Positions 1 to 59,295 of a DNA stretch of 59,295 nt are shown piece by piece. The DNA is from an uncultured Peptostreptococcaceae bacterium (GTDB taxonomy: Bacteria; Bacillota; Clostridia; Peptostreptococcales; BM714). The notes beneath the pieces were generated by a model that saw only the letters and a list, made by a program, of their open reading frames with translations, did not search any database and had not been told where the DNA came from. A program made the position numbers and the translations under genes. Where the stretch lies: positions 1 through 59,295 of the forward strand of contig CAZEHH010000003.1 of NCBI GenBank assembly GCA_964512505.1, read 5' to 3'. How positions within the stretch are numbered: the stretch's first letter is position 1; every line of letters begins with the position of its first letter.

Positions 1-160
1 GACTAATTTTATCATTATCAATTCCATATGATTGTAGTAATTCATATGCTTGAATAGCTCTATCTTGATTCTGATAAAATATATCTGTGCTTTCATCCGC
101 AAAACATATTGATGTAAAAATGATAATTATAATTATCATCAAAGATATAAATCTTTTCAT
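1..160 (-). CDS. small exported protein, 3' end cut by the window edge (N-terminus MKRFISLMIIIIIIFTSICFADEST...)
   Basis: ATG at 160-158, seven nt downstream of GAGGGGGG (rc of 168-175). The frame stays open to position 1. The N-terminus is hydrophobic and signal-like. It is absent from the ORF track because fewer than 60 codons fall in the window. Confidence 0.4.
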   Translation of the reverse strand, partial: MKRFISLMIIIIIIFTSICFADESTDIFYQNQDRAIQAYELLQSYGIDNDKIS

Positions 161-175
161 TTAGATTCCCCCCTC

Positions 176-206
176 GATAGATAGATAGATGGATATATAT
201 ACATAT
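176..206. repeat. short low-complexity tract, (GATA)n followed by (AT/ATAC)n
   Basis: gatagatagatagat ggatatatatacatat read directly from the sequence. Confidence 0.6.
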
Positions 207-229
207 TTTGCCATTCTCATGATGTGCTT

Positions 230-256
230 TTATAATAAAAGGATAAACTGCTTCAT
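230..256 (-). other. 8-codon mini-ORF (MKQFILLL*) with a textbook RBS; possible leader peptide or chance
   Basis: The rc reads AAGGAGGTGATTCTTT ATG AAG CAG TTT ATC CTT TTA TTA TAA. GGAGGTG (rc of 264-270) lies 7 nt from the ATG. The mini-ORF sits about 70 nt upstream of the 1..160 gene. Confidence 0.2.
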
Positions 257-422
257 AAAGAATCACCTCCTTATCTTGCCAGAGTAAAACCTCCTCTTGT
301 TACATTGTATAACAGCTTGTTGTTAATGTCTATTATTTCCATTTATATTTAATGCTTCCATCTAGATGTTTCCGCCTACAAAACCAGTTATTCGTATTGG
401 TTATAATTTTTCGCACTAAAAA

Positions 423-446
423 ATCACCCTATCCTCATAGAGTGAT
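423..446. terminator. hairpin flanked by A/T runs just 3' of ssrA (bidirectional terminator-like)
   Basis: atcaccctat-cctc-atagagtgat forms a 10-bp stem with one mismatch. A-run and T-run flank it on either side. Confidence 0.5.
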
Positions 447-469
447 TTTTTATTTCATACGATAATTTT

Positions 470-823
470 TGGTGGAGGCGGCGGGAATCGAACCCGCGTC
501 CGAAAGCACTTTACATTAAACTTCTCCGAGCGCAGTCATTGGTTTGTTTCTCGCTTCCGAAGCCGCTCAATGACAAGCTGCTTCATCTGCCAGTCCCAAT
601 TGTTTCAGCAAGAGGTCGGGACAACCCTCAGACTGGATCCCCGCATATCGACATCCTATTGCTGCGGCGGCGGGTAGGCTACAGCAGGATGAGCCGCATT
701 ACGCGGCTAAAGCTAATTTATTATCTGCGTTTATATTTTTTGCCAAGTTTTTTAATGTGGCACCCGACAAACCACAGCTCGCTATTCAATGCTCCATACC
801 CCCGTCGAAACCTGTACGCCCCC
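470..823 (-). ncRNA. ssrA: tmRNA (transfer-messenger RNA); tag reading frame 743..699 encodes AKNINADNKLALAA*
   Basis: The rc starts GGGGGCGTACAGGTTTCGACGGGGGTATGGAGC and ends GGACGCGGGTTCGATTCCCGCCGCCTCCACCA, an alanine-acceptor-like 5' end and a T-arm plus CCA. The internal frame GCA AAA AAT ATA AAC GCA GAT AAT AAA TTA GCT TTA GCC GCG TAA ends in the canonical ALAA. It is adjacent to smpB. Confidence 0.95.
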
Positions 824-826
824 TTG

Positions 827-1294
827 TCATTCTCCCCTTTGGGACTTTCGCATTTCCTTCTGCATTCTTCTTTCTGCATCCTTCTTGGCAATTGTCTGCC
901 TCTTGTCGTATAGTTTTTTCCCTTTACCTACGCCAAGTTCCAGCTTGACAAGCCCCTTTTCATTCAAATATATTCTAAGCGGTACGAGTGTGTAACCTTT
1001 TTGAGTGGTATAGCCGATGAGTTTTCTTATTTCCCTTTTATTCAAAAGCAATTTTTTGGGCCTCAGAGGATCTGTATTGAAAATATTCCCTTTTTCATAA
1101 GGGCTTACGTGAACGCCAAGAAGAAAAATTTCATTTCCATGAATCTCGGCATAGCCCTCCTTCAGGTTTATTCTTCCCATTCGTATCGATTTGACCTCCG
1201 TGCCTTTTAAAACCATTCCGGCTTCGTAGGTTTCCTCAATGAAATAGTCATGCCTTGCTTTTCTGTTGTTTGCCAAAACCTTCATTTCATTCAT
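827..1294 (-). CDS. smpB: SsrA-binding protein SmpB
   Basis: 155 aa. The [27 protein letters not shown] and [10 protein letters not shown] motifs are typical of SmpB. The gene lies directly upstream of ssrA. Confidence 0.95.
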
Positions 1295-1339
1295 GGCCCA
1301 CCTGCTTCCGAACTTGAAAATCCTTTATTCTTTTAATCT

Positions 1340-1600
1340 TCAACTATCAAAATCTTTTTTTGAAATCGACGTCTTGACGCTGACTCCCTTTATGTTGCCA
1401 AGTTTGCCTGTCAATCCGTTTATTTCATCCATGGTTCCAAATACTATTATTGATACGACTGAAACTCCTGCCTCGTCATATGGTATCCCCATCCGACCTT
1501 TTATGATTCCCTTGTATTCAGCAACATTGTCGTTGAATATGTGTTGGGTTTCTCTGGGCCTTTCCAAAATCGCCCCTATGACAGCGAATTTCTTTTTCAT
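1340..1600 (-). CDS. TM1266-family small ACT/NikR-C-like protein (annotated in databases as putative iron-only hydrogenase system regulator)
   Basis: 86 aa. The pattern ...GRMGIPY...VSVVSIIV...DEINGLTGKLGNIKGVSVKT matches my memory of the TM1266 family. Confidence 0.7.
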   Translation of the reverse strand: MKKKFAVIGAILERPRETQHIFNDNVAEYKGIIKGRMGIPYDEAGVSVVSIIVFGTMDEINGLTGKLGNIKGVSVKTSISKKDFDS

Positions 1601-1633
1601 TGCTTTCTCCTTGTAATCTGTTTTCAGTCAAGA

Positions 1634-1656
1634 CCTCCCGGAAGCTATCCGGGAGG
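1634..1656 (-). terminator. hairpin downstream of rnr
   Basis: cctcccgga-agcta-tccgggagg gives a 9-bp GC-rich stem. The U-tract is weak. Confidence 0.45.
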
Positions 1657-1685
1657 CTCAATATCATTTTACCATTTTTGACGCT

Positions 1686-3818
1686 TTATTTCAATTCCTC
1701 AAGCTCGAAGTCTATTTCACCCTGGGGCACGTCCACCCGAATCAAAAGCACTTTGACATCGTCTCCAAGCCTGTATCTTTTTCCTGTCCTTTCACCTGTA
1801 AACATCATGTTGTCTCCGTCATAATTGTAATAATCATCGTCAAGCGAAGCAACCCTAACCAATCCCTCTATGGTATTAGGCAGCTGGACAAAGAATCCGA
1901 AGGATGTTACGGAAGTGATTATTCCGTCGAAAACTTCTCCCACGTGGTGGCTCATATATTCCGCCTTCTTGAGATCGTCTGTGTCCCTTTCGGCTTCCAT
2001 AGCTATCCTTTCCCTTTCCGAAGACCTTTCGGCGGCATTTTTGACTATGGCAGACAATGCTTTTTTACGCCCTTCCGTAATGCCTCCTTTAACATATTCC
2101 TTAATTATTCTATGAATCTGCAAGTCGGGATATCTTCTTATTGGAGATGTGAAATGTGTATAGTACTTGGCCGCCAATCCGAAATGTCCAAGGTTGTCCT
2201 CGGAATAACGGGCTTGCTTCAAGGAGCGCAGCATCAATGTATGGACAAAAAGTTCTTCTTTGTGGCCTTTGACTTTTTCAAGCAGGTCTCTCAGCGCTTT
2301 CGGATGAACCTCTGTTCCAATTCCCTTTATGTGATATCCGAGATTATGGACTAGATTGTTGAAGTTTTCAAGTTTTTCAATGTCGGGCATTTCATGGACC
2401 CTGTATACGAACGGAATCTTGAGCCAGAAAATATGCTCTGCAACTGTCTCATTGCATATGAGCATGAAATCCTCAATGATTTTATGGGAAACTGTCCTTT
2501 CCTCCACGACCACATCAACCGCTTCTCGATCTTCATTCAGGATTACTTTCGCCTCCGGCAAATCGAAGTCGATCGCCCCTCTGTCTTCACGGTTCTTTCT
2601 TATGATCGAGCTGAGTTCCTTCATGTCCTCAAACATGTCCCTGATGTATTCATACTTTTCAAGCTCCGGACTCTTTTCATTTTCAAGCAAGGCAGTAACA
2701 TCTTTGTATGTCATTCTCTCTGAAGAATTGATTATGCTTTCGAAAATATCATACTTGACCAGTTTACCTTTTTTATCTATTTGCATTTCCACCGACAATG
2801 TCAATCTGTCGACTTTTGGATTCAAGCTGCATATGCCGTTTGAAAGCCTCTTTGGAAGCATTGGAATCACCCTGTCGGCAAGGTACACGCTCGTAGCCCT
2901 CTTAAGGGCTTCCTTGTCCATCTTTGAGCCTTCGCCGACATAATGGGTAACATCCGCTATGTGGACTCCCAGCAAGAAGTCCCCGTTTTCAAGTTTTTTT
3001 ATGGAAACCGCATCGTCAAGGTCCTTCGCGTCAGCTCCGTCAATCGTTACTATTTTTTCATTTCTAAGGTCTCTTCTTCCCTCAATTTCAGATTCGCTTA
3101 CAGCTTCCTCCACCCTCTCGGCCTCGTCAAGCACCTTTTTAGGGAATTCCTCGGGAAGCTGGTGGCGTCTTATTATTGAAAGTATGTCGGTTCCAATATC
3201 GTCTTTGTCTCCAAGGATTTCAACTATTTTTCCTTCAGGGTTTCTTCCCGGAGCTGGCCATGCGGTTATTGAAGCTACAACCTTATGCCCGGCTTTTGCA
3301 TTCATTGCCTCGGTTTTAGGTATGAAAACATCGGTATTCATTTTTTTGTCGTCAGGAACCACAAATCCAAAATTCTTGTTTTCCTCGAATGTTCCTACTA
3401 TAATCTCATTATTTCTTTTGCTTATTTTTACAATTTCACCTTCAGTCTTTTTATTGAATGCTCCCTTGCTTAATATTCGCGCAACCACCGTATCGCCATT
3501 CATCGCTCCGTTGATTTTGCTTGCCGGAATGAATATGTCTTCTTTCTCGGTCTTGGAAACAACAAATCCATATCCATTCTTAGTCATGTCGAGCTTGCCG
3601 ACAACCAAATTCAGCTTTTCAGGCAAAGCGTATTTATCATGCCTTGTCTTCATTATTCGGCCTTCCTCAACCAATTCATCCAAATATGTTATGAATTTCC
3701 CTATGTTCTTTCCCTTGACTTGAAATGTCTTTACGAGTTCGTCTTCCTTCATAGGTTTATATGCCTTTTCATTCATTAATTGCAAAATCATATCTTTTTC
3801 GATTAAAATGTCAATCAC
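1686..3818 (-). CDS. rnr: ribonuclease R
   Basis: 710 aa with the RNB catalytic region (DGADAKDLDDAVS) and a C-terminal S1 domain (GEVFDGIITSVTSFGFFVQL). The track start is a GTG with a poor RBS, so the exact start is uncertain. Confidence 0.93.
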   Translation of the reverse strand: MIDILIEKDMILQLMNEKAYKPMKEDELVKTFQVKGKNIGKFITYLDELVEEGRIMKTRHDKYALPEKLNLVVGKLDMTKNGYGFVVSKTEKEDIFIPASKINGAMNGDTVVARILSKGAFNKKTEGEIVKISKRNNEIIVGTFEENKNFGFVVPDDKKMNTDVFIPKTEAMNAKAGHKVVASITAWPAPGRNPEGKIVEILGDKDDIGTDILSIIRRHQLPEEFPKKVLDEAERVEEAVSESEIEGRRDLRNEKIVTIDGADAKDLDDAVSIKKLENGDFLLGVHIADVTHYVGEGSKMDKEALKRATSVYLADRVIPMLPKRLSNGICSLNPKVDRLTLSVEMQIDKKGKLVKYDIFESIINSSERMTYKDVTALLENEKSPELEKYEYIRDMFEDMKELSSIIRKNREDRGAIDFDLPEAKVILNEDREAVDVVVEERTVSHKIIEDFMLICNETVAEHIFWLKIPFVYRVHEMPDIEKLENFNNLVHNLGYHIKGIGTEVHPKALRDLLEKVKGHKEELFVHTLMLRSLKQARYSEDNLGHFGLAAKYYTHFTSPIRRYPDLQIHRIIKEYVKGGITEGRKKALSAIVKNAAERSSERERIAMEAERDTDDLKKAEYMSHHVGEVFDGIITSVTSFGFFVQLPNTIEGLVRVASLDDDYYNYDGDNMMFTGERTGKRYRLGDDVKVLLIRVDVPQGEIDFELEELK

Positions 3819-3905
3819 ACCCTTTGTTTTTATTTGTCATTCCATTATACCGAACATTTGATTGTTTTACCAATTATTAGAATGAGATTTAATTTCATAT
3901 GCTAA

Positions 3906-3934
3906 AAGCTCCCCTTCTATATGAAGGGGAGCTT
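3906..3934. terminator. rho-independent terminator after hppA (usable on both strands)
   Basis: aagctccccttc-tatat-gaaggggagctt gives a 12-bp stem. The minus-strand reading is followed by TTTTAGC. Confidence 0.8.
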
Positions 3935-3961
3935 GAAAACTAATTTTATTTGTGTCATGGA

Positions 3962-5968
3962 CTAAAACAGCAGTCCGCCCATTTTCACAAACAGTGGTGC
4001 GAATACAAGAGCAACGATTGTCATCAGTTTTATGAGGATATTTATCGAAGGACCGGATGTGTCCTTGAAAGGGTCGCCAACCGTATCGCCGACAACTGCA
4101 GCTTTATGCGGGTCGCTTCCTTTTCCTCCGTGATTTCCCTCTTCGATGTATTTTTTAGCATTGTCCCATGCACCGCCTGCATTGGCCATGAATATAGCCA
4201 TCAATACTCCTGTTACAAGAGCACCGGCCAAAAGGCCTCCAAGGGCTTCCGGTCCAAGAAGCAAGCCCATTGCTATTGGAGCAACGACTGCCATGATTCC
4301 GGGAACAAGCATTTCCTTGAGTGCCGCAGCTGTTGAAATATCGACGCATTTTGCATATTCGGGTTTGGCTGTCCCCTCCATGATTCCAGGGATCTCCTTG
4401 AATTGTCGTCTAACTTCTTCAATCATTTCAAATGCTGCCTTTCCTACAGATTCCATTGTCATGGCCGAGAAAAGGAATGGAAGCATTCCGCCTACAAACA
4501 GTCCAACAACGACTCTTGGGTCCAATATGCTAATTTCTGTAACTTGCGCTACTGTTGCATATGATGCGAACAGAGCCAACGCCGTAAGAGCGGCCGAACC
4601 TATTGCAAAGCCTTTTCCTATTGCGGCTGTCGTGTTTCCTACTGCGTCAAGCTTGTCTGTTATGTTTCTCACGTCATTGGGCAACTCGCACATTTCGGCA
4701 ATTCCGCCTGCATTGTCAGCAATAGGCCCATAAGCGTCTACTGCAACAGTTACACCTGCGGTTGAAAGCATTCCGACTGCAGCCAAGGCGATTCCGTAAA
4801 GTCCCATGAATTGAAAAGCTATGAGTATTCCAACGCTTATTGCAATAATCGGCGCCGCTGTCGAAAACATTCCGACTGCCAAACCGCTGATTATTGTTGT
4901 TGCAGGTCCTGTTTCAGACTGCATTGCAATCTTTTTAACCGAATTGTAGTCACCTGAAGTATATATCTCAGTCAATTGTCCAATAACCAATCCTACAACC
5001 AATCCTGCCGCTATGGCGAAGAATGCTTTCAGGTTTCCGAAGAACATTCTGCTCATGAAGAATGCTCCTGCTATAACAAGAATTCCGCTTACATAGGTAC
5101 TCATTTTGAGTGCTTTATGCGGATCCGAATTCTCGTCTCCCTTTACAAACAGGGTTCCTATGATTGATGCTATGATTCCGAATGAAGCCAAGGCCAAAGG
5201 AAACAATGCTCCCGCCTTGTCAACTATGCTCATGTCAATTACCGCTTTTGAAGAAACGCCAAGAGTTATGGCGGCAATTATCGATCCTACATACGATTCG
5301 AAAAGGTCTGCGCCCATTCCAGCAACGTCACCGACATTGTCTCCCACATTGTCTGCAATTACAGCCGGATTTCTCGGGTCGTCCTCAGGAATGCCTGCCT
5401 CTACTTTTCCAACCAGGTCGGCTCCGACATCGGCAGCCTTTGTATAAATCCCTCCGCCGACACGTCCGAACAGTGCTATGGAAGAAGCTCCAAGACCGAA
5501 TCCTGTTATTATTTCAGGTCTTCCAAAAATTATATATGCCATTCCGACCCCGATGATTCCAAGGCCAACAACTGACATGCCCATTACAGCTCCACCTGAA
5601 AATGCAACTGAAAGAGCCTTGTTCATTCCGCCTGTCATAGCTGCATTGGCAGTTCTAACATTGGCTTTTGTAGCCACTTTCATTCCAAAGAAACCCGCCA
5701 AAGCCGAAAAAACGGCTCCAAACAAGAAGCATATTGCCGTAAGCCAGTCAATTCCAAAACCTACAACAACAAAGACCACTGCTGCGAAAACAACAAGCGA
5801 CTTGTACTCTCTTGTCAAGAACGCCATGGATCCTTCCTGAATGTAGGAAGATATTTCTTGCATTCTTTCATTTCCAACTTCAACTTTATTGATTTTGTTT
5901 GCCAGCATCAATGCAAAAAGCAGCGCTGCCACCCCTACAACCGGCACGATGTAAATTAGTGATTCCAT
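3962..5968 (-). CDS. hppA: membrane-integral K+/Na+- or H+-translocating pyrophosphatase
   Basis: 668 aa, polytopic. Motifs [29 protein letters not shown] and [15 protein letters not shown] are diagnostic of M-PPases. Confidence 0.95.
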
Positions 5969-6004
5969 CTTTTCCTCCCTAAACCTTATTATATTATTTT
6001 TTGA

Positions 6005-6235
6005 TTATTGCAAGTAAACCATTGCCAGAGAGCTTATTATGAAAACTATTGCTCCTATTTTTGTTATTTTGGCCATGATTTCCTCAATCCCTCTGCCCTT
6101 TTGTTTTCCCCAGATTTGTTCCGCTCCTCCGCCTATGGCTCCAGAAAGTCCGGCGCTTTTTCCAGGTTGCAGCAATATGCTCGCAATCAGTATAATGCTT
6201 GTAATAATTTGAATTACCATGAATACAGTACTCAT
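6005..6235 (-). CDS. secG: preprotein translocase subunit SecG
   Basis: 76 aa with two TM segments and the LLQPGKSAGLSGAIGGGAEQ motif. Confidence 0.9.
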   Translation of the reverse strand: MSTVFMVIQIITSIILIASILLQPGKSAGLSGAIGGGAEQIWGKQKGRGIEEIMAKITKIGAIVFIISSLAMVYLQ

Positions 6236-6337
6236 TATCTTCTACACCTCCTTGCGTCTTGATTAACAAAGATATTCTATCATAGGGCTATTTATAAATC
6301 AATGAAATAAGACTTATTCTTTGTATTATAGCTTAAA

Positions 6338-6365
6338 GCGATGCACTCCATTCGGAATGCATCGC
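6338..6365 (-). terminator. terminator after eno
   Basis: gcgatgcactcc-attc-ggaatgcatcgc gives a 12-bp stem with one mismatch. The minus-strand reading is followed by TTTAAGC. Confidence 0.6.
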
Positions 6366-6372
6366 CTTTTGA

Positions 6373-8423
<2,051 letters not shown>

Positions 8424-8424
8424 A

Positions 8425-9627
8425 TCATAATACCCCCTTGTCCGATATGCATTCGATTCCCGGCAGAGCTCCGCCCTCGAAGAGCTTAAGCGATGCCCCT
8501 CCTCCTGTCGATATGTGACTCATTTTATTTTCCAAACCGAATTTATGTATCGCCGCGGCGCTGTCTCCACCGCCTATTATGGTCGTTGCTGTTGAATCCG
8601 CCAAAGCGTTTGCCACCCCAAGTGTGCCTTTTGCAAAATTGTCCATCTCAAAGACACCCATGGGCCCGTTCCAAAGCACCGTCCTTGACTTCGCAATAAC
8701 ATCCGCAAATTCTCCAACTGTTTCATTGCCTATGTCCAAGCCCATCATGTCTGAGGGCATTTTTTCAACCTTCACTGTATGGAAATCGGCATCATTGCTG
8801 AAAGAATCAGCTACAACAACGTCTTTAGGCAAAATTATTTCCACTCCGATTTCTTTGCAGAAATCGATAATCGACCTGGCTGTTTCAAGCTGTCCCTCTT
8901 CCACAATTGATGTTCCAATCTCATTTCCCAAGGCCTTCATGAATGTGAACATCATTCCTCCGCCAATAAGTATGTAGTCGGCCTTGCGTGCGAGGTTTTT
9001 TATCACCCCTATTTTGTCCGACACCTTCGAGCCTCCAAGTATTGCTGTAAAAGGCCTTTCCGCATCAGACATGGCCTTGCCCATTATTTCAAGCTCTTTT
9101 TCAACCAAAAGCCCCACGCATGAGGGCAATATGCTCGCAATTCCAACATTCGAACTATGTTCCCTGTGCGCTGTTCCGAACGCGTCATTGACGAAAATCT
9201 CTCCCAATGACGCAAGCTCTCTGGTGAAAGCCGCACCGTTTTTCTTTTCCTCTTCCCTGAATCTCGTGTTCTCAAGAAGCAAAACATCCCCGTATTCTGC
9301 GGACAGCACTTTTTCTTTTACCGAATCGTCGACTACACGCTCGCTTTCTATAAGATTCACTTTCACTCCAAGGATTTTTTCCATTGACTTGGCTACAGGC
9401 GCCAAAGAAAAAGCTTTGTCGTATTTACCCTTTGGCCTTCCAAGGTGTGACAAAAGGATCACTTTAGCCTTTTTGCCAATCAAATACTTTACGGTCGGCA
9501 TAGCGGCAATTATCCTTTTTTCATCTGTAACATCGCCTTTTTCATCAATTGGGACATTGAAGTCGCATCTGACAATTACACTTTTGTGCTTGAAATCCAT
9601 ATCCGACAAGGTTTTTTTGTTAAACAA
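8425..9627 (-). CDS. pgk: phosphoglycerate kinase (probable TTG start at 9627; the track ORF extends to 9645)
   Basis: RCDFNVP, LLENTRF and GGGDSAAA motifs are present. GGAGGTG (rc of 9635-9641) lies 7 nt upstream of the TTG and gives the canonical N-terminus MFNKKTLSD. Confidence 0.95.
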   Translation of the reverse strand: MFNKKTLSDMDFKHKSVIVRCDFNVPIDEKGDVTDEKRIIAAMPTVKYLIGKKAKVILLSHLGRPKGKYDKAFSLAPVAKSMEKILGVKVNLIESERVVDDSVKEKVLSAEYGDVLLLENTRFREEEKKNGAAFTRELASLGEIFVNDAFGTAHREHSSNVGIASILPSCVGLLVEKELEIMGKAMSDAERPFTAILGGSKVSDKIGVIKNLARKADYILIGGGMMFTFMKALGNEIGTSIVEEGQLETARSIIDFCKEIGVEIILPKDVVVADSFSNDADFHTVKVEKMPSDMMGLDIGNETVGEFADVIAKSRTVLWNGPMGVFEMDNFAKGTLGVANALADSTATTIIGGGDSAAAIHKFGLENKMSHISTGGGASLKLFEGGALPGIECISDKGVL

Positions 9628-9684
9628 ATATCCGCACCTCCACAATTAATTCAATCGTTCGGTTTACAACATTGACTAAAAGCT

Positions 9685-9707
9685 TGGGACACGATAAACG
9701 TGTCCCA
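9685..9707 (-). promoter_or_regulatory. perfect 9-bp inverted repeat TGGGACACG-N5-CGTGTCCCA between rpoN and pgk (rpoN terminator, 5' mRNA hairpin or operator)
   Basis: Read directly. It lies immediately downstream of a TTGAAA-16-TATAAT promoter-like element (rc of 9712-9739). Confidence 0.4.
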
Positions 9708-9755
9708 TATCATTATAATCCTAATTCTATTTTTTTCAATCCTATAAATGCCTTG

Positions 9756-11156
9756 TCAGTATCTCTTTCGCTTTGAAGAAGACGGAATTTTCAACTCGTC
9801 CCTATATTTTGCGACAGTCCTTCTTGAAATTTTTATGCCGGCTCGTGTCAGCTCATCTGTTATGAATTGGTCACTGTGGGGCTTCTTCGTATTTTCATTT
9901 TCAATCAATTCCATTATCATCGATTGAATGCTGGCAGATGATACACCTTCGCCCGCATTGCTTGAAACACCGCTTTGGAAAAAATATTTAAGCTCAAAAA
10001 TCCCTCTGGGGCACTGCATGTACTTTCCATTGATTGCTCTGCTTACGGTTGATTCATGAACTTCGACCCTGTCCGCCACATTTTTCAGAGTCAATGGTTT
10101 CAGGTATGCTTTCCCGTTTTCAAAAAAATCGTATTGGAATTCAATTATCGCACCCACGACTTTCATTATTGTATTTCTTCTCTGTTCTATGCTTTTTATT
10201 ATTCTAACCGCCGCATTCAGCTTTTCGTTTATATATGATGACGCCTTGTTTTCAATATTGCCGCTTGAAAGGAGTTTCTTGTAATAATTGCTTATTGTCA
10301 AACGCGGTGCGGTGATTTCATTTATCCTTATTATATACTCGCCCTCTATTTTCTCTACCGCAATGTCAGGTATTATATACTTTATGCCTTTCATTGAAGC
10401 GAATTCCCTGCCCGGTTTGGGTTCGAGCGTTTTTATGAAATCCGCAGCCTCCTGAATTTCTTCCTTTGTAAAATTTGTCGCTTTCGCTATCTGCAAAATC
10501 CTGTTTGCAGCCAAATCATCCAAATGGGAACTTATTATTTCCTCCGCTACGGGATATTCCTTTTCCCTTCGCTTCAATTGCAGCAAAAGACATTCCCTCA
10601 AGTTTTTGGAGCACACCCCTACAGGGTCGAAATCATGAAGCACATCGAGAATTTTCTCCAATATGGTTTCGTCTATTCCGAATTTTTCAATTATCTCCAT
10701 ATCGGTCAGTTGATAGTAACCATTGTTGTCAAGATTCTCGATTATATACTCTGCGACCACTTTTTCTTCTCTGGCAAGCAATGTAAACTTGAGCTGAAAC
10801 AATAAATGCTCCGTCAAAGTCGTTTCGTTTGTGACAAAATTCTGAAAGACAACCTCTTCTTTTTCTTCTTTGAAATTATTTCTTGTCTTTGTGCGGTCAT
10901 AATCAGAAAAGTACTCTTTCCAGTCGATATCGTCAGTCTCTTTTTCGGATTTTTCAACATTCTCTTCTTTTTTATCATCCTGGGATTCTTCGTTTTTAGG
11001 ATTTTCCAATAATGGATTGTTCAATAACTCTTGCCTTATAAACTCATTAAGCTCCACCGAATTATATTGCAATATCTCGATGGCTTGCTTCAATTCCGGT
11101 GTCATAATCAATTTTTGAGTTTGTGACAAATTTAAGTTATAAGACATTTTCATCAA
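9756..11156 (-). CDS. rpoN: RNA polymerase sigma-54 factor
   Basis: 466 aa. It has the N-terminal LSQTQKLIMTPELKQAIEILQ region I, an acidic region II, and a C-terminal HTH with an RpoN box (HESTVSRAINGKYMQCPRGIFELKYFF). Confidence 0.95.
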   Translation of the reverse strand: MMKMSYNLNLSQTQKLIMTPELKQAIEILQYNSVELNEFIRQELLNNPLLENPKNEESQDDKKEENVEKSEKETDDIDWKEYFSDYDRTKTRNNFKEEKEEVVFQNFVTNETTLTEHLLFQLKFTLLAREEKVVAEYIIENLDNNGYYQLTDMEIIEKFGIDETILEKILDVLHDFDPVGVCSKNLRECLLLQLKRREKEYPVAEEIISSHLDDLAANRILQIAKATNFTKEEIQEAADFIKTLEPKPGREFASMKGIKYIIPDIAVEKIEGEYIIRINEITAPRLTISNYYKKLLSSGNIENKASSYINEKLNAAVRIIKSIEQRRNTIMKVVGAIIEFQYDFFENGKAYLKPLTLKNVADRVEVHESTVSRAINGKYMQCPRGIFELKYFFQSGVSSNAGEGVSSASIQSMIMELIENENTKKPHSDQFITDELTRAGIKISRRTVAKYRDELKIPSSSKRKRY

Positions 11157-11215
11157 AACATCACCCAGCTTCTATAGTATGAACATAATCATTATATCAG
11201 ATTGAATGCAACTTT

Positions 11216-11249
11216 AAAAACCGGCGGTGTTTCAGCCGCCGGTTTTTTT
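11216..11249. terminator. strong bidirectional rho-independent terminator
   Basis: aaaaaccggcgg-tgtttcag-ccgccggttttttt. Confidence 0.85.
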
Positions 11250-11258
11250 AGATTCGCC

Positions 11259-12200
11259 CTATCCCATGTCCTTTTCATAGGGCTGTCCATCGGCTTTGGG
11301 TGCCACCGAACGCCCGACAACACCTGCAAGGGCCAAAATTGTGGCTACATAAGGAAGCATCTGAAGAAATTCCTGCGCAATGGGAATACCAAAGGACTGC
11401 GCCTGTATCTGTATGGCATCGGCCAATCCGAAGAACAGACAAGCAAATAATGCTCCAACAGGGTGCCATTTGCCGAATATCATGGCGGCCAAAGCTATGA
11501 AGCCTTTTCCTGCAGTCATCCCTTCCCTGAAAAGGCTTATTGTTCCTATAGAAAGAGACGCGCCGGCTATGCCCGCCAATGCTCCGCTTATCATCACGCA
11601 TATGTATCTTGTCAGATACACGTTTATTCCCACTGTATCGGCGGCGCGCGGATGTTCTCCAACCGCTCTTATCCTCAAGCCGAATGATGTTTTGAATAAT
11701 ACGTAATACGATATTCCAACCATCAGGAACGCAAAATATACAAAGGGGGTAAATCTCGAGAAGAGATCTCCAAGAACCGGAATCCCCTCCAAAAATTCAA
11801 ACGGGTTGTCTGTCAATGCTTTCTCTACGGAAGGTGTCGAACCGGACCTGTTCCAAACCATTTCAAGCAGAAAAGCTGTAAGACTGACTGCAAGCAGATT
11901 TATTGCAACACCCGCTACAACCTGATTCCCTCTCAAATGGATGGATACCACCGCCAAAAGCAATGATGTCAATATGCCTATTATTATGGCCGCAAGAACA
12001 CCAATCCAGGGATTTCCTGTCAAGTGCGTGAAAAGCACGGCAAAAAATGCTCCCATTATCATTATTCCTTCAAGCGCTATGTTTACAACCCCGGATCTTT
12101 CGGAGAACACTCCTCCAAGAGAAGCAAATATGAGGGGAGTCGCAAGGCGAATTGCAGAGGCCACTATTGCAATTACAACTACAGTTGTTCCGTTGTCCAT
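11259..12200 (-). CDS. ABC transporter permease (BMP/nucleoside-type, second permease)
   Basis: 313 aa, polytopic. It belongs to the sugar/nucleoside ABC permease family and is contiguous with the upstream permease. Confidence 0.85.
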   Translation of the reverse strand: MDNGTTVVVIAIVASAIRLATPLIFASLGGVFSERSGVVNIALEGIMIMGAFFAVLFTHLTGNPWIGVLAAIIIGILTSLLLAVVSIHLRGNQVVAGVAINLLAVSLTAFLLEMVWNRSGSTPSVEKALTDNPFEFLEGIPVLGDLFSRFTPFVYFAFLMVGISYYVLFKTSFGLRIRAVGEHPRAADTVGINVYLTRYICVMISGALAGIAGASLSIGTISLFREGMTAGKGFIALAAMIFGKWHPVGALFACLFFGLADAIQIQAQSFGIPIAQEFLQMLPYVATILALAGVVGRSVAPKADGQPYEKDMG

Positions 12201-13295
12201 TTATTCCGCCTCCTTATGCATAGCAGTCTTTTTTCTTTTGGCAATCAATTGAACTACAAGCTTGCCGGCTATGAATATTATGATTACTCCCTGAATAATT
12301 CCTATAACTTCTTTTGGTATTCCTGCCAATTGCATTTTTCTGGCACCATTGCTTAAGACTCCGAACAATAGGGCGCTTGCGAGCACGCCTATTGGATGAT
12401 TGCCGCCAACAAGCGCCACTGCAATCCCATCAAATCCATAGCCTGACATGGCCGCAGACATATTGACTTTGTAAATCAATCCGGCAACCTGCACGGCACC
12501 GGCCAAACCTGCCAATATTCCCGATATGAACATTGCAAGTACTATGTTTTTCTTTTTGCTTATGCCGCCGTATTCCGCGGCTTCAGGATTAAAGCCGACA
12601 GACCTTATCTCATAGCCCAAAGTCGTTTTGAATAATAGATAGTAAATTGCCAAAGCGCATGCAATCCCGATAAATATGCCGGTGTGGGCGCTTGAATACC
12701 CGAATTGGGGTATGAATTCACTCAGTTTGGAAAGCCTGGCTTTCTCGGGTATCGACACTGAAAACGCCATTTTGGTTGTTCCCTCGAGCACTTGCGGATT
12801 CAAAACGGTTCTGATTATATAGTTTGTTCCTATGAGTGCCGTATAATTGAGCATTATTGTTGTGATTACCTCATGCACACCAAACCTCGCTTTCAGAAAA
12901 CCGGCTATTGAAGCCCAAATGCCTCCCGCCAAAGCTCCAAAAAATAGAATCAAGGGCAAAAGTATTGTTCCCGGTAAATTCTGAAAATACCAACCGATTG
13001 CAATTGCGGTTATGGAACCGGCTATGTACTGACCTTCGGCTCCAATATTGAAAAGACCCGTCCTGAAAGCAAATGCAACCGACAATCCGGTAAAAATCAA
13101 AGGAGTTGTCTTATAAAGAGTTTCCCCGATTTTAGTCAAGCCCCCCACGCTTCCTTTGAAAAGAGCCGTGTAGGCCACAATCGGATTGCTCCCTGCAATG
13201 ATTATGAATAAAGCTCCGATTACAAATCCAAGAACTATTGCGATCAAAGGAAGTTTCAGATTGTCCCACAGCCATTTAAGTCCATTTTTATTCAT
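12201..13295 (-). CDS. ABC transporter permease (BMP/nucleoside-type, first permease)
   Basis: 364 aa, polytopic. It overlaps the ATPase gene end by 8 nt. Confidence 0.85.
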   Translation of the reverse strand: MNKNGLKWLWDNLKLPLIAIVLGFVIGALFIIIAGSNPIVAYTALFKGSVGGLTKIGETLYKTTPLIFTGLSVAFAFRTGLFNIGAEGQYIAGSITAIAIGWYFQNLPGTILLPLILFFGALAGGIWASIAGFLKARFGVHEVITTIMLNYTALIGTNYIIRTVLNPQVLEGTTKMAFSVSIPEKARLSKLSEFIPQFGYSSAHTGIFIGIACALAIYYLLFKTTLGYEIRSVGFNPEAAEYGGISKKKNIVLAMFISGILAGLAGAVQVAGLIYKVNMSAAMSGYGFDGIAVALVGGNHPIGVLASALLFGVLSNGARKMQLAGIPKEVIGIIQGVIIIFIAGKLVVQLIAKRKKTAMHKEAE

Positions 13296-14823
13296 CCTTC
13301 ATCTCCCTTTCCGGTTTGCCGCCAGCCATCATGATTCCCAATTCCTTTTCCGTTGCATCCTTGGCATCGACAATCCCGACAATTCTACCGTCATAGATTA
13401 CTGCAATGCGGTCAGCCAGAGACATTACCTCATCAAGCTCAAGCGAAATAAGCAGAACCGCCTTGTCATCGTTTCTTTGGTCTATGAGCCTTTTATGAAC
13501 AAATTCTATAGCTCCAACATCAAGCCCTCTTGTAGGTTGCGCCGCGATAAGCAATTTCGGGTTCTTATAGAATTCCCTTGCTATTATGACTTTCTGCTGA
13601 TTTCCGCCGGAAAGCGATTTAGCCTGGACCTGCTCTCCCGGGGTCCTTATGTCAAACTCTTTTATCAAGGTTTTGCCATGCTTGGCTACAGCATTGTAAT
13701 CCATCATCTTCCTTTTGCTGAAAGGTTCGCTGTGGTGGTATCCAAGAATCATATTCTCGGCCAATGAATGTTCCAGAATCAATCCTCTTCTATGCCTGTC
13801 CTCAGGTATGTGTCCAACTCCCATGTTGATTATTTCACGGGTGGACATGTTGGTGATGTTCTCGCCGTCCAATTCAACTCTTCCGGATTCGATTTTAGCA
13901 AGTCCTGTGATAGCCTCAACCAATTGTGATTGACCATTGCCGTCGACACCTGCGATTGCGAGAACTTCTCCAGCCTTAACCTCAAACGACACATCTTTTA
14001 CAGCCTCTATTTTTCTGCTGTCAAGAACCTTCAAATTTTCAACTTTCAGTATTGTCTTTCCAGCTTCCTTTTCCTTCTTGTCTACTTCAAGCTTAACTTT
14101 TCTCCCAACCATCAACTCTGCAAGAGCATCAATATCGGTGCCTGACGTATCCAAGGTTTCTATGACCTGTCCTTTACGGATTACGGTTACCCGGTCGCTC
14201 ATTGACATGACTTCCTTGAGTTTATGTGTTATCAAGATTACCGACTTGCCTTCCGACGTCAGCTTTTTGATTATTTCTCCCAATTCATCTATTTCCTGCG
14301 GAGTTAAAACAGCTGTAGGTTCATCCAAAATCAGTATGTCCGCGCCTCTGTAAAGGGCCTTTATTATTTCAACCCTCTGCTGCAAACCAACTGAAATATC
14401 CTGCACTTTTATGTCGGGATCAATTTTCAAGCCAAAATTCTCGGAAAGTTCAAGCACTCTTTCCCTTGCCAGATCCATATCCATTCTCAGTTTCCAAAAT
14501 TTATTGGGTTCATTCCCCAAAACTATGTTTTCAGTAACTGTAAAAGGAGGCACAAGCATAAAATGCTGATGCACCATTCCTATCCTATGCTCAATTGCAA
14601 TATTCGGATTTTTCATATTCACTTTTTCTCCGCGAATGAATATTTCACCCGAAGTTTGCTGATAGAGTCCATACAGTATATTCATGAGAGTGGTTTTTCC
14701 CGCTCCGTTTTCGCCAAGCAATACATGTATCTCGCCTTCTTTAAGATTGAAATTGACATTGTCATTGGCGATTACGCCCGGGAAAATTTTAGTTATGTTT
14801 TTCATTTCGACTATATTTGGCAA
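13288..14823 (-). CDS. ABC transporter ATP-binding protein, duplicated ATPase cassette
   Basis: 511 aa. Walker A GENGAGKTT and LSVGLQQRVEI in the first half; signature LSGGNQQK in the second half. Confidence 0.92.
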   Translation of the reverse strand: MPNIVEMKNITKIFPGVIANDNVNFNLKEGEIHVLLGENGAGKTTLMNILYGLYQQTSGEIFIRGEKVNMKNPNIAIEHRIGMVHQHFMLVPPFTVTENIVLGNEPNKFWKLRMDMDLARERVLELSENFGLKIDPDIKVQDISVGLQQRVEIIKALYRGADILILDEPTAVLTPQEIDELGEIIKKLTSEGKSVILITHKLKEVMSMSDRVTVIRKGQVIETLDTSGTDIDALAELMVGRKVKLEVDKKEKEAGKTILKVENLKVLDSRKIEAVKDVSFEVKAGEVLAIAGVDGNGQSQLVEAITGLAKIESGRVELDGENITNMSTREIINMGVGHIPEDRHRRGLILEHSLAENMILGYHHSEPFSKRKMMDYNAVAKHGKTLIKEFDIRTPGEQVQAKSLSGGNQQKVIIAREFYKNPKLLIAAQPTRGLDVGAIEFVHKRLIDQRNDDKAVLLISLELDEVMSLADRIAVIYDGRIVGIVDAKDATEKELGIMMAGGKPEREMKDE

Positions 14824-14848
14824 AATCGTTCCTCCTTGTAAAAAAAAT

Positions 14849-14874
14849 AAGGTCAGATATTTTCATCTGACCTT
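14849..14874 (-). terminator. intra-operon terminator/attenuator between the binding-protein gene and the ATPase gene
   Basis: aaggtcagat-attttc-atctgacctt gives a 10-bp stem. The minus-strand reading is followed by ATTTTTTTT. Confidence 0.75.
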
Positions 14875-14907
14875 ATTATAAACCATTTTCGCATCATTAA
14901 CTACAAT

Positions 14908-15960
14908 TTAGATTTCAGGAACCTCAAATGCATCGAAAGTTTCTTTGTCGTAAGGCACTTCGAAAACTCCATCTACTACTGCAGCTTTGTAATTTTCAGC
15001 TATTTCTGCTATTTCTGCAGGCACATTCCCTGCATTGTCGCTGTATCCAACGCCTTCTTCAGCAAGTCCGAAGACCAGGTTTGAACCATCGAATGTTCCG
15101 TCGACAACAGCTTTTGTAGCCAAATAAGTAGCATTGTCAACACGCTTGATCATCGAGCAAAGAACATGCTCGGGATCGAGTGCCGATTGGTCCATGTCTA
15201 CTCCGATTGCCCAGAAACCCTGTTCTCCTGCCGCTTCGATAACGCCTATTCCACAAGCTCCGGAAGCATGGTAAATGACATCAGCGCCGGCTTGGTTTTG
15301 CGCAAGGGCATTTTCTTTTCCAAGTTGAGGATTGTCGAAAGCGCCTGTATAGTTGATTATTATTTCAGCATCTGGATTTACCGCTTTTACACCGGCTTCA
15401 AACCCGTATTGGAACTTTTCGATCAAGGCGAACTGCATGCCGCCAACAAATCCAACCTTGTCGGTTTCTGTCATTAATCCTGCTATTACTCCTGTAAGGA
15501 ATGATCCTTCCTGCTCTTTGAATGTAAGTCCTGCCGCATTGGGAGCATCTACAACTTCATCGATGATTGCAAATTTTTGGTCAGGGAATTGCGCTGCAGC
15601 TTCAGCAGTTGCAGTTTGCATCAAGAAACCAACTGAAATTATAAGGTCGGCTCCATCTTCAGCCGCAGCTGAAAGGTTCGGCCCATAATCGTCAGCAGTT
15701 TGAGATTCCAAAACGCTTACTTCAACTCCAAAATCCTCTTCGGCGTTTACAAGTCCTGCATATGCCGAATCATTGAAGGACTCGTCGCCCAATCCGCCTG
15801 TGTCAGTGATCATTGTGACCCTTAATGCTTCTTCCACTGGTTCTTCCGCAACATCTTCAGGTGCTTCTTCCTCTGGTGTTTCTTCCGCTGGCGCGCAAGC
15901 TGAAAATACCGAAACCATCAAAATCAATACTAAAAATAATGCCAACCATTTTCTACTCAT
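14908..15960 (-). CDS. BMP-family (PnrA/Med-like) ABC substrate-binding lipoprotein, probably purine nucleoside binding
   Basis: 350 aa. Lipobox VFSAC follows a signal peptide, then an acidic linker and a BMP-family body (DTGGLGDESFND, GFVGG). Confidence 0.88.
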   Translation of the reverse strand: MSRKWLALFLVLILMVSVFSACAPAEETPEEEAPEDVAEEPVEEALRVTMITDTGGLGDESFNDSAYAGLVNAEEDFGVEVSVLESQTADDYGPNLSAAAEDGADLIISVGFLMQTATAEAAAQFPDQKFAIIDEVVDAPNAAGLTFKEQEGSFLTGVIAGLMTETDKVGFVGGMQFALIEKFQYGFEAGVKAVNPDAEIIINYTGAFDNPQLGKENALAQNQAGADVIYHASGACGIGVIEAAGEQGFWAIGVDMDQSALDPEHVLCSMIKRVDNATYLATKAVVDGTFDGSNLVFGLAEEGVGYSDNAGNVPAEIAEIAENYKAAVVDGVFEVPYDKETFDAFEVPEI

Positions 15961-16054
15961 TAAATAATCCTCCTCATTTGATTTATTTATTTATCTTTTC
16001 CCATACTTCTACATTGTTACCCAAAATCCTTCCAAAGCTTACAAAAATAAAAAA

Positions 16055-16082
16055 TTAGGGCGGTTTTAAATTTCCGCCCTAA
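16055..16082 (-). terminator. terminator after grdD
   Basis: ttagggcgg-ttttaaattt-ccgccctaa. The minus-strand reading is followed by a T-rich run. Confidence 0.7.
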
Positions 16083-16089
16083 TCTCTTT

Positions 16090-17271
16090 TTAGCATGGTG
16101 AGGATTCTTTTGCCATATATCCTTTTTCAACTAGCACATCCGCAGCCATCTTTACTTTTTCTTCATTGACCATTACAACCGGACCGGTACAGCCCATTCC
16201 GCTTTCAGCATATATGCCTGCTTTCCACAAGGCCTGAACTGCGTCTTCCAATTCCATTATGTCTATACCTGACAAGGTCCCTGTAACAATTTCCTTTGCT
16301 GGCGGCTCTGCTGCTTCTTCAGAAATTTCTTTCTTTTCTTTGGCCGAGCTTTCAATCAAATTTTTCAATCCGGCTTTTTCCGCTTTTTCAAATTCATCCC
16401 GGGCGATACCCCCCAGTCCGCCCCGGGCCAAGCATGAAGCATACTCTATTGCATTGGCAACCACCGGAATCCCTGAAGCTCTGGAAAGGATCAATATGGT
16501 TCGACCGTAATCCTTGCCCACTCCAGGTCCGTACCCGTAGCCGGACGCTTCATAGCTTCCGCCCGTCGTATAGGATGAAAACATTTTCATCAGGATATTC
16601 CCTGTCAGTGTATCCGTAACCATTACATCCACACTGCCGCAGAGCAGGTCGTTTCCCCTCATGACAACTCCGCCGTCCGCTCTGTGCGACTCTCCGAATG
16701 AAATGTTGTATCCGTTGGCTTTCAATTCATTGAGAAGTCTCTCGACTTGTCTTGCTCCGTCAAGGTTAAGAATGCCAACTGTCGGCTCCTCGATTCCTAT
16801 TGCCTTGGCAGCTATTATCCCATGCAATGCATTCCGTATCATCGCTTCCGTACGATTCATGGAAGATGTTCCTGTCGTAGTGGCAATAATCATTTCCTTT
16901 CCAGTCCCCGGGACAAGAACCCTGCCCACAGTCGAAACTCCAATCGGAAAATTGTAATGCATTGTCACACATGCATCAATAAAGCCGCTATCGAGAATTT
17001 CTTCCATTTTAGAATGCATTTCCTTCTCATTTTCAACAACCACCGTTTCAAGACCGGACTCGTTTTCCGGTCCTATAAGAACGATTTCCGTATCTCTCAA
17101 TCTCGAAGCGGCAAGCTTGGCACCTTCAACCAGATTTTCCGTTCCATGCTCGCTTCCGAGAATTGTAAGCCCGACTCTGATTTTTCGCCCAAAAGCGCCT
17201 TTTTCAATAGAATCGGCAATTTCCATAAAAGTATCTTTTATCATTTTCTTTACAGCAATATTTTCAGCCAT
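16090..17271 (-). CDS. grdD: glycine/sarcosine/betaine reductase complex component C, alpha subunit (start taken at the ATG with an AGGGGTG RBS; the track ORF extends to 17289)
   Basis: PlsX-like fold sequence (VTMHYNFPIGVSTVGRV, GILNLDGARQVE) directly downstream of grdC. Confidence 0.9.
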   Translation of the reverse strand: MAENIAVKKMIKDTFMEIADSIEKGAFGRKIRVGLTILGSEHGTENLVEGAKLAASRLRDTEIVLIGPENESGLETVVVENEKEMHSKMEEILDSGFIDACVTMHYNFPIGVSTVGRVLVPGTGKEMIIATTTGTSSMNRTEAMIRNALHGIIAAKAIGIEEPTVGILNLDGARQVERLLNELKANGYNISFGESHRADGGVVMRGNDLLCGSVDVMVTDTLTGNILMKMFSSYTTGGSYEASGYGYGPGVGKDYGRTILILSRASGIPVVANAIEYASCLARGGLGGIARDEFEKAEKAGLKNLIESSAKEKKEISEEAAEPPAKEIVTGTLSGIDIMELEDAVQALWKAGIYAESGMGCTGPVVMVNEEKVKMAADVLVEKGYMAKESSPC

Positions 17272-17281
17272 ATCAACACCC

Positions 17282-18817
17282 CTATTCATCAGTCAGCGTT
17301 TCAGCAAATCCCCTCATGGCTTCAGCAATCAGTTTCTTTATTTCTTCTTTTGAAACCGATTCCTTCTCTTCCATGCCGGTATTCTTTTCCAGAATAACTG
17401 AAACTCCGTCGAATAGATTGGTCATACGTCCGAGAAACAGGCTGCCTTTTCCGACAATCATGGCTTTATCCACTTTTCCTTGGGCCATGTCTTCAATGGC
17501 AAATCCCACATATGGAACTCCGGACGGAATGTGGCCCTGCGTAGGCGCCCAACCCGGCAAACCGTGTTTTTCGACAAAAGACATCAGCTCTTTGCGGTCA
17601 AGTTCCTTTCGCTTTACGCCCAAGGCTCCAATCATTTTATAGTTTGATGTAGGAACATCCCCTGCACCTGCCGGCTTTGTAATATCCGGATTCTGCATTT
17701 CAACCGAATATTTGTCGATATCGGTTATTTTGAGATTCCCCTTGTCCAAAGGAGCCGTAATCAAAGATGTTATAACTGCCTGAGGCGATGAACCTGTTCC
17801 TACGGTATGCCTTCCAACAAGATCAGTTCTTATTACAGGACTCGTTCCGTCATTTTGGCTTATCATTATTGCAAATCCGCCAAGCACGTCCTCCAAAACA
17901 GGATATCCTTTTTTGACATGGTCTTTTCCGTTCATGCCAAGCTTTGCTGTTGCACCGCCAGCCACAATGACAACATTTTCATACACTCCTGCCTGCACCA
18001 AAGCCGATGCGTTTATCAATGCATGAGTTGGCGCCGCACAAAAGCCTCTTGTGTCAGAACCGGTAGCATTGACTGCTCCCGCCATTTCGGCAATAGCCTT
18101 GGCAAAGTTTCCTCCGCCTCGCTGGTTTATGTCTCCACAAGCTTCCTCCGAGCACTCAATGACATACTCTATTGAAGCAGGGTCCAAATCATTCTTTGCG
18201 ATAAGGTTTCTTAAAGCCAAGGCTCCGGAAGCCTTTACAACTATGTTTTCAAACATGGTATGGGCATTTAAGTTTATGTCTATGTCATGCGCTCGCTTTA
18301 CACACCCTACCACTTTGCCGTTCATATAAATGCCTTCAGAGTGATATTCATCAATTTGCTTTGTGATTTCTTCGATTCCAAGTCCTTCTTTGATTTTTTC
18401 AATGTCCTTTTCATCAAAAAGAGGATGCTTTTGCAATTTCTGTTTTACTTCCGCGGCGAATTTCTTTTCCAGTTTGACTAGGTCAAAGGCATCAGCCATT
18501 TTCATCAAGCCGATAAACTCGTCCTGGGGCATGATTTCTCCGTATTTCCCAAATCTTTCTTTTATTGGGGATTCCTTGTCAAACCAAGGCATGTCATATT
18601 CTTTCAATTTTTCGGGATGCAAATTCCCAATGTAAACCTGATTCGGCAAATAAGCCACAACATCATCGAAGGTTCTAATATGCTCTGCCAATCCTTTGAG
18701 ATATTCAGAATCCGGATTTGTCAACTTTTCAGTTGTCTGTGTAGATCCGTTATGGACCAACATGTCCGGAGTATTGACCAAAACATAACCGGCCCCTTTG
18801 ACTATGGGAAATTTCAT
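17282..18817 (-). CDS. grdC: glycine/sarcosine/betaine reductase complex component C, beta subunit
   Basis: 511 aa with a thiolase/KAS-like body (GSDTRGFCAAPTHAL), in grd context. Confidence 0.9.
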   Translation of the reverse strand: MKFPIVKGAGYVLVNTPDMLVHNGSTQTTEKLTNPDSEYLKGLAEHIRTFDDVVAYLPNQVYIGNLHPEKLKEYDMPWFDKESPIKERFGKYGEIMPQDEFIGLMKMADAFDLVKLEKKFAAEVKQKLQKHPLFDEKDIEKIKEGLGIEEITKQIDEYHSEGIYMNGKVVGCVKRAHDIDINLNAHTMFENIVVKASGALALRNLIAKNDLDPASIEYVIECSEEACGDINQRGGGNFAKAIAEMAGAVNATGSDTRGFCAAPTHALINASALVQAGVYENVVIVAGGATAKLGMNGKDHVKKGYPVLEDVLGGFAIMISQNDGTSPVIRTDLVGRHTVGTGSSPQAVITSLITAPLDKGNLKITDIDKYSVEMQNPDITKPAGAGDVPTSNYKMIGALGVKRKELDRKELMSFVEKHGLPGWAPTQGHIPSGVPYVGFAIEDMAQGKVDKAMIVGKGSLFLGRMTNLFDGVSVILEKNTGMEEKESVSKEEIKKLIAEAMRGFAETLTDE

Positions 18818-18863
18818 GTCCTCACCTCCAAAGTTGATATACGTACATAATCATTTTAAATAA

Positions 18864-18890
18864 GGGCGGCCTCAATCATAAGACCGCCCC
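18864..18890 (-). terminator. hairpin between grdB and grdC (partial terminator or processing site)
   Basis: gggcgg-N14-ccgccc. The minus-strand reading is followed by TTATTTAAAAT. Confidence 0.4.
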
Positions 18891-18897
18891 CAATATT

Positions 18898-20208
18898 TTA
18901 GTCCTCAAAAACTGTCTGATCGTCCACTTCAACCGTCAAAGCATCAAGAGCTTTTTCAACCAATTTTCTTCTCAGGCCCTTTTCTTCCTCGGCGTTAAGG
19001 CTTGGATCCCCGAGAGGATGAGGTATTGCGATTGCCGGCACGATTCTGTTTGCTCCGACTGTCAACGAAATCGGTACTACAGTACATATATGGACTATAG
19101 GCAAACCGACTCTTTCAATTTCTTTCAGCATAGATGCACCGCATCTTGTACAGGTGCCTCAGGTGGAAGTCATGATTACTCCGTCGACTCCGTCAGCTAA
19201 AAGCTCTTGCGCATATTCCTTTGAAAATTTTACTGCATTTCCAACAGATGTGCCATTTCCTACTGTAGTATAGAAATATTTGTGGAGTTCTCCGATTACG
19301 CCTTCTTTTTCAAGGTCTCTCAAAACGTCAACCGGAAGAACCCTGTTGGGGTTGCTGTTTGCGTAACATGGGTCATACCCGCCATGAGCAGTTTCATGGG
19401 TTTCATCAGTAAGATAATCAAATCCGGTCAAATCATATTTGCCGTATTTTGACGCACTCGATGATTCGATATGGTCGGGATTGCCCTTGGGCACTATGCC
19501 GCCTGAAGTCACAACTGCTATCTTTGCCTTCTTAAGGTCTTTCAAGGCAGCAGCCGGGGCAACATGGTCGAAAACAGGCATCGGATATTCAGTAACAAAA
19601 GGTTTGTCGTTGATTTTTGCCACCAACATCTCGACGGCTCTTTCGGCGCCTCTTTTTTCTCTGAATATGTTCCTTCTTACTCCTCTTTCGATGTAATTCT
19701 CTTCAGACGGGCTTCCGAGTTCCTCGCCCTTGGCCATTTTTATTGCAAGCGCAGCCATTTTAGGTATGGCTTTTCTCATATCGGCAGCCGAATTTTTTGT
19801 TTCGACTATGAACAGATCTTTCTTGAATATATCGGCTCCCGGGTTTTCCACATACATTCCTGTCAAAACGGGGATTCCAAGATTGTCTTTTACAGCTTTG
19901 CATATTGCTCCACAGGCTGTTCCATATCTTCCGGCATTGAAAGCCGGTCCTGCTATGAACATATCCGGGGATTTGGATTTGACCATTTCCAAAATAGTCG
20001 CTTCGGCATTCTCCATATTTTCCGCATAATAGGAATCTCCACAAATAATTGTTGCAACAATTTCCATATCATCCTTGAAAGCTGCGGCGAGCGCCATTCC
20101 CGGACCTACTACTCCATCTCTCATTTCCGGTGGGATGTTCGCTTTTTCTTCGCCACCGATACCGGCGAAAAACTGATTTATATAATGAACAACTTTATAC
20201 TTACTCAT
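18898..20208 (-). CDS. grdB: glycine reductase selenoprotein B; one gene with an in-frame UGA (Sec) at 19161..19159
   Basis: Track ORFs 19159..20208 and 18898..19131 share one frame and are separated only by TGA. Read-through gives ...DGVIMTST-U-GTCTRCGASMLKEIERVGLPIVH..., the canonical GrdB Sec motif. Confidence 0.92.
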
Positions 20209-20238
20209 TTTGTTTCCCCCCTTTCACGTTTTCTGTTA

Positions 20239-20712
20239 TCAGTACTTGGAAAAATCATTCCTTATTGACGTCATTTCTTCGATTATTTCATCCACATCCA
20301 AAACCATTTCCATCATGCTTACCTGTTCCTCGTAAACGTCAGAATCGACAGCTTCCTTGAATTCCGGCTCAACTGCGTGATAAACTGCGAGTCCCAACTG
20401 GACTCCTGCTAAAGGACCTGCAAAGGTTGGATCTCCGTTTGTAACGGTTTCAGCAGACAAACCTGCTGATTCAGCTTCCGCTGCGCCGAATACAACAACC
20501 ACATTTTCGGCACCGTGTTTTTCGGCGAGATCTTTAACTCTGTTTTGGTTTTCCAGGTCCATTGCTCCTGCAGCCGTTCAGACGAAGCATTCTGTAGCGG
20601 AGAATACAACTTCAGTTCCGGGAACAGTCTTTATACATTCTTCAATTGCGGGTCCCGGTACGCCGTCTCTATCTCCGATGATTATGATTTTCTTGTTTTC
20701 AAAAGCGCTCAT
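20239..20712 (-). CDS. grdA: glycine reductase selenoprotein A; in-frame UGA (Sec) at 20580..20578
   Basis: The rc from 20712 reads [58 protein letters not shown]... and continues into track ORF 20239..20562. CFVUTAAGAMD is the GrdA redox motif. Confidence 0.93.
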
Positions 20713-20740
20713 TAATCATCATCCTTTCATTCTTTATTTT

Positions 20741-22027
20741 TTAGTATGTTGTTGCCGAGTATTTGTTGAAGCCCAATTCGTTTGTGGCTCCCGTAATTAC
20801 TTGAATTTCAGCTTCTATGCTTCCATCGGGCCTTAGACTGCCGTCAAACCCGCCGGCGATTTTGTCTGCATAATCCAGCATTCCGATTACCTTGTCCATA
20901 GGAGGCAAAACGATGACCTCGTTTGCGTTTCCGCCTGTGACAACAGCGTCGGCTTTTGGATCAGCATCCGCCAGGGATTGTGATGCGCCGTCTCTTCCTG
21001 CATACTCATCTGTCACTATTACAGTCTTTACGCCTTCCTCCTCAATTTTTTTGCAGTTCATAATCAAGTCAGTGTCAGGATTTCCAAAGCCTTCCTGTGA
21101 AATGATAACTGCATCCAAGCCGAGATACTTTGCGAATTTGGCAGACCAGTTAGAAGATCTTTCCTTGTCAGCGAGATAAACGTTCTCATTGGTTGCTATG
21201 ACTCCGATGAAATTTATCTCCTTGCCATGTTTTTTGTAGAGTTCTTCTATTATCGGATTGTTCAAGTGGTGATACGACGTGTTCTTATCGCAGGCTGAAA
21301 CGCAGTTTCCACTAAGTACCGCACCATCCATGATTTCCGTCGGATAAAGGACAGTCGGTATAATTTTCTTTGCATCCACCCCGTACACATATGTGTCATG
21401 AAGAAGTCCTTGCGTTTGCAGCATGTAGACGTATCCCACTTTAGGCAAATCCGGATACTCTGCAACTTGCTCCAGCAAAGGCTTTGTTTCGTAAGCGACT
21501 ATTTCGTCAGGTTCGACATCAATTGCGGCCTTGCCCAGGTATGTTGCAACTTTCAGCCCGGCCATCCTTGCTGCTTTTTCGTATGTATGCTGTTCTATTC
21601 CTTCTTTCGGCTCTACAACAACGCATACATTGTTCAGTTTCGAGAACGGAGTCAATTCGGCGCCAGGTCCGGACATGTCAATTATGCCTTCCTGGAATCC
21701 TACGATTTTTCCGCAAGTTACAACAGCGGCTCCATTCAATGTGTGGGTTCTTCCCTCTCCAACGGTCGTAACCTTGTTGATCATTCCGGGGAATATTCCT
21801 CCCGGACCTTCAACCTTGACTCTCGGTTCTATTACATCCTTAACAGGTGTAATGCGAACACTTTCGCCGGGTCTTGCAAGCTCCACTACACATTTTACAA
21901 TGTGCTCGTCTTCCATTACCAAGTCGATGATTTCCTGCTTGTTGACATACAGGGTTCCATTTTCAACTTTAGTTTCTTCTGAAAATTGAACATCTGCAAT
22001 CTTGATTTTTCCAAGTTCCAAACGCAA
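20741..22027 (-). CDS. grdE: glycine reductase component B proprotein (alpha/beta subunits; autoprocessing pyruvoyl enzyme); probable TTG start at 22027
   Basis: Canonical MRLELGK N-terminus when started at the TTG 6 nt after GGGGGGTG. An internal SGNC cleavage-type motif is present. The track GTG start at 22036 abuts the SD. Confidence 0.9.
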   Translation of the reverse strand: MRLELGKIKIADVQFSEETKVENGTLYVNKQEIIDLVMEDEHIVKCVVELARPGESVRITPVKDVIEPRVKVEGPGGIFPGMINKVTTVGEGRTHTLNGAAVVTCGKIVGFQEGIIDMSGPGAELTPFSKLNNVCVVVEPKEGIEQHTYEKAARMAGLKVATYLGKAAIDVEPDEIVAYETKPLLEQVAEYPDLPKVGYVYMLQTQGLLHDTYVYGVDAKKIIPTVLYPTEIMDGAVLSGNCVSACDKNTSYHHLNNPIIEELYKKHGKEINFIGVIATNENVYLADKERSSNWSAKFAKYLGLDAVIISQEGFGNPDTDLIMNCKKIEEEGVKTVIVTDEYAGRDGASQSLADADPKADAVVTGGNANEVIVLPPMDKVIGMLDYADKIAGGFDGSLRPDGSIEAEIQVITGATNELGFNKYSATTY

Positions 22028-22080
22028 AACATTCACCCCCCTTTATTTTGGGCAATGCGAAGCATTGCCTTAAGGCAAAA

Positions 22081-22398
22081 TTAAACGTGTTTCTCAATCA
22101 TTGCTTCAATGTTTGCCGCTTTCGCTTCATCCTTAGTCACTTCTTCGATTTTTTCACCGTCTTTGTAGAGCAATATGGTCGGCAGTCCCATTACCCTTTG
22201 TGAAATAGCAAGCCTTCTGGCCTTTGTGATGTTCAATTTGCAAAACTTCACTTTTCCTTCGTATTTTTCGGCCAATGCCTCAACGTCTGGCATAAGAGCT
22301 TTGCAAGGTTCACATCCGTCACTCCAAAAGTCTACGATTACAAGCCCCTTTGAATTTAAAACTTCCTCTTCGAAATTGTTCTTTTCTAAAATAACCAT
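22081..22398 (-). CDS. trxA: thioredoxin with non-canonical GCEPC active site
   Basis: 105 aa with a thioredoxin fold. The sequence reads [14 protein letters not shown] in place of WCGPC (codons 22317..22303). Confidence 0.9.
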
Positions 22399-22413
22399 TT
22401 TTTCATCCCTCCT

Positions 22414-23361
22414 TTAATTTTCAAATGTGTTTTCAATGTATTTTTCCGCTTGAACAGCGGCTATTGCTCCATCAGCAACAGCTGTCACAACCTGTCTCAA
22501 AGATTTGTGCCTTATGTCTCCGGCAGCGAAAACTCCAGGAAGAGCTGTCTTCATGTCGGGATCGGTGGTCAAATATCCGCCCTTGTCGGTTTCCAGAAAA
22601 TCCTTGAACAATTCGCTTTTGGGAACATATCCCACAAATGGGAAGATTCCAAAAGTACCGTCTTCCTCCGGTGCATCTATTTCCGTTATTTCGCCTGTCT
22701 TTTTATTTTTCAAAACCAGTTTCTCTACGATTCCGTCCCCTTTGATTTCCTCAACGACACTATCCCATATGAATGCCATCTTCTCGTTTTTAAAGGCTTT
22801 TTCACGTATCGACTTGGCGGCTCTCAGTTCATCCCTTCTGTGGACAACGGTGACCTTTCTTGCAAATTTCGTTAAATACATTGCCTCCTCAACCGCCGTG
22901 TCGCCTCCCCCTATAACGTACACTTCCAGGTCCGTGAAAAAGTCCGCATCGCATGTGGCGCAGTACGACACTCCTTTTCCGGTCAATTCCCTTTCGCCTG
23001 GAACACCTAGATATCTAGGACTTGCACCAGTGGCGATTATGACGACTTTAGCCTTATAGACATCTTTTTCTCCCGTTATAACTTTGATTTTATCTTGCAA
23101 TTCAACTTTGACTATTTCATCTTTCTTTCTTTCAGCTCCAAAACTTTCAGCCTGTTCAACCATTCTGGCAACGAGGCTTGGTCCGGTTGCATCATCGATG
23201 GAACCCGGGTAGTTTGCAACTTCATTTGTCGTTACAATTTGGCCTCCCGCTTTGTCCTTCTCAAGAATCAAAGTCTTCATCTTTGCCCTTGCAGAATATA
23301 GCCCTGCAGCCAAGCCCGCCGGTCCTGCCCCTATGATTACTACATCGTATAAATTTTCCAT
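22414..23361 (-). CDS. trxB: thioredoxin-disulfide reductase
   Basis: 315 aa. GAGPAGLAAG FAD site, redox CATCD, GGGDTAVEEA NADPH site. Confidence 0.94.
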   Translation of the reverse strand: MENLYDVVIIGAGPAGLAAGLYSARAKMKTLILEKDKAGGQIVTTNEVANYPGSIDDATGPSLVARMVEQAESFGAERKKDEIVKVELQDKIKVITGEKDVYKAKVVIIATGASPRYLGVPGERELTGKGVSYCATCDADFFTDLEVYVIGGGDTAVEEAMYLTKFARKVTVVHRRDELRAAKSIREKAFKNEKMAFIWDSVVEEIKGDGIVEKLVLKNKKTGEITEIDAPEEDGTFGIFPFVGYVPKSELFKDFLETDKGGYLTTDPDMKTALPGVFAAGDIRHKSLRQVVTAVADGAIAAVQAEKYIENTFEN

Positions 23362-23384
23362 ATTCTCGTCTCCTCCTGGTCTGT

Positions 23385-23759
23385 TTATTGATTTCCTTCT
23401 ATAGCACCCTTAATAAGCGAAAGGTCTATAACCCGAAAATCATCGAGTATCGACTCTGTCCACTTTGGTGTTATTTTGTTATTGTTGAATTTTCTTACAG
23501 TCGCAAGGCTGTCTTCAATTATGACAAGAGAGTCATAATCCAAGGTCTGCTGTTTTTCACTGATTAAAATTGATTTGAATGGAGTTTCGTTTGGCTTTAC
23601 GCTTCCCGACAATGGATGCGAAAGGAGTTTGTATCCCTCATGGATTCTATCCCTTGTATAAAGAAGGATTTCCTGATAAGTTTTTTCAGGCATGAAATGT
23701 AAATCAATATTGTCTCCGAATGTTTCCGCTACCCTTTGATTGTTGGTAATCAGTATCAT
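23385..23759 (-). CDS. grdX: GrdX protein (glycine reductase operon-associated)
   Basis: 124 aa, first gene of the grd locus. Sequence resembles GrdX (LLSHPLSGSVKPNETPFKSI). Confidence 0.8.
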   Translation of the reverse strand: MILITNNQRVAETFGDNIDLHFMPEKTYQEILLYTRDRIHEGYKLLSHPLSGSVKPNETPFKSILISEKQQTLDYDSLVIIEDSLATVRKFNNNKITPKWTESILDDFRVIDLSLIKGAIEGNQ

Positions 23760-23800
23760 TATGTATTCCCTCCGGTTCTTTCTTCCAGGATTTTGACAAT

Positions 23801-23836
23801 AAAAAAAAGCAATAGGAATTCTTAATAGCCCACTGC
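23801..23836 (-). terminator. intrinsic terminator forming the expression platform of the glycine riboswitch
   Basis: The RNA GCAGUGGG-CUAUUAAGAAUU-CCUAUUGC has an 8-bp stem with two G-U pairs, followed by U8. Confidence 0.65.
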
Positions 23837-23837
23837 T

Positions 23838-24017
23838 TCTCTGTCATAAGACCTGAGAGTTTCTCTTTATGTCTCCATAAAAATTGCCCCTTCGGTGCTC
23901 AAAATTCAAGCTTTTCAGAGACTTGTCCCTGTACGGTTCTTTTGCCTGAGAATTTTGTTTCAAACGGCAACGTTGAAACTTTTTCCTTCGGCGGTCCTTT
24001 CGAACTCTCTCCCGCAA
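23838..24017 (-). promoter_or_regulatory. tandem glycine riboswitch (two aptamers)
   Basis: The minus-strand RNA contains GCGGGAGAGAGUUCGAAAGGACCGCCGAAGGAAAAAG...UCUCAGGCAAAAGAACCG, then CAGGGACAAGUCUCUG...GAGCACCGAAGGGGCAA...ACUCUCAGGUCUUAUGACAGAG. The conserved CCGAAGG(G)GCAA and CUCAGG cores each occur twice. Confidence 0.85.
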
Positions 24018-24096
24018 AGTTCATCCAAATCGATTTATTAAATTATGATAGGAATATTTTATGTTCCGTTTCAAACTATTTGTTCTGTCTATGACT

Positions 24097-24125
24097 ATTA
24101 TATACAAAGTCTGTTAAATATTCAA
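24097..24125 (-). promoter_or_regulatory. sigma-A-type promoter candidate for the riboswitch/grd operon
   Basis: The rc reads TTGAAT-17 nt-TATAAT. Confidence 0.5.
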
Positions 24126-24177
24126 CAATATTTTCATTTTAATGATTTTTTATTTTTGTAGCAGAAAAACAAAATAT

Positions 24178-24642
24178 TTACTCAAACCCAATAAATCCGT
24201 TTTTTCTCATTCCCTCGTACAACACAATGGCTACTGAATTCGAAAGATTCAAAGACCTTGCTCCCTCAACTGCTTTCATGGGTATTCTGTAACGATTTTG
24301 GGAATACATTTCATGAATCTTTTCCGGCAAACCTGAAGTTTCCCGTCCGAATAAAACGAAAGTTTCCGGTTCAAAAGGTATTTGGTCATAGTTTTTATCG
24401 CCCTTGGTTGTTATCAGGCAGATATTCCTGTCTCCATACTTGTCAAGAAAGTCGTCAAGAGACTCATGGATTTCTTTTGACAAAAGAGGCCAATAGTCCA
24501 AACCCGCTCTTTTTACCGTCTTGTCATCCAAATTGAAACCGCAAGGCTTTATTATGTGAAGCTTGTTCCCTGTAACGGCGCATGTTCTTGCAATATTGCC
24601 CGTATTCTGTGGTATGTCCGGCTGGAATAAAACAATGTTCAT
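24178..24642 (-). CDS. trmL: tRNA (cytidine/uridine(34)-2'-O)-methyltransferase TrmL (SpoU/TrmH family)
   Basis: 154 aa. MNIVLFQPDIPQNTGNIARTCA, with C-terminal LNLSNSVAIVLYE. Confidence 0.9.
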   Translation of the reverse strand: MNIVLFQPDIPQNTGNIARTCAVTGNKLHIIKPCGFNLDDKTVKRAGLDYWPLLSKEIHESLDDFLDKYGDRNICLITTKGDKNYDQIPFEPETFVLFGRETSGLPEKIHEMYSQNRYRIPMKAVEGARSLNLSNSVAIVLYEGMRKNGFIGFE

Positions 24643-24661
24643 TTATGATCCCTTCTTTTCC

Positions 24662-26308
24662 CTAAGCCCTTTTAAAGTAATGAAGTCTGCCTGCATCTAT
24701 AACCGACCAGGCAATATTCGATGCATGGTCTCCCATTCTTTCAAGATTGCTGATGGCGTCAAGGAATATCACGCCTGCGCTTGTAACGCACATGCCTTGA
24801 TTCAACCTGTCTATGTGGCTTCTCCTGAGATCTTTTTCCATACGGTCAATTTCGTCCTCTCTTTGGATTACTCTTTCCGCCAAATCCATTTCACCCGTCT
24901 TCATGGCTGTCATGGACTGCATGTATGATTTCATTACCCTGTCAGACATGAATTGCAATTCTTCTTTTGCCTTGTCTGAAAAAATCAACCGGCTTTCAAT
25001 GCAGACTTCCGCCAGCTCGGCAATGTTTTCCGCATGGTCTCCAATTCTTTCTATATCATTTATCGTGTTGAAAAGTCCTGTGATTATTTCGCGTTGAATG
25101 TTGGAAACTTCCCTGTTTGACAATTTTACAAGATATGACGATATGCGCCTTTCCATCTCGTTTATTTTCTTCTCTATCCGGAAAGTATTATTTATGCTTT
25201 TTTCATTTTGGTTTATAAGGGAGTCTATGGCATTTTCATAGGAGTATCTGGTGAGGTTGCTCATGTGAAGAACTTCCTTTATTACTTGTATCAGAGCAAT
25301 TGACGGGGTTTCAAGGATACGGTCGTCAAGATATTTGATTCCTTCAATCTCTTTTTCTTCATCCTCGTGATATGGAATGATTTTCTGTGCTATATTGACC
25401 AATAAAGCCGAAAACGGCAATAAAAGAACCGTGTTTGTTATATTGAAAAATGTATGGGCATTGGCCAATTGCCTTGCCGAGTTTCCGGGTGATATTTTAA
25501 CTACCGCAGCTATTGTGGGCCCGGTGAAGAAAATAACGAAAACTGCAGTTCCAATAACGTTGAACATCAAATGCACGAGAGCCGCTCTTTTGGCTGTTTT
25601 ATTGGCTCCCACGCTAGAAAGCATAGCTGTTACGCATGTGCCGATGTTTGTCCCCAGCAAAATCGGAAAAGCCGACTCTATGGGCAAAAGCCCTTCACTT
25701 GCCAAGGCTATAAGAATACCCGTAGTGGCACTCGAGCTTTGTACTATTGCCGTTATGGCAAATCCGGTGAATATAGCCAAAACAATGCTCATTAAATTCT
25801 TGTCCCCAAAGCTTAAAAGCATGTTCCTGAATCCTTCAAATTCCCTTAGCGGCTTTACTGCATCCTTCATGAAATCCATTCCTATGAAAAGTATTCCGAA
25901 TCCGATAAGAATCTCTGCAATATTTTTTATTCTTCTATTCTTTGCGAAAATCCAGATTATTACTCCTATTCCTATGGCGAGCGGCGCAATGTAAGACAAA
26001 TCGATGGAAACAATCTGTGCCGTTACGGTTGTACCTATATTTGCACCCATGATTATTCCTACGGCTTGTGTAAGACTCATTATTCCCGCATTTACAAAAC
26101 CCACCACCATAACGGTTGTTGCGCTAGAGCTTTGTACTATTGCAGTCACAAAAGCGCCTACCAACACAGCCATGAATTTATTGTTCGTCAATATCTCTAT
26201 GATTCTTTTCATTCTGTCTCCGGCAGTTTTTTCCAATCCCGTACCCATTACATTCATACCGTACAGGAAAAGTCCAAGGCCGCCGATCAGTCCAATAATT
26301 ATTTCCAT
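24662..26308 (-). CDS. Na/Pi cotransporter family protein with C-terminal PhoU-like repeats
   Basis: 548 aa. Duplicated QSSSATT membrane repeats and two ERIGDHAENI / ERMGDHASNI PhoU-type motifs. Confidence 0.9.
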   Translation of the reverse strand: MEIIIGLIGGLGLFLYGMNVMGTGLEKTAGDRMKRIIEILTNNKFMAVLVGAFVTAIVQSSSATTVMVVGFVNAGIMSLTQAVGIIMGANIGTTVTAQIVSIDLSYIAPLAIGIGVIIWIFAKNRRIKNIAEILIGFGILFIGMDFMKDAVKPLREFEGFRNMLLSFGDKNLMSIVLAIFTGFAITAIVQSSSATTGILIALASEGLLPIESAFPILLGTNIGTCVTAMLSSVGANKTAKRAALVHLMFNVIGTAVFVIFFTGPTIAAVVKISPGNSARQLANAHTFFNITNTVLLLPFSALLVNIAQKIIPYHEDEEKEIEGIKYLDDRILETPSIALIQVIKEVLHMSNLTRYSYENAIDSLINQNEKSINNTFRIEKKINEMERRISSYLVKLSNREVSNIQREIITGLFNTINDIERIGDHAENIAELAEVCIESRLIFSDKAKEELQFMSDRVMKSYMQSMTAMKTGEMDLAERVIQREDEIDRMEKDLRRSHIDRLNQGMCVTSAGVIFLDAISNLERMGDHASNIAWSVIDAGRLHYFKRA

Positions 26309-26323
26309 CTTATCCTCCTAAGA

Positions 26324-27109
26324 TCATTTGAAAATGTATAAAACCAATACCCCCAAAACAATTCTATAATATGCGAACAAATTAAAGCTGTGTTTCTTTA
26401 TATAATTCATGAATGCTGCAATTACAATATATGCAACTATAAAGGATACCAGCGTCCCTACCGCTAGTATACCCCATTGCCCGCCGTTTATATTCAAACC
26501 GCTTTTTGCCATCTTATAGAAGGACGCGCCGAACAAAGTCGGGACGGCAAGGAAAAACGAAAATTCAGCGGCAAGCTTTCTTCCAAATCCAATCCCCAAG
26601 CCCCCTACTATTGTTGATGCCGACCGCGACATGCCGGGAACCAAAGCCAGGCACTGTACAAGCCCTACAATAAATGCCTGCATATATGTCAATTCATCTT
26701 CATTTTCAACTTTCACAACATGATTCCTGTTTTCAAAATAAAGAAGCAGAAACGCTCCCGTAATCAATGCCAAGGCTACAGTAGTCGTATTGAACAGATA
26801 CTTGTCGATAATATCCTCAAAAAGAACCCCGAGAATCACTGCTGGAATGACGCCCGTCAACACTTTGGACCAAAGCCTTATCTTCCGGTTGAAATCTTCT
26901 TTGTTGCGAAAGTCCGGAACCAATCTCCCCCTGAAGTAGAGAACTACCGCAAGTATCGCACCGACTTGGATTACGACATCGAATGTGTTTGCAAAAGATC
27001 CTTCAAAATCAAGAAATCTGTTTGCTATAATCAAATGGCCCGTTGAAGATATCGGTAAAAATTCTGTCAATCCCTCTATTATTCCCAGTATTATTGCTTT
27101 TAAAATCAT
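26324..27109 (-). CDS. uppP: undecaprenyl-diphosphate phosphatase (start at the ATG with a GGAGGTAACA RBS; the track ORF extends to 27142)
   Basis: GIIEGLTEFLPISSTGHL and PGMSRSASTI motifs are present. Confidence 0.93.
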   Translation of the reverse strand: MILKAIILGIIEGLTEFLPISSTGHLIIANRFLDFEGSFANTFDVVIQVGAILAVVLYFRGRLVPDFRNKEDFNRKIRLWSKVLTGVIPAVILGVLFEDIIDKYLFNTTTVALALITGAFLLLYFENRNHVVKVENEDELTYMQAFIVGLVQCLALVPGMSRSASTIVGGLGIGFGRKLAAEFSFFLAVPTLFGASFYKMAKSGLNINGGQWGILAVGTLVSFIVAYIVIAAFMNYIKKHSFNLFAYYRIVLGVLVLYIFK

Positions 27110-27165
27110 TGTTACCTCCGGTTGCAACATAGTAATCCACACGCAACCCCTATTATATATTCAAG

Positions 27166-27831
27166 CTACTTTGTGTTCAACTTATTATTGAAATAAAGGC
27201 ACTCTTTATTGATTGGGCATATATTGCATTTCGGTTTCCTCGCTGTGCAAATCTTCCTTCCATGGTTTATTAGCCATAAATGCGCATCCCCCCAATCCTT
27301 TTCTTCTATTTTTCCCATTAGCTGCAATTCAGTCTTTTGCGGATTGTTGGAAGCAGCAAGGCCTATCCGGTTTGAAACCCTCTGCACATGAGTGTCCACC
27401 GCAATCGCAGGTTTCCCGAAAGCATGGCTTAAGACTACATTGGCCGTCTTTCTTCCCACACCCGGGAGTTTGATCAATTCAGCACGGGTATTCGGCACAT
27501 TTCCATCATAATCGGAAATAAGCAAATTGCATGTGCCCAAGATATTTTTCGATTTCATTCTGTACAATCCACAGCTTTTAATTATTTCAGACAATTCCGA
27601 TTCACTCATCAATGAAATTTTCTGCGGCGTCCTCGCCTTCTCAAAAAGAACCCTTGTCACTTTATTTACCCTTGCATCGGTACACTGCGCCGAAAGAATT
27701 GTTGAGATCAACAACTCAAACGGATTTTCATAATTCAATCCGGGTTTAGCATCATTGTAGACACTTCTCATTTTTTCAATGACTCTTTTAATATCCTTGG
27801 AATCCATCTCTTTAGACAATTTTTCCACCAT
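27166..27831 (-). CDS. nth: endonuclease III
   Basis: 221 aa. HhH-GPD motif LIKLPGVGRKTANVVL and C-terminal 4Fe-4S Cys cluster CTARKPKCNICPINKEC. Confidence 0.94.
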   Translation of the reverse strand: MVEKLSKEMDSKDIKRVIEKMRSVYNDAKPGLNYENPFELLISTILSAQCTDARVNKVTRVLFEKARTPQKISLMSESELSEIIKSCGLYRMKSKNILGTCNLLISDYDGNVPNTRAELIKLPGVGRKTANVVLSHAFGKPAIAVDTHVQRVSNRIGLAASNNPQKTELQLMGKIEEKDWGDAHLWLINHGRKICTARKPKCNICPINKECLYFNNKLNTK

Positions 27832-28127
27832 CAGTATATTTCCTTTTCAAAATTTATTATTTCAATGTCCGGCTCTCCATAATATTCCATGTCATTGAAA
27901 ATATTGTCAATTTGACTGTCCACATGGCTTCTTTTTGTAGACACAACACAGAATCCTATCTCTGCCCTGTCGACAATGTCTTGTTTGCCAACTTCCGCTA
28001 TTGCAACATTGAAATTTTTCCTGATCCTGTTGATGAGTTTCTTCATTATGCTTCTTTTGTTTTTAAGCGTCTTCACGCCTTTCAGCCTCATATCAACAAT
28101 GCAAGTTCCAATCAACATCAAAACCAC
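27831..28127 (-). CDS. DUF503 domain protein (YlxP-like)
   Basis: 98 aa. The pattern LKGVKTLKNKRSIMKKLINRIRKNFNVAIAEVG is typical of DUF503. Confidence 0.75.
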   Translation of the reverse strand: MVLMLIGTCIVDMRLKGVKTLKNKRSIMKKLINRIRKNFNVAIAEVGKQDIVDRAEIGFCVVSTKRSHVDSQIDNIFNDMEYYGEPDIEIINFEKEIY

Positions 28128-28171
28128 CCTATTTAATAATATATTATGGAGGAGATAAAAAAAAGAAGCAT

Positions 28172-28765
28172 TTATGAAAACTGCTTCTTTTTAAATCCAT
28201 GGTCAAGTATTTTCAATGTATTTCTCGTATCATCAATCGAAAAATCATTCAAGCCATGGTAAAAATTCTTGAATTGCACCTGGTTCAAAGCCCCCAATAA
28301 AATAGTAGCCGCCAAATCAACATCCAAATCCTCGCAATAGACGCCTTCGCCCACTGCATTTTCTATTATCTTGCTGTACAGCTCTATCTTGATTTCCCTT
28401 ATCCTGTAAATGAATTTTTTAAAATCCATCTCAATGTTGGCGGATTCCCTCAAGAAAGTGAATGCAAAATTGTCATATTTCTTTTTTGTACTGCACTCGA
28501 CTTTTAATATTCCAAGGATTTTCTCCTCCACACTCTCTCCTTCTTCAACCGCTTTGCTTATGTCGTCAAAATATATTCTTGTCGCATATTCAAGCGATTC
28601 CTTGAAAAGTTCTTCCTTGTTTGAAAAATATTCGTAAAGAGTGCCTTTGCCTACACCGGCGATTTTTGCAATGTTTTCCATTCTGGTATCATGGTATCCT
28701 TTTTTGGAAAAGGCGTTCAATGCCGCCTTAAGAATCTTTTCACTCTTTCCATTCCTATTCACCAC
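28172..28765 (-). CDS. TetR/AcrR family transcriptional regulator
   Basis: 197 aa with an N-terminal HTH (FSKKGYHDTRMENIAKIAGVGKGTLYEYF). It overlaps the end of the RND pump gene by 11 nt. Confidence 0.9.
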   Translation of the reverse strand: MVNRNGKSEKILKAALNAFSKKGYHDTRMENIAKIAGVGKGTLYEYFSNKEELFKESLEYATRIYFDDISKAVEEGESVEEKILGILKVECSTKKKYDNFAFTFLRESANIEMDFKKFIYRIREIKIELYSKIIENAVGEGVYCEDLDVDLAATILLGALNQVQFKNFYHGLNDFSIDDTRNTLKILDHGFKKKQFS

Positions 28766-31700
28766 AAGGTTCCTCCTTGTGTTTTCCTCTTTTAATCCAT
28801 TTTTTTGTTCTCGTTGAAAGCCCGTCCATTACAAGATACACAACCGGAATGAGAACAAGTGTCAATAGTGTGGAAAGAAGCAAACCGCCTATTACTACCG
28901 TAGCCAAAGGGGATTGAATCTCCGCCCCTTCGCCCGTGCCCAATGCAATAGGCATAAGCGCTAATATTGTAGTCAGAGAGGTCATGAGTATCGGCCTCAG
29001 CCTCGTGGGTCCCGCCATCAGAATTGCTTCAACAACGTCGTGTCCCTTTCGTCTCAGTATATTGACATAATCTATAAGGACTATGGCGTTGTTTACGACT
29101 ATTCCAGCCAACATGAGAATCCCTATCACTGACGGAACACTGAGCGTTCTGCCGGTAAAAAACAATCCGAAAGCTCCTCCTGAAAATGCGAGCGGAACCG
29201 TAAACATTATTATGAAAGGATAAAGCAGGGACTCGAATTGAGACGCGAGAATCATATACACCAGGAACACGGCCAATATGAGCGCCAGGAAAAGGCTCTT
29301 GAAAGACTCGACAAGATCTTCGTTTTCTCCCCCTATTTCAAAACTGTATCCGTCTTCCAAGTAATAATTGTCAGTTTGGGCTTCGATGTCAGAAACAATG
29401 CTCGCCAAATCCCTTCCAATTATATCTGAAGTGACCGTTACCGTCCTAACCTGTCCAATCCTGCTTATGCTTACAGGACCCTTGGTTTCATAAATATCCG
29501 CAATTTGTTCAAGCGGAACACTTATGCCCATAGGGCTTTTAATTTGCAAATATCTGAAATTATTAATATCATCCTTCAAATAGTCAACAGCTTCAATCAT
29601 TACATCAATTTCATTTCCGCCAACCTTGTATTTTGTGGAGCTGACTCCGGACAAATTGTCTCTTACCGTCTGTGCAATCTGGTAGGATGTGATTCCGTAT
29701 TGCGAAGCTATGTCGCGTTTTATCTTGACCTGTATTTCAGGAAGCCCTTCATCGAAGCTTGAAGAAACTTCCCTCGTGCCCTGCACGGAATTCAATATAT
29801 CGATGAAATCCTGTGAAATTCCCTCAAGAACATCCAGTTCATCCCCCTGTATCCTAATGCTGATTGGTGTGGATCCCATTCCCGGGCCACCGGTTTGATT
29901 TGAAACAGCCTGTACTTGAATATCCGCTCCAGCAATGTCGGAAAGCCTTTTTCTTATATCGTCAGCAACATACTTGCTGCTTCTTTCTCTTTCCGCAAGA
30001 CTGACAAGCGCCAAATCAAGCGATGCCGCATTGCTCTGGCTTCCGCTCGAAATGAATGAATTTCCTCCTCCGATTGAAGCGAATACAGTATCTAATTCGG
30101 GTATGTCATTTATCAATTCTTCAATTTCATCGACATAATTCCTGGTTTTTTCGAGTTTTGCTCCGGTCGGGAGTTCAACATTTATACTTATTCTTCCCTC
30201 GTCCGTGCTTGGAAGGAACTCCGCCCCTACTTGAGCCACTGCAAAAATGGAACTAATGAAAATAACCAGTGCGACAGCAATCGTCAAAAGCTTGTGCCCG
30301 ATGGCTTTTTCAAGAAGAATTTTGTATTTTCCCTCTACAGCCGAAAAAGTGTCGTCGAACATTTTAAAGATCTTTGTACGGCTCTTCACTTTTCTTTTTT
30401 CAGAACATGTTACCCTGAGTATCTTTGAAGACATCATAGGCACAACCGTCAAAGCGATCACCAAGGAGCTTAGCAGCGCAAAAGTAATTGTCAGCGCCAA
30501 TTCCCTGAAAATAATTGATGTTATCCCTTCAACAAACACTATGGGGAGAAAAACGGCTACTGTTGTCAATGTGGATGCCATAACAGCCATTCCAACTTCG
30601 CCGGCCCCTTCTTTTGCAGCCTCTATTCTTGAGTATCCCGCCTGCCTGAACCGGTAAATGTTTTCCAGAACAACTATAGAGTTGTCGACAAGCATCCCCA
30701 TCCCGAGAGCGAGTCCCCCAAGTGTCATTAGATTCAATGTTATTCCTGAAAAGAATATGAGTGAGAATGTTGCAATTATCGAAACAGGTATTGATATGCC
30801 TATTATGAATGTCGACCTTATGTTCCTAAGGAAAAGATAAAGCACCAATATGGCGAGAGCTCCTCCAATAAGACCGCTTTTAGATACGTTTTGTATGGAT
30901 TTTTTTATATATGTCGATTGGTCGAAAACATTTTCTATTTTGACTCCATCCACTTCTTTTTCAAGCTTGGCAAGTTCGGCATTGACTTTGTCGGCCACAT
31001 CAACAGTATTGTATCCTGACTGCTTGAATACATTTATGCTGACGCTCTGCTTGCCGTCAAGCTCATTGATTCTCGTTATTTCTTTTGGAATCAGAGATAC
31101 TTCAGCCACATCGCTTAATTGTATTCTTCCGCCATTCGCCAATACAATAGGGGTGTCGGAAATTTCCTTTACAGACTCGAACTCCCCAATCGAACGGACC
31201 AGCAGATTTTTATCGCCTTTCTTAACCGATCCCCCTGGAAGGTTGAGATTCTCCATCTTAAGGCTGTTGGAAAGCCCGGTCATGCTCAATCCGTATTTGT
31301 CAAGCTCCAAGGGATTCACCAATATCCTAACCATGTCCTCATATCCGCCCGATATATCGACTGATGCAACCCCTTCGATCCTCTCCAGACGGCTCTTGAG
31401 CTTGTTTTCCGCTATGTCCTGTATTTCCCCTATTCCCCTGTCGCTGCTTAGTCCGGAAATGATTATCGGCATGGCGTTTGGATCAATTTTAAACACAAAT
31501 GGGCTGCTCGCGTCAGAAGGCAGAAAATCTCTGATCAAGTCAAGCTTTTCCCTCATCTGCATTGTCCCCGCATCCATGTCGGCGCCATAATCAAACTCCA
31601 AAACGACAACCGAGCTCCCTTCACTGGAACTTGAACTTATTCTGTCGACATTGTTTACGGTCGCCATCGACTCCTCTACAGGCACTGTAACCAGGGATTC

Positions 31701-31886
31701 GATCTCCTGGGGTCCCACTCCTGAATAGTTTGTGATTACAAGGGCAACCGGCACTTCAATATCCGGATACAAGTCTATCGAAAGTTTGCTTAGTGACACA
31801 AATCCGAGAGACACCACAATAAGCATCATCATTATTACGGATACAGGCCTTCTTACGGATAAATTCGATATTCTCATCCTATTCAC
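28755..31886 (-). CDS. RND-family efflux transporter permease (AcrB/HAE-type)
   Basis: 1043 aa with a 12-TM, two-large-loop architecture and typical RND sequence throughout. Confidence 0.92.
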   Translation of the reverse strand: MNRMRISNLSVRRPVSVIMMMLIVVSLGFVSLSKLSIDLYPDIEVPVALVITNYSGVGPQEIESLVTVPVEESMATVNNVDRISSSSSEGSSVVVLEFDYGADMDAGTMQMREKLDLIRDFLPSDASSPFVFKIDPNAMPIIISGLSSDRGIGEIQDIAENKLKSRLERIEGVASVDISGGYEDMVRILVNPLELDKYGLSMTGLSNSLKMENLNLPGGSVKKGDKNLLVRSIGEFESVKEISDTPIVLANGGRIQLSDVAEVSLIPKEITRINELDGKQSVSINVFKQSGYNTVDVADKVNAELAKLEKEVDGVKIENVFDQSTYIKKSIQNVSKSGLIGGALAILVLYLFLRNIRSTFIIGISIPVSIIATFSLIFFSGITLNLMTLGGLALGMGMLVDNSIVVLENIYRFRQAGYSRIEAAKEGAGEVGMAVMASTLTTVAVFLPIVFVEGITSIIFRELALTITFALLSSLVIALTVVPMMSSKILRVTCSEKRKVKSRTKIFKMFDDTFSAVEGKYKILLEKAIGHKLLTIAVALVIFISSIFAVAQVGAEFLPSTDEGRISINVELPTGAKLEKTRNYVDEIEELINDIPELDTVFASIGGGNSFISSGSQSNAASLDLALVSLAERERSSKYVADDIRKRLSDIAGADIQVQAVSNQTGGPGMGSTPISIRIQGDELDVLEGISQDFIDILNSVQGTREVSSSFDEGLPEIQVKIKRDIASQYGITSYQIAQTVRDNLSGVSSTKYKVGGNEIDVMIEAVDYLKDDINNFRYLQIKSPMGISVPLEQIADIYETKGPVSISRIGQVRTVTVTSDIIGRDLASIVSDIEAQTDNYYLEDGYSFEIGGENEDLVESFKSLFLALILAVFLVYMILASQFESLLYPFIIMFTVPLAFSGGAFGLFFTGRTLSVPSVIGILMLAGIVVNNAIVLIDYVNILRRKGHDVVEAILMAGPTRLRPILMTSLTTILALMPIALGTGEGAEIQSPLATVVIGGLLLSTLLTLVLIPVVYLVMDGLSTRTKKWIKRGKHKEEPCGE

Positions 31887-32931
31887 CCCTTATGATTCGA
31901 ACAGAAACCATGTCCTTTACAAATTCCTGTCCGCTTACAATCACGTCGTCATCCTCTTTTATGCCGGAAACAATTTCGATATACTCTCCATTGTCAACAT
32001 CAACCTTGACCGTTTTGCGGACAGCCTTGCCTTCTTCAACAATATATACAAAATACTCGGTTCCTTCTTGTATGACCGCATCGATAGGTAGCATGAATAC
32101 ATCCTTGCTTTCGTCTATTGCGAAATATATTTGGGCAATCATTCCGGGTTTAAGCAAATCATTGTAATTGACAACCTGAATTTTCATCTTGTACAGGTTT
32201 GTCAAGGCATTCGGCACCGGATTGACAAGACTGACCTTGGCATCGAGCTTTTCATCTGATATTACCGGGATCATCAGCTGAACATTCTTGCCGACAAAAA
32301 CCTTGTTAATCAATTTTTCCGTTATATCCGCTTCAATTTGCAAAACGCTTATGTCGGTTATAACTGCAGAAGGCTGTCCTGAAACAGCAAGACCGTTTTT
32401 CTCAATATTCAAGGCAGACACTACACCGGATATCGGAGCTTTGACATAAGAATCGCTCATTTGGTTTTGAAGGGCTTTTATCTGTGTGTCTGAAACCGAC
32501 AATTGAGCCTGTTCATACTGCTGCCTGGAAACAGCTCCCTCCTCGTACAACTTTTTAATTCTGTCAAAATTGTTTTTCGCGGTTTCATATGCCAATAATG
32601 AATCCTTTATCGAAGAACTCAATGTCCCATTGTCAAGAGTGAAAAGCAAATCCCCTTTTTCCACATAGTCGCCCAATTCCACATTCAAACTCAAGACATC
32701 CGCAACCCCTGCAATTTTGGGGATGATTGAAATTTCATTCTCAGCCTTTAATTGTCCCGAAATAACAACATCCTGCGATATATTCCCCTTCATAGCCTTA
32801 GAAACTACAACCGGGATTGATTTTTCCTGTTCCGCTTCAATTGTTTCCTGATTGTTTCCACCGCAAGCAGTCAACGATGCAACTAATATGGTCAGAACAA
32901 TTGCTCCTGAAATCGTCCTATTTATTTTCAT
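31879..32931 (-). CDS. efflux RND periplasmic adaptor (membrane fusion protein) lipoprotein
   Basis: 350 aa. Lipobox SLTAC, followed by HlyD/biotinyl-lipoyl-like and beta-barrel regions. Confidence 0.88.
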   Translation of the reverse strand: MKINRTISGAIVLTILVASLTACGGNNQETIEAEQEKSIPVVVSKAMKGNISQDVVISGQLKAENEISIIPKIAGVADVLSLNVELGDYVEKGDLLFTLDNGTLSSSIKDSLLAYETAKNNFDRIKKLYEEGAVSRQQYEQAQLSVSDTQIKALQNQMSDSYVKAPISGVVSALNIEKNGLAVSGQPSAVITDISVLQIEADITEKLINKVFVGKNVQLMIPVISDEKLDAKVSLVNPVPNALTNLYKMKIQVVNYNDLLKPGMIAQIYFAIDESKDVFMLPIDAVIQEGTEYFVYIVEEGKAVRKTVKVDVDNGEYIEIVSGIKEDDDVIVSGQEFVKDMVSVRIIRGE

Positions 32932-33061
32932 GTACTTACCTCCGAATTAATTTCCGACCGACCGGTCAGTACTCTCATACTATTCCATGTATTGGCTTTT
33001 GTCAATCAAAAGGACACCTTTTCAGGTGTCCTTTTATCCATACTATGTTCATCGTCCTCTT

Positions 33062-34249
33062 TTACAAAATACCCAATTCTTTTCCGGCTTCTTCAAACGC
33101 TTTTACAGCCCTTTCAAGCTGGTCTTCCGTATGTGCGGCGGTAACCATGCATCTTACTCTTCCTGTACCCACCGGAACTGTCGGGAATACGATACCGGAA
33201 GCGAAAACACCCTTTTCCATGAGTCTTCTGGAAAATTCCATTGTCTTTGACTCGTCTCCGATTATTACCGGGGTGATCGGTGTCTGGCTGTTGCCGGTAT
33301 TGAAGCCAAGCTTTCCGAGCTTTTCCTTGAAAAACTTCGCGTTTGACCAAAGCTTGTCTGTATATTCAGTAGTTTCATTCAATATTTTAAAAGCCTCAAT
33401 AATTGCTCCGACTGCTGCAGGCGGCAACGATGTGCTGAACAATATGGGTCTTCCCCTATGGCTTAACCATTCTTTCATCGTATCGCTTCCCGCGACATAT
33501 CCTCCAATTACTCCAATCGCTTTGGAAAGGGTCCCAATGCTGAAGTCAATTCTTCCATGCATGTTGAAATGGTCGACTGTCCCTCTCCCATTCTCTCCAA
33601 GGACACCCGAACCGTGGGCATCATCAACATAAGTCATCGCCTCAAATTTCTCGGCCAATTCGACTATGCCCGGAAGGTTTGCCACGTCTCCGTCCATACT
33701 GAAGACTCCGTCGGTAATAACCAGTATGTTCTTGTATTTGTCCCTGTTGATTCTAAGAACCTCTTCCAGGCTGTCCATATCGCTGTGCTTGTAAATTGTT
33801 TTGTCGGCCCTTGAAAGACGGCTCCCGTCAATTATGCTCGCATGATTCAACTCATCCGATACTATCAGATCCCCTTTGCCTACAACTGCCTGTATGGTTC
33901 CGGCATTGCAATTGAAACCGGACTGATAAACCATTGCCGCCTCTTCCCTTTTGAATTCGGCTATAGCCTTCTCCATTTCCTCATGTATGTCCATGTTGCC
34001 GACAATAGTCCTTACGGCTCCTGAGCCCGCCCCATATTTTTCAACTGCTTCTATGGCAGCTTTCTTCAATCTTGGATGGCCGGCAAAACCTAAATAGTTG
34101 TTGGAAGACAAATTAATCGCGCTTTTCCCATTAATGATTATTTCCGGTCCGTTCTCCGTACTTAAAACTGGCAACTTTCTGTATACTCCCTGGTCCTTGA
34201 GTTCCTGTATTTTCTCCTTAAGAAATCCCAACTCGTGTACGTTGCTCAT
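33062..34249 (-). CDS. kbl: glycine C-acetyltransferase (2-amino-3-ketobutyrate CoA ligase); start at the ATG after AGGAGG (the track ORF extends to 34276)
   Basis: Alpha-oxoamine synthase family: [18 protein letters not shown], and TLSKA carrying the PLP lysine. Assignment to Kbl rather than BioF rests on overall sequence resemblance. Confidence 0.8.
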
Positions 34250-34332
34250 ATGCCCCTCCTTTATGTATTTGTTCACCCAGCTGACACACTTTAGTCATTA
34301 TAGCCTTTTATGTTAATATACCACATACACTT

Positions 34333-35445
34333 TCAGTTTTCATCACAATAATGACTAATTAGTTCATTCATTTCATTCACCCGCAATTCGTCATTTTCAA
34401 CAAGCAGCCTTTTTCTTATCCATTCACTTGCCCTTGTCCTGTCGATTCTTAACATGGCCCACCATGAACAGGCAGCCAGCATGTCCGAACTGGAATAAGC
34501 AAATTCCAATGCCGCTTGGTAAGGTATGTCGTCGCAAGTACCACTGAATTTGTTTCCGAGCAATATGAGAAGATTTCTCCTATGTATGGAATTTCCTCTC
34601 CACGCGAATGCCTTTTTGCCGTACTTTTCAATAAATCTTTTTTTGCCGAGTTTCAAATCTTCATATATGTTCATCCGGCTCGCTTGCGGTTTTGCTTCTC
34701 TTTTATTGTAAGGACAGACTTCCTGGCAGATGTCACAGCCATAGGCTCCCCTCATTATCTTTTCACGCATATCATACGGAATCTTTTTTTTGGATTGCAA
34801 TCTTTCGGAAAGACACACTTTGCTGTCTATTCTGTATCCATGCTTTATTGCCCCATTAGGGCAGGATTTCAAACACAATTCGCATTCTCCGCATCCATCC
34901 ATTTTCGTCATGTTGCAGTAGTCACCTTCATCAAAATTTTTTTTCATGAAAAGCGAGCCGATTGTGAATGAAGAACCCAATTCCGCGTTAATAAGAAGAC
35001 AGTTCTTTCCATACCATCCCAGACCGGCACAGTATGCCAAATACCTGTCAACCATCGGTCCATTGTCTATATGTATTCTGTAATCATCTGATGCAAGTTC
35101 CAGGCTCTCGGCCAATTCTTTCAATGTTTTGCTGTTTTTAATGTGATAATCCAAGCCTTCCGCAAAAGAAGCGACGCCATAGGAGTCGCTTCTTTTAACA
35201 TCGCTTCTCATTTCGTAAGGAAAAAGAACCACCAATATGCCGCATGTCCCCGACAGTATTGCACTCGCATCAATGCGTCTGTTTAAATCGTTTTCTGCAA
35301 ATTCCGAATAACCGTCGCGGCATATTTGATTCTCCAACAGCTTTTTTCCATATTGGATTATTTCGGGTCTTATCAAACCGTAATGGCTTATATCTTTTTC
35401 TTTCATAAACTCACGTATCCGATTCATGGAAACCCCCAAGTTCAT
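34333..35445 (-). CDS. queG: tRNA epoxyqueuosine(34) reductase QueG (alternative start at 35427)
   Basis: 370 aa. Two ferredoxin-type clusters (CGECELCLKSCP, CDICQEVCP) and a C-terminal HEAT-like region. Confidence 0.85.
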   Translation of the reverse strand: MNLGVSMNRIREFMKEKDISHYGLIRPEIIQYGKKLLENQICRDGYSEFAENDLNRRIDASAILSGTCGILVVLFPYEMRSDVKRSDSYGVASFAEGLDYHIKNSKTLKELAESLELASDDYRIHIDNGPMVDRYLAYCAGLGWYGKNCLLINAELGSSFTIGSLFMKKNFDEGDYCNMTKMDGCGECELCLKSCPNGAIKHGYRIDSKVCLSERLQSKKKIPYDMREKIMRGAYGCDICQEVCPYNKREAKPQASRMNIYEDLKLGKKRFIEKYGKKAFAWRGNSIHRRNLLILLGNKFSGTCDDIPYQAALEFAYSSSDMLAACSWWAMLRIDRTRASEWIRKRLLVENDELRVNEMNELISHYCDEN

Positions 35446-35455
35446 TTAAAAACTC

Positions 35456-36022
35456 CTATTTGGGAAAAGCAAGTGTGGATATTGAATAACGTCTTGTTTC
35501 TCCGTATCCGTTTTCCTTTCTTTCGTCAATGAAATTTTTTATGTAGCGTTGGACCTGTTCATGCAACAATCCGGCTTCTTCTTTTGTCAAATAGCAATCG
35601 TTGTGCTTTATCAAAAATGTTTCATCGTTCAAAATATTTTCGTTTTCAATTGCTTTGTAGAATTCTTTGGATACACCCTCGAATATGCCCATGCAGCTTG
35701 CATCCAATGACTCACCCAAGCAATCCTCGTCTCTGTTCAATATATTCCTGTCCACAATGAAAACTTTTGCTGACGGCTTATAGAATTTTTCAACTATTCC
35801 AAGCCTGACTTTCTCTTCCACCAGTTCAAGAACCCCTACATTCAACAACTCCTTGATATGATAATTCACTTTTGCATGGGGCTCTCCCATTTTATCGGCG
35901 ATCGTCTTTGCCGTGGCAAGGTCTCCATCAAAGGCTTTTATGACTTGAATTCTGTAGGAATTGGATACCGCTTTGATCTGTTCGAGTTCATGCAGTACTA
36001 TCACTTCTTTCATTCCCATCAT
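35456..36022 (-). CDS. ArsR-family winged-helix transcriptional regulator with C-terminal extension
   Basis: 188 aa. The N-terminal wHTH reads TAKTIADKMGEPHAKVNYHIKELLNVGVLELV. Confidence 0.7.
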   Translation of the reverse strand: MMGMKEVIVLHELEQIKAVSNSYRIQVIKAFDGDLATAKTIADKMGEPHAKVNYHIKELLNVGVLELVEEKVRLGIVEKFYKPSAKVFIVDRNILNRDEDCLGESLDASCMGIFEGVSKEFYKAIENENILNDETFLIKHNDCYLTKEEAGLLHEQVQRYIKNFIDERKENGYGETRRYSISTLAFPK

Positions 36023-36029
36023 TCTCCTT

Positions 36030-37682
36030 TTAAATGATTTCCATTATGAAATATGTTATATCGTCTTCAAACCTGCCTCCGTTTTCTTCCATTTTTTCCG
36101 CAATGTACCTGTCAACAGTCTCCAGGTCCTTATGGCGATTGGATTCCATCAAGTCTATCAAGTCATCCTGTCCAAAAACGCCATTTTTCTTTTGGTCAAC
36201 CAATCCGTCAGTATAAAATACGATCCTGTCCCCCTTGTGAAGATTTATGCTGCTGCTGTAATACTCAGGCGTATAGAAATCGCTGCATTGACAGATCGGA
36301 AACCCTTTGCTTTTATCAAGGAACGCGTGACCTCCCTCTTTCTTTATCAAAATCGGAAAGCAGTTCATACCTCCCGAACTGTAAGTCAACACCTTGCTCT
36401 TGAAATTATATGTCGCGAAGAATATTACCATATGCATGGCGGGAGGAAAACTCATTTTGTTGAATGATTCATAAAAATGGGTCAGATTTCTATGCGGCTT
36501 AAGCCCCCTGTATCTGTTTATGAGCCTTTCTGTCGATTTGACCGTATTTATGCAAAACATTGTCATTAGAGCCGCAGAAACTCCATGTCCCGAAACATCC
36601 AATATATACATGCCTACGTTTTCATCGTCCACTTTGAATATGTCGAAATAGTCGCCGCTCAAATTCTCACATGGCATATATCTTGATACAAACCTTGTAT
36701 CTCTGATAATCAAGTCTCTTTTGGGAAGCAATGATTGCTGGATGTCTCTTGCATACTTTATTTCCTTCATTATGTTCTTGTTTGCTTCATTAATCTTTTG
36801 AGTTTTCTTGTCTATGACATTCTCCAGATCGGAAGCATATTTTTTTATGCGTTCCTGAGCTTCCATCATTTGCACCCATGGCGAATTTATATTGTAGCTG
36901 AACAAAGCCTTGAACATAAACAAAAGGGCAATTATCTTTATGATGTTGGCATAAATGCTTACAACCCCGTAGTTTTGCCCTCTGACAACAAAAATAACTT
37001 CATTGAAAAAAAACATCAATATTCCAAATGCAAATATTATGAAAAACCAGTTTTTCAATTTCACTCCCGTTTTAGTGAAATTATAGGCCGTAATTATTTG
37101 AATGGCAATTATGATGATTCCGACAAAAACAAATCTTGACCTTGAATCCACAACTGCCGCACCAGAATGAATCAGAAAGAATACCGCTATAAGCATTGCC
37201 AGCAAAGCACTATTTAAAACATATATTTTTTTAGTTGATTTCCTTTTTAAAGGCAGAAACGATGTAATTGCCATGAATATGAAAAAAAGCAGCTTTCCGA
37301 ATATCCAATATGTAATGCTTGAATACGGAGAAGAGTTCTCAAACAAGCCTGTTGATCCGGCATATGAAACAACATGGAAAAAATCCATGACGGCCATAGA
37401 AAGAAACCCGGAATAAACGTAAACAAGCCTGATTCTTCTCATTTGCAAGAATGAATAATAAGCATTTGCACAAATCATCAATGAAATCGCTATCCCCAAA
37501 AATTCCAAAACAAGATACCATGTCAACAAAGTATCCTGGTTCATTTGTCCAAACAGGCTTTCACCCATACCTATCCTCATCAGCATAAGTTTATATGAAT
37601 TTATTAGAATTGCGAAGAATACAGCATACGCGACTATCATGCGATTTTCGAATTTGACGCCCTTAAAACCGCTTTTATCCAT
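36030..37682 (-). CDS. membrane-anchored PP2C/SpoIIE-family serine phosphatase
   Basis: 550 aa. About eight N-terminal TM segments, a coiled-coil linker, and a PPM domain (SGDYFDIF, LDVSGHGVSAALM, FYTDGL). Confidence 0.85.
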   Translation of the reverse strand: MDKSGFKGVKFENRMIVAYAVFFAILINSYKLMLMRIGMGESLFGQMNQDTLLTWYLVLEFLGIAISLMICANAYYSFLQMRRIRLVYVYSGFLSMAVMDFFHVVSYAGSTGLFENSSPYSSITYWIFGKLLFFIFMAITSFLPLKRKSTKKIYVLNSALLAMLIAVFFLIHSGAAVVDSRSRFVFVGIIIIAIQIITAYNFTKTGVKLKNWFFIIFAFGILMFFFNEVIFVVRGQNYGVVSIYANIIKIIALLFMFKALFSYNINSPWVQMMEAQERIKKYASDLENVIDKKTQKINEANKNIMKEIKYARDIQQSLLPKRDLIIRDTRFVSRYMPCENLSGDYFDIFKVDDENVGMYILDVSGHGVSAALMTMFCINTVKSTERLINRYRGLKPHRNLTHFYESFNKMSFPPAMHMVIFFATYNFKSKVLTYSSGGMNCFPILIKKEGGHAFLDKSKGFPICQCSDFYTPEYYSSSINLHKGDRIVFYTDGLVDQKKNGVFGQDDLIDLMESNRHKDLETVDRYIAEKMEENGGRFEDDITYFIMEII

Positions 37683-37702
37683 AACCTACCCCTTCTTATC
37701 TT

Positions 37703-39352
37703 CTAAATATGGCAACTTCCCCCAATGAATTCCCTTAGAATAGAATTTTTCAAAATATGGCACTCGTTGTCTATGGAGATGAAATTACTCAACAATTTCA
37801 ACAGTCTGCGGGCTTCCGCATATTCCCTTTTGCTGTCGTCAATTTCCCTTAGAAGCGGTTCGACATGTTTCTTGAGTACTGCCAGTTCATATGCCAATGC
37901 AGAATTGAACATTATGTCGGCATCTTCTTGAAACGGGAATATGTTGTTCTCTTCTCCGTCTCTCACATTTTTCCACATGGCAATGGTCTTGACCGCATCG
38001 TGCCCCCTGTAGCTGCTGTCGCGGACTATTCGCCGAATCAGCCTTGCATCCGTAGTCCTCACCCTGTTGTGGTTGTCGATATTCAACTGCGTCAAAGCGC
38101 TTATATATATTTTAAAAACTTTATCGTTCGGTATGTCGGGTAAAAGCAAGCCGTTCAATCCGTGTATTCCTTCAACAATGATAGGTTGATTCTCCCCAAT
38201 TTTCAATTCCTTGTTCGGATACTGCCTTTTCCCGCTCATGAAATCAAATTTGGGCAACCTTACGAATTCTCCATTCAACAATTTTTTCAAATCAGCATTG
38301 AAGCCTTTGATATCCAATGCATCGATGGATTCAAAGTCGTATGAGCCGTCGGCTTTTTTTGGAGTTTTCTCACGGTCAACAAAATAGTCGTCAGTCGATA
38401 GCGTAATCGGTTTCAATCCCAATACCCTAAGCTGAATATAAAGTCTTTCGGCAAAAGTGGTCTTGCCTGAAGAAGACGGTCCGGCAATCATTATGACGCG
38501 GGCATTTCTGCCGTCTATTGTATCGGCTATGTTCGCTATTTTTTTCTCATGCAATGCTTCAGAAATATGAATTATTTCACCGCTTTTGCCGTTTTTTATC
38601 ATTCCATTCAGGTTTGCCACATTCGCTATTTCCAGTATGTCTCCCCATGCTTCAGTTTCGTCAAATATAGCCGCCAATTTGTCATGGTCTCCAAACGCTG
38701 TCATCACTGACGGATCATCCCTGTCCGGCAATTGGAGCACAAGACCTTTTCTATATTTAAACAAATCGAAAAGTTCAAGATACCCTGTATCTGGAACCAT
38801 ATATCCGTAAAAATAATCCAAAAGCCAACCGCATTTATAAACGCTGACTTCATTTTCAAGAGAATACTCGAAAAGTTCCTTTTTGTCATTCATTCCGTTG
38901 TTTTTAAACAGATTCACAGCTTCGCTTTTAGTTATTACGGAAAGGGTGAAAGGCTCTTTGCCATCTACTATTTCCCTCATTCTGATTTTAATTTTTTCTA
39001 TTGTGGATTCATCCAAAGTCTCTTTTGTCTTTATCTCGCAGTATATTCCTTTGCCCAAAGAATGCTCAATGAAAACCTTGGCGTCATCGACTATTTCCCT
39101 TGCCGCCCTTATGAAAACAAAACTTAGGCTCCGTTGGTATACCTTTTGTCCGTCGGAATCCCGCAAGTCAGCAAATTCCACATTGGAATCATGATTGATT
39201 GGATAATTAAGATCCCTAAAATGATTATTGACTCTTGCAGCAAGCGGTTTGTAATCAAAATAACCCAAATGCGGTATCATTTCAATCAATTTGGTTCCTT
39301 CTTCAAATTCATGCATCTCGCCATTGAAATAAACCTTTACCGTATTCATCAA
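37703..39352 (-). CDS. uridine-kinase/PRK-family nucleoside kinase with N-terminal TGS-like and ThrRS-like domains
   Basis: 549 aa with a central P-loop AGPSSSGKTTFAERL and STDDYF. The N-terminal beta-grasp-like MMNTVKVYFNGEMHEFEEGTKLIE is also present. Confidence 0.75.
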   Translation of the reverse strand: MMNTVKVYFNGEMHEFEEGTKLIEMIPHLGYFDYKPLAARVNNHFRDLNYPINHDSNVEFADLRDSDGQKVYQRSLSFVFIRAAREIVDDAKVFIEHSLGKGIYCEIKTKETLDESTIEKIKIRMREIVDGKEPFTLSVITKSEAVNLFKNNGMNDKKELFEYSLENEVSVYKCGWLLDYFYGYMVPDTGYLELFDLFKYRKGLVLQLPDRDDPSVMTAFGDHDKLAAIFDETEAWGDILEIANVANLNGMIKNGKSGEIIHISEALHEKKIANIADTIDGRNARVIMIAGPSSSGKTTFAERLYIQLRVLGLKPITLSTDDYFVDREKTPKKADGSYDFESIDALDIKGFNADLKKLLNGEFVRLPKFDFMSGKRQYPNKELKIGENQPIIVEGIHGLNGLLLPDIPNDKVFKIYISALTQLNIDNHNRVRTTDARLIRRIVRDSSYRGHDAVKTIAMWKNVRDGEENNIFPFQEDADIMFNSALAYELAVLKKHVEPLLREIDDSKREYAEARRLLKLLSNFISIDNECHILKNSILREFIGGSCHI

Positions 39353-39361
39353 GAACCTCCC

Positions 39362-39883
39362 TTAATCAACACTGCCAATTTCGTCGAATGGAAAAAGCCT
39401 AACAATGACCTTTCCACGAATCATCCCGAGGTTGACAGGTCCAACCCTCGAATCCCTGCTGTCCAAACTCTTTTCTCGATTGTCACCCATAACAAAAATC
39501 TTTTCATCAGGCACTGTTATGTCCAAGTCTCCTCTTGTGAAGCTGCCGTTGATATATGATTCGTCAAGCTCCACGTCATTTACATAAACCCTGCCGCTGT
39601 CAATTTTCAAATGGTCGCCCGGAACCGCTATGACCCTTTTGATCAGGTCTTTTTCTCTTCCGTCATCTGTCAGCAGATGTGATTTGAAAACCACTATGTC
39701 TCCTCTGGATGGTTCCCCCAAGGTATACGGGATTTTGTTTATAACCAGATAATTGTTCGGCTCAAGAGTCGGATACATTGAGTATCCCTTTACAAGTGTG
39801 GGCCTTACAAAAAGCGTTATTATAAATGCAATGGCTACCGACAACAATATTGTCTTGACCCATTCCATAATTTCATGTGCCAT
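39362..39883 (-). CDS. lepB: signal peptidase I
   Basis: 173 aa. An N-terminal TM, the GYSMYPTL Ser box, KRVIAVPGD, and GDNREKSLDSR. Confidence 0.93.
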   Translation of the reverse strand: MAHEIMEWVKTILLSVAIAFIITLFVRPTLVKGYSMYPTLEPNNYLVINKIPYTLGEPSRGDIVVFKSHLLTDDGREKDLIKRVIAVPGDHLKIDSGRVYVNDVELDESYINGSFTRGDLDITVPDEKIFVMGDNREKSLDSRDSRVGPVNLGMIRGKVIVRLFPFDEIGSVD

Positions 39884-40801
39884 TTATTTGTTTCCTTTCT
39901 TTTTCTCCAGTTTTTTTATAAAAGAATTAAGTTCCTTGTTTTCACATTCAAATGTCTGATCTTCAACTATCATTTTGTAGGCATGGAGCAGCTGTGTCGA
40001 AACTCCGTATTTTTTTGAACCTCCGTATTTAGTGTCTCCTACTATAGGATGTCCTATCGATGCCATGGAAACCCTTATTTGATGGGCCCTTCCTGTGAGT
40101 AGTTCTATTTCCATAAGCGTATATCCTTCAAATCCTTTTAGCGGCTTGTATTTCGTATGGACTTTTTTTGCGTCCGGATTCCGCCTATCCGAAGTCAAAG
40201 CAACCCTGTTTCTGGAGTTGTCCTTTTCCAAATACCCGACAACTTCACCGGAAGAGGGGACTTGGCCCTCTACAACAGCAAGGTAGTATTTTCTAAAGGC
40301 TCTTTTTCTCATCAACGCATTGTATTTTTTCATTGCGTCATAAGTTTTTCCGAAAAGGACTATTCCGCTTGTGTTCTTGTCAAGCCTTTGAACAGGAGCC
40401 GGTTTGAAAGTTCTTGAACAGCATTCTTCAAGGTAGACAATAACCTTGCTTGACAAAGTGTTTGCATATTCCTTGCTGTCCGGATGCGTCAGAAGTCCTC
40501 TCGGTTTATTCAAAACCAATATGTTTTCATCCTCATAAACAATATCAAGCCCGGAAGAAACTGCGTCGCTTTTTTTCTCTTTTACTACAAACGAATTCAA
40601 CGTTTCCTCGGCTAAAAATATTTGTATTGAGTCTCCTTCCTTTATGAATTCCTCGGGTTTCGCCTTTCTTCCGTTAAGTTTTATCACTTTTTTCCTTAAA
40701 AGTTTATATATATTGCCTCTTGTCGTGTTTTTAAACAATTTAAGCAAAAAACGGTCTATCCTTTGGTCTCTTTCATCTTCCTGAACAATTATTTCCTTCA
40801 A
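39884..40801 (-). CDS. RluA-family 23S rRNA pseudouridine synthase (RluC/RluD-like) with S4 domain
   Basis: 305 aa with the catalytic VQRLDKNTSGIVLF and HQIRVSM. Confidence 0.9.
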   Translation of the reverse strand: MKEIIVQEDERDQRIDRFLLKLFKNTTRGNIYKLLRKKVIKLNGRKAKPEEFIKEGDSIQIFLAEETLNSFVVKEKKSDAVSSGLDIVYEDENILVLNKPRGLLTHPDSKEYANTLSSKVIVYLEECCSRTFKPAPVQRLDKNTSGIVLFGKTYDAMKKYNALMRKRAFRKYYLAVVEGQVPSSGEVVGYLEKDNSRNRVALTSDRRNPDAKKVHTKYKPLKGFEGYTLMEIELLTGRAHQIRVSMASIGHPIVGDTKYGGSKKYGVSTQLLHAYKMIVEDQTFECENKELNSFIKKLEKKKGNK

Positions 40802-40960
40802 TTCAGCACATCCTCTTTTTATGAGTTTCTTTCTTCTATAGTATAATATTTTTTTTATATAAAAAATACTTTAATAATAATTTTTTATTACAATTGATGG
40901 ACAGCTATGTATAAGAAGCGGCAACTATGTTATTCTAATTTTTGAAAGGCGGTAGAATAC

Positions 40961-41458
40961 ATGGAAAAATTAAAAGATTTCTTATATGACATAAGCGACA
41001 TCTTGCTCGCTCTTTTTATAATAGCAATAATGGCGACTGTTATTTCTTGGAAATTTGCAGGGTCTTTTGAAGCAAGCGCCAATATTCCTGCAAGTCAAGA
41101 GCAATTGTCTTCGTTCCAGCCTGCCGAAACAGAAGCTGAACAAAATCAAACCGGGCAAGCAGAACCAAACGTCATTGAAAACCCTGCGGAAGAGCCCGAA
41201 CCTATAACCGAGCCCGAACCCGAACCTGAACCCGAGCCGGAACAACCCGTGGTCTACACAACAGTAAAAATTCCTTCAGGAAGCACTGGAGTAAGAATAG
41301 CAGGCATACTTAAGGATTCAGGCATTATCGACAGCACTACGGATTTCATAAACAGAACCGAAGCGAGGGGCCTAAGTTCGAAACTCCAGAGCGGGTCGTT
41401 CAAAATTGGTTCGGACATGGATTTGGATGAAATAATCGACAAACTGACAGGTCAATAG
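40961..41458 (+). CDS. membrane-anchored protein with an acidic Glu-Pro repeat linker and a C-terminal MltG/YceG N-terminal-like domain
   Basis: 165 aa. One TM (ILLALFIIAIMATVISW), EEPEPITEPEPEPEPEPEQ, then VKIPSGSTGVRIAGILKDSGII...FKIGSDMDLDEIIDKL. Confidence 0.6.
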   Translation: MEKLKDFLYDISDILLALFIIAIMATVISWKFAGSFEASANIPASQEQLSSFQPAETEAEQNQTGQAEPNVIENPAEEPEPITEPEPEPEPEPEQPVVYTTVKIPSGSTGVRIAGILKDSGIIDSTTDFINRTEARGLSSKLQSGSFKIGSDMDLDEIIDKLTGQ

Positions 41459-41566
41459 AAAAACAAGCAATAATTACGCAGCACTCATACGAAAACATGG
41501 GTCCTGCGCAATTATTGTCCGCTTGATGAATTTTGTGAAAATGCTTGATTGCATCCATATGGAGAT

Positions 41567-42940
41567 TTACCCCTGCATTCTCCAATTCTTGTTGTACATA
41601 TTCTTCAAAAAACCGCCCTGGCCTTTTCCCCATCCCAATGGATATCCTTCGACGCAAACAAGATTCCAGCCCTTGTTGCACTTTACCCCCAAGGTTTCTC
41701 CCTTCAGGTATTTGTACACATCCGGGTCTTCTATGCTCAAATCAACCGAATTTAAAACCTGATGTTTTTTTAGCCCCATTGCAAACGACTGTGAAGGCAT
41801 GAATCTGCCCTTTGCAACTTCCCCGATCAACCATCCGTTTCTCATGTATTTCAAACCAGCAAGGTTAAAACTTTTTTCGGGGCGTATGAACACTTTGCCT
41901 TCATAAATGTCCATTCTCCCAATGCAATCTTCAAAACCCGATATGTTTTCTTCAATAAAATCCTTCACAGGTTCAAGCCCACTGCCGAATTCCGCATTCC
42001 CCGCCTTGTGCAATTCCACTTGTACCGCTCCGGTGGTTTTTCTGCAATGAACTTTTGCCATGAAATGGCCCTCGCCTCTGTGTTTGTGGGGCCATACCCT
42101 TCCAAATCCTGAAACAGGCTCCGCTCCATCAATCGCCAACTCGCCCGAAATACCCCAGGCCTCTGGAATCATGCCCATTTCAAAGCCGCTGTTTTCATTT
42201 ACGAAACCAGATACGATTTCTTCATTTTCACTCCTTGAAAATGTGCATGTTGAGTAAACCAATTTGCCGTTTTCAGCCAGCATTCCACTCGCGTCGCGAA
42301 TTATTCCTCTTTGTATTTCAGTGCAGGCTTTTCCTCCATACTGTTCCCAGCTATCTGCCGCCTTTGAATCTCTTCTGAACATCCCTTCTCCCGAACAGGG
42401 GGCGTCAACAAGCACAGAATCAAATGAATACTTCCAAATTCCAGCCATTCTTGCAGGTTCCTCATTCAAAATCATCACGTTCTTTATTCCAAACCATTCC
42501 ATGTTTCGTATCAATGCCCTGACCCTCTTGGGGTTTATGTCGTTGCAAACCAAAAGCCCCTTGTCCTTTATCATTGACGACAATTGAACCGACTTTCCTC
42601 CCGGAGCGGCACATAGGTCCAGTACTGCATCTCCGGGTTGCGGGCTGAGAAGGTTGGCAGGCGCCATTGCCGAAGGTTCCTGTATATAGTACAGGCCCGC
42701 GTGATAAAAGGGATGTTTTGAAGGCTTGCATTTTTCGATATCGTATATGAATCCATTTTCGTCCCATGGTACGCTCTGCAGTTCGAAAGGGCATATTTCC
42801 AGGAATTCTTCCCTTGAAATTTTCATTGTGTTCAGTCTTATTCCATGCAGCGGCTTTTCATTGTAAATTCCAATAAAATCTTTATATTCCGCATCAAGGT
42901 CTTTTTTTATTCTGGATTTGAATCTTTCCGGCAATTTCAT
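41567..42940 (-). CDS. RsmB/RsmF-family (NOL1/NOP2/Sun) rRNA m5C methyltransferase
   Basis: 457 aa. SAM site DLCAAPGGKS and catalytic DAPCSGEGMFRRD, TCTFS. Confidence 0.88.
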   Translation of the reverse strand: MKLPERFKSRIKKDLDAEYKDFIGIYNEKPLHGIRLNTMKISREEFLEICPFELQSVPWDENGFIYDIEKCKPSKHPFYHAGLYYIQEPSAMAPANLLSPQPGDAVLDLCAAPGGKSVQLSSMIKDKGLLVCNDINPKRVRALIRNMEWFGIKNVMILNEEPARMAGIWKYSFDSVLVDAPCSGEGMFRRDSKAADSWEQYGGKACTEIQRGIIRDASGMLAENGKLVYSTCTFSRSENEEIVSGFVNENSGFEMGMIPEAWGISGELAIDGAEPVSGFGRVWPHKHRGEGHFMAKVHCRKTTGAVQVELHKAGNAEFGSGLEPVKDFIEENISGFEDCIGRMDIYEGKVFIRPEKSFNLAGLKYMRNGWLIGEVAKGRFMPSQSFAMGLKKHQVLNSVDLSIEDPDVYKYLKGETLGVKCNKGWNLVCVEGYPLGWGKGQGGFLKNMYNKNWRMQG

Positions 42941-43077
42941 CCGATTCCCTCTTCTTCCTTTGTTTAATATGCTTCAATATATCACAATTAGGCTTTGCAT
43001 TGTAGAAATATCTTTGTCTTAGGTATATAATTACATTGGGAATAAAACTATTCAATACATACAAAGGAGGGGCTGAC

Positions 43078-44007
43078 ATGCCTTTAGTTACATCTACCGA
43101 TATGTTCAAGCGTGCATATTCCGAAAAATATGCCGTAGGAGCCTTTAATGTAAACAACATGGAAATAATTCAAGGGATCGTACAGGCGGCGGCAAAGGAA
43201 AATGCGCCGTTGATTCTCCAGGTATCTGCAGGCGCAAGAAAATATGCGCGACCTGTATACCTTAAAAAACTGGTTGAAGCGGCAATCGAGGATACGGGAC
43301 TCGACATCGTTCTTCATCTTGACCATGGTGAGGATTTTGAAATCTGCAAGCAATGCATAGACGACGGATTCACTTCTGTTATGATCGACGGTTCAAAACA
43401 TCCATTCGAGGAAAACATAGCTCTCACAAAACGAGTAGTCGACTACGCCCATGAAAAAGGAGTTGTCGTAGAGGCTGAATTGGGCAAACTTGCAGGCATA
43501 GAAGACAATATCAAGGTATCCGGAAGAAACGCCACATTCACAGACCCGGACGAGGCTGTTGAATTTGTCGAAAGGACAAAGGTTGATTCATTGGCCATAG
43601 CCATAGGAACAAGCCATGGAGCGTATAAGTTCAAAGGAGAACCCAAACTTGATTTTGAACGTCTGGAAACAATAACAAGGCTGCTTCCGGAATACCCGCT
43701 GGTTCTTCACGGTTCTTCGACTGTCATTCCCGAGTTTGTTCAAATGTGCAACGATTTCGGCGGAAACATTCCCGGAGCCAAGGGCGTTCCCGAGCCAATG
43801 CTCAGGCAGGCGTCAAAACTGGGTGTTTGCAAAATAAACATTGATACAGACCTGCGTTTGGCAATGACTGCCGCAATCCGAAAGTCATTCGTAGAAAACC
43901 CGGAAGTTTTCGATCCAAGAAAATACCTGGGCAAGGGAAGAACCGCCATAGAAGAAATGGTCGCCCATAAAATAAAGAATGTTTTGGGATGCAGCGGAAA
44001 AGCATAA
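43078..44007 (+). CDS. fba: class II fructose-1,6-bisphosphate aldolase (start at the ATG after AAAGGAGG; the track ORF starts at 43036)
   Basis: MPLVTSTDMFKRAYSEKYAVGAFNVNNME, LHLDHG, SVMIDGS and IGTSHGAYKF are present. Confidence 0.94.
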   Translation: MPLVTSTDMFKRAYSEKYAVGAFNVNNMEIIQGIVQAAAKENAPLILQVSAGARKYARPVYLKKLVEAAIEDTGLDIVLHLDHGEDFEICKQCIDDGFTSVMIDGSKHPFEENIALTKRVVDYAHEKGVVVEAELGKLAGIEDNIKVSGRNATFTDPDEAVEFVERTKVDSLAIAIGTSHGAYKFKGEPKLDFERLETITRLLPEYPLVLHGSSTVIPEFVQMCNDFGGNIPGAKGVPEPMLRQASKLGVCKINIDTDLRLAMTAAIRKSFVENPEVFDPRKYLGKGRTAIEEMVAHKIKNVLGCSGKA

Positions 44008-44020
44008 ATTTCAAAACAAA

Positions 44021-44046
44021 AGGAGTCTGCCATATGGCAGACTCCT
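44021..44046. terminator. bidirectional terminator shared by convergent fba and gatB
   Basis: aggagtctgcca-ta-tggcagactcct gives a 12-bp stem with A/T runs on both sides. Confidence 0.85.
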
Positions 44047-44068
44047 TTTATTTGAATAGACCTAATTG

Positions 44069-45517
44069 TCAGGCTTGCTTTGAATGCAAATCGTCTATTG
44101 TTTTTAGCAAAATCGCTTTTGCTATGCCCGGATCGGCTTTCCCGGATGTCTTCCTCATTATTTGACCTATGAGGGATTGCAGAGCCTTTTCTTTCCCTGA
44201 AAGGTAGTCTTCAACGACCTTTGGCATTTGTCCGACTGTTTCAAGCGCAAGGCTTGAAAGGTAGTCTTCATCCTTTATCAATCGCAAATCGTCTCTTTCG
44301 ATTATTAAATCAGGGGAAAGATTTTCTTTCCACATCTTTTCTATAACTTTTTTTGCCAACGTATTATTGATTGTTCCTAAGAAAATCAAGTCGGCAAGCC
44401 GTGCGAAATCATCACTTGTGAAAGGTATCCGGGCATCTTCGCCCTCTTTTGACAGAAGCCTTGTTATGTCTGTCATCAGTATATTTGCTGCCGTCTTCGG
44501 GGACTTGACTTTTTTTGCGGTCATGTCGAAATAATCCGAAAGATATTTGCTTGATACTAATTGTTCCGCATCATATACGGTCAACTGATAGTCTTTTATA
44601 TATTTGGCTTTTCGTTCATCCGGAAGTTCGGGCAGTGATTGCCTCATTTCTTCAACAAAAGAGTCTCCGATGATTATAGGCATCAAATCGGGATCCGGAA
44701 AATATCTGTAGTCGTGTGCGTCTTCCTTCGTTCTCATTGAAACCGACTTGCCCGCCGACTGCTCCCATCTTCTTGTTTCCTGAACTACGGCCCCACCCGA
44801 TTCAATCAATTTGATTTGACGCAAAGTTTCGTTTTCAATAGCCTTTGAAATGGAAACGAATGAATTCAGGTTTTTCATTTCCGTTCGTGTGCCAAGCTTA
44901 TTTTCGCCTTTTTTTCTTACAGAGAGGTTTACATCGCACCTGAGTGAGCCTTCGTTCATCCTGCAGTCTGAAACCCCGACATAAAGAAGAATTGCGCGAA
45001 GCTTCTGCACATACGCCTTTGCCTCCTCGGCGGAACGGATATCCGGCTCCGATACGATTTCTATCAGCGGAACCCCGCATCGGTTGTAATCAACCAGCGA
45101 ACCGCCTTCCGAGTCGTGGACAAGCTTTCCTGCATCCTCTTCGATATGAATTCTTGTTATTCCAATTCGCTTTGACTTTCCCTTGACTTCAATCTCTACA
45201 TGGCCGGAATGGCAAAGAGGCAAGTCGTATTGTGAAATTTGATATGCTTTGGGCGAATCGGGGTAAAAATAATTTTTCCTGTCCTGTTTTCCAATTCTCG
45301 TAATCTCGCATTTCGTCGCCAATCCCGAAAGAACAGCATACTCCACCACCTGTTCATTCAGAACAGGCAGTGAGCCTGGGAGTCCCAGGCATACCGGGCA
45401 ACATTGGGTGTTGGGCTTTGCTCCAAATGAAGTTCTGCATCCGCAAAATATCTTTGTTTCGGTTTTCAGCTCAACATGAACCTCAAGGCCAATCACAATT
45501 TCATAATCGTCATTCAT
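44069..45517 (-). CDS. gatB: Asp-tRNA(Asn)/Glu-tRNA(Gln) amidotransferase subunit B (ATG at 45517 overlaps the gatA stop in ATGAATGA)
   Basis: MNDDYEIVIGLEVHVEL... is the canonical GatB N-terminus. A YqeY-like C-terminal domain is present. The track ORF extension to 45583 lies inside gatA. Confidence 0.94.
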   Translation of the reverse strand: MNDDYEIVIGLEVHVELKTETKIFCGCRTSFGAKPNTQCCPVCLGLPGSLPVLNEQVVEYAVLSGLATKCEITRIGKQDRKNYFYPDSPKAYQISQYDLPLCHSGHVEIEVKGKSKRIGITRIHIEEDAGKLVHDSEGGSLVDYNRCGVPLIEIVSEPDIRSAEEAKAYVQKLRAILLYVGVSDCRMNEGSLRCDVNLSVRKKGENKLGTRTEMKNLNSFVSISKAIENETLRQIKLIESGGAVVQETRRWEQSAGKSVSMRTKEDAHDYRYFPDPDLMPIIIGDSFVEEMRQSLPELPDERKAKYIKDYQLTVYDAEQLVSSKYLSDYFDMTAKKVKSPKTAANILMTDITRLLSKEGEDARIPFTSDDFARLADLIFLGTINNTLAKKVIEKMWKENLSPDLIIERDDLRLIKDEDYLSSLALETVGQMPKVVEDYLSGKEKALQSLIGQIMRKTSGKADPGIAKAILLKTIDDLHSKQA

Positions 45518-46952
45518 CAAATCCACCTCTTTCATATGCATGAGCGGCACGCAATATTGACGCCTCGTCAAATGCTTTTCCAATCAACTGCATTCCGATA
45601 GGCAAGCCGTCTTTATCGAATCCGCAATTCATCGACAGTCCCGGCAAGCCCGCTATATTTACGGGGACTGTGTATATGTCACCCATGTACATTTCTATCG
45701 GGTTTTCACTTTTTGACCCAAACGGATATGCCGCAGTCGGAGCGGTAGGGGACAGGATAAGATCAAAAGTCTTGAACAAATTGTCAAACTCGGCTTTTAT
45801 CAAGCTTCTTACCTGTTGCGCCTTTTTATAATAGGCATCATAGTATCCCGAACTCAAAGCGTATGTCCCAAGCAATATTCTTCTTTTAACCTCTTTTCCA
45901 AAACCTTTGCTCCTTGCTTCCTTGTATAGTTCATCGAGGTTGAAATCCCCCTCGGGCCTGAATCCGTACTGTATGCCGTCAAATCGGGAAAGGTTTGACG
46001 ACGCCTCCGCAGATGAAATAATATAATACGCGGGAAGAGCATGTTTTACGCTCGATATTTCGACTTCTTCCACAGAAGCTCCCATTTTTCTAAAATTTTC
46101 AGCCGCCGCCAGAACCGCGCTTTTTACCTCGGGGGCGATCCCCTCGTCAAAGTAATTCTTAGGCAAAGCTATCCTCATACCCTTTACATCCCTGTCCAGA
46201 GATTCCATGAAATCTTCATCTTCCATTTTCACAGAAGTGGAATCCTTTTCGTCAAAACCGCACAAGACATTCATCACGTATGCCAGGTCGCTTGTGCTTC
46301 TTGCGAAAGGACCGATTTGGTCAAGAGACGAGGCAAAAGCTATCAATCCGTACCTCGAAATCCTTCCATACGTCGGCTTGAGCCCTAAAACTCCGCAAAA
46401 GCTAGCCGGCTGCCTTATTGACCCTCCTGTATCCGATCCCAATGCGAACAATGCCTGTTTTGATGCAACAGCCGCCGCCGACCCTCCCGAGCTTCCTCCC
46501 GGCACCCTGGAAAGGTCATGAGGATTCTTTGTGTTCTGGTAATAGGAATTCTCAGTGGTCGAACCCATTGCGAACTCATCCATGTTCAGTTTTCCAAGCA
46601 CTACGGCATCCGCATCCGAAAGAGTTTCAACAACGCTTGCATTGAACGGCGATTTATATTTTTCAAGCATTCTCGAACCGCAGGTGGTCGGCATTTCGAC
46701 AGTGCAAATATTGTCTTTCAGAGCCATCGGAATACCCGCAAGCACTCCAACATCCAACCCGTCAGATATTTTTTTATCTATCCTCTCGGATTTTTCCAAT
46801 GCTTTAAAATTGTCCACATATAAATAAGCCGATATATCCCTGTCCTTTTCATTTATGCGTGAAAGATACTCTTTTGTTATTTCAACTGAAGATATTTCTT
46901 TTGACAAGAGAGCCTTTCTCATTGTCATTATATCCATATCGATAATTTTCAT
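45510..46952 (-). CDS. gatA: Asp-tRNA(Asn)/Glu-tRNA(Gln) amidotransferase subunit A (ATG at 46952 after GGAGGGGTG)
   Basis: Amidase signature GGSSGGSAAAVA and LGSDTGGSIRQPASFCG. Confidence 0.95.
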   Translation of the reverse strand: MKIIDMDIMTMRKALLSKEISSVEITKEYLSRINEKDRDISAYLYVDNFKALEKSERIDKKISDGLDVGVLAGIPMALKDNICTVEMPTTCGSRMLEKYKSPFNASVVETLSDADAVVLGKLNMDEFAMGSTTENSYYQNTKNPHDLSRVPGGSSGGSAAAVASKQALFALGSDTGGSIRQPASFCGVLGLKPTYGRISRYGLIAFASSLDQIGPFARSTSDLAYVMNVLCGFDEKDSTSVKMEDEDFMESLDRDVKGMRIALPKNYFDEGIAPEVKSAVLAAAENFRKMGASVEEVEISSVKHALPAYYIISSAEASSNLSRFDGIQYGFRPEGDFNLDELYKEARSKGFGKEVKRRILLGTYALSSGYYDAYYKKAQQVRSLIKAEFDNLFKTFDLILSPTAPTAAYPFGSKSENPIEMYMGDIYTVPVNIAGLPGLSMNCGFDKDGLPIGMQLIGKAFDEASILRAAHAYERGGFDE

Positions 46953-46980
46953 TTTCACCCCTCCTTGCATTCTGTTTGCG

Positions 46981-49074
46981 CTATATGCTTTGTGGAACAT
47001 AAAAACAATTTTCCTTTTTAACCGGAGCGTTCTTTAAAACTTCTTCTACCGGCAAAGAAGGTTTTACTTGATCTTTTCTGAATACATTGTTGTTGTCAAT
47101 GATATAGGAAAGAGGGTCCACATCTCCCATTTCGACTGAATTCAATTGATTTGCAAAAGCGATTATGTCTGTCAGGTTTTTTGCCAGCTCGGCTCTTTCA
47201 TCATTTTCAACATTGAGTTTGGCAAGATTCGCGATGTGCTCAAGCATTTCTTCGGCTATCGCATCTTCCCTTCCCCCATCGCTAATTTCAGAAAGCGCGA
47301 CCAGCAAGTCGAGATCGATCAGCTGATTTGCGGAAACCTTTGAAGGTGTATCGACCATAGGGCAGGATGCATCCCTCAATTTGGGGAATGCTATGACTTC
47401 CCTTATGTTGGGGGCTCCCGCAATTATCATTATCAACCTGTCCAAACCGAATGCAAATCCTCCATGAGGCGGAGTTCCGTAATCGAATGCCTTAAGAAGA
47501 AATCCGAATCTTTCCTTTGCAACCGCAGGATCAAAACCAAGAAGCTCAAATATCTTTGACTGTATTTCGCTTTGATGGATTCTTATGCTTCCGCTTCCGA
47601 GCTCTATTCCGTTTAAAACCACATCATAGGATTTCGCCCTGACGTCCCCGGGTTTTGTCTTCAGAAGTTCAATGTCTTCATCGTTGGGCATAGTGAAAGG
47701 GTGATGCATCGCAATGTACCTTTTTTCGTCCTCTGACCATTCCAGCAAAGGAAAATCGGTTACAACGGCAAAAGCGAATTTGTTTTTATCCCTCAAACAC
47801 AAAATATCTGCAATTTCCAATCTTAAACTCCCGAGAATATTTCTTGCTTTTTCTTTATCGTCTGCGCTGAAAATAATCATGTCTCCCGGTTTGGCCTCTA
47901 ATTTCGCAATGATTCTTACCATGTCTTCTTCTGAAAAATATTTGGTAAGGACAGACCTCAAACTTCCATCAGGCTCAATTGCAATCCAAGCCATGCCTTT
48001 GCCTCCGAATTGAAATGCTTTTTCTGTAAGATGCTCTATTTGAGTCCTTGTAAGTTCATTCCCGCCTTTGATGCACAAGCCTTTTACTATGCCTCCACGA
48101 TCGACCACATTCCGGAAAACCTCAAAGCTGCATACCTTCATTATTTCGGTCAAGTCAACCATCGGCATGTCGAATCTTAAATCCGGCTTATCGAATCCAT
48201 ACTTGTCCATTGCTTCTTCATAGGTCATTCTCGTGAAAGGCGTCTTAATATCTATTCCCTTCGTCTTTTTCAAAATTTTCGCGAACAATTCTTCAAGCAT
48301 TCCTATTACATCCTCTTGATCGACAAAACTCATTTCCATGTCTATCTGGGTGAATTCAGGCTGACGGTCCGACCTTAGATCTTCGTCCCTGAAGCATTTT
48401 GCCACTTGATAATACTTGTCGACACCTGAAACCATAAGCAATTGCTTGTATATTTGGGGGGATTGCGGCAATGCATAAAAAGTCCCCTTTGAAACCCTGC
48501 TGGGAACAAGGTAATCCCTTGCCCCCTCCGGTGTGCTCTTTGTAAGAATAGGGGTTTCTATCTCCATGAAATCTTTTTCCTCGAAATAATTTCTTATTGA
48601 AGAAAGCACCGACTGCCTTGTTTTAAGATTGTTCAGCATTTCCGCCCTTCTCAAATCCAGATACCTGTACTTGAGCCTCAATTCTTCCCTCACTTCCACG
48701 TATTCGTCAAGAATGAAGGGAGGCGTCTTGGACTTGTTGAGAATGCGAAGCTCAGTTGCCCTCACATCTATTGTGCCTGTTGGCAGGTTCACGTTTACCG
48801 TTTCTTCGTCACGCCTTTCCAGCCTGCCTGAAACAGCTACGACATATTCATTCCTTATGGATTCGCCTTTTGCGAAATTTTCATTTCCAATGCTTCCCGC
48901 GTCTAATACAACCTGCACAATTCCGGAAACATCCCGCAAATCGATAAAAATTACTCCGCCAAGGTCCCTTCGTCTCTGCACCCATCCCATTACCGTAACA
49001 GTTTCCCCAATATTGTTCTCTGTCAGCTTCCCGCAATAGTGAGTTCTTTTCATACCCTTCATTGAATCGCCCAT
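46981..49074 (-). CDS. aspS: aspartyl-tRNA synthetase (bacterial type) fused in frame to a full-length GatC domain (residues ~603-697, nt 47268..46984)
   Basis: A single 697-aa ORF. The AspRS body (RTHYCGKL, class II motifs FRDEDLRSDRQPEFTQID, GGFAFGLDRL) ends near ...QLIDLDLLVALSE. It continues without a stop into DAIAEEMLEHIANLAKLNVENDERAELAKNLTDIIAFANQLNSV...NVFRKDQVKPSLPVEEVLKNAPVKKENCFYVPQSI, which is GatC-like end to end. Confidence 0.85.
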   Translation of the reverse strand: MGDSMKGMKRTHYCGKLTENNIGETVTVMGWVQRRRDLGGVIFIDLRDVSGIVQVVLDAGSIGNENFAKGESIRNEYVVAVSGRLERRDEETVNVNLPTGTIDVRATELRILNKSKTPPFILDEYVEVREELRLKYRYLDLRRAEMLNNLKTRQSVLSSIRNYFEEKDFMEIETPILTKSTPEGARDYLVPSRVSKGTFYALPQSPQIYKQLLMVSGVDKYYQVAKCFRDEDLRSDRQPEFTQIDMEMSFVDQEDVIGMLEELFAKILKKTKGIDIKTPFTRMTYEEAMDKYGFDKPDLRFDMPMVDLTEIMKVCSFEVFRNVVDRGGIVKGLCIKGGNELTRTQIEHLTEKAFQFGGKGMAWIAIEPDGSLRSVLTKYFSEEDMVRIIAKLEAKPGDMIIFSADDKEKARNILGSLRLEIADILCLRDKNKFAFAVVTDFPLLEWSEDEKRYIAMHHPFTMPNDEDIELLKTKPGDVRAKSYDVVLNGIELGSGSIRIHQSEIQSKIFELLGFDPAVAKERFGFLLKAFDYGTPPHGGFAFGLDRLIMIIAGAPNIREVIAFPKLRDASCPMVDTPSKVSANQLIDLDLLVALSEISDGGREDAIAEEMLEHIANLAKLNVENDERAELAKNLTDIIAFANQLNSVEMGDVDPLSYIIDNNNVFRKDQVKPSLPVEEVLKNAPVKKENCFYVPQSI

Positions 49075-49084
49075 ATTGTCACAC

Positions 49085-49390
49085 TCCTTTTCTTCAAAAA
49101 CAAAAAAACCCGGTCCTCTTTGTTTGTTTCAAAGGGACGCAGGTTTGTACTTGCGCGGTGCCACCCAATTTGGTCCATAGACCCGGCTCATTTCAATACA
49201 GACATGTTTTGTCGATATCTACCGGTTTAACGCACCGGTTACGGCTGAATCTACTCGCTTAATAGCTTTCGGTCAGCGACTCGGGGAGGTTCTTCATCCA
49301 TTAATCCGTACTGATTTTCCACCGTCATCAGCTCTCTATTACTACCAAAATGGACTACTCTTCCCTTCAACGCCATCATATTTATTATTT
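49085..49390 (-). promoter_or_regulatory. T-box leader (tRNA-sensing riboswitch) with terminator, controlling aspS::gatC-gatA-gatB
   Basis: The minus-strand RNA has these Stem I elements: AGAGUA, AGAGAG, and the distal CGGUGGAAAAUCAG. The T-box sequence AAAUUGGGUGGCACCGCG is the rc of 49155-49172. The terminator GUCCCUUUG...CAAAGAGGAC plus U7 is the rc of 49101-49138. Confidence 0.85.
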
Positions 49391-49396
49391 ATGAAA

Positions 49397-49425
49397 ATTT
49401 TAAACTATGATTAATATTTTGTCAA
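49397..49425 (-). promoter_or_regulatory. sigma-A promoter for the T-box operon
   Basis: The rc reads TTGACA-17 nt-TAAAAT. Confidence 0.65.
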
Positions 49426-49459
49426 CCGTTATTTTTATAGGTATTCCAATAATAAAAAT

Positions 49460-49495
49460 CCATGGCCGGACAGGGGAGATATCATCCGGCCATGG
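49460..49495 (-). terminator. terminator after the NMT1-type ABC operon
   Basis: ccatggccgga-N14-tccggccatgg gives an 11-bp stem. The minus-strand reading is followed by GATTTTTATT. Confidence 0.75.
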
Positions 49496-49520
49496 CAGTA
49501 TTGCCTTTTCATTCATATTG

Positions 49521-50492
49521 CTATTTTGCCGTCATATCGACTATTATGTCCTCAATGTCTATTTCGCTTTCCAGCATGCCGTTTTCGATAAGAAATTCTT
49601 GCGTCTTAACCAAATCTTCCATATCGTTTTCGCTTATTTGCGGATTGAAATCGTACCATGCAAACATCGTCTTTACTGCTTCAACATCTATGTTGGTCTC
49701 TTCAGCCGTCATTGCGAAGGTATCGTCAGGATTGTCCTCCATATATTCAAGACTTTTTCTATGTACGTCCATATATGTCTGAACAACTTCGGGATACTTT
49801 TCAATCATTTCACCGCTTGTAGCGATGACGATTGTAGCGTCCAGAAGGCCTTCGCCAGTCTCGATAACCCTGTTTCCCGCTTCAAGAGCAATAGTAACCG
49901 CAGGTCCCGCAACCAATGCCGCATCTGCATTTCCGGAGGAAAGAGCTGCCATTCCGTCTCCTATTCCCATGTTTATGAATTCAACATCGTCCATTGCCAT
50001 TCCGTTTTCCACCAATGCCCCCAAAAGCAATTGATGAAGGATCGTCCCCTTTGGCCCAACTATTTTTTTCCCTTCCAAGTCTTTTATCCCGACTATCGAA
50101 TCATCCTTGGCCATGATTGTAAAAGCCTTTGGAGCCCTGCTGTAAATTCCGATTATTTTAACATCCACGCCATTCGCAGCGGCAAGAATTGCAGAAGTGC
50201 CTCCCAGGGCATTGCAGAAATCCAACGAGCCTGATGCAAGAGCTTCGGTCATCTTGGAACCTTGCGTTATTTCGGGAAATTCCACTTCCATTCCTTCTTC
50301 GCCAAAAGCATCTTCAAAGAGCAGTTTATTCTTTTCAACTATTGACGGCACATTAAGGGGCAATTTCACATATGAAATATTGACCTTTTCTTTTGCCGGA
50401 ACTTCAGTTGTTTCACCCGCACCGCTTGCGCAACCCGATAGAACAGCCATAACCATAAGCATTACCGCCATAAACAATGATAACTTTTTCAT
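49521..50492 (-). CDS. NMT1/THI5-like (SsuA/TauA-type) ABC substrate-binding lipoprotein (start at the ATG after AAAGGAGGG; the track ORF extends to 50522)
   Basis: MKKLSLFMAVMLMVMAVLSGC lipobox, with an SBP body resembling the aliphatic sulfonate/nitrate/HMP family. Confidence 0.82.
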   Translation of the reverse strand: MKKLSLFMAVMLMVMAVLSGCASGAGETTEVPAKEKVNISYVKLPLNVPSIVEKNKLLFEDAFGEEGMEVEFPEITQGSKMTEALASGSLDFCNALGGTSAILAAANGVDVKIIGIYSRAPKAFTIMAKDDSIVGIKDLEGKKIVGPKGTILHQLLLGALVENGMAMDDVEFINMGIGDGMAALSSGNADAALVAGPAVTIALEAGNRVIETGEGLLDATIVIATSGEMIEKYPEVVQTYMDVHRKSLEYMEDNPDDTFAMTAEETNIDVEAVKTMFAWYDFNPQISENDMEDLVKTQEFLIENGMLESEIDIEDIIVDMTAK

Positions 50493-50581
50493 AAAACCCT
50501 CCTTTTCCCCTGATAATTTCAATTCACACCAATTTTCATTCCGTTTTTAAATGTTCCTCCTCCTTTTCAGGTTAATGTTTT

Positions 50582-51346
50582 TTATTGCGCCACAGCTAAT
50601 TTATTCTTGGAATCCATGATGGTGTTCATGGCTTTTTCCCTTAGTCTTGAAAACTTAGCCGAGTGAATGTCCCTTGGATAGTTTTCCTTAATATCAATAT
50701 CTTCCATTATTTTTCCATCATCTATTACAATGAGTCTTTGACCCAGGTAAAGAGCCTCTTCAATATCATGTGTGACAAATACTATTGTTTTTTTGCACGA
50801 ATTGAAAATATGGATCAATTCGTCTTGCAGAATTTTTCTATTGTATGCGTCAAGCGCTCCCAAGGGCTCATCCATCAGTATTACATCCGGTTCGTAACAC
50901 AGGGTTCTTCCCAAAGCAACCCTTTGCGCCATGCCTCCGGATATCTGGCTCGGATATGCGTCTTTAAACCCATCCAAACCAAGGATTTCAAGATATTTGT
51001 TTACGGTGCTTTCGACTTTTCCACTGTCATTTTCGTTTTCGAGTGAAAAAGCCATGTTTTGTTTTACGGTCAACCACGGCATCAGGCGCGGTTCTTGGAA
51101 CACAATGGACATTTTGGGGCATTTCCCGCACTCTCTGCCATTTTCCATATACAGGACTTCTCCGCCGCTTTTTTCTTCAAGCCCGCATAAGATTCTCAAA
51201 AGCGTAGTTTTCCCGCAACCGCTCTTTCCCACAATAGTCACAAAGCTTTGTTTTTCCACAAAAAGATCCATGCCCTCAAAAACCGGCACTTCCTTTTTTT
51301 TAAGCATAAAAATCTTTGATAAGTTCCTGATTTTTATCCCTGTCAT
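50582..51346 (-). CDS. ABC transporter ATP-binding protein (NitT/TauT family)
   Basis: Walker A GKSGCGKTT, signature ISGGMAQRVAL, Walker B ILMDEP. The ATG at 51346 follows GGGAGGGTG. Confidence 0.9.
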   Translation of the reverse strand: MTGIKIRNLSKIFMLKKKEVPVFEGMDLFVEKQSFVTIVGKSGCGKTTLLRILCGLEEKSGGEVLYMENGRECGKCPKMSIVFQEPRLMPWLTVKQNMAFSLENENDSGKVESTVNKYLEILGLDGFKDAYPSQISGGMAQRVALGRTLCYEPDVILMDEPLGALDAYNRKILQDELIHIFNSCKKTIVFVTHDIEEALYLGQRLIVIDDGKIMEDIDIKENYPRDIHSAKFSRLREKAMNTIMDSKNKLAVAQ

Positions 51347-52091
51347 GATTTCCACCCTCCCACATCAAGAGTCTGTTGGTCGCTTTCAGGAAAAAATAAT
51401 CTATTCCGCAACCCAATGTGCCTATAACAATTATCCCTACAAAAATTATGTCTATCCTTGACAATTGTTCTGCTTCAATTATCATGTATCCAATGCCCGA
51501 AGAAGCCGCAATTAGTTCGGCTCCCATCAGAGACCTCCAACTGTATCCAAGTCCAAGCTGCATTCCCGCCAATATTGACGGTAGAGCCTGGGGAAGAATG
51601 ATTTTAATCAAGGTTTGCCATCTTGTGAACCCGTACGTCCTTCCGACTTCAACAAGCCTGTTGTCGCATCCTGAAATGCCGCTTACCGTATTTATGAATA
51701 TTGGGAAGAAAGTCGCTAAAATTATCACCGCGATTTTTGAGGTTTCACCGATTCCAAACCACAGTATGAGGAGCGGTATCATGGCTATGGGAGGTATGTG
51801 CCTCACAAACTCAAGAAAGGGAGACAGATATTCAAATGTTTTTTTGTTGAGTCCGACAAGCACCGCCATTGGAAATGCGATTAAAAAGGTTATGACAAAG
51901 CCTGAAAGAACCCTGAAAAGGCTTATGCCCAAATGTCTTATCAGTATCCCATTCTCAGCTAATGCCAATCCGGTGTTAATCACTTTGACCGGATGCGGAA
52001 CTATATATGTATTGAACCATTCCATTTCGGAACCTACCGCCCACAATAGCAAAATTGCCAGCGGAAAAACAATTCCCCTGTATTTTTTCAA
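51300..52091 (-). CDS. ABC transporter permease (NitT/TauT family); probable TTG start at 52091
   Basis: A six-TM BPD-type permease. The track ORF N-terminus (52092..52160) reads through an intrinsic terminator and has no RBS. AGGGAG (rc of 52101-52106) precedes the TTG and gives MKKYRGIVFPLAILLLW. Confidence 0.85.
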   Translation of the reverse strand: MKKYRGIVFPLAILLLWAVGSEMEWFNTYIVPHPVKVINTGLALAENGILIRHLGISLFRVLSGFVITFLIAFPMAVLVGLNKKTFEYLSPFLEFVRHIPPIAMIPLLILWFGIGETSKIAVIILATFFPIFINTVSGISGCDNRLVEVGRTYGFTRWQTLIKIILPQALPSILAGMQLGLGYSWRSLMGAELIAASSGIGYMIIEAEQLSRIDIIFVGIIVIGTLGCGIDYFFLKATNRLLMWEGGNHDRDKNQELIKDFYA

Positions 52092-52136
52092 AAATACTTT
52101 CTCCCTTCGATTCGCCTTATTTTTTTCAAATATAAA

Positions 52137-52156
52137 AGCCTTCCAAAAGGAAGGCT
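52137..52156 (-). terminator. intrinsic terminator inside the leader of the NMT1-type ABC operon
   Basis: The RNA reads AGCCUUCC-UUUU-GGAAGGCU followed by UUUAUAUUUG. Confidence 0.8.
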
Positions 52157-52311
52157 GCATGGTCTATTGTCGCAATGGCAAAATTCTTCGCCGTATACGC
52201 AAGGCTATGTCCTACTCCCTTTTCGAATCAGAATACTCTTTTTCGCAAGGTCATATTCTATTTTCCCAAATATGCGAAGAAGGCTCTCCGCAACTCTGGA
52301 ATATCAATTTC
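52157..52311 (-). promoter_or_regulatory. unclassified structured 5' leader (riboswitch- or attenuator-like) upstream of the leader terminator
   Basis: It lies between a near-consensus promoter and the terminator. Mutually exclusive pairings can be drawn (see findings). I recognise no match to any riboswitch class. Confidence 0.5.
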
Positions 52312-52317
52312 GTTAAC

Positions 52318-52346
52318 ATATTATCAATGTTTCCCCGAAATGTCAA
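52318..52346 (-). promoter_or_regulatory. strong sigma-A promoter (extended -10) of the NMT1-type ABC operon
   Basis: The rc reads TTGACA-17 nt-TAATAT, with TG one nt upstream of the -10. Confidence 0.75.
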
Positions 52347-52459
52347 CCGCATTTAAGTATTGTTGAAAAGTCTTAATCCAACTAATCTCTCCGGCAATAG
52401 ATAATTGCATTCAGGCTGGGTATAAAAGGATTGCACAAATTATTGAAAGGAGGTTTACT

Positions 52460-52918
52460 ATGGATTTCAAATTCAAACTTGTCGAGAAAGAAATTCAGCC
52501 GACTTTGTCCATAAGGACAACAGCCGCTGTTGAAGACTTGCCGATTGTGCTCTCAAAAGCTTATGGTAAAATAATGAACTACTTGTCGGAAATAGGCGAA
52601 TATCCCTCCGATGCTCCTTTTGCAGCCTACTACAACATGGACATGAAGAACCTCGACATCGAAATAGGATTTCCTGTAAAACAAAAGCTGCCCTTGAGAA
52701 ATTACATTGAGCCAAGCGTATTGCCTAAAGGTACGTATGCACAATGCATTCATGTCGGACCCTACAGTGAAATAGGTTCGGCCTACGACGCTTTGATGGA
52801 ATGGATGGATGCGAATGAATACAGATCGAACGGTGTCGCCTATGAGTTTTATCTTAATGACCCTGATAATGTACCGGAGGAAAAGCTTGAAACCCGCATA
52901 ATGTTCCTTATAGAATAA
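52460..52918 (+). CDS. GyrI-like small-molecule-binding domain protein (AraC effector-binding/SOUL-like fold)
   Basis: 152 aa. RBS GAAAGGAGG. The typical GyrI-like pattern is present (IQPTLSIRTTAAVEDLP..., GPYSEIGSAYDALMEWM, EFYLNDP). Confidence 0.75.
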   Translation: MDFKFKLVEKEIQPTLSIRTTAAVEDLPIVLSKAYGKIMNYLSEIGEYPSDAPFAAYYNMDMKNLDIEIGFPVKQKLPLRNYIEPSVLPKGTYAQCIHVGPYSEIGSAYDALMEWMDANEYRSNGVAYEFYLNDPDNVPEEKLETRIMFLIE

Positions 52919-53020
52919 GAGGCTTTTGTTTATCATTCGAGAATCTGCAGCCTCCTTAAAACATCATCGGCTGCCATTTTTTTCAAGAAGCCGCATATTT
53001 TAAACGAAAAAATACAATTT

Positions 53021-53063
53021 AAGGCAAAAGGAATTTTGTTTTCTTTGAAATTCCTTTTGCCTT
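53021..53063. terminator. long perfect hairpin between convergent genes
   Basis: aaggcaaaaggaattt-tgttttctttg-aaattccttttgcctt gives a 16-bp stem. Confidence 0.8.
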
Positions 53064-53065
53064 TG

Positions 53066-53410
53066 TTATGCTTTAATTTCATCTTTCTTTTGAACATAGT
53101 CCTTGGGGTTAGGCGCTTTTACAATAAAAAGCTCCAGAGTCTCTCCATGTTTGTTCATTCCGTTCATCTTTACGTTGCAGGGGATATTTATAATGCTACC
53201 TCTTTCATATTCTATGCTTTCCTGACCGGCCAGGCTCAGCGATACAATCCCCCTTGCAACAATCATATATACATTCGAATTTGAGTAATGCTCCGGAAAA
53301 CCTTCCCCTTTTTTAAAAACCATGTGGTTCAAGTGAATATTCTCATCATTCACTATTCTCTCTATGGTCTTTTCATTTCCTGTATAAAATTCATATATTT
53401 TTTCCAACAA
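53066..53410 (-). CDS. cupin domain protein (re-started at the TTG at 53410; the track ORF extends to 53512)
   Basis: Cupin core GEGFPEHYSNSNVYMIVARGIVSL...GSIINIPCNVKMNGMN. GGAGGTG (rc of 53416-53422) lies 5 nt upstream of the TTG. The hcp terminator lies inside the longer track ORF. Confidence 0.7.
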   Translation of the reverse strand: MLEKIYEFYTGNEKTIERIVNDENIHLNHMVFKKGEGFPEHYSNSNVYMIVARGIVSLSLAGQESIEYERGSIINIPCNVKMNGMNKHGETLELFIVKAPNPKDYVQKKDEIKA

Positions 53411-53458
53411 ATCGTCACCTCCATCTGATTCCTCAAGTATTGATGAATTTTTGAAAAA

Positions 53459-53490
53459 TTCGGGAGCCGCGAACAATCCCGGCTCCCGAA
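53459..53490 (-). terminator. rho-independent terminator of hcp
   Basis: The RNA reads UUCGGGAGCCG-GGAUUGUUCG-CGGCUCCCGAA followed by UUUUUC. It starts 24 nt after the hcp stop. Confidence 0.8.
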
Positions 53491-53513
53491 TATGATCCAG
53501 CAATCCATTCAAT

Positions 53514-55160
53514 TTATGCGAAGAACTGCTCCATATCTTCCTCTACGCTGTTTATGCCGTTTATTCCAAATGTCTCTACAAGCACTTTTGCCACATTTGG
53601 CGACAGGAATGCCGGCAGTGTCGGTCCAAGCTTGATATTCTTTACTCCAAGGTAAAGAAGCGCAAGCAATACTATTACCGCCTTCTGCTCATACCATGCT
53701 ATATTGTATGCTATCGGCAAGTCGTTGATGTCATTGAGTTCGAATACTTCTTTTAGCTTGAGGGCTATGACTGCCAACGAGTATGAGTCGTTGCACTGCC
53801 CGGCGTCGAGGACTCTCGGAATCCCACCGATGTCCCCAAGATCAAGCTTGTTGTAACGGTATTTTGCGCAACCGGCCGTAAGTATAACCGTATCCTCAGG
53901 CAATTTTTCCGCAAACTCCGTATAGTAGGACCTTGACTTCATTCTTCCGTCACAGCCTGCCATCACAAAGAATTTCTTGATGGCGCCGGATTTGACCGCA
54001 TCCACGACCTTGTCCGCCAATGCGAATACCTGCGCGTGCGCGAATCCGCCGACTATGGTTCCATTTTCAATTTCAACAGGCGGATCGAGTTTCTTGGCCT
54101 GCTCGATTATCTCTGAGAAATCCTTCATTCCATTTTCATCGGCAACAATATGCTTGCATCCCGGATATCCTGCTGACCCGGTTGTGTAGATCCTTTCGAT
54201 TTGATCCTCTTTTGGCGGTACAATGCAATTCGTAGTAAAGAGAATAGGTCCGTTGAATGTTGTAAATTCCTCTTTTTGCTTCCACCAGGCATTTCCGTAG
54301 TTGCCAAAGAAATGGTCATACTTCTTGAATGCCGGATAGTAGTTTGCTGGAAGCATTTCGCCATGGGTATATACATCCACTCCCGTTCCCTTTGTCTGCT
54401 CGAGCAGCTGCTCCATGTCTTTCAAATCGTGACCCGTGATAAGTATTGCAGGGTTCTTTCCTACACCTATGTTTACTTCCGTAATCTCAGGATTTCCGTA
54501 TGTTTCAGTATTTGCGGCATCGAGAAGAGCCATTACGTCAACACCGAATTTCCCTGTTTCAAGAGTCAAGGCTACAAGCTCGTCAGCGCTCAATGTGTCA
54601 TCCAGCGTAGATGTCAGAGCCTTGGTTATGAAACCGTAAACATTTTTGTCTTCTTTTCCAAGATTGAATGCATGCTCGGCATATGCGGCAATTCCCTTGA
54701 GTCCGTACGTTATAAGTTCTCTAAGAGAACGGACATCCTCATTTTCGGTTGCAAGAACTCCAACCTGCACCGAATCAGCTTTTGTCTGCATTGCGGCGGC
54801 TGTATCTGCAAACCAAGTGGCAGCATCATGCATGTCAACCAATGAAACGCCTTTTTCCTTTAGTTCTTCCTTCATTTCTTCTCTTAACGCAAGCCCTTCC
54901 CTGATTTTTGCCCTGAAAGCTTCATCATCGAAGTTTGCGTTCGTTATAGTCATGAAAAGCCCTGTCATTGTAAAATGGTCCGCTTTAGGAAATTCAAGGC
55001 CTGCTTTCCGGCCTTCCTCTTTCACCAAGGCAATCCCCTTAAGTGTGTAAATCATAAGATCCTGAAGGTTTGCAACGTAATCCGGCTTTCCGCAAACCCC
55101 TTTGATTGTACAACCTGTTCCTTTTGCCGCTTCCTGGCATTGATAACAAAACATGCTCAT
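53514..55160 (-). CDS. hcp: hydroxylamine reductase / hybrid-cluster protein
   Basis: 548 aa. N-terminal [23 protein letters not shown] cubane-binding motif, with typical Hcp sequence throughout. Confidence 0.96.
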
Positions 55161-55229
55161 TATTATTCCTCCTTTTTCAATTTGTTGTTATTCATGCGTC
55201 AAGCATATAACAATCGCAGTCTGTTTTCG

Positions 55230-55243
55230 GTATCTCAAGTTAC
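55230..55243 (-). promoter_or_regulatory. Crp/Fnr-type (HcpR-like) operator candidate GTAAC-TTGA-GATAC upstream of hcp
   Basis: An imperfect palindrome 17 nt upstream of TGTTATAT (extended -10-like). That element begins exactly 52 nt before the hcp ATG. The same box is found at 58538..58551. Confidence 0.6.
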
Positions 55244-55252
55244 CATTATTTT

Positions 55253-55495
55253 TCAATAGTCTATACCGGCAGCTTTTACGTTGGCCGGGTCGAAAGCATG
55301 GCAAGGCGTAACGCCGTGAACCATGCCGCATTTGGAACACTTTTCCTCAAATTTCGACATTTCGAACGTTTCATTGCATCCTCCGCATACAACATTTAGA
55401 GGCATGGGCATATGCTGTTTTGAAAACCCCATCATCCTTACCTTGTCGACAGTTTCTTTGCCTGTCTGAAAATTTCCCGAACATCCTTCATGCAT
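55253..55495 (-). CDS. small Cys-rich zinc-ribbon-like protein, function unknown
   Basis: 80 aa. Strong RBS AAGGGGGA. CGGC-N13-CSKC plus two further Cys. It is the last gene of the four-gene operon. Confidence 0.7.
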   Translation of the reverse strand: MHEGCSGNFQTGKETVDKVRMMGFSKQHMPMPLNVVCGGCNETFEMSKFEEKCSKCGMVHGVTPCHAFDPANVKAAGIDY

Positions 55496-55511
55496 TGTTT
55501 GTCCCCCTTTC

Positions 55512-56519
55512 TCAGATTACCTTTTCCAATATTTCGCCTTTTCTCAAGTTGCTTCTCAGCGTGCCTATTATCTTGTCGATTCTGTCAAGCTCAATCAGCA
55601 TTCTTCTCTCTTCCTCGCTTGTTTCTATTACTTTGTCTATTCTGCCATTTTTTATGACCAGCCTTTTCCCCGCCATAAGAGCCAGGCTGGGATCGTGCGT
55701 TGCCATAAGAACTATCTTCTCTTCATTAACAAGAAGATTCAAAGCTTTTTTCCTGTCTATGCCAGCATTCTCAATCTCATCTATCAAAACTATCGGTGAT
55801 GTGCTCAGTATTGCCGTATCCGCTATCATCAGCGCCCTGGACTGCCCTCCGCTCAGGCTGGTAATGGGAGTGTCCAATTCGAATTTTTCTCCCGCCAAGT
55901 GATTTGCCGCATCCACTATCCTTAAAATAATCTCCTGCTCGTTTTCAACCATACGGCTTTGGGCATGCAATTCCAGAAATTCGCTTACGGTCAAATCCAT
56001 GACAAAATTCATGTTTTGGGACAATTGAGCGACAAGCTTGTTGGCTGAAGACAGCCTCCACCTGCTGTCGGGCCTCTTCCCATTTATCAAAATCACTCTT
56101 TCAGTAGGGGTATCCTTGTTCGCCACCCATTCTATGTCCGCCAACAGGCGGCTTTTGCCGGATCCGGTCGGACCCACTATTGTAACAATCTCGCTTCTGT
56201 TAATTGTTATTTGTTCAAAATTTTCTTTATTCCCGTCCTTGTCGAAGCCCGCCACTATGGTCAGAGAATCTACTCGCTCATCGCCTTTGATACCCAAAAA
56301 CTCAAGCATTTGTCGAATGTACATCAAAAAATCCACTTTTATCTTCTCGGGATCTATTGCCCAATCCTCTATTTCTTCTTCAGTGAAATGATCCAAGTAT
56401 TGCTCTAAAGTGCTGTCTTCATACCCTTTGATATCTAAATTATTGTTTTGGAAAAACGAGATGGCAAAAGGATATTTGTTTTCAATTTCACTTATCTTCA
56501 TCTTTTCAAATTCTCTCAT
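55512..56519 (-). CDS. soluble ABC-type ATPase with an N-terminal DUF1858-like domain (no cognate permease)
   Basis: Walker A GPTGSGKS, signature LSGGQSRAL, Walker B VLIDEIE, H-loop ATHD. The N-terminal ~100 aa (KISEIENKYPFAISFFQNNNLDIKGYEDSTLEQYL) resembles DUF1858/ScdA_N. The ATG at 56519 lies 1 nt after the upstream stop. The track ORF starts at 56537. Confidence 0.8.
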   Translation of the reverse strand: MREFEKMKISEIENKYPFAISFFQNNNLDIKGYEDSTLEQYLDHFTEEEIEDWAIDPEKIKVDFLMYIRQMLEFLGIKGDERVDSLTIVAGFDKDGNKENFEQITINRSEIVTIVGPTGSGKSRLLADIEWVANKDTPTERVILINGKRPDSRWRLSSANKLVAQLSQNMNFVMDLTVSEFLELHAQSRMVENEQEIILRIVDAANHLAGEKFELDTPITSLSGGQSRALMIADTAILSTSPIVLIDEIENAGIDRKKALNLLVNEEKIVLMATHDPSLALMAGKRLVIKNGRIDKVIETSEEERRMLIELDRIDKIIGTLRSNLRKGEILEKVI

Positions 56520-56520
56520 A

Positions 56521-57222
56521 TTAATCATCACCTTCACTCAATTTGATTTTTCTGATGTTCCCCATCTGATAATCTTCTCCAATTCTTTTTTCTCCAAGAC
56601 AGTATGAGCATAGCGCGGAAGGCATCGAAAACCTGAGCTCTTTTCCTTTGACTGTTTCTATATCCTCTTTTTCATCATACAGTAGAGTGCTGAGTTCATA
56701 CGCACCCTGACCCGTCAGTCCGTTTATATGCATCGTTGTCGCTTTTGAGTTTACAGAACGGACCTTTGATGCGAACACTTCCCTTTCTGCCTGTGACACT
56801 ATGTCTCCCTTTGTTATCACAACTATATCCGCTGTCTTAAGCATTGGTCCGATTTTCTTGGGAGTGTTTATTCCACTCAGATTGTCAATTACGCATACCG
56901 CTTTCACGTCCCTGATATACGGAGAACAGCGATTGCATAGTCCTGCGCTCTCTGTAATCAAAACGTCAAGCTTCTCTTTCCTTCCCCATTGCACGACCTC
57001 TTCTATATTGCTTACAAAGTAATGATCCGGGCAAAGGGAGCCTGACAACCCTTTTTTCACAGGAACCCCCGCTTTTTTATATAGAAGGTCGTCATCGGTA
57101 TAAAGGCAGTCGAATTTAACCACCCCTACCTTTAGCTTTCGCTGCTTCATTGCATGTATAGTCTTTAATATTATGGATGTTTTTCCTGAAGATGGGGGCC
57201 CTGAAATTGTAATCAGATTCAT
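56521..57222 (-). CDS. G3E-like (HypB/UreG/CobW-related) P-loop NTPase, putative metallochaperone
   Basis: MNLITISGPPSSGKTS Walker A, ESAGLCNRC in place of the G3E ExxG/Cys metal motif, TKGD in place of NKxD, and C-terminal CSYC. Its ATG overlaps the upstream stop (ATGA). Confidence 0.75.
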   Translation of the reverse strand: MNLITISGPPSSGKTSIILKTIHAMKQRKLKVGVVKFDCLYTDDDLLYKKAGVPVKKGLSGSLCPDHYFVSNIEEVVQWGRKEKLDVLITESAGLCNRCSPYIRDVKAVCVIDNLSGINTPKKIGPMLKTADIVVITKGDIVSQAEREVFASKVRSVNSKATTMHINGLTGQGAYELSTLLYDEKEDIETVKGKELRFSMPSALCSYCLGEKRIGEDYQMGNIRKIKLSEGDD

Positions 57223-58466
57223 ATTTCCACCCCTCCCGCCGCTTCTCCAAACAGCTTGTCGCATTTTTCAATCAGTCGTCCAATATCGTTTTTGTTTATA
57301 TAATCCCATCCCAGCCACATGTACTTGTGCCCACCGTCAATCATGTTGTCCACATCGGGATTTACGCTTGGGAATCTGCCGTTGTGAGAAAGTATCTCCC
57401 CGACTTCCTTCGATGCAAAGAAATCGACAAACGGTTTCAAATCATGCGCTTTGCTCCTCTTGCTGAGGAGGAAGATTGGGCTTATGATTGCACCGTCGCT
57501 GGGCCATACCGCCTTCATCGGCCCGCCGTTTCCGGTCATCTTGGTGAAAAAGTAGGGCATTATTGTTACAATCGGCTTTTCCGCCTTCCTGATATGCGAT
57601 TTCACCATCTCCGAAGGATGCATGCTCTTCAAAAGACTTCTGCCCAGTTTTTCCACTCCTGTTTCACCATATCGCGCATTTATGTTGAGCAGTATCGCAT
57701 TGAACAAGTCAAAATCTCCAATTGGAAGACTCACCTTGTTTGCAAATTCGTCGCTCAATATGTCCTGCCAGCTTGCGGGGATTTTTCTTTCTCCCAGTTC
57801 CTCAGTGTTTACCAAAAATACAGCCGGAACCACTCCTATCATGGAATAGTGCTTGTCCGGGTCTCTCAGATCAATATATCCATTTTCAAAATCCTTGTTG
57901 TAATGTTCAAATCCGGTGATATCCTCAAATGCATTTTCCGATTTGTATTTGCCTATAAGCTCCTTGTCGAAAAACAGGTCGAAACCCGCCGAAATGAATA
58001 TATCCGCCAGAACATCCGATGAATCTGTGGATTCAATTGATCTTTTCAGCCAATCGACTCCCATCGATGCGGCTTTCAAATCATAACCTACCGTTTTTTT
58101 TATGCTTTCGCCATTTTTCTTCATCCAACCCTGAAAAGCCTCCATCAGCGGCACCCTTACCGGACACGGCAACACTCCTTCAATCCGCAAATCAGCATCT
58201 TTCAGGACGCCATTGGATTCCAACCCTCCGTCTGATTCGCCGATTCCGTTTTCAATGGCTTCAACAAGCTGTTTTACAAACGTGTTTTCATTTATTTTTT
58301 TTATTCTCAAAGCGGTCTCCAGTGTGACCGAGCCGCCGAATGCTTTCCTTTGTTTTTCGTCGCGTATATTTTCAAATCCTATTGACGAAAGCAAATCGAT
58401 CGCTTCCTTATGGTTGTTTGTGATTTCCAACAAGGTATCGTTCAAATCAAAATACATTTTTTCCAT
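57219..58466 (-). CDS. cytoplasmic fusion of a DUF1858 domain and a periplasmic-binding-protein-like (Fe3+/polyamine-type SBP) domain
   Basis: 415 aa with no signal peptide. The N-terminal ~65 aa (LNDTLLEITNNHKEAIDLLSSIGFENIRD...VTLETALRIKKIN) is DUF1858-like. The remainder resembles type II SBPs (LRIEGVLPCPVRVPL...). Confidence 0.7.
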   Translation of the reverse strand: MEKMYFDLNDTLLEITNNHKEAIDLLSSIGFENIRDEKQRKAFGGSVTLETALRIKKINENTFVKQLVEAIENGIGESDGGLESNGVLKDADLRIEGVLPCPVRVPLMEAFQGWMKKNGESIKKTVGYDLKAASMGVDWLKRSIESTDSSDVLADIFISAGFDLFFDKELIGKYKSENAFEDITGFEHYNKDFENGYIDLRDPDKHYSMIGVVPAVFLVNTEELGERKIPASWQDILSDEFANKVSLPIGDFDLFNAILLNINARYGETGVEKLGRSLLKSMHPSEMVKSHIRKAEKPIVTIMPYFFTKMTGNGGPMKAVWPSDGAIISPIFLLSKRSKAHDLKPFVDFFASKEVGEILSHNGRFPSVNPDVDNMIDGGHKYMWLGWDYINKNDIGRLIEKCDKLFGEAAGGVEI

Positions 58467-58537
58467 TCTTGCACCTCTCTTTATAATGATTTTTCATCAC
58501 TTCCGGTTCATCATAACACCGTCCGCCGCATATAACC

Positions 58538-58551
58538 GTATCCTGTGTTAC
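58538..58551 (-). promoter_or_regulatory. second HcpR-like operator candidate GTAAC-ACAG-GATAC upstream of the four-gene operon
   Basis: Same half-sites as the hcp box. It lies 19 nt upstream of TGTTATGAT, which again begins exactly 52 nt before the ATG at 58466. Confidence 0.6.
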
Positions 58552-58564
58552 TAAAATAAAAAAA

Positions 58565-58592
58565 TTGCATCGGTAATTTTTCACCAATGCAA
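58565..58592 (-). terminator. terminator of the Crp/Fnr regulator gene
   Basis: The RNA reads UUGCAUUGGU-GAAAAAUU-ACCGAUGCAA (one G-U pair) followed by U7. Confidence 0.75.
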
Positions 58593-58627
58593 TCCAATAA
58601 TTCGTTTCGTTGATTTTAAATTTTTCT

Positions 58628-59295
58628 TCAAATGTAAGATTTTAAGGCTTCAATATCCATTATCTGAAACGAAGACCTGTAAAAGTCAATTATTCCCTCA
58701 TCCTTCATCTTGATTATTTCCCTCGAAAGCGACGGTCTTGATACATACAAAAACTCCGCCAGTTCATTCCTTTTCATTGGAATCATGAATCTGTCCCCGC
58801 CTGCGATACTTCGTTGCTCAAGCAAATATGCACATGCCTTAGCCCTTATGCTTTTCATGGAAAGATATTTTATTTTCTTTTCAAGCCCGAGAGCTTTCTG
58901 CGAAACAATTCTCAGCATGTTTTGAATCAATTGCCTGTGCCCTATGCACATGTTGCGACAATTGCCGATGATTTTTTCCGGGGTTATGAACATGACCTTG
59001 CAGCCTGTTGCCGCAATCACTGACACTCCCCATTTGTCACTGCTTGAAAAAGCAAAAACCTCCCCGAATATGCTGTTCTCTTTCAACTTGGCCATTATCA
59101 CCCTGTCCCCCGCCGCATTGTCTTTTGCTATTGTTACCTCGCCTTCCACAATAATGCCTATCCCGGTAAACCGGTCACCTTCGGTTACAATACTTTCTTT
59201 CCTTTGGAAGGATGCTATCTGGGGCCTGAAGCACATTAAAACACTATTCAGCTCGCCTTCTTCAATCCCTTTGAACAATTCGACTTTCTTTAATG
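58628..59295 (-). CDS. Crp/Fnr-family transcriptional regulator (HcpR-like), 5' end outside the window
   Basis: cNMP-binding-like beta-barrel and C-terminal HTH (RNELAEFLYVSRPSLSREIIKMKDEGII). The frame stays open upstream of the track start (..LKKVELFKGIEEGEL) to the window edge. Confidence 0.85.
   Translation of the reverse strand, partial: LKKVELFKGIEEGELNSVLMCFRPQIASFQRKESIVTEGDRFTGIGIIVEGEVTIAKDNAAGDRVIMAKLKENSIFGEVFAFSSSDKWGVSVIAATGCKVMFITPEKIIGNCRNMCIGHRQLIQNMLRIVSQKALGLEKKIKYLSMKSIRAKACAYLLEQRSIAGGDRFMIPMKRNELAEFLYVSRPSLSREIIKMKDEGIIDFYRSSFQIMDIEALKSYI

Follow-up and report, generated by a model that had tools for sequence, protein, structure and literature searches.

A natural in-frame fusion of aspartyl-tRNA synthetase with GatC, conserved in Clostridia and encoded in an operon with a predicted T-box leader

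Can an aspartyl-tRNA synthetase (AspRS) be joined in a single chain to GatC, a subunit of the GatCAB amidotransferase, and what would such a chain do? Transamidosomes are the textbook case of keeping mischarged Asp-tRNA-Asn from the ribosome. To our knowledge, all transamidosomes studied so far are non-covalent, and those with a GAD-type bacterial AspRS are dynamic and tRNA-dependent. The question is raised by a locus in 59,295 nucleotides of DNA from an uncultured Peptostreptococcaceae bacterium (hereafter, the window), in which an earlier note had read a complete AspRS running in frame into GatC and had proposed a hard-wired transamidosome component.

The reading frame in question (46981..49074, reverse strand) encodes 697 amino acids, uninterrupted by a stop codon or frameshift. 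Profile scores assign an OB-fold anticodon-binding domain, a class II catalytic core and the bacterial GAD insertion to residues 1-595 (47290..49074, reverse strand), with Pfam matches to tRNA_anti-codon (PF01336) at residues 26-109, tRNA-synt_2 (PF00152) at 130-566 and GAD (PF02938) at 320-414. This AspRS is complete and of bacterial type over residues ~8-595; it scores 784.5 bits against NCBIfam TIGR00459 aspS_bact (residues 8-589; cut-off 373.85) and 844.3 bits against NF001750 (cut-off 443), passing the curated equivalog cut-off. The catalytic and Asp-binding motifs QSPQ (204-207), FRDEDLR (228-234), GSGSIRI (493-499) and GLDR (543-546) are invariant in a 21-sequence alignment. A GatC module then occupies about residues 606-697 and is followed by the stop codon (together 46981..47259, reverse strand). 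Its match to TIGR00135 extends over residues ~606-695 and model positions 1-90 of 93, at 70.2 bits within the fusion, rising to 75.3 bits for the isolated module (cut-off 47.1), and its match to Pfam GatC (PF02686) over residues 623-693, at 58 bits (cut-off 23); P654, N663, R666, D668, A683, V693 and P694 are invariant across the family alignment. Both halves thus lie above curated family cut-offs. We conclude that the AspRS-GatC chain is a genuine in-frame fusion.

An apparent fusion may also come from an assembly artefact, and a missed stop codon or a frameshift was the concern that the earlier note itself had raised. A first search with a fragment spanning the junction returned short fragments only, and we therefore repeated it with the full-length protein. 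The architecture is shared by the best 120 full-length homologues (55-97% identity), whose lengths are about 690-720 amino acids, and a Pfam GatC match is recorded in 119 of them. At the DNA level, a match across the junction in one open frame was found in at least 80 species-representative genomes (80 of the 80 returned); these matches cover query residues 1 to 133-136, with identity down to about 30%. Since the same frame recurs in the 120 best homologues and in 80 independent genomes, the missed-stop and frameshift worry is removed, and we rejected an assembly artefact on the same grounds, the 120 proteins representing as many protein clusters. The carriers belong to three orders of Clostridia (Eubacteriales, Peptostreptococcales and Christensenellales), some of them represented by isolate genomes; among the cultured carriers are Acetoanaerobium sticklandii (DSM 519), Fusibacter paucivorans (DSM 12116) and several other Fusibacter species, such as F. 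bizertensis and F. ferrireducens. Carriers with complete or isolate genomes also include Acetoanaerobium pronyense (DSM 27512), Acidaminobacter hydrogenoformans (DSM 2784), Guopingia tenuis, Ligaoa zhengdingensis and Allofournierella massiliensis. No reversion to unfused genes was seen among the loci returned from the 80 species genomes.

The genes that follow are those of the remaining amidotransferase subunits. The stop codon of the fusion (46983..46981) is separated by a 28-nt gap from the ATG of gatA (46952..46950), which is preceded by AGGAGG 7 nt upstream; gatA (45510..46952, reverse strand; 480 amino acids) matches Amidase (PF01425) at 527 bits. The longest ORF of gatB (44069..45583, reverse strand) matches GatB_N (PF02934) at 414 bits and GatB_Yqey (PF02637) at 128.6 bits; it overlaps the end of gatA, and the true start of gatB probably lies a few codons inside this ORF. 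These coordinates agree with the spacing and overlap first described for the locus. The absence of a separate gatC was borne out as well: tblastn detected none in the operon or in the rest of the 59-kb window, and in all related loci with enough downstream sequence (among the 80 loci) gatA starts 3-145 nt past the stop codon of the fusion and is followed by gatB, so that these operons have no separate gatC either. No paralogues of AspRS, AsnRS or GatC were found in 665 kb of sequence flanking the related loci, each flank being up to 10 kb long; these flanks and the 59-kb window also gave neither AsnRS nor asparagine synthetase. A search for stand-alone GatC gave 13 matches, whose contexts were ordinary gatCAB operons without aspS, or an orphan gatC; an unfused, ancestor-like operon was not recovered among them. 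If a second, free GatC is present in a genome, the amidotransferase subunits GatA and GatB could escape the tether.

Upstream of the fusion lies a leader that the earlier note's account did not include. A T-box (RF00230; 49130..49379, reverse strand; T-box sequence GGGUGGCACCGCG) was identified at 107.8 bits (Rfam gathering score 93) over the full model, positions 1-219. The predicted attenuator, a terminator hairpin with a U-run (UUUUUUUGUUUUU; 49098..49146, reverse strand; −18.4 kcal/mol, z = −3.2), overlaps the 3' half of the antiterminator. A sigma-70-type promoter-like site, TTGACA-17-TAAAAT (49397..49425, reverse strand), is positioned 18 nt before the T-box begins; it is a consensus match only, at 11 of 12 positions. 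We set the specifier position by aligning 62 homologous leaders. In the window the specifier loop reads GAAGAACC, in which a GAA overlaps the Asn codon AAC. Of 69 related loci, 62 have a T-box motif and seven lack it; 60 of the 62 leaders, including that of the window, have AAC at the aligned specifier position, and none has GAC (Asp). The overlapping GAA (Glu) occurs in 57 of the 62, and in three leaders its G is replaced by A. A T-box with an AAC specifier suggests that the operon is switched on by uncharged tRNA-Asn. Judged from these leaders, the tie to tRNA-dependent Asn synthesis appears stronger than could be seen when the fusion was first described.

The specifier codons also bear on whether the AspRS half may be a general, discriminating housekeeping enzyme to which GatC was attached for co-regulation, with the amidotransferase serving mainly to form Gln-tRNA-Gln. 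By its NCBIfam matches the synthetase half is an ordinary bacterial AspRS, from whose sequence tRNA specificity is not readable here; GatCAB is needed for Gln in most of the Firmicutes genomes surveyed in 2008, which are without GlnRS (PMC2494555); and the GAA found in most leaders would suit a link to Glu. However, control by tRNA-Asn charging is not expected of an AspRS that serves tRNA-Asp only, the Asn codon is retained in all but two of the leaders without ever giving way to the Asp codon, and it is the G of GAA that is lost in three. We therefore regard a housekeeping role as very improbable. From the operon context and the Asn codon of the T-box, the AspRS is presumably non-discriminating.

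We next consider the junction itself. The linker of the window protein, about residues 596-605 (LSEISDGGRED; 47260..47289, reverse strand), falls in non-conserved, gapped alignment columns. The eight residues ISDGGRED originally given as the linker are roughly right for this sequence, but in the family as a whole the conserved positions of AspRS end at L588 and the nearly invariant ones of GatC begin at L617; the ~28 residues that separate them are variable and gapped. A purine-rich run is present at the junction, as reported, where it codes for DGGRED, linker residues that are not conserved. The suggestion that it is a relic of a gatC ribosome-binding site did not hold up. The run ends 17 nt before the sole nearby in-frame ATG, and this codon, Met614 (EEMLEH), is not conserved among relatives in the alignment. 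Using a 31-codon window around the GatC boundary, we found an in-frame start with a Shine-Dalgarno (SD) match in 17 of 81 loci; for the start of gatA the figure is 76 of 81. Hence, we rejected a relic ribosome-binding site or an internal GatC start as a conserved feature.

The same observations bear on whether two separate proteins are produced, with GatC either translated on its own from an internal start where the domains meet or cut free within the linker by a protease, to leave an ordinary AspRS and an ordinary GatCAB. Met614 near the start of GatC, with a purine-rich run upstream, might permit this, and in a Mycobacterium smegmatis strain with a GatC-GatA fusion less than ~10% of GatA was found at the unfused size (PMC7541841). 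Against it, the 17-nt distance is outside normal SD spacing, the Met codon is not retained, boundary starts are far rarer than starts at gatA, and no conserved cleavage motif was found in the aligned linkers. Separate products are thus improbable, and we infer that the fusion would be translated as one uncleaved chain of ~79 kDa.

An AlphaFold monomer model of the fusion, computed with the 21-sequence alignment as input, is of medium quality (pLDDT 71). Confidence falls below a pLDDT of 50 over residues 575-606, the GatC part is modelled as two helices only, and GatC is not docked on AspRS; the junction and most of GatC have no confident order. The low-confidence junction and the two-helix GatC are consistent with a flexible tether. 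Within GatCAB, GatC runs along the GatA-GatB interface as an unstructured belt (PMC4027206), and its C-terminal hairpin binds GatB (PMC7541841).

Together, these features are probably best read as an operon for tRNA-dependent asparagine formation, in which AspRS and GatC form one chain and a tRNA-independent complex channels Asp-tRNA-Asn. The order would be promoter, tRNA-Asn-sensing T-box attenuator, aspS::gatC, gatA and gatB. When uncharged tRNA-Asn accumulates, it would base-pair to the leader at the AAC specifier and at the UGGC bulge, so stabilizing the antiterminator and allowing the operon to be transcribed. The first gene would yield a single 697-residue polypeptide, a presumably non-discriminating AspRS with a C-terminal GatC on a flexible linker. 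The AspRS-GatC orientation would leave free the GatB-binding C-terminal hairpin of the GatC belt, so that one GatA·GatB should be recruited per AspRS subunit; the expected complex, (AspRS-GatC)2(GatA)2(GatB)2, would stay assembled in the absence of tRNA. The Asp-tRNA-Asn that AspRS produces would then pass directly to the tethered amidotransferase and be converted to Asn-tRNA-Asn. The arrangement may have arisen from an aspS-gatC-gatA-gatB operon like that described in Clostridium acetobutylicum, once aspS had lost its stop codon. On comparative grounds, the reading of the locus as a hard-wired transamidosome component appears well supported.

Comparison with known systems indicates which parts of this arrangement are shared and which are not. 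In the C. acetobutylicum operon aspS and gatC are presumably separate genes, whereas in the window they form a single ORF. [quoted passage not shown] The Asn-transamidosome of Pseudomonas aeruginosa (PDB 4WJ3/4WJ4) combines a bacterial-type GAD AspRS with GatA, GatB and GatC, as does the window, and its chain 4wj3_M is among the best PDB matches of the window AspRS (583.9 bits). In Helicobacter pylori, AspRS and GatCAB do not associate without tRNA-Asn, and the complex is dynamic, with AspRS leaving after aspartylation (PMC3367201). The partners are separate proteins in the known P. aeruginosa and H. pylori transamidosomes, whereas in the window GatC is covalently attached to AspRS, so that any complex would be tRNA-independent. 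By analogy with the dynamic H. pylori complex, a permanent tether might not simply copy the known mechanism. GatC-like proteins are extended or fused in two other cases. Yeast mitochondrial GatF is a GatC-like belt with a large N-terminal addition that still assembles the enzyme, but this extension binds GatA and, unlike the AspRS of the window, is not a synthetase (PMC4027206). The laboratory-selected M. smegmatis GatC-GatA fusion, which raised mistranslation and was modelled to disrupt the enzyme, is joined at the GatC C-terminus, whereas in the window it is the GatC N-terminus that is fused; in a non-systematic look through ~500 gatCAB gene sets, its authors saw no natural gatC-gatA fusion (PMC7541841).

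The AspRS-GatC architecture is not confined to Clostridia. A curated NCBIfam model, NF009460 (PRK12820), is named [quoted passage not shown] and describes the same AspRS-then-GatC chain; residues 10-693 of the window protein align to model positions 22-718 of 723. The window fusion scores 637.7 bits against this model, below the cut-off of 1379, and is thus not a member; its clostridial relatives score 621-665 bits, and a protein from Desulfobacterales (P0287) scores 1188 bits, making it a near-member. Separately, a representative search with the 175-aa junction gave mostly fragments and no usable count, full-length fusions apparently being represented by other cluster members; P0287 was the sole lead that it provided. 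The order of fusion, gatA and gatB at the P0287 locus is that of the window, but the Desulfobacterales lineage, unlike the window, has no T-box. The window AspRS matches the Desulfobacterales fusion AspRS at 555.6 bits (41.6% identity) and unfused AspRSs at 564-600 bits, and the window GatC part had no match in the Desulfobacterales fusion lineage. That the window AspRS is no closer to the other fusion than to unfused enzymes suggests recurrent selection for the fusion.

This comparison is relevant to whether the fusion arose by accident as the operon was compacted and has simply been tolerated, loss of the aspS stop codon bringing co-expression and 1:1 dosage, harmless extra mass at the GatC N-terminus and no benefit in channelling or kinetics. 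Several observations are in keeping with an accident: an N-terminal extension of a GatC-like subunit is tolerated in yeast GatF (PMC4027206), the linker is short, variable and unconserved, GatC is undocked on AspRS in the AlphaFold2 model, and T-box-aspS-gatCAB operons, presumably unfused, function in C. acetobutylicum. However, the fusion has been kept in at least 80 species of three Clostridia orders, at junction identities down to ~30% and without reversion among the loci returned, and the same fusion occurs in the unrelated AspRS lineage of Desulfobacterales. This retention, with the second lineage, points to selection rather than drift, and we consider an accident unlikely, if less so than the readings rejected above. 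An accidental origin is nonetheless compatible with a transamidosome, as the two readings are not mutually exclusive. More tentatively, we suggest that the tether could make a constitutive, tRNA-independent Asn-transamidosome, (AspRS-GatC)2(GatA·GatB)2, that arose at least twice independently (in Clostridia and in Desulfobacterales) and contains the sole GatC of many carriers; we regard this fuller proposal as possible rather than probable. If true, every amidotransferase molecule would be physically committed to AspRS, a natural experiment in obligatory substrate channelling; Gln-tRNA-Gln formation in the same cells would be constrained, and the release-and-rebind kinetics of the H. pylori type would perhaps be replaced.

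The earlier note had suspected that the fusion was uncharacterised. A literature search found no paper describing an AspRS-GatC fusion, and the gene goes unmentioned in the C. sticklandii genome and review papers; no PDB chain with this architecture was found. The novelty was overstated, however, as the architecture is present in NF009460/PRK12820 and in UniProt, where entries such as E3PQZ9 of A. sticklandii carry the name "Multifunctional fusion protein". The parts, the regulation and the fused architecture are all on record, and this is no new kind of system. Database names are inconsistent, with "aspartate--tRNA ligase", "GatC, partial" and "Multifunctional fusion protein" all in use for proteins of this family, and surveys that seek a stand-alone gatC would wrongly score the carriers as gatC-less. 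For the biology of tRNA-dependent Asn formation, a natural single-chain AspRS-GatC offers a simple test of whether permanent proximity helps fidelity or rate. It may also give a view of a 2:2:2 assembly without tRNA and of how Asn and Gln formation make use of one amidotransferase, and the cultivable carriers would provide a ready natural model for substrate channelling.

The aspS::gatC gene at window positions 46981..49074 (-) is listed as a single ORF of 697 aa, and inspection of the sequence at the proposed AspRS-GatC junction revealed neither a stop codon nor a change of frame. Pfam places tRNA_anti-codon at residues 26-109, tRNA-synt_2 at 130-566, the bacterial GAD insertion at 320-414 and GatC at 623-693 (58 bits; cut-off 23). 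The NCBIfam equivalogs for bacterial AspRS match the protein (NF001750, 844 bits; TIGR00459, 784.5 bits; residues 8-591), as does the GatC equivalog TIGR00135, which aligns model positions 1-90 of 93 to residues 606-695 (70.2 bits; cut-off 47.1). The in-frame fusion proposed in the earlier note is thus borne out by one ORF with matches to both parts, and its C-terminal part passes both GatC profiles. The gatA ATG lies at 46952, preceded by AGGAGG and 28 nt past the fusion stop, and the end of gatA is overlapped by gatB, both as claimed. We found no separate gatC between the fusion and gatA/gatB or elsewhere in the 59-kb window, as had also been stated. An ABC transporter (NMT1-type binding protein, ATPase and permease; 49521..52160 (-)) lies upstream of the operon and a convergent class II fructose-bisphosphate aldolase gene (43036..44007 (+)) downstream, a synteny shared by three 92%-identical contigs (L001-L003). 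The window also carries a tmRNA gene at 470..823 (-) (RF00023, 188.8 bits; tag peptide ADNKLALAA by ARAGORN) and tandem glycine riboswitch aptamers at 23838..23921 and 23924..24024 (-) (RF00504, 40.4 and 62.6 bits).

The best 120 full-length homologues from a 5.8-billion-protein collection are 55-97% identical and about 676-771 aa long; a Pfam GatC match is recorded in 119, the exception being cluster P0234, which still has a divergent GatC-like tail. In a further scan, an alignment restricted to the junction (last AspRS helix, linker and GatC) was run against a single genome for each species. Of 211 stretches matching one narrow peptide pattern, 192 encode relatives; the 80 relative loci listed all match from query residue 1 to 133-136. 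Each of these 80 keeps the junction within a single open frame, in an ORF of 690-760 aa unless truncated by a contig end. Together with the homologues, this comparison rules out an assembly artefact or missed stop. Isolates carrying the junction include Fusibacter paucivorans DSM 12116, F. bizertensis, F. ferrireducens, Acetoanaerobium pronyense DSM 27512, Acidaminobacter hydrogenoformans DSM 2784, Allofournierella massiliensis, Guopingia tenuis and Ligaoa zhengdingensis; cluster membership adds Acetoanaerobium sticklandii ATCC 12662 and A. noterae. The nearest named relative is 'Clostridiales bacterium BM714' (junction 97% identical). These carriers belong to Eubacteriales, Peptostreptococcales and Christensenellales, all of the class Clostridia, and the search for long AspRSs with GatC that the earlier note had suggested extends the architecture to three orders of Clostridia, and to Desulfobacterales. 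P0234 and P0240 (698 aa) form a Clostridia fusion subclade with a strongly diverged GatC module: P0234 scores 41.9 bits with TIGR00135, under the 47.1 cut-off, and has no recorded Pfam GatC match, and P0240 scores only 20 bits against the window GatC. GatC function may be decaying or changing in the subclade.

In an alignment of 21 sequences, the AspRS body, including the catalytic motifs, is highly conserved up to Q584 and L588. Beyond these positions the sequences are variable and gapped; conserved residues reappear in the first GatC helix (L617, L634) and then at P654, N663, R666, D668, A683 and V693-P694. An AlphaFold2 model of the fusion (mean pLDDT 71) is confident over the AspRS core, with low confidence over residues 575-606 and most of the GatC tail past two short helices (603-617 and 624-644). 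Both bacterial GatC and yeast GatF have been described as belts, unstructured and wound around the interface of GatA and GatB (PMC4027206); the modelled tail is as would be expected if its ordering needs wrapping around GatA/GatB.

Separate production of GatC is unlikely. The purine-rich run at the junction, previously suggested to be a relic gatC ribosome-binding site, encodes non-conserved linker residues and ends 17 nt before the in-frame ATG of EEMLEH, a Met not conserved in relatives. Requiring an in-frame ATG, GTG or TTG with a Shine-Dalgarno match of at least 5 nt in a 31-codon window, we detected a candidate internal start at the boundary in 17 of 81 loci, versus 76 of 81 at the gatA start; the relic interpretation is not upheld. 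No second AspRS, AsnRS, asparagine synthetase or second gatCAB was found in the window or in locus flanks of up to 10 kb. Among stand-alone GatCs, the closest that we recovered are 37-52% identical and occur in ordinary gatCAB operons or alone, so that the presumed unfused ancestor was not among them. One of them, the 114-aa P0423 (L085 5001..5345; 52% identical to the fused module), adjoins a fur-family gene with no gatA after it on a 6-kb contig; P0423 may have arisen by fission, or may be a second, free GatC.

Wherever a related locus has sufficient downstream sequence, gatA starts 3-145 nt past the fusion stop and is followed by gatB. A complete T-box leader (49130..49379 (-); Rfam 107.8 bits, gathering score 93) sits directly 5' of the fusion start codon, preceded by a near-consensus promoter-like site (TTGACA-17-TAAAAT) and ending in a terminator hairpin (-18.4 kcal/mol) with a U-run that overlaps the antiterminator 3' half. 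The unit is therefore T-box, aspS::gatC, gatA, gatB, and its T-box regulation is what the first reading of the sequence missed. Among the 69 loci (68 related ones and the window) whose upstream sequence sufficed, 62 had the T-box sequence 66-258 nt ahead of the approximate gene start. Alignment of these leaders fixed the position of the specifier loop, which reads (G/A)A(A/C)-(G/A)-AAC-N in 60 of 62, is exactly GAAGAACA in 40, and is GAAGAACC in the window. The invariant triplet is the Asn codon AAC; in 57 leaders a G just before it gives an overlapping GAA (Glu) codon, and three have A there instead. This pattern agrees with the transamidation operon of C. acetobutylicum as represented in papers that cite the work on it. 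Two Oscillospiraceae leaders (L069, L071) keep T-box sequence with an unalignable Stem I and no AAC at the specifier position. Neither motif search nor Rfam detected a T-box before the fusion gene in the other seven loci (L014, L020, L031, L063, L067, L070 and L080), Acidaminobacter genomes among them; L080 has a lysine riboswitch nearby (2017..2185 (-)), on the strand opposite the fusion gene.

An equivalog named 'bifunctional aspartyl-tRNA synthetase/aspartyl/glutamyl-tRNA amidotransferase subunit C' already exists in NCBIfam as NF009460 (PRK12820). The window protein aligns to it end to end with 637.7 bits against a cut-off of 1379, and other Clostridia fusions score 621-665 bits; P0287, a 710-aa fusion from Desulfobacterales MAGs, scores 1188 bits. 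P0287 shares the Clostridia gene order (fusion, gatA, gatB), and no T-box was found at its locus. On one phmmer scale, unfused AspRSs in the PDB score higher with the window AspRS part (564-600 bits) than P0287 does (555.6 bits), and the window GatC part does not match P0287; hence we infer that the Clostridia and Desulfobacterales fusions arose independently. P0287 has no recorded Pfam GatC match, yet NF009460 aligns over its full length. At its locus (L084 6001..10867), gatA is just 414 aa and two ORFs are called for gatB (GatB_N, 272 aa; GatB_Yqey, 215 aa), which could reflect a split gene or a frameshift.

We propose that uncharged tRNA-Asn would turn the operon on, that aspS::gatC would be translated as a single chain, and that its GatC tail would draw in GatA·GatB, placing an amidotransferase on both subunits of the AspRS dimer. 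In H. pylori, the bacterial-type Asn-transamidosome assembles only with tRNA-Asn, and its AspRS is freed after aspartylation (PMC3367201); in contrast, the covalent link would make association tRNA-independent and fix the stoichiometry. Joining the N-terminal end of GatC makes sense: the C-terminal β-hairpin of GatC contacts GatB, and a laboratory fusion made at this C-terminal end, GatC-GatA in M. smegmatis, increased mistranslation, with modelled disruption of the enzyme (PMC7541841). N-terminal additions, in contrast, are tolerated in GatF (PMC4027206). Judging by the operon context and the T-box codon, the AspRS is probably non-discriminating, and the fusion would form a complex with GatA/GatB. 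The fused architecture is absent from PDB chains, whose AspRSs do not exceed 620 aa and align no further than about residue 595.

Full-text literature searches found no paper describing a natural AspRS-GatC fusion, which is likewise absent from the C. sticklandii genome paper and from a later review; a non-systematic look in a mycobacterial study, limited to gatC-gatA fusions, found none (PMC7541841). The suggestion that the fusion was uncharacterised stands as regards the papers searched, but the architecture is already curated in databases, as NF009460 and as the UniProt 'Multifunctional fusion protein' E3PQZ9. The pathway and the regulatory logic are both already known. The AspRS-GatC fusions of Clostridia are a large family that the existing NCBIfam equivalog does not include, linked to the known Asn T-box operon.

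Follow-up and report, generated by a model that had tools for sequence, protein, structure and literature searches.

The locus considered here poses a question of function: What is the task of four coupled genes that look like the soluble parts of a transporter, are flanked by a Crp/Fnr regulator and hcp, and come with no membrane component? In the window, by which we mean the whole stretch of 59,295 nucleotides that was analysed, the quartet (G1 to G4) and its surroundings are arranged as follows.

58628..59278, minus strand: Crp/Fnr-family regulator of HcpR2 type, 216 aa (Pfam cNMP_binding E=3.4e-13, HTH_Crp_2 E=2.4e-13)
58562..58595, minus strand: terminator-like hairpin between the regulator gene and the quartet promoter, 15-pair stem and T-run (a consensus match only)
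58466..55253, minus strand: the quartet G1-G4, four translationally coupled genes
57219..58466, minus strand: G1, 415 aa, DUF1858 plus SBP_bac_6 (Pfam), candidate metal or ligand holder
56521..57222, minus strand: G2, 233 aa, G3E-class GTPase (Pfam cobW/HypB/UreG domain)
55512..56519, minus strand: G3, 335 aa, soluble ABC-type ATPase (Pfam ABC_tran)
55253..55495, minus strand: G4, 80 aa, small protein with a conserved Cys/His pattern
53514..55160, minus strand: hcp, hybrid cluster protein, 548 aa (NF003658 hydroxylamine reductase E=8.5e-262, Pfam Prismane E=1.2e-183)
53066..53512, minus strand: cupin-like gene, 148 aa (weak Cupin_2 match, E=1.7e-3)
53021-53063: terminator-like hairpin after the cupin-like gene

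The coupling of the four genes, described in an earlier sequence-only reading of this DNA, is reproduced almost to the base in its coordinates and junctions: the stop of G1 overlaps the start of G2 in an ATGA (57222..57219), the TAA of G2 (56523..56521) is followed by a single base (56520) and the ATG of G3 (56519), and a spacer of 16 nt (55511..55496), containing AAGGGGGA, lies between the TGA of G3 (55514..55512) and the ATG of G4 (55495). A GTG at 56537 is a possible alternative start of G3. The cupin-like gene is probably the last of the hcp transcription unit, and its homologues lie 3' of hcp in three other loci (L002, L004 and L006); neither frdX nor hcr is found beside hcp in the window. 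The observations of that reading are confirmed, the single weak element being a domain of G3 discussed below, and its interpretation is partly supported.

The domain assignments proposed for G1 hold in Pfam searches, with DUF1858 at aa 7-64 (E=2.8e-10, 40.6 bits, cut-off 32.2) and SBP_bac_6 at aa 153-393 (E=2.9e-79), but the family of the former domain had been said to occur also at the N-terminus of ScdA/RIC proteins, which carry Pfam ScdA_N instead, a model that the G1 domain matches only at E=0.033. Neither a signal peptide nor a transmembrane segment was found in G1, which is predicted to be cytoplasmic. Searches of its AF2 model (pLDDT 73) with Foldseek give P5PA, FbpA, FutA and AfuA as top matches (E about 1e-11, TM about 0.7). 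Residues C101, D202 and H283 are near-invariant across 116 family representatives, and mapping the His/Glu/Tyr/Tyr iron ligands of FbpA onto G1 did not recover the site.

The G3E assignment of G2 is equally sound (cobW/HypB/UreG domain E=2.8e-14, 53.5 bits, cut-off 20.7), with the NTPase motifs GPPSSGKT, ESAG and TKGD and with UreG and HypB as sequence matches in the PDB. The cysteine motifs already noticed in it (LCPDH, ESAGLCNRC, CSYC) are all present and belong to a pattern that is invariant in 31 orthologues and comprises seven Cys: C39, C64-P-D-H67, C96-x2-C99, C110 and C205-x2-C208; identity across species is 79-92%. C64 aligns with the ECH-motif Cys of M. jannaschii HypB (2hf8), which we take to be Cys95 and a metal ligand. 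Relation to UreG and HypB, together with the seven invariant Cys, suggests a metallochaperone character for G2.

G3 is an ABC ATPase, as had been read (ABC_tran E=6e-16), with Walker A, Q-loop, LSGGQ, Walker B and H-loop invariant among orthologues; it reaches no NCBIfam model and no curated model of a transporter ATPase. A helical domain of roughly 95 aa precedes the ATPase part, and it is here that the claim of a second DUF1858-like domain finds weak support: the isolated N-terminus matches Pfam DUF1858 at E=0.16, sub-threshold matches occur in 9/31 orthologues (best E=0.0053), and local hhalign against the DUF1858 domain of G1 aligns 23 columns (P=6.9e-4, probability 27%). The pattern of G4 consists of an N-terminal M-H-[E/D]-G-C, knuckles of the form CxxC...CPxC and a T-P-C-H near the C-terminus; 30 homologues, drawn from several phyla, all keep H2, C5, C37, C40, C53, C56, C65 and H66. 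Its sole Pfam match is a sub-threshold one to the HypA zinc-ribbon (E=5e-3), and its AF2 model (pLDDT 88.8) finds no significant fold match in the PDB with Foldseek. G4 is not a protein of HypA fold. Public records name some of its homologues HypA, and some sources call them "rubrerythrin".

Under which control does the quartet stand? The motif GTAACNNNNGWTAC occurs exactly twice in the window (58551..58538 and 55243..55230), each time in the form GTAAC-N4-GATAC and about 77 nt upstream, once of G1 and once of hcp; 0.04 occurrences are expected from shuffles, and two were reached in 1/100 of them. The promoter elements are the following.

58538..58551, minus strand: HcpR2-type operator GTAACACAGGATAC, upstream of G1
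58510..58518, minus strand: extended -10-like element TGTTATGAT of G1, inferred by sequence inspection
55230..55243, minus strand: HcpR2-type operator GTAACTTGAGATAC, upstream of hcp
55204..55212, minus strand: extended -10-like element TGTTATATG of hcp, inferred by sequence inspection

Each box has one mismatch to the published HcpR2 operator, GTAACnnnnGTTAC. The distance from box centre to start codon is 78.5 nt for G1 and 76.5 nt for hcp, and from box to -10-like element 19 nt and 17 nt, which would place the box centres near -41.5 and -39.5, respectively, of the putative promoters. The recognition helix of the adjoining regulator, S-R-P-S-L-S-R, has Arg-Pro in place of R180-E181 of CRP (aligned by eye), the same substitution that HcpR2 shows (PMC1274295).

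The idea that quartet and hcp form one regulon is borne out beyond this window, as boxes of HcpR type lie upstream of G1 in at least 55/74 related genome loci, including loci lacking hcp, and 84/104 sites found in 1.18 Mb of loci are upstream of G1 or hcp. GTAAC boxes are also kept in Fusobacteriia, Mycoplasmatota, Marispirochaeta and Cloacimonadota; loci without the standard box have other palindromes of the HcpR lineage, GTATC-N4-GATAC and GTTGTAAAAACAAC, and the Spirochaeta locus has TTGACCTGAGTCAA. A Deferribacter locus has YgbA_NO as a neighbour, and in a Cloacimonadota locus a cluster-type Rrf2 gene, best scored by SUF-regulator and IscR models, lies 7 nt upstream of G1. Judging from its operators, the quartet is a member of the HcpR nitric-oxide/nitrosative-stress regulon.

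How close, then, is the bond with Hcp itself? In 38/62 genome loci hcp is the downstream neighbour of the quartet and has the same orientation (within 400 nt in 29/38), and a Mycoplasmatota genome repeats the identical layout of regulator, quartet and hcp. In the other 24/62 loci, all sufficiently long, hcp is absent within 8 kb, although many retain the HcpR box, and no adjacent hcp was seen in the Spirochaetota, Deferribacterota, Cloacimonadota and Fusobacteriota loci examined. Of the proposed Hcp-linked module the shared nitrosative-stress regulation stands, while the tie to Hcp needs revision: with hcp adjacent in only 38/62 loci and the box kept in hcp-less ones, the link is to the regulation rather than to the enzyme. 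To our knowledge, which here includes regulon tables of 2005, the hcp-bearing E. coli, Desulfovibrio and C. difficile apparently have no such module, and it is therefore not required for Hcp in general. We regard hcp as a co-regulated neighbour and a candidate client or partner.

Relatives of G1 occur in 239/185,579 species genomes, hcp being far commoner. The gene order G1-G2-G3 is invariant in 76 genome loci, whereas G4 follows G3 in 46/69 and is absent in 23/69; the quartet extends to five phyla besides Firmicutes, to which the profiling first suggested had been confined. Distant G1-G2-G3 triads, without DUF1858 or G4, are found within metal-chelate import operons of the TonB/FecCD kind and in nif clusters next to NifB, NifEN, NifV and NifHDK, in one nif locus with a ModA gene 3' of G3, a context in which the metal may be molybdate. 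The G1-G2-G3 core is older than the quartet and, since it occurs in import and nif operons without DUF1858, G4 or an NO link, its basic job is broader than Hcp maturation. The module has neither a cysteine desulfurase nor any known Fe-S scaffold among its linked genes. The earlier reading knew of no described function for the gene set, and we found neither such a function nor any literature on this conserved, unstudied cytoplasmic module.

The reading that we prefer, and to which we give an even chance, is that G1-G4 form a cytoplasmic metal delivery or repair machine, driven by GTP and ATP and induced by nitrosative stress, with Hcp as a frequent partner or client. Under NO stress the four proteins, presumably in a physical complex, would take up a metal, most plausibly iron or an Fe-S fragment, keep it bound and pass it on to damaged or newly made metalloproteins. 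G2 would be the metallochaperone core, dimerizing around its Cys/His site like HypB and UreG and spending GTP, and G3 would turn ATP into conformational work much like SufC within SufBCD, even if we know of no ABC ATPase partnered with a soluble SBP-fold protein. G1 may be a domesticated clamp of ferric-binding-protein type holding cargo via Cys101, Asp202 and His283, with its DUF1858 domain as an adaptor to the NO context, and G4 an accessory acting as a HypA-like metal donor or a rubredoxin-like redox partner. Such a machine, having no membrane part, would have been recruited to the nitrosative-stress regulon, where Hcp is a frequent and not an exclusive partner.

What else could the quartet be? 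That its proteins are orphan soluble parts of a genuine ABC importer, for example of iron, with the permease encoded elsewhere, is suggested by the SBP_bac_6 and ABC_tran domains, the FbpA-like fold of G1 and the database name "ABC-type Fe3+ transport system substrate-binding protein"; the transporter-style annotation foreseen by the sequence-only reading is indeed found in public names such as "ABC transporter substrate-binding protein" and "GTP-binding protein". We nevertheless consider this highly improbable, in agreement with the earlier verdict against an importer. Stretches of 19 residues above 1.6 on the Kyte-Doolittle scale are absent from all four proteins (a genuine permease nearby has 39), G1 and its DUF1858-less relatives begin with a cytoplasmic domain and not with a signal peptide or lipobox, and no conserved permease adjoins the module in 76 genome loci and 80 further ones (about 160). 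Where distant triads do lie beside a complete importer, it brings its own SBP, permease and ATPase; moreover, G3 misses the curated transporter models, and the gene between G1 and G3 is in every case a translationally coupled G3E GTPase. A dedicated Hcp maturase, building or inserting the [4Fe-2S-2O] hybrid cluster as CooC/CooT/CooJ serve the related CO dehydrogenase, would suit the frequent downstream hcp, the common operator and the Mycoplasmatota layout, and metallocentre assembly factors typically include G3E GTPases and small Cys/His proteins; yet the hcp-less loci, many with an HcpR box and some in other phyla, the rarity of G1 relatives compared with hcp and the sharing of the same G2-G3 engine with nif and importer contexts make it unlikely.

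The metal could also be zinc or nickel, with G2 and G4 reloading Zn or Ni proteins after NO stress in the manner of COG0523 and HypAB. NO drives Zn out of thiolate sites, and nickel would fit as well as iron because the closest relatives of G2 are the nickel GTPases UreG and HypB and G4 has a HypA-like M-H-E start with a CxxC/CPxC knuckle pair, besides the HypA name on some records. We hold this to be rather doubtful, for none of the loci links the module to a Ni enzyme or a Ni/Zn transporter, the closest folds to G1 are ferric-binding proteins, siderophore-type importer and nif contexts indicate iron or Fe-S, and G4 lacks a HypA fold and stays below the Pfam cut-off. Slimmer still is the chance of a nucleotide-driven reductive activation of Hcp, in which G4 would be a rubredoxin-like Fe(Cys)4 carrier replacing FrdX/Hcr: the lack of frdX and hcr beside hcp, the second knuckle CP[K/H]CG and the "rubrerythrin" label speak for it, but we know of no G3E or ABC ATPase that gates electron transfer, the set lacks flavin and NAD(P)H domains, Foldseek gives G4 no significant rubredoxin match, and a third of loci have no G4, among them L004-L006, where hcp directly follows G3.

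The metal delivery or repair machine that we favour resembles several known systems without coinciding with any. Like the accessory proteins of Ni-CO dehydrogenase (CooC/CooT/CooJ), it sets an NTPase and a small metal-binding protein beside an enzyme of the Prismane/CODH family; however, CooC is a MinD-type ATPase, CooT is unrelated to G4 in sequence and fold (Foldseek E=2.4, not significant), and Hcp contains no nickel. With FbpA, FutA and SfuA the SBP domain of G1 shares its fold (TM normalized on the target) and the SBP_bac_6 family, differing by sequence identity of about 15%, cytoplasmic location, the absence of signal peptide and permease, and conserved Cys101, Asp202 and His283 instead of the ferric ligands. 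RIC/YtfE/ScdA proteins share an NO-responsive regulon with hcp, a small helical N-terminal domain of the ScdA_N/DUF1858 kind and a proposed role on NO-damaged iron centres, but RIC consists of one protein and has no NTPase partners, and G1 has DUF1858 and no hemerythrin di-iron domain. As in SufBC2D, a soluble ABC ATPase without membrane partner would take part in stress-induced, cytoplasmic metallocluster work, and one quartet lineage even has an Rrf2/IscR-like regulator at the operon head; G3 does not match SufC models, though, and its partners are an SBP-fold protein and a GTPase rather than a SufB/SufD scaffold and cysteine desulfurase. From HypA/HypB and UreE/UreG the quartet departs in the scores of G2 (52.7 bits against the HypB equivalog cut-off of 121.2, 36.1 against 204.2 for UreG), in its seven invariant Cys, in the 80 aa and non-HypA fold of G4, in having no linked Ni enzyme and in the obligatory SBP-fold and ABC ATPase partners. 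Nonetheless, it shares with them the pairing of a G3E GTPase, whose Cys/His metal site lies between Walker A and Walker B, with a small protein of N-terminal M-H-E and CxxC...CxxC knuckle, and the placement of the genes beside the metalloenzyme that they would serve.

Four genes, here called G1 to G4 and together the quartet, lie between a gene for a Crp/Fnr-family regulator and hcp, the gene for the hybrid cluster protein, as listed below.

Features of the quartet and its neighbours in the window (coordinates, strand, description)
59278..58628: Crp/Fnr-family regulator gene, upstream of G1
58595..58562: terminator-like hairpin, 3' of the regulator gene
58466..57219, minus strand: G1, 415 aa, DUF1858 plus SBP_bac_6 protein
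57222..56521, minus strand: G2, 233 aa, G3E GTPase
56519..55512, minus strand: G3, 335 aa, ABC ATPase
55495..55253, minus strand: G4, 80 aa, Cys/His protein
55160..53514: hcp, 92 nt downstream of the quartet (NF003658, E=8.5e-262)
53066-53512, minus strand: cupin-like gene, 148 aa, starting 2 nt past the hcp stop
53021-53063: terminator-like hairpin, after the cupin-like gene

The packing of these genes that had been stated in the sequence-only reading was borne out exactly at all junctions: the end of G1 overlaps the start of G2 in ATGA, G2 and G3 are separated by one base, and G3 and G4 by a 16-nt spacer. This spacer contains the Shine-Dalgarno-like AAGGGGGA. The G2 start at 57222 is backed by homologues of 233 aa, one database protein being identical. 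The source organism is an uncultured Clostridia/Peptostreptococcaceae relative, and its nearest G1 matches are 95% and 83% identical (L001 and L002; L numbers denote related loci from genomes or metagenomes). The cupin-like gene may also belong to the regulon discussed below. Homologues of it follow hcp in L002, L004, and L006, and one precedes G1 in L040.

By Kyte-Doolittle hydropathy, the four proteins are devoid of membrane-spanning segments and signal peptides, the N-terminus of G1 being a hydrophilic DUF1858 domain with a maximum value of 1.08; likewise, some G1 relatives at 25-35% identity that lack DUF1858 have N-termini without signal peptide. Since no conserved permease was found across 76 genome loci either, the earlier remark that the set has no membrane component stands, and the quartet is a cytoplasmic, permease-free, and tightly coupled gene set. 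The two features that would make G1 and G3 parts of an ABC transporter, namely a permease partner and an exported substrate-binding protein (SBP) with signal peptide or lipobox, are both absent, and the public names of these proteins ("ABC transporter substrate-binding protein," "GTP-binding protein," "hypothetical protein") are misleading as to transport. A complete ABC importer of the NMT1/SsuA type does lie beyond hcp (SBP, ATPase, and BPD_transp_1 permease, 49521-52160, minus strand). Its permease (51300-52160), the only one nearby in the window, was rejected as the missing membrane part of the quartet because it belongs to this complete set; moreover, hcp, the cupin gene, a terminator-like hairpin, and a GyrI-like gene on the opposite strand (52460-52918, plus strand) stand between the two. 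Although unrelated to the quartet, this permease could mislead searches for a "missing" membrane part. Elsewhere on the minus strand, the aspartyl-tRNA synthetase ORF at 46981-49074 combines tRNA-synt_2, GAD, and a C-terminal GatC domain within one 697-aa product and overlaps the start of a GatA-type amidase gene (45510-47000, minus strand); it looks like an AspRS-GatC fusion within a transamidation operon.

The proteins of the quartet come from known superfamilies. The DUF1858 domain of G1 (PF08984, aa 7-64) scores 43.5 bits on the isolated domain against a Pfam gathering threshold of 32.2 and matches PDB 2fi0 at E=4e-4, whereas SBP_bac_6 is recognized by Pfam at E=2.9e-79 and has the two-lobe fold of class II SBPs (Foldseek matches 6wce, 3kn8, 3od7, 1mrp, and 8c4y, E ~1e-11, TMt 0.64-0.71). 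An exhaustive HMMER search with G1 recovered just 546 representative clusters among 1.84 billion proteins, and its SBP clade is therefore small and distinct. Within this clade C101, D202, and H283 are each kept in at least 94% of 116 representatives, and the relatives devoid of DUF1858 retain the motifs LPCPxKVP, HPxxMxK, MPYFFAK, and WPxxGA. The iron ligands of FbpA are His9, Glu57, Tyr195, and Tyr196; hhalign comparison of G1 with an FbpA sequence covered 41 C-terminal columns only, and judging from secondary-structure position C101 would fall at the place of His9 and Y305-F306 at that of Tyr195-Tyr196.

G2 matches the cobW/HypB/UreG domain of Pfam (53.5 bits, cut-off 20.7) and has the diagnostic elements of G3E GTPases: the P-loop GPPSSGKT, a Glu-type Walker B ITESAG, and ITKGD are invariant in 31 orthologues, as is the Cys/His motif between Walker A and Walker B, C64-P-D-H67. 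This motif contributes one of seven invariant cysteines, the others being C39, C96-x2-C99, C110, and C205-x2-C208. In the HMMER alignment C64 corresponds to the Cys of the ECH motif in HypB of M. jannaschii (2hf8), which we take to be the metal ligand Cys95. The closest solved relatives are UreG (4hi0, 5xkt) and the same HypB, and G2 falls well short of the equivalog thresholds of HypB proper (TIGR00073, 52.7 bits vs. 121.2) and UreG proper (TIGR00101, 36.1 bits vs. 204.2). Across 30 species its identity is 79-92%, against 60-74% for G1, and it is much better kept also where G1 has fallen to ~28% (317-341 bits vs. the 233-aa query in L089, L092, and L093); the members of this distant set share 64% mutual identity. 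Such unusual constraint suggests that G2 may be an interaction hub.

G3 has invariant Walker A (GPTGSGKS), Q-loop (LSQN), LSGGQ, Walker B (VLIDE), and H-loop (ATHD) motifs and scores 59.7 bits against ABC_tran of Pfam (cut-off 25), while reaching no curated transporter model. Of the 130 NCBIfam families that it matches, the best 25 include no SufC model and none whose cut-off is attained, and no Suf-type neighbours (SufB/D scaffold, cysteine desulfurase) were found around the loci. The first ~95 residues of G3 are poorly conserved and appear weakly DUF1858-like: they score 12.5 bits against the domain (E=0.16), with sub-threshold matches in 9 of 31 orthologues, and local hhalign with the domain of G1 gives P=6.9e-4 and a probability of 27% over 23 in-register columns, full-length profiles giving no usable signal (probability 1.6%).

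The small protein G4 combines an N-terminal M-H-[E/D]-G-C with Cys knuckles (CxxC and CPxC) and a T-P-C-H motif. H2, C37, C40, C53, and C56 are invariant in 30 homologues, of which at least 90% have M1; the third residue is E or D in 27 and G, A, or Q in the others. In its motifs G4 has the HypA-type feature of an N-terminal Met-His-Glu metal site plus CxxC...CxxC. Homology with HypA was rejected, for the Pfam HypA match is confined to the zinc ribbon (17.2 bits vs. 28.9), and the confident AF2 model (pLDDT 88.8) shows no HypA fold, Foldseek having returned no PDB match at E<1 and no HypA; sequence search of the PDB gave only generic zinc-ribbon noise. In nine loci (L004, L005, L006, L023, L025, L035, L043, L044, and L056) G4 is absent and hcp comes directly after G3, overlapping it by 4 nt in L004; therefore, G4 is dispensable, or encoded elsewhere, in some lineages.

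The quartet is tied to hcp also by its operator. There are exactly two copies of the palindrome GTAACNNNNGWTAC in 59 kb, one ahead of G1 and the other ahead of hcp, against an expectation of 0.04, and both boxes differ by one mismatch each from GTAACnnnnGTTAC, the operator predicted by Rodionov et al. (PMC1274295) for the clostridial HcpR2 branch of the HcpR regulators of NO stress. Both boxes lie ~77 nt from the respective start codons and are followed, 17-19 nt downstream, by an extended -10-like element TGTTAT(G/A); relative to these putative -10 elements the box centres would be near -41.5 (G1) and -39.5 (hcp). The quartet hence carries the promoter-proximal GTAACnnnnGTTAC-type operator of the HcpR2 regulon, and the adjacent regulator, aligned to CRP by inspection, has the recognition helix S-R-P, the Arg/Pro signature being that of HcpR2 (PMC1274295). 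In C. difficile, HcpR controls hcp and NO tolerance (PMC12915319). No quartet-like operon is listed in the HcpR regulon tables of 2005. Among related loci, a box with at most one mismatch precedes G1 in 55 of 74 and hcp in 29 of 38, and 84 of the 104 box sites in 1.18 Mb of these loci stand before G1 or hcp; many box-bearing loci have no hcp nearby. The idea of one regulon with hcp is upheld by the sole two boxes of the window, their same geometry, and this recurrence before G1. The operator before G1 varies with the lineage of the regulator (L027, L028, L030, L033, L049; L002, L047, L073, L075; L082), in parallel with the HcpR motif classes described in 2005. Loci that lack the standard box carry other palindromes of the HcpR lineage, namely GTATC-N4-GATAC in Proteiniclasticum and in one locus of Peptostreptococcaceae, and GTTGTAAAAACAAC, in agreement with the published profile of C. 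thermocellum, in those Lachnospiraceae loci whose regulator is divergent.

When 185,579 species genomes were scanned by pattern, 239 had a G1 relative, and the best 80 of these were analysed. Cultured carriers include Tepidibacter thalassicus, Marinisporobacter balticus, Vallitalea guaymasensis, and Spirochaeta isovalerica. The order G1-G2-G3 on one strand is kept in every one of the 76 loci with sufficient contig, with G4 next in 46/69. In 38/62 loci hcp follows downstream in the same orientation, at no more than 400 nt in 29 of them, and in 19/68 a Crp/Fnr gene lies at most 700 nt upstream. Clustering of all remaining neighbours revealed no other conserved partner, the largest additional cluster being an unrelated fused ABC exporter present in eight loci. 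Complete quartets in other phyla were reached via G4 homologues. Mycoplasmatota have a regulator-quartet-hcp layout identical to that of the window, and Marispirochaeta a complete quartet; in Deferribacter abyssi a gene for a YgbA_NO "nitrous oxide-stimulated promoter" protein comes after G4 (L081 8287-8619), and in Fusobacteriia an OsmC-family gene lies between G3 and G4 (L086 6587-6982). The quartet of Spirochaeta isovalerica has a divergent Crp/Fnr gene beside it, and its box, TTGACCTGAGTCAA, corresponds to the HcpR profile of deltaproteobacteria. Cloacimonadota have, 7 nt upstream of G1, the gene of an Rrf2 regulator (L084/L085 4599-5006) with C-x6-C-x4-C and best scores against SUF-regulator and IscR models, itself preceded by a perfect GTAACAATGGTTAC box. 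The version with DUF1858 and G4 is assigned to the HcpR regulon of nitrosative stress in at least six phyla, and the operators and regulators of these other phyla indicate that NO-responsive control outlasts changes of regulator lineage and operator, whereas the link with hcp does not always do so.

The triad formed by a G1-like gene, G2, and G3 extends well beyond this regulon. Four distant G1-like genes were examined, and in the three with long enough contig they are followed by orthologues of G2, with all Cys motifs intact, and then G3. Scanning metagenomes with distant G2 sequences as seeds added 80 loci; G2 and G3 are adjacent in all of them where the contig allows, and every locus checked has a G1-like gene beside them, belonging to one of three clades: DUF1858-bearing (42), SBP-only (13), and a third, divergent SBP_bac_6 clade (25), for which the gene upstream was verified wherever enough upstream sequence was available (13 loci). 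In the clades without DUF1858, the triad is embedded in operons of the layout TonB-dependent receptor - (UbiE-like methyltransferase) - Peripla_BP_2 - triad - FecCD - BtuD-like ATPase, which by themselves encode a complete type II importer of metal chelates (third-clade triads of L095, L097, L099, L114, L116-L120, and L137 from metagenomes, plus L089 and L093). The UbiE-like SAM methyltransferase is often present in such loci, and one protein (P0449) is a methyltransferase fused to an SBP-like domain. A link of these importer-associated triads with cobalamin was rejected, as 149 kb of importer-linked sequence yielded no riboswitch from any Rfam family. Other triads reside in nif clusters (L103, ~3400-15700; L132, 1-7721; L168; L109), with neighbours such as NifB, NifE/N- or NifK-like Oxidored_nitro, NifV-like homocitrate synthase, NifX-like, NifH, P-II, and NifD. 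No HcpR box was found before the three distant triads checked (L089, L092, and L093). The triad core is older and more general than the NO-linked quartet, with a highly constrained G2-G3 pair and an SBP-fold partner that varies with context.

How can these different contexts be reconciled? Every part has a precedent: Ni, Co, Zn, and Fe are inserted by G3E GTPases, Fe-S assembly employs the soluble ABC ATPase SufC, and in E. coli RIC/YtfE and Hcp together counter damage by NO. With this background, the proteins of the quartet would form a complex that moves a metal, for which the most economical cargo would be iron or an Fe-S fragment. Iron is favoured because the fold of G1 is closest to that of ferric-binding proteins, because Hcp, siderophore-type import, and nitrogenase cofactor synthesis are all iron-hungry, because G2 has two invariant CxxC pairs, and because an IscR/SufR-like regulator lies within the operon of one lineage. 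Nickel, zinc, or molybdate could conceivably be carried instead, molybdate having on its side the ModA gene that directly follows G3 in one nif locus (L103). A dedicated role in Hcp maturation, which is possible for the hcp-linked loci, leaves the remaining loci unexplained. The sequence-only reading was right on the regulon, the lack of a permease, and novelty; Hcp-specific maturation is probably too narrow. In a broader and more speculative reading, which we consider less likely than not, the triad would represent a widespread and previously unrecognised class of cytoplasmic machines for metallocofactor trafficking, a domesticated ABC importer joined to a G3E GTPase that uses both GTP and ATP in at least three settings. 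These would be NO-stress repair alongside Hcp, with DUF1858 and G4 added, as in the window; metal hand-off from imported chelates; and assembly of the nitrogenase cofactor.

To our knowledge, the rebuilding of metal centres after NO damage in anaerobes is poorly understood beyond RIC/YtfE, and so is the supply of iron to complex clusters such as the hybrid cluster of Hcp and FeMo-co. The module supplies four co-regulated candidate proteins conserved from Clostridia to spirochaetes. If the metal-trafficking reading is true, soluble SBP, ABC ATPase, and G3E GTPase would define a new architecture of NTP-driven metallochaperones, thousands of "ABC transporter substrate-binding protein" annotations would be corrected, and there would be a handle on the NO tolerance of gut and sediment anaerobes. 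Full-text searches found no literature on the quartet gene set; its parts come from known superfamilies, yet their combination matches no described system that we know or could find. The quartet would rank among NTP-dependent systems for metallocentre assembly or repair. It falls outside the HypAB, UreG, Suf, RIC, and Fbp families, each of which has defining features that the quartet lacks. What sets it apart is that an SBP-fold protein lacking an export signal and an ABC ATPase lacking a permease are united with a G3E GTPase and a small protein with MH[E/D]GC and Cys knuckles.
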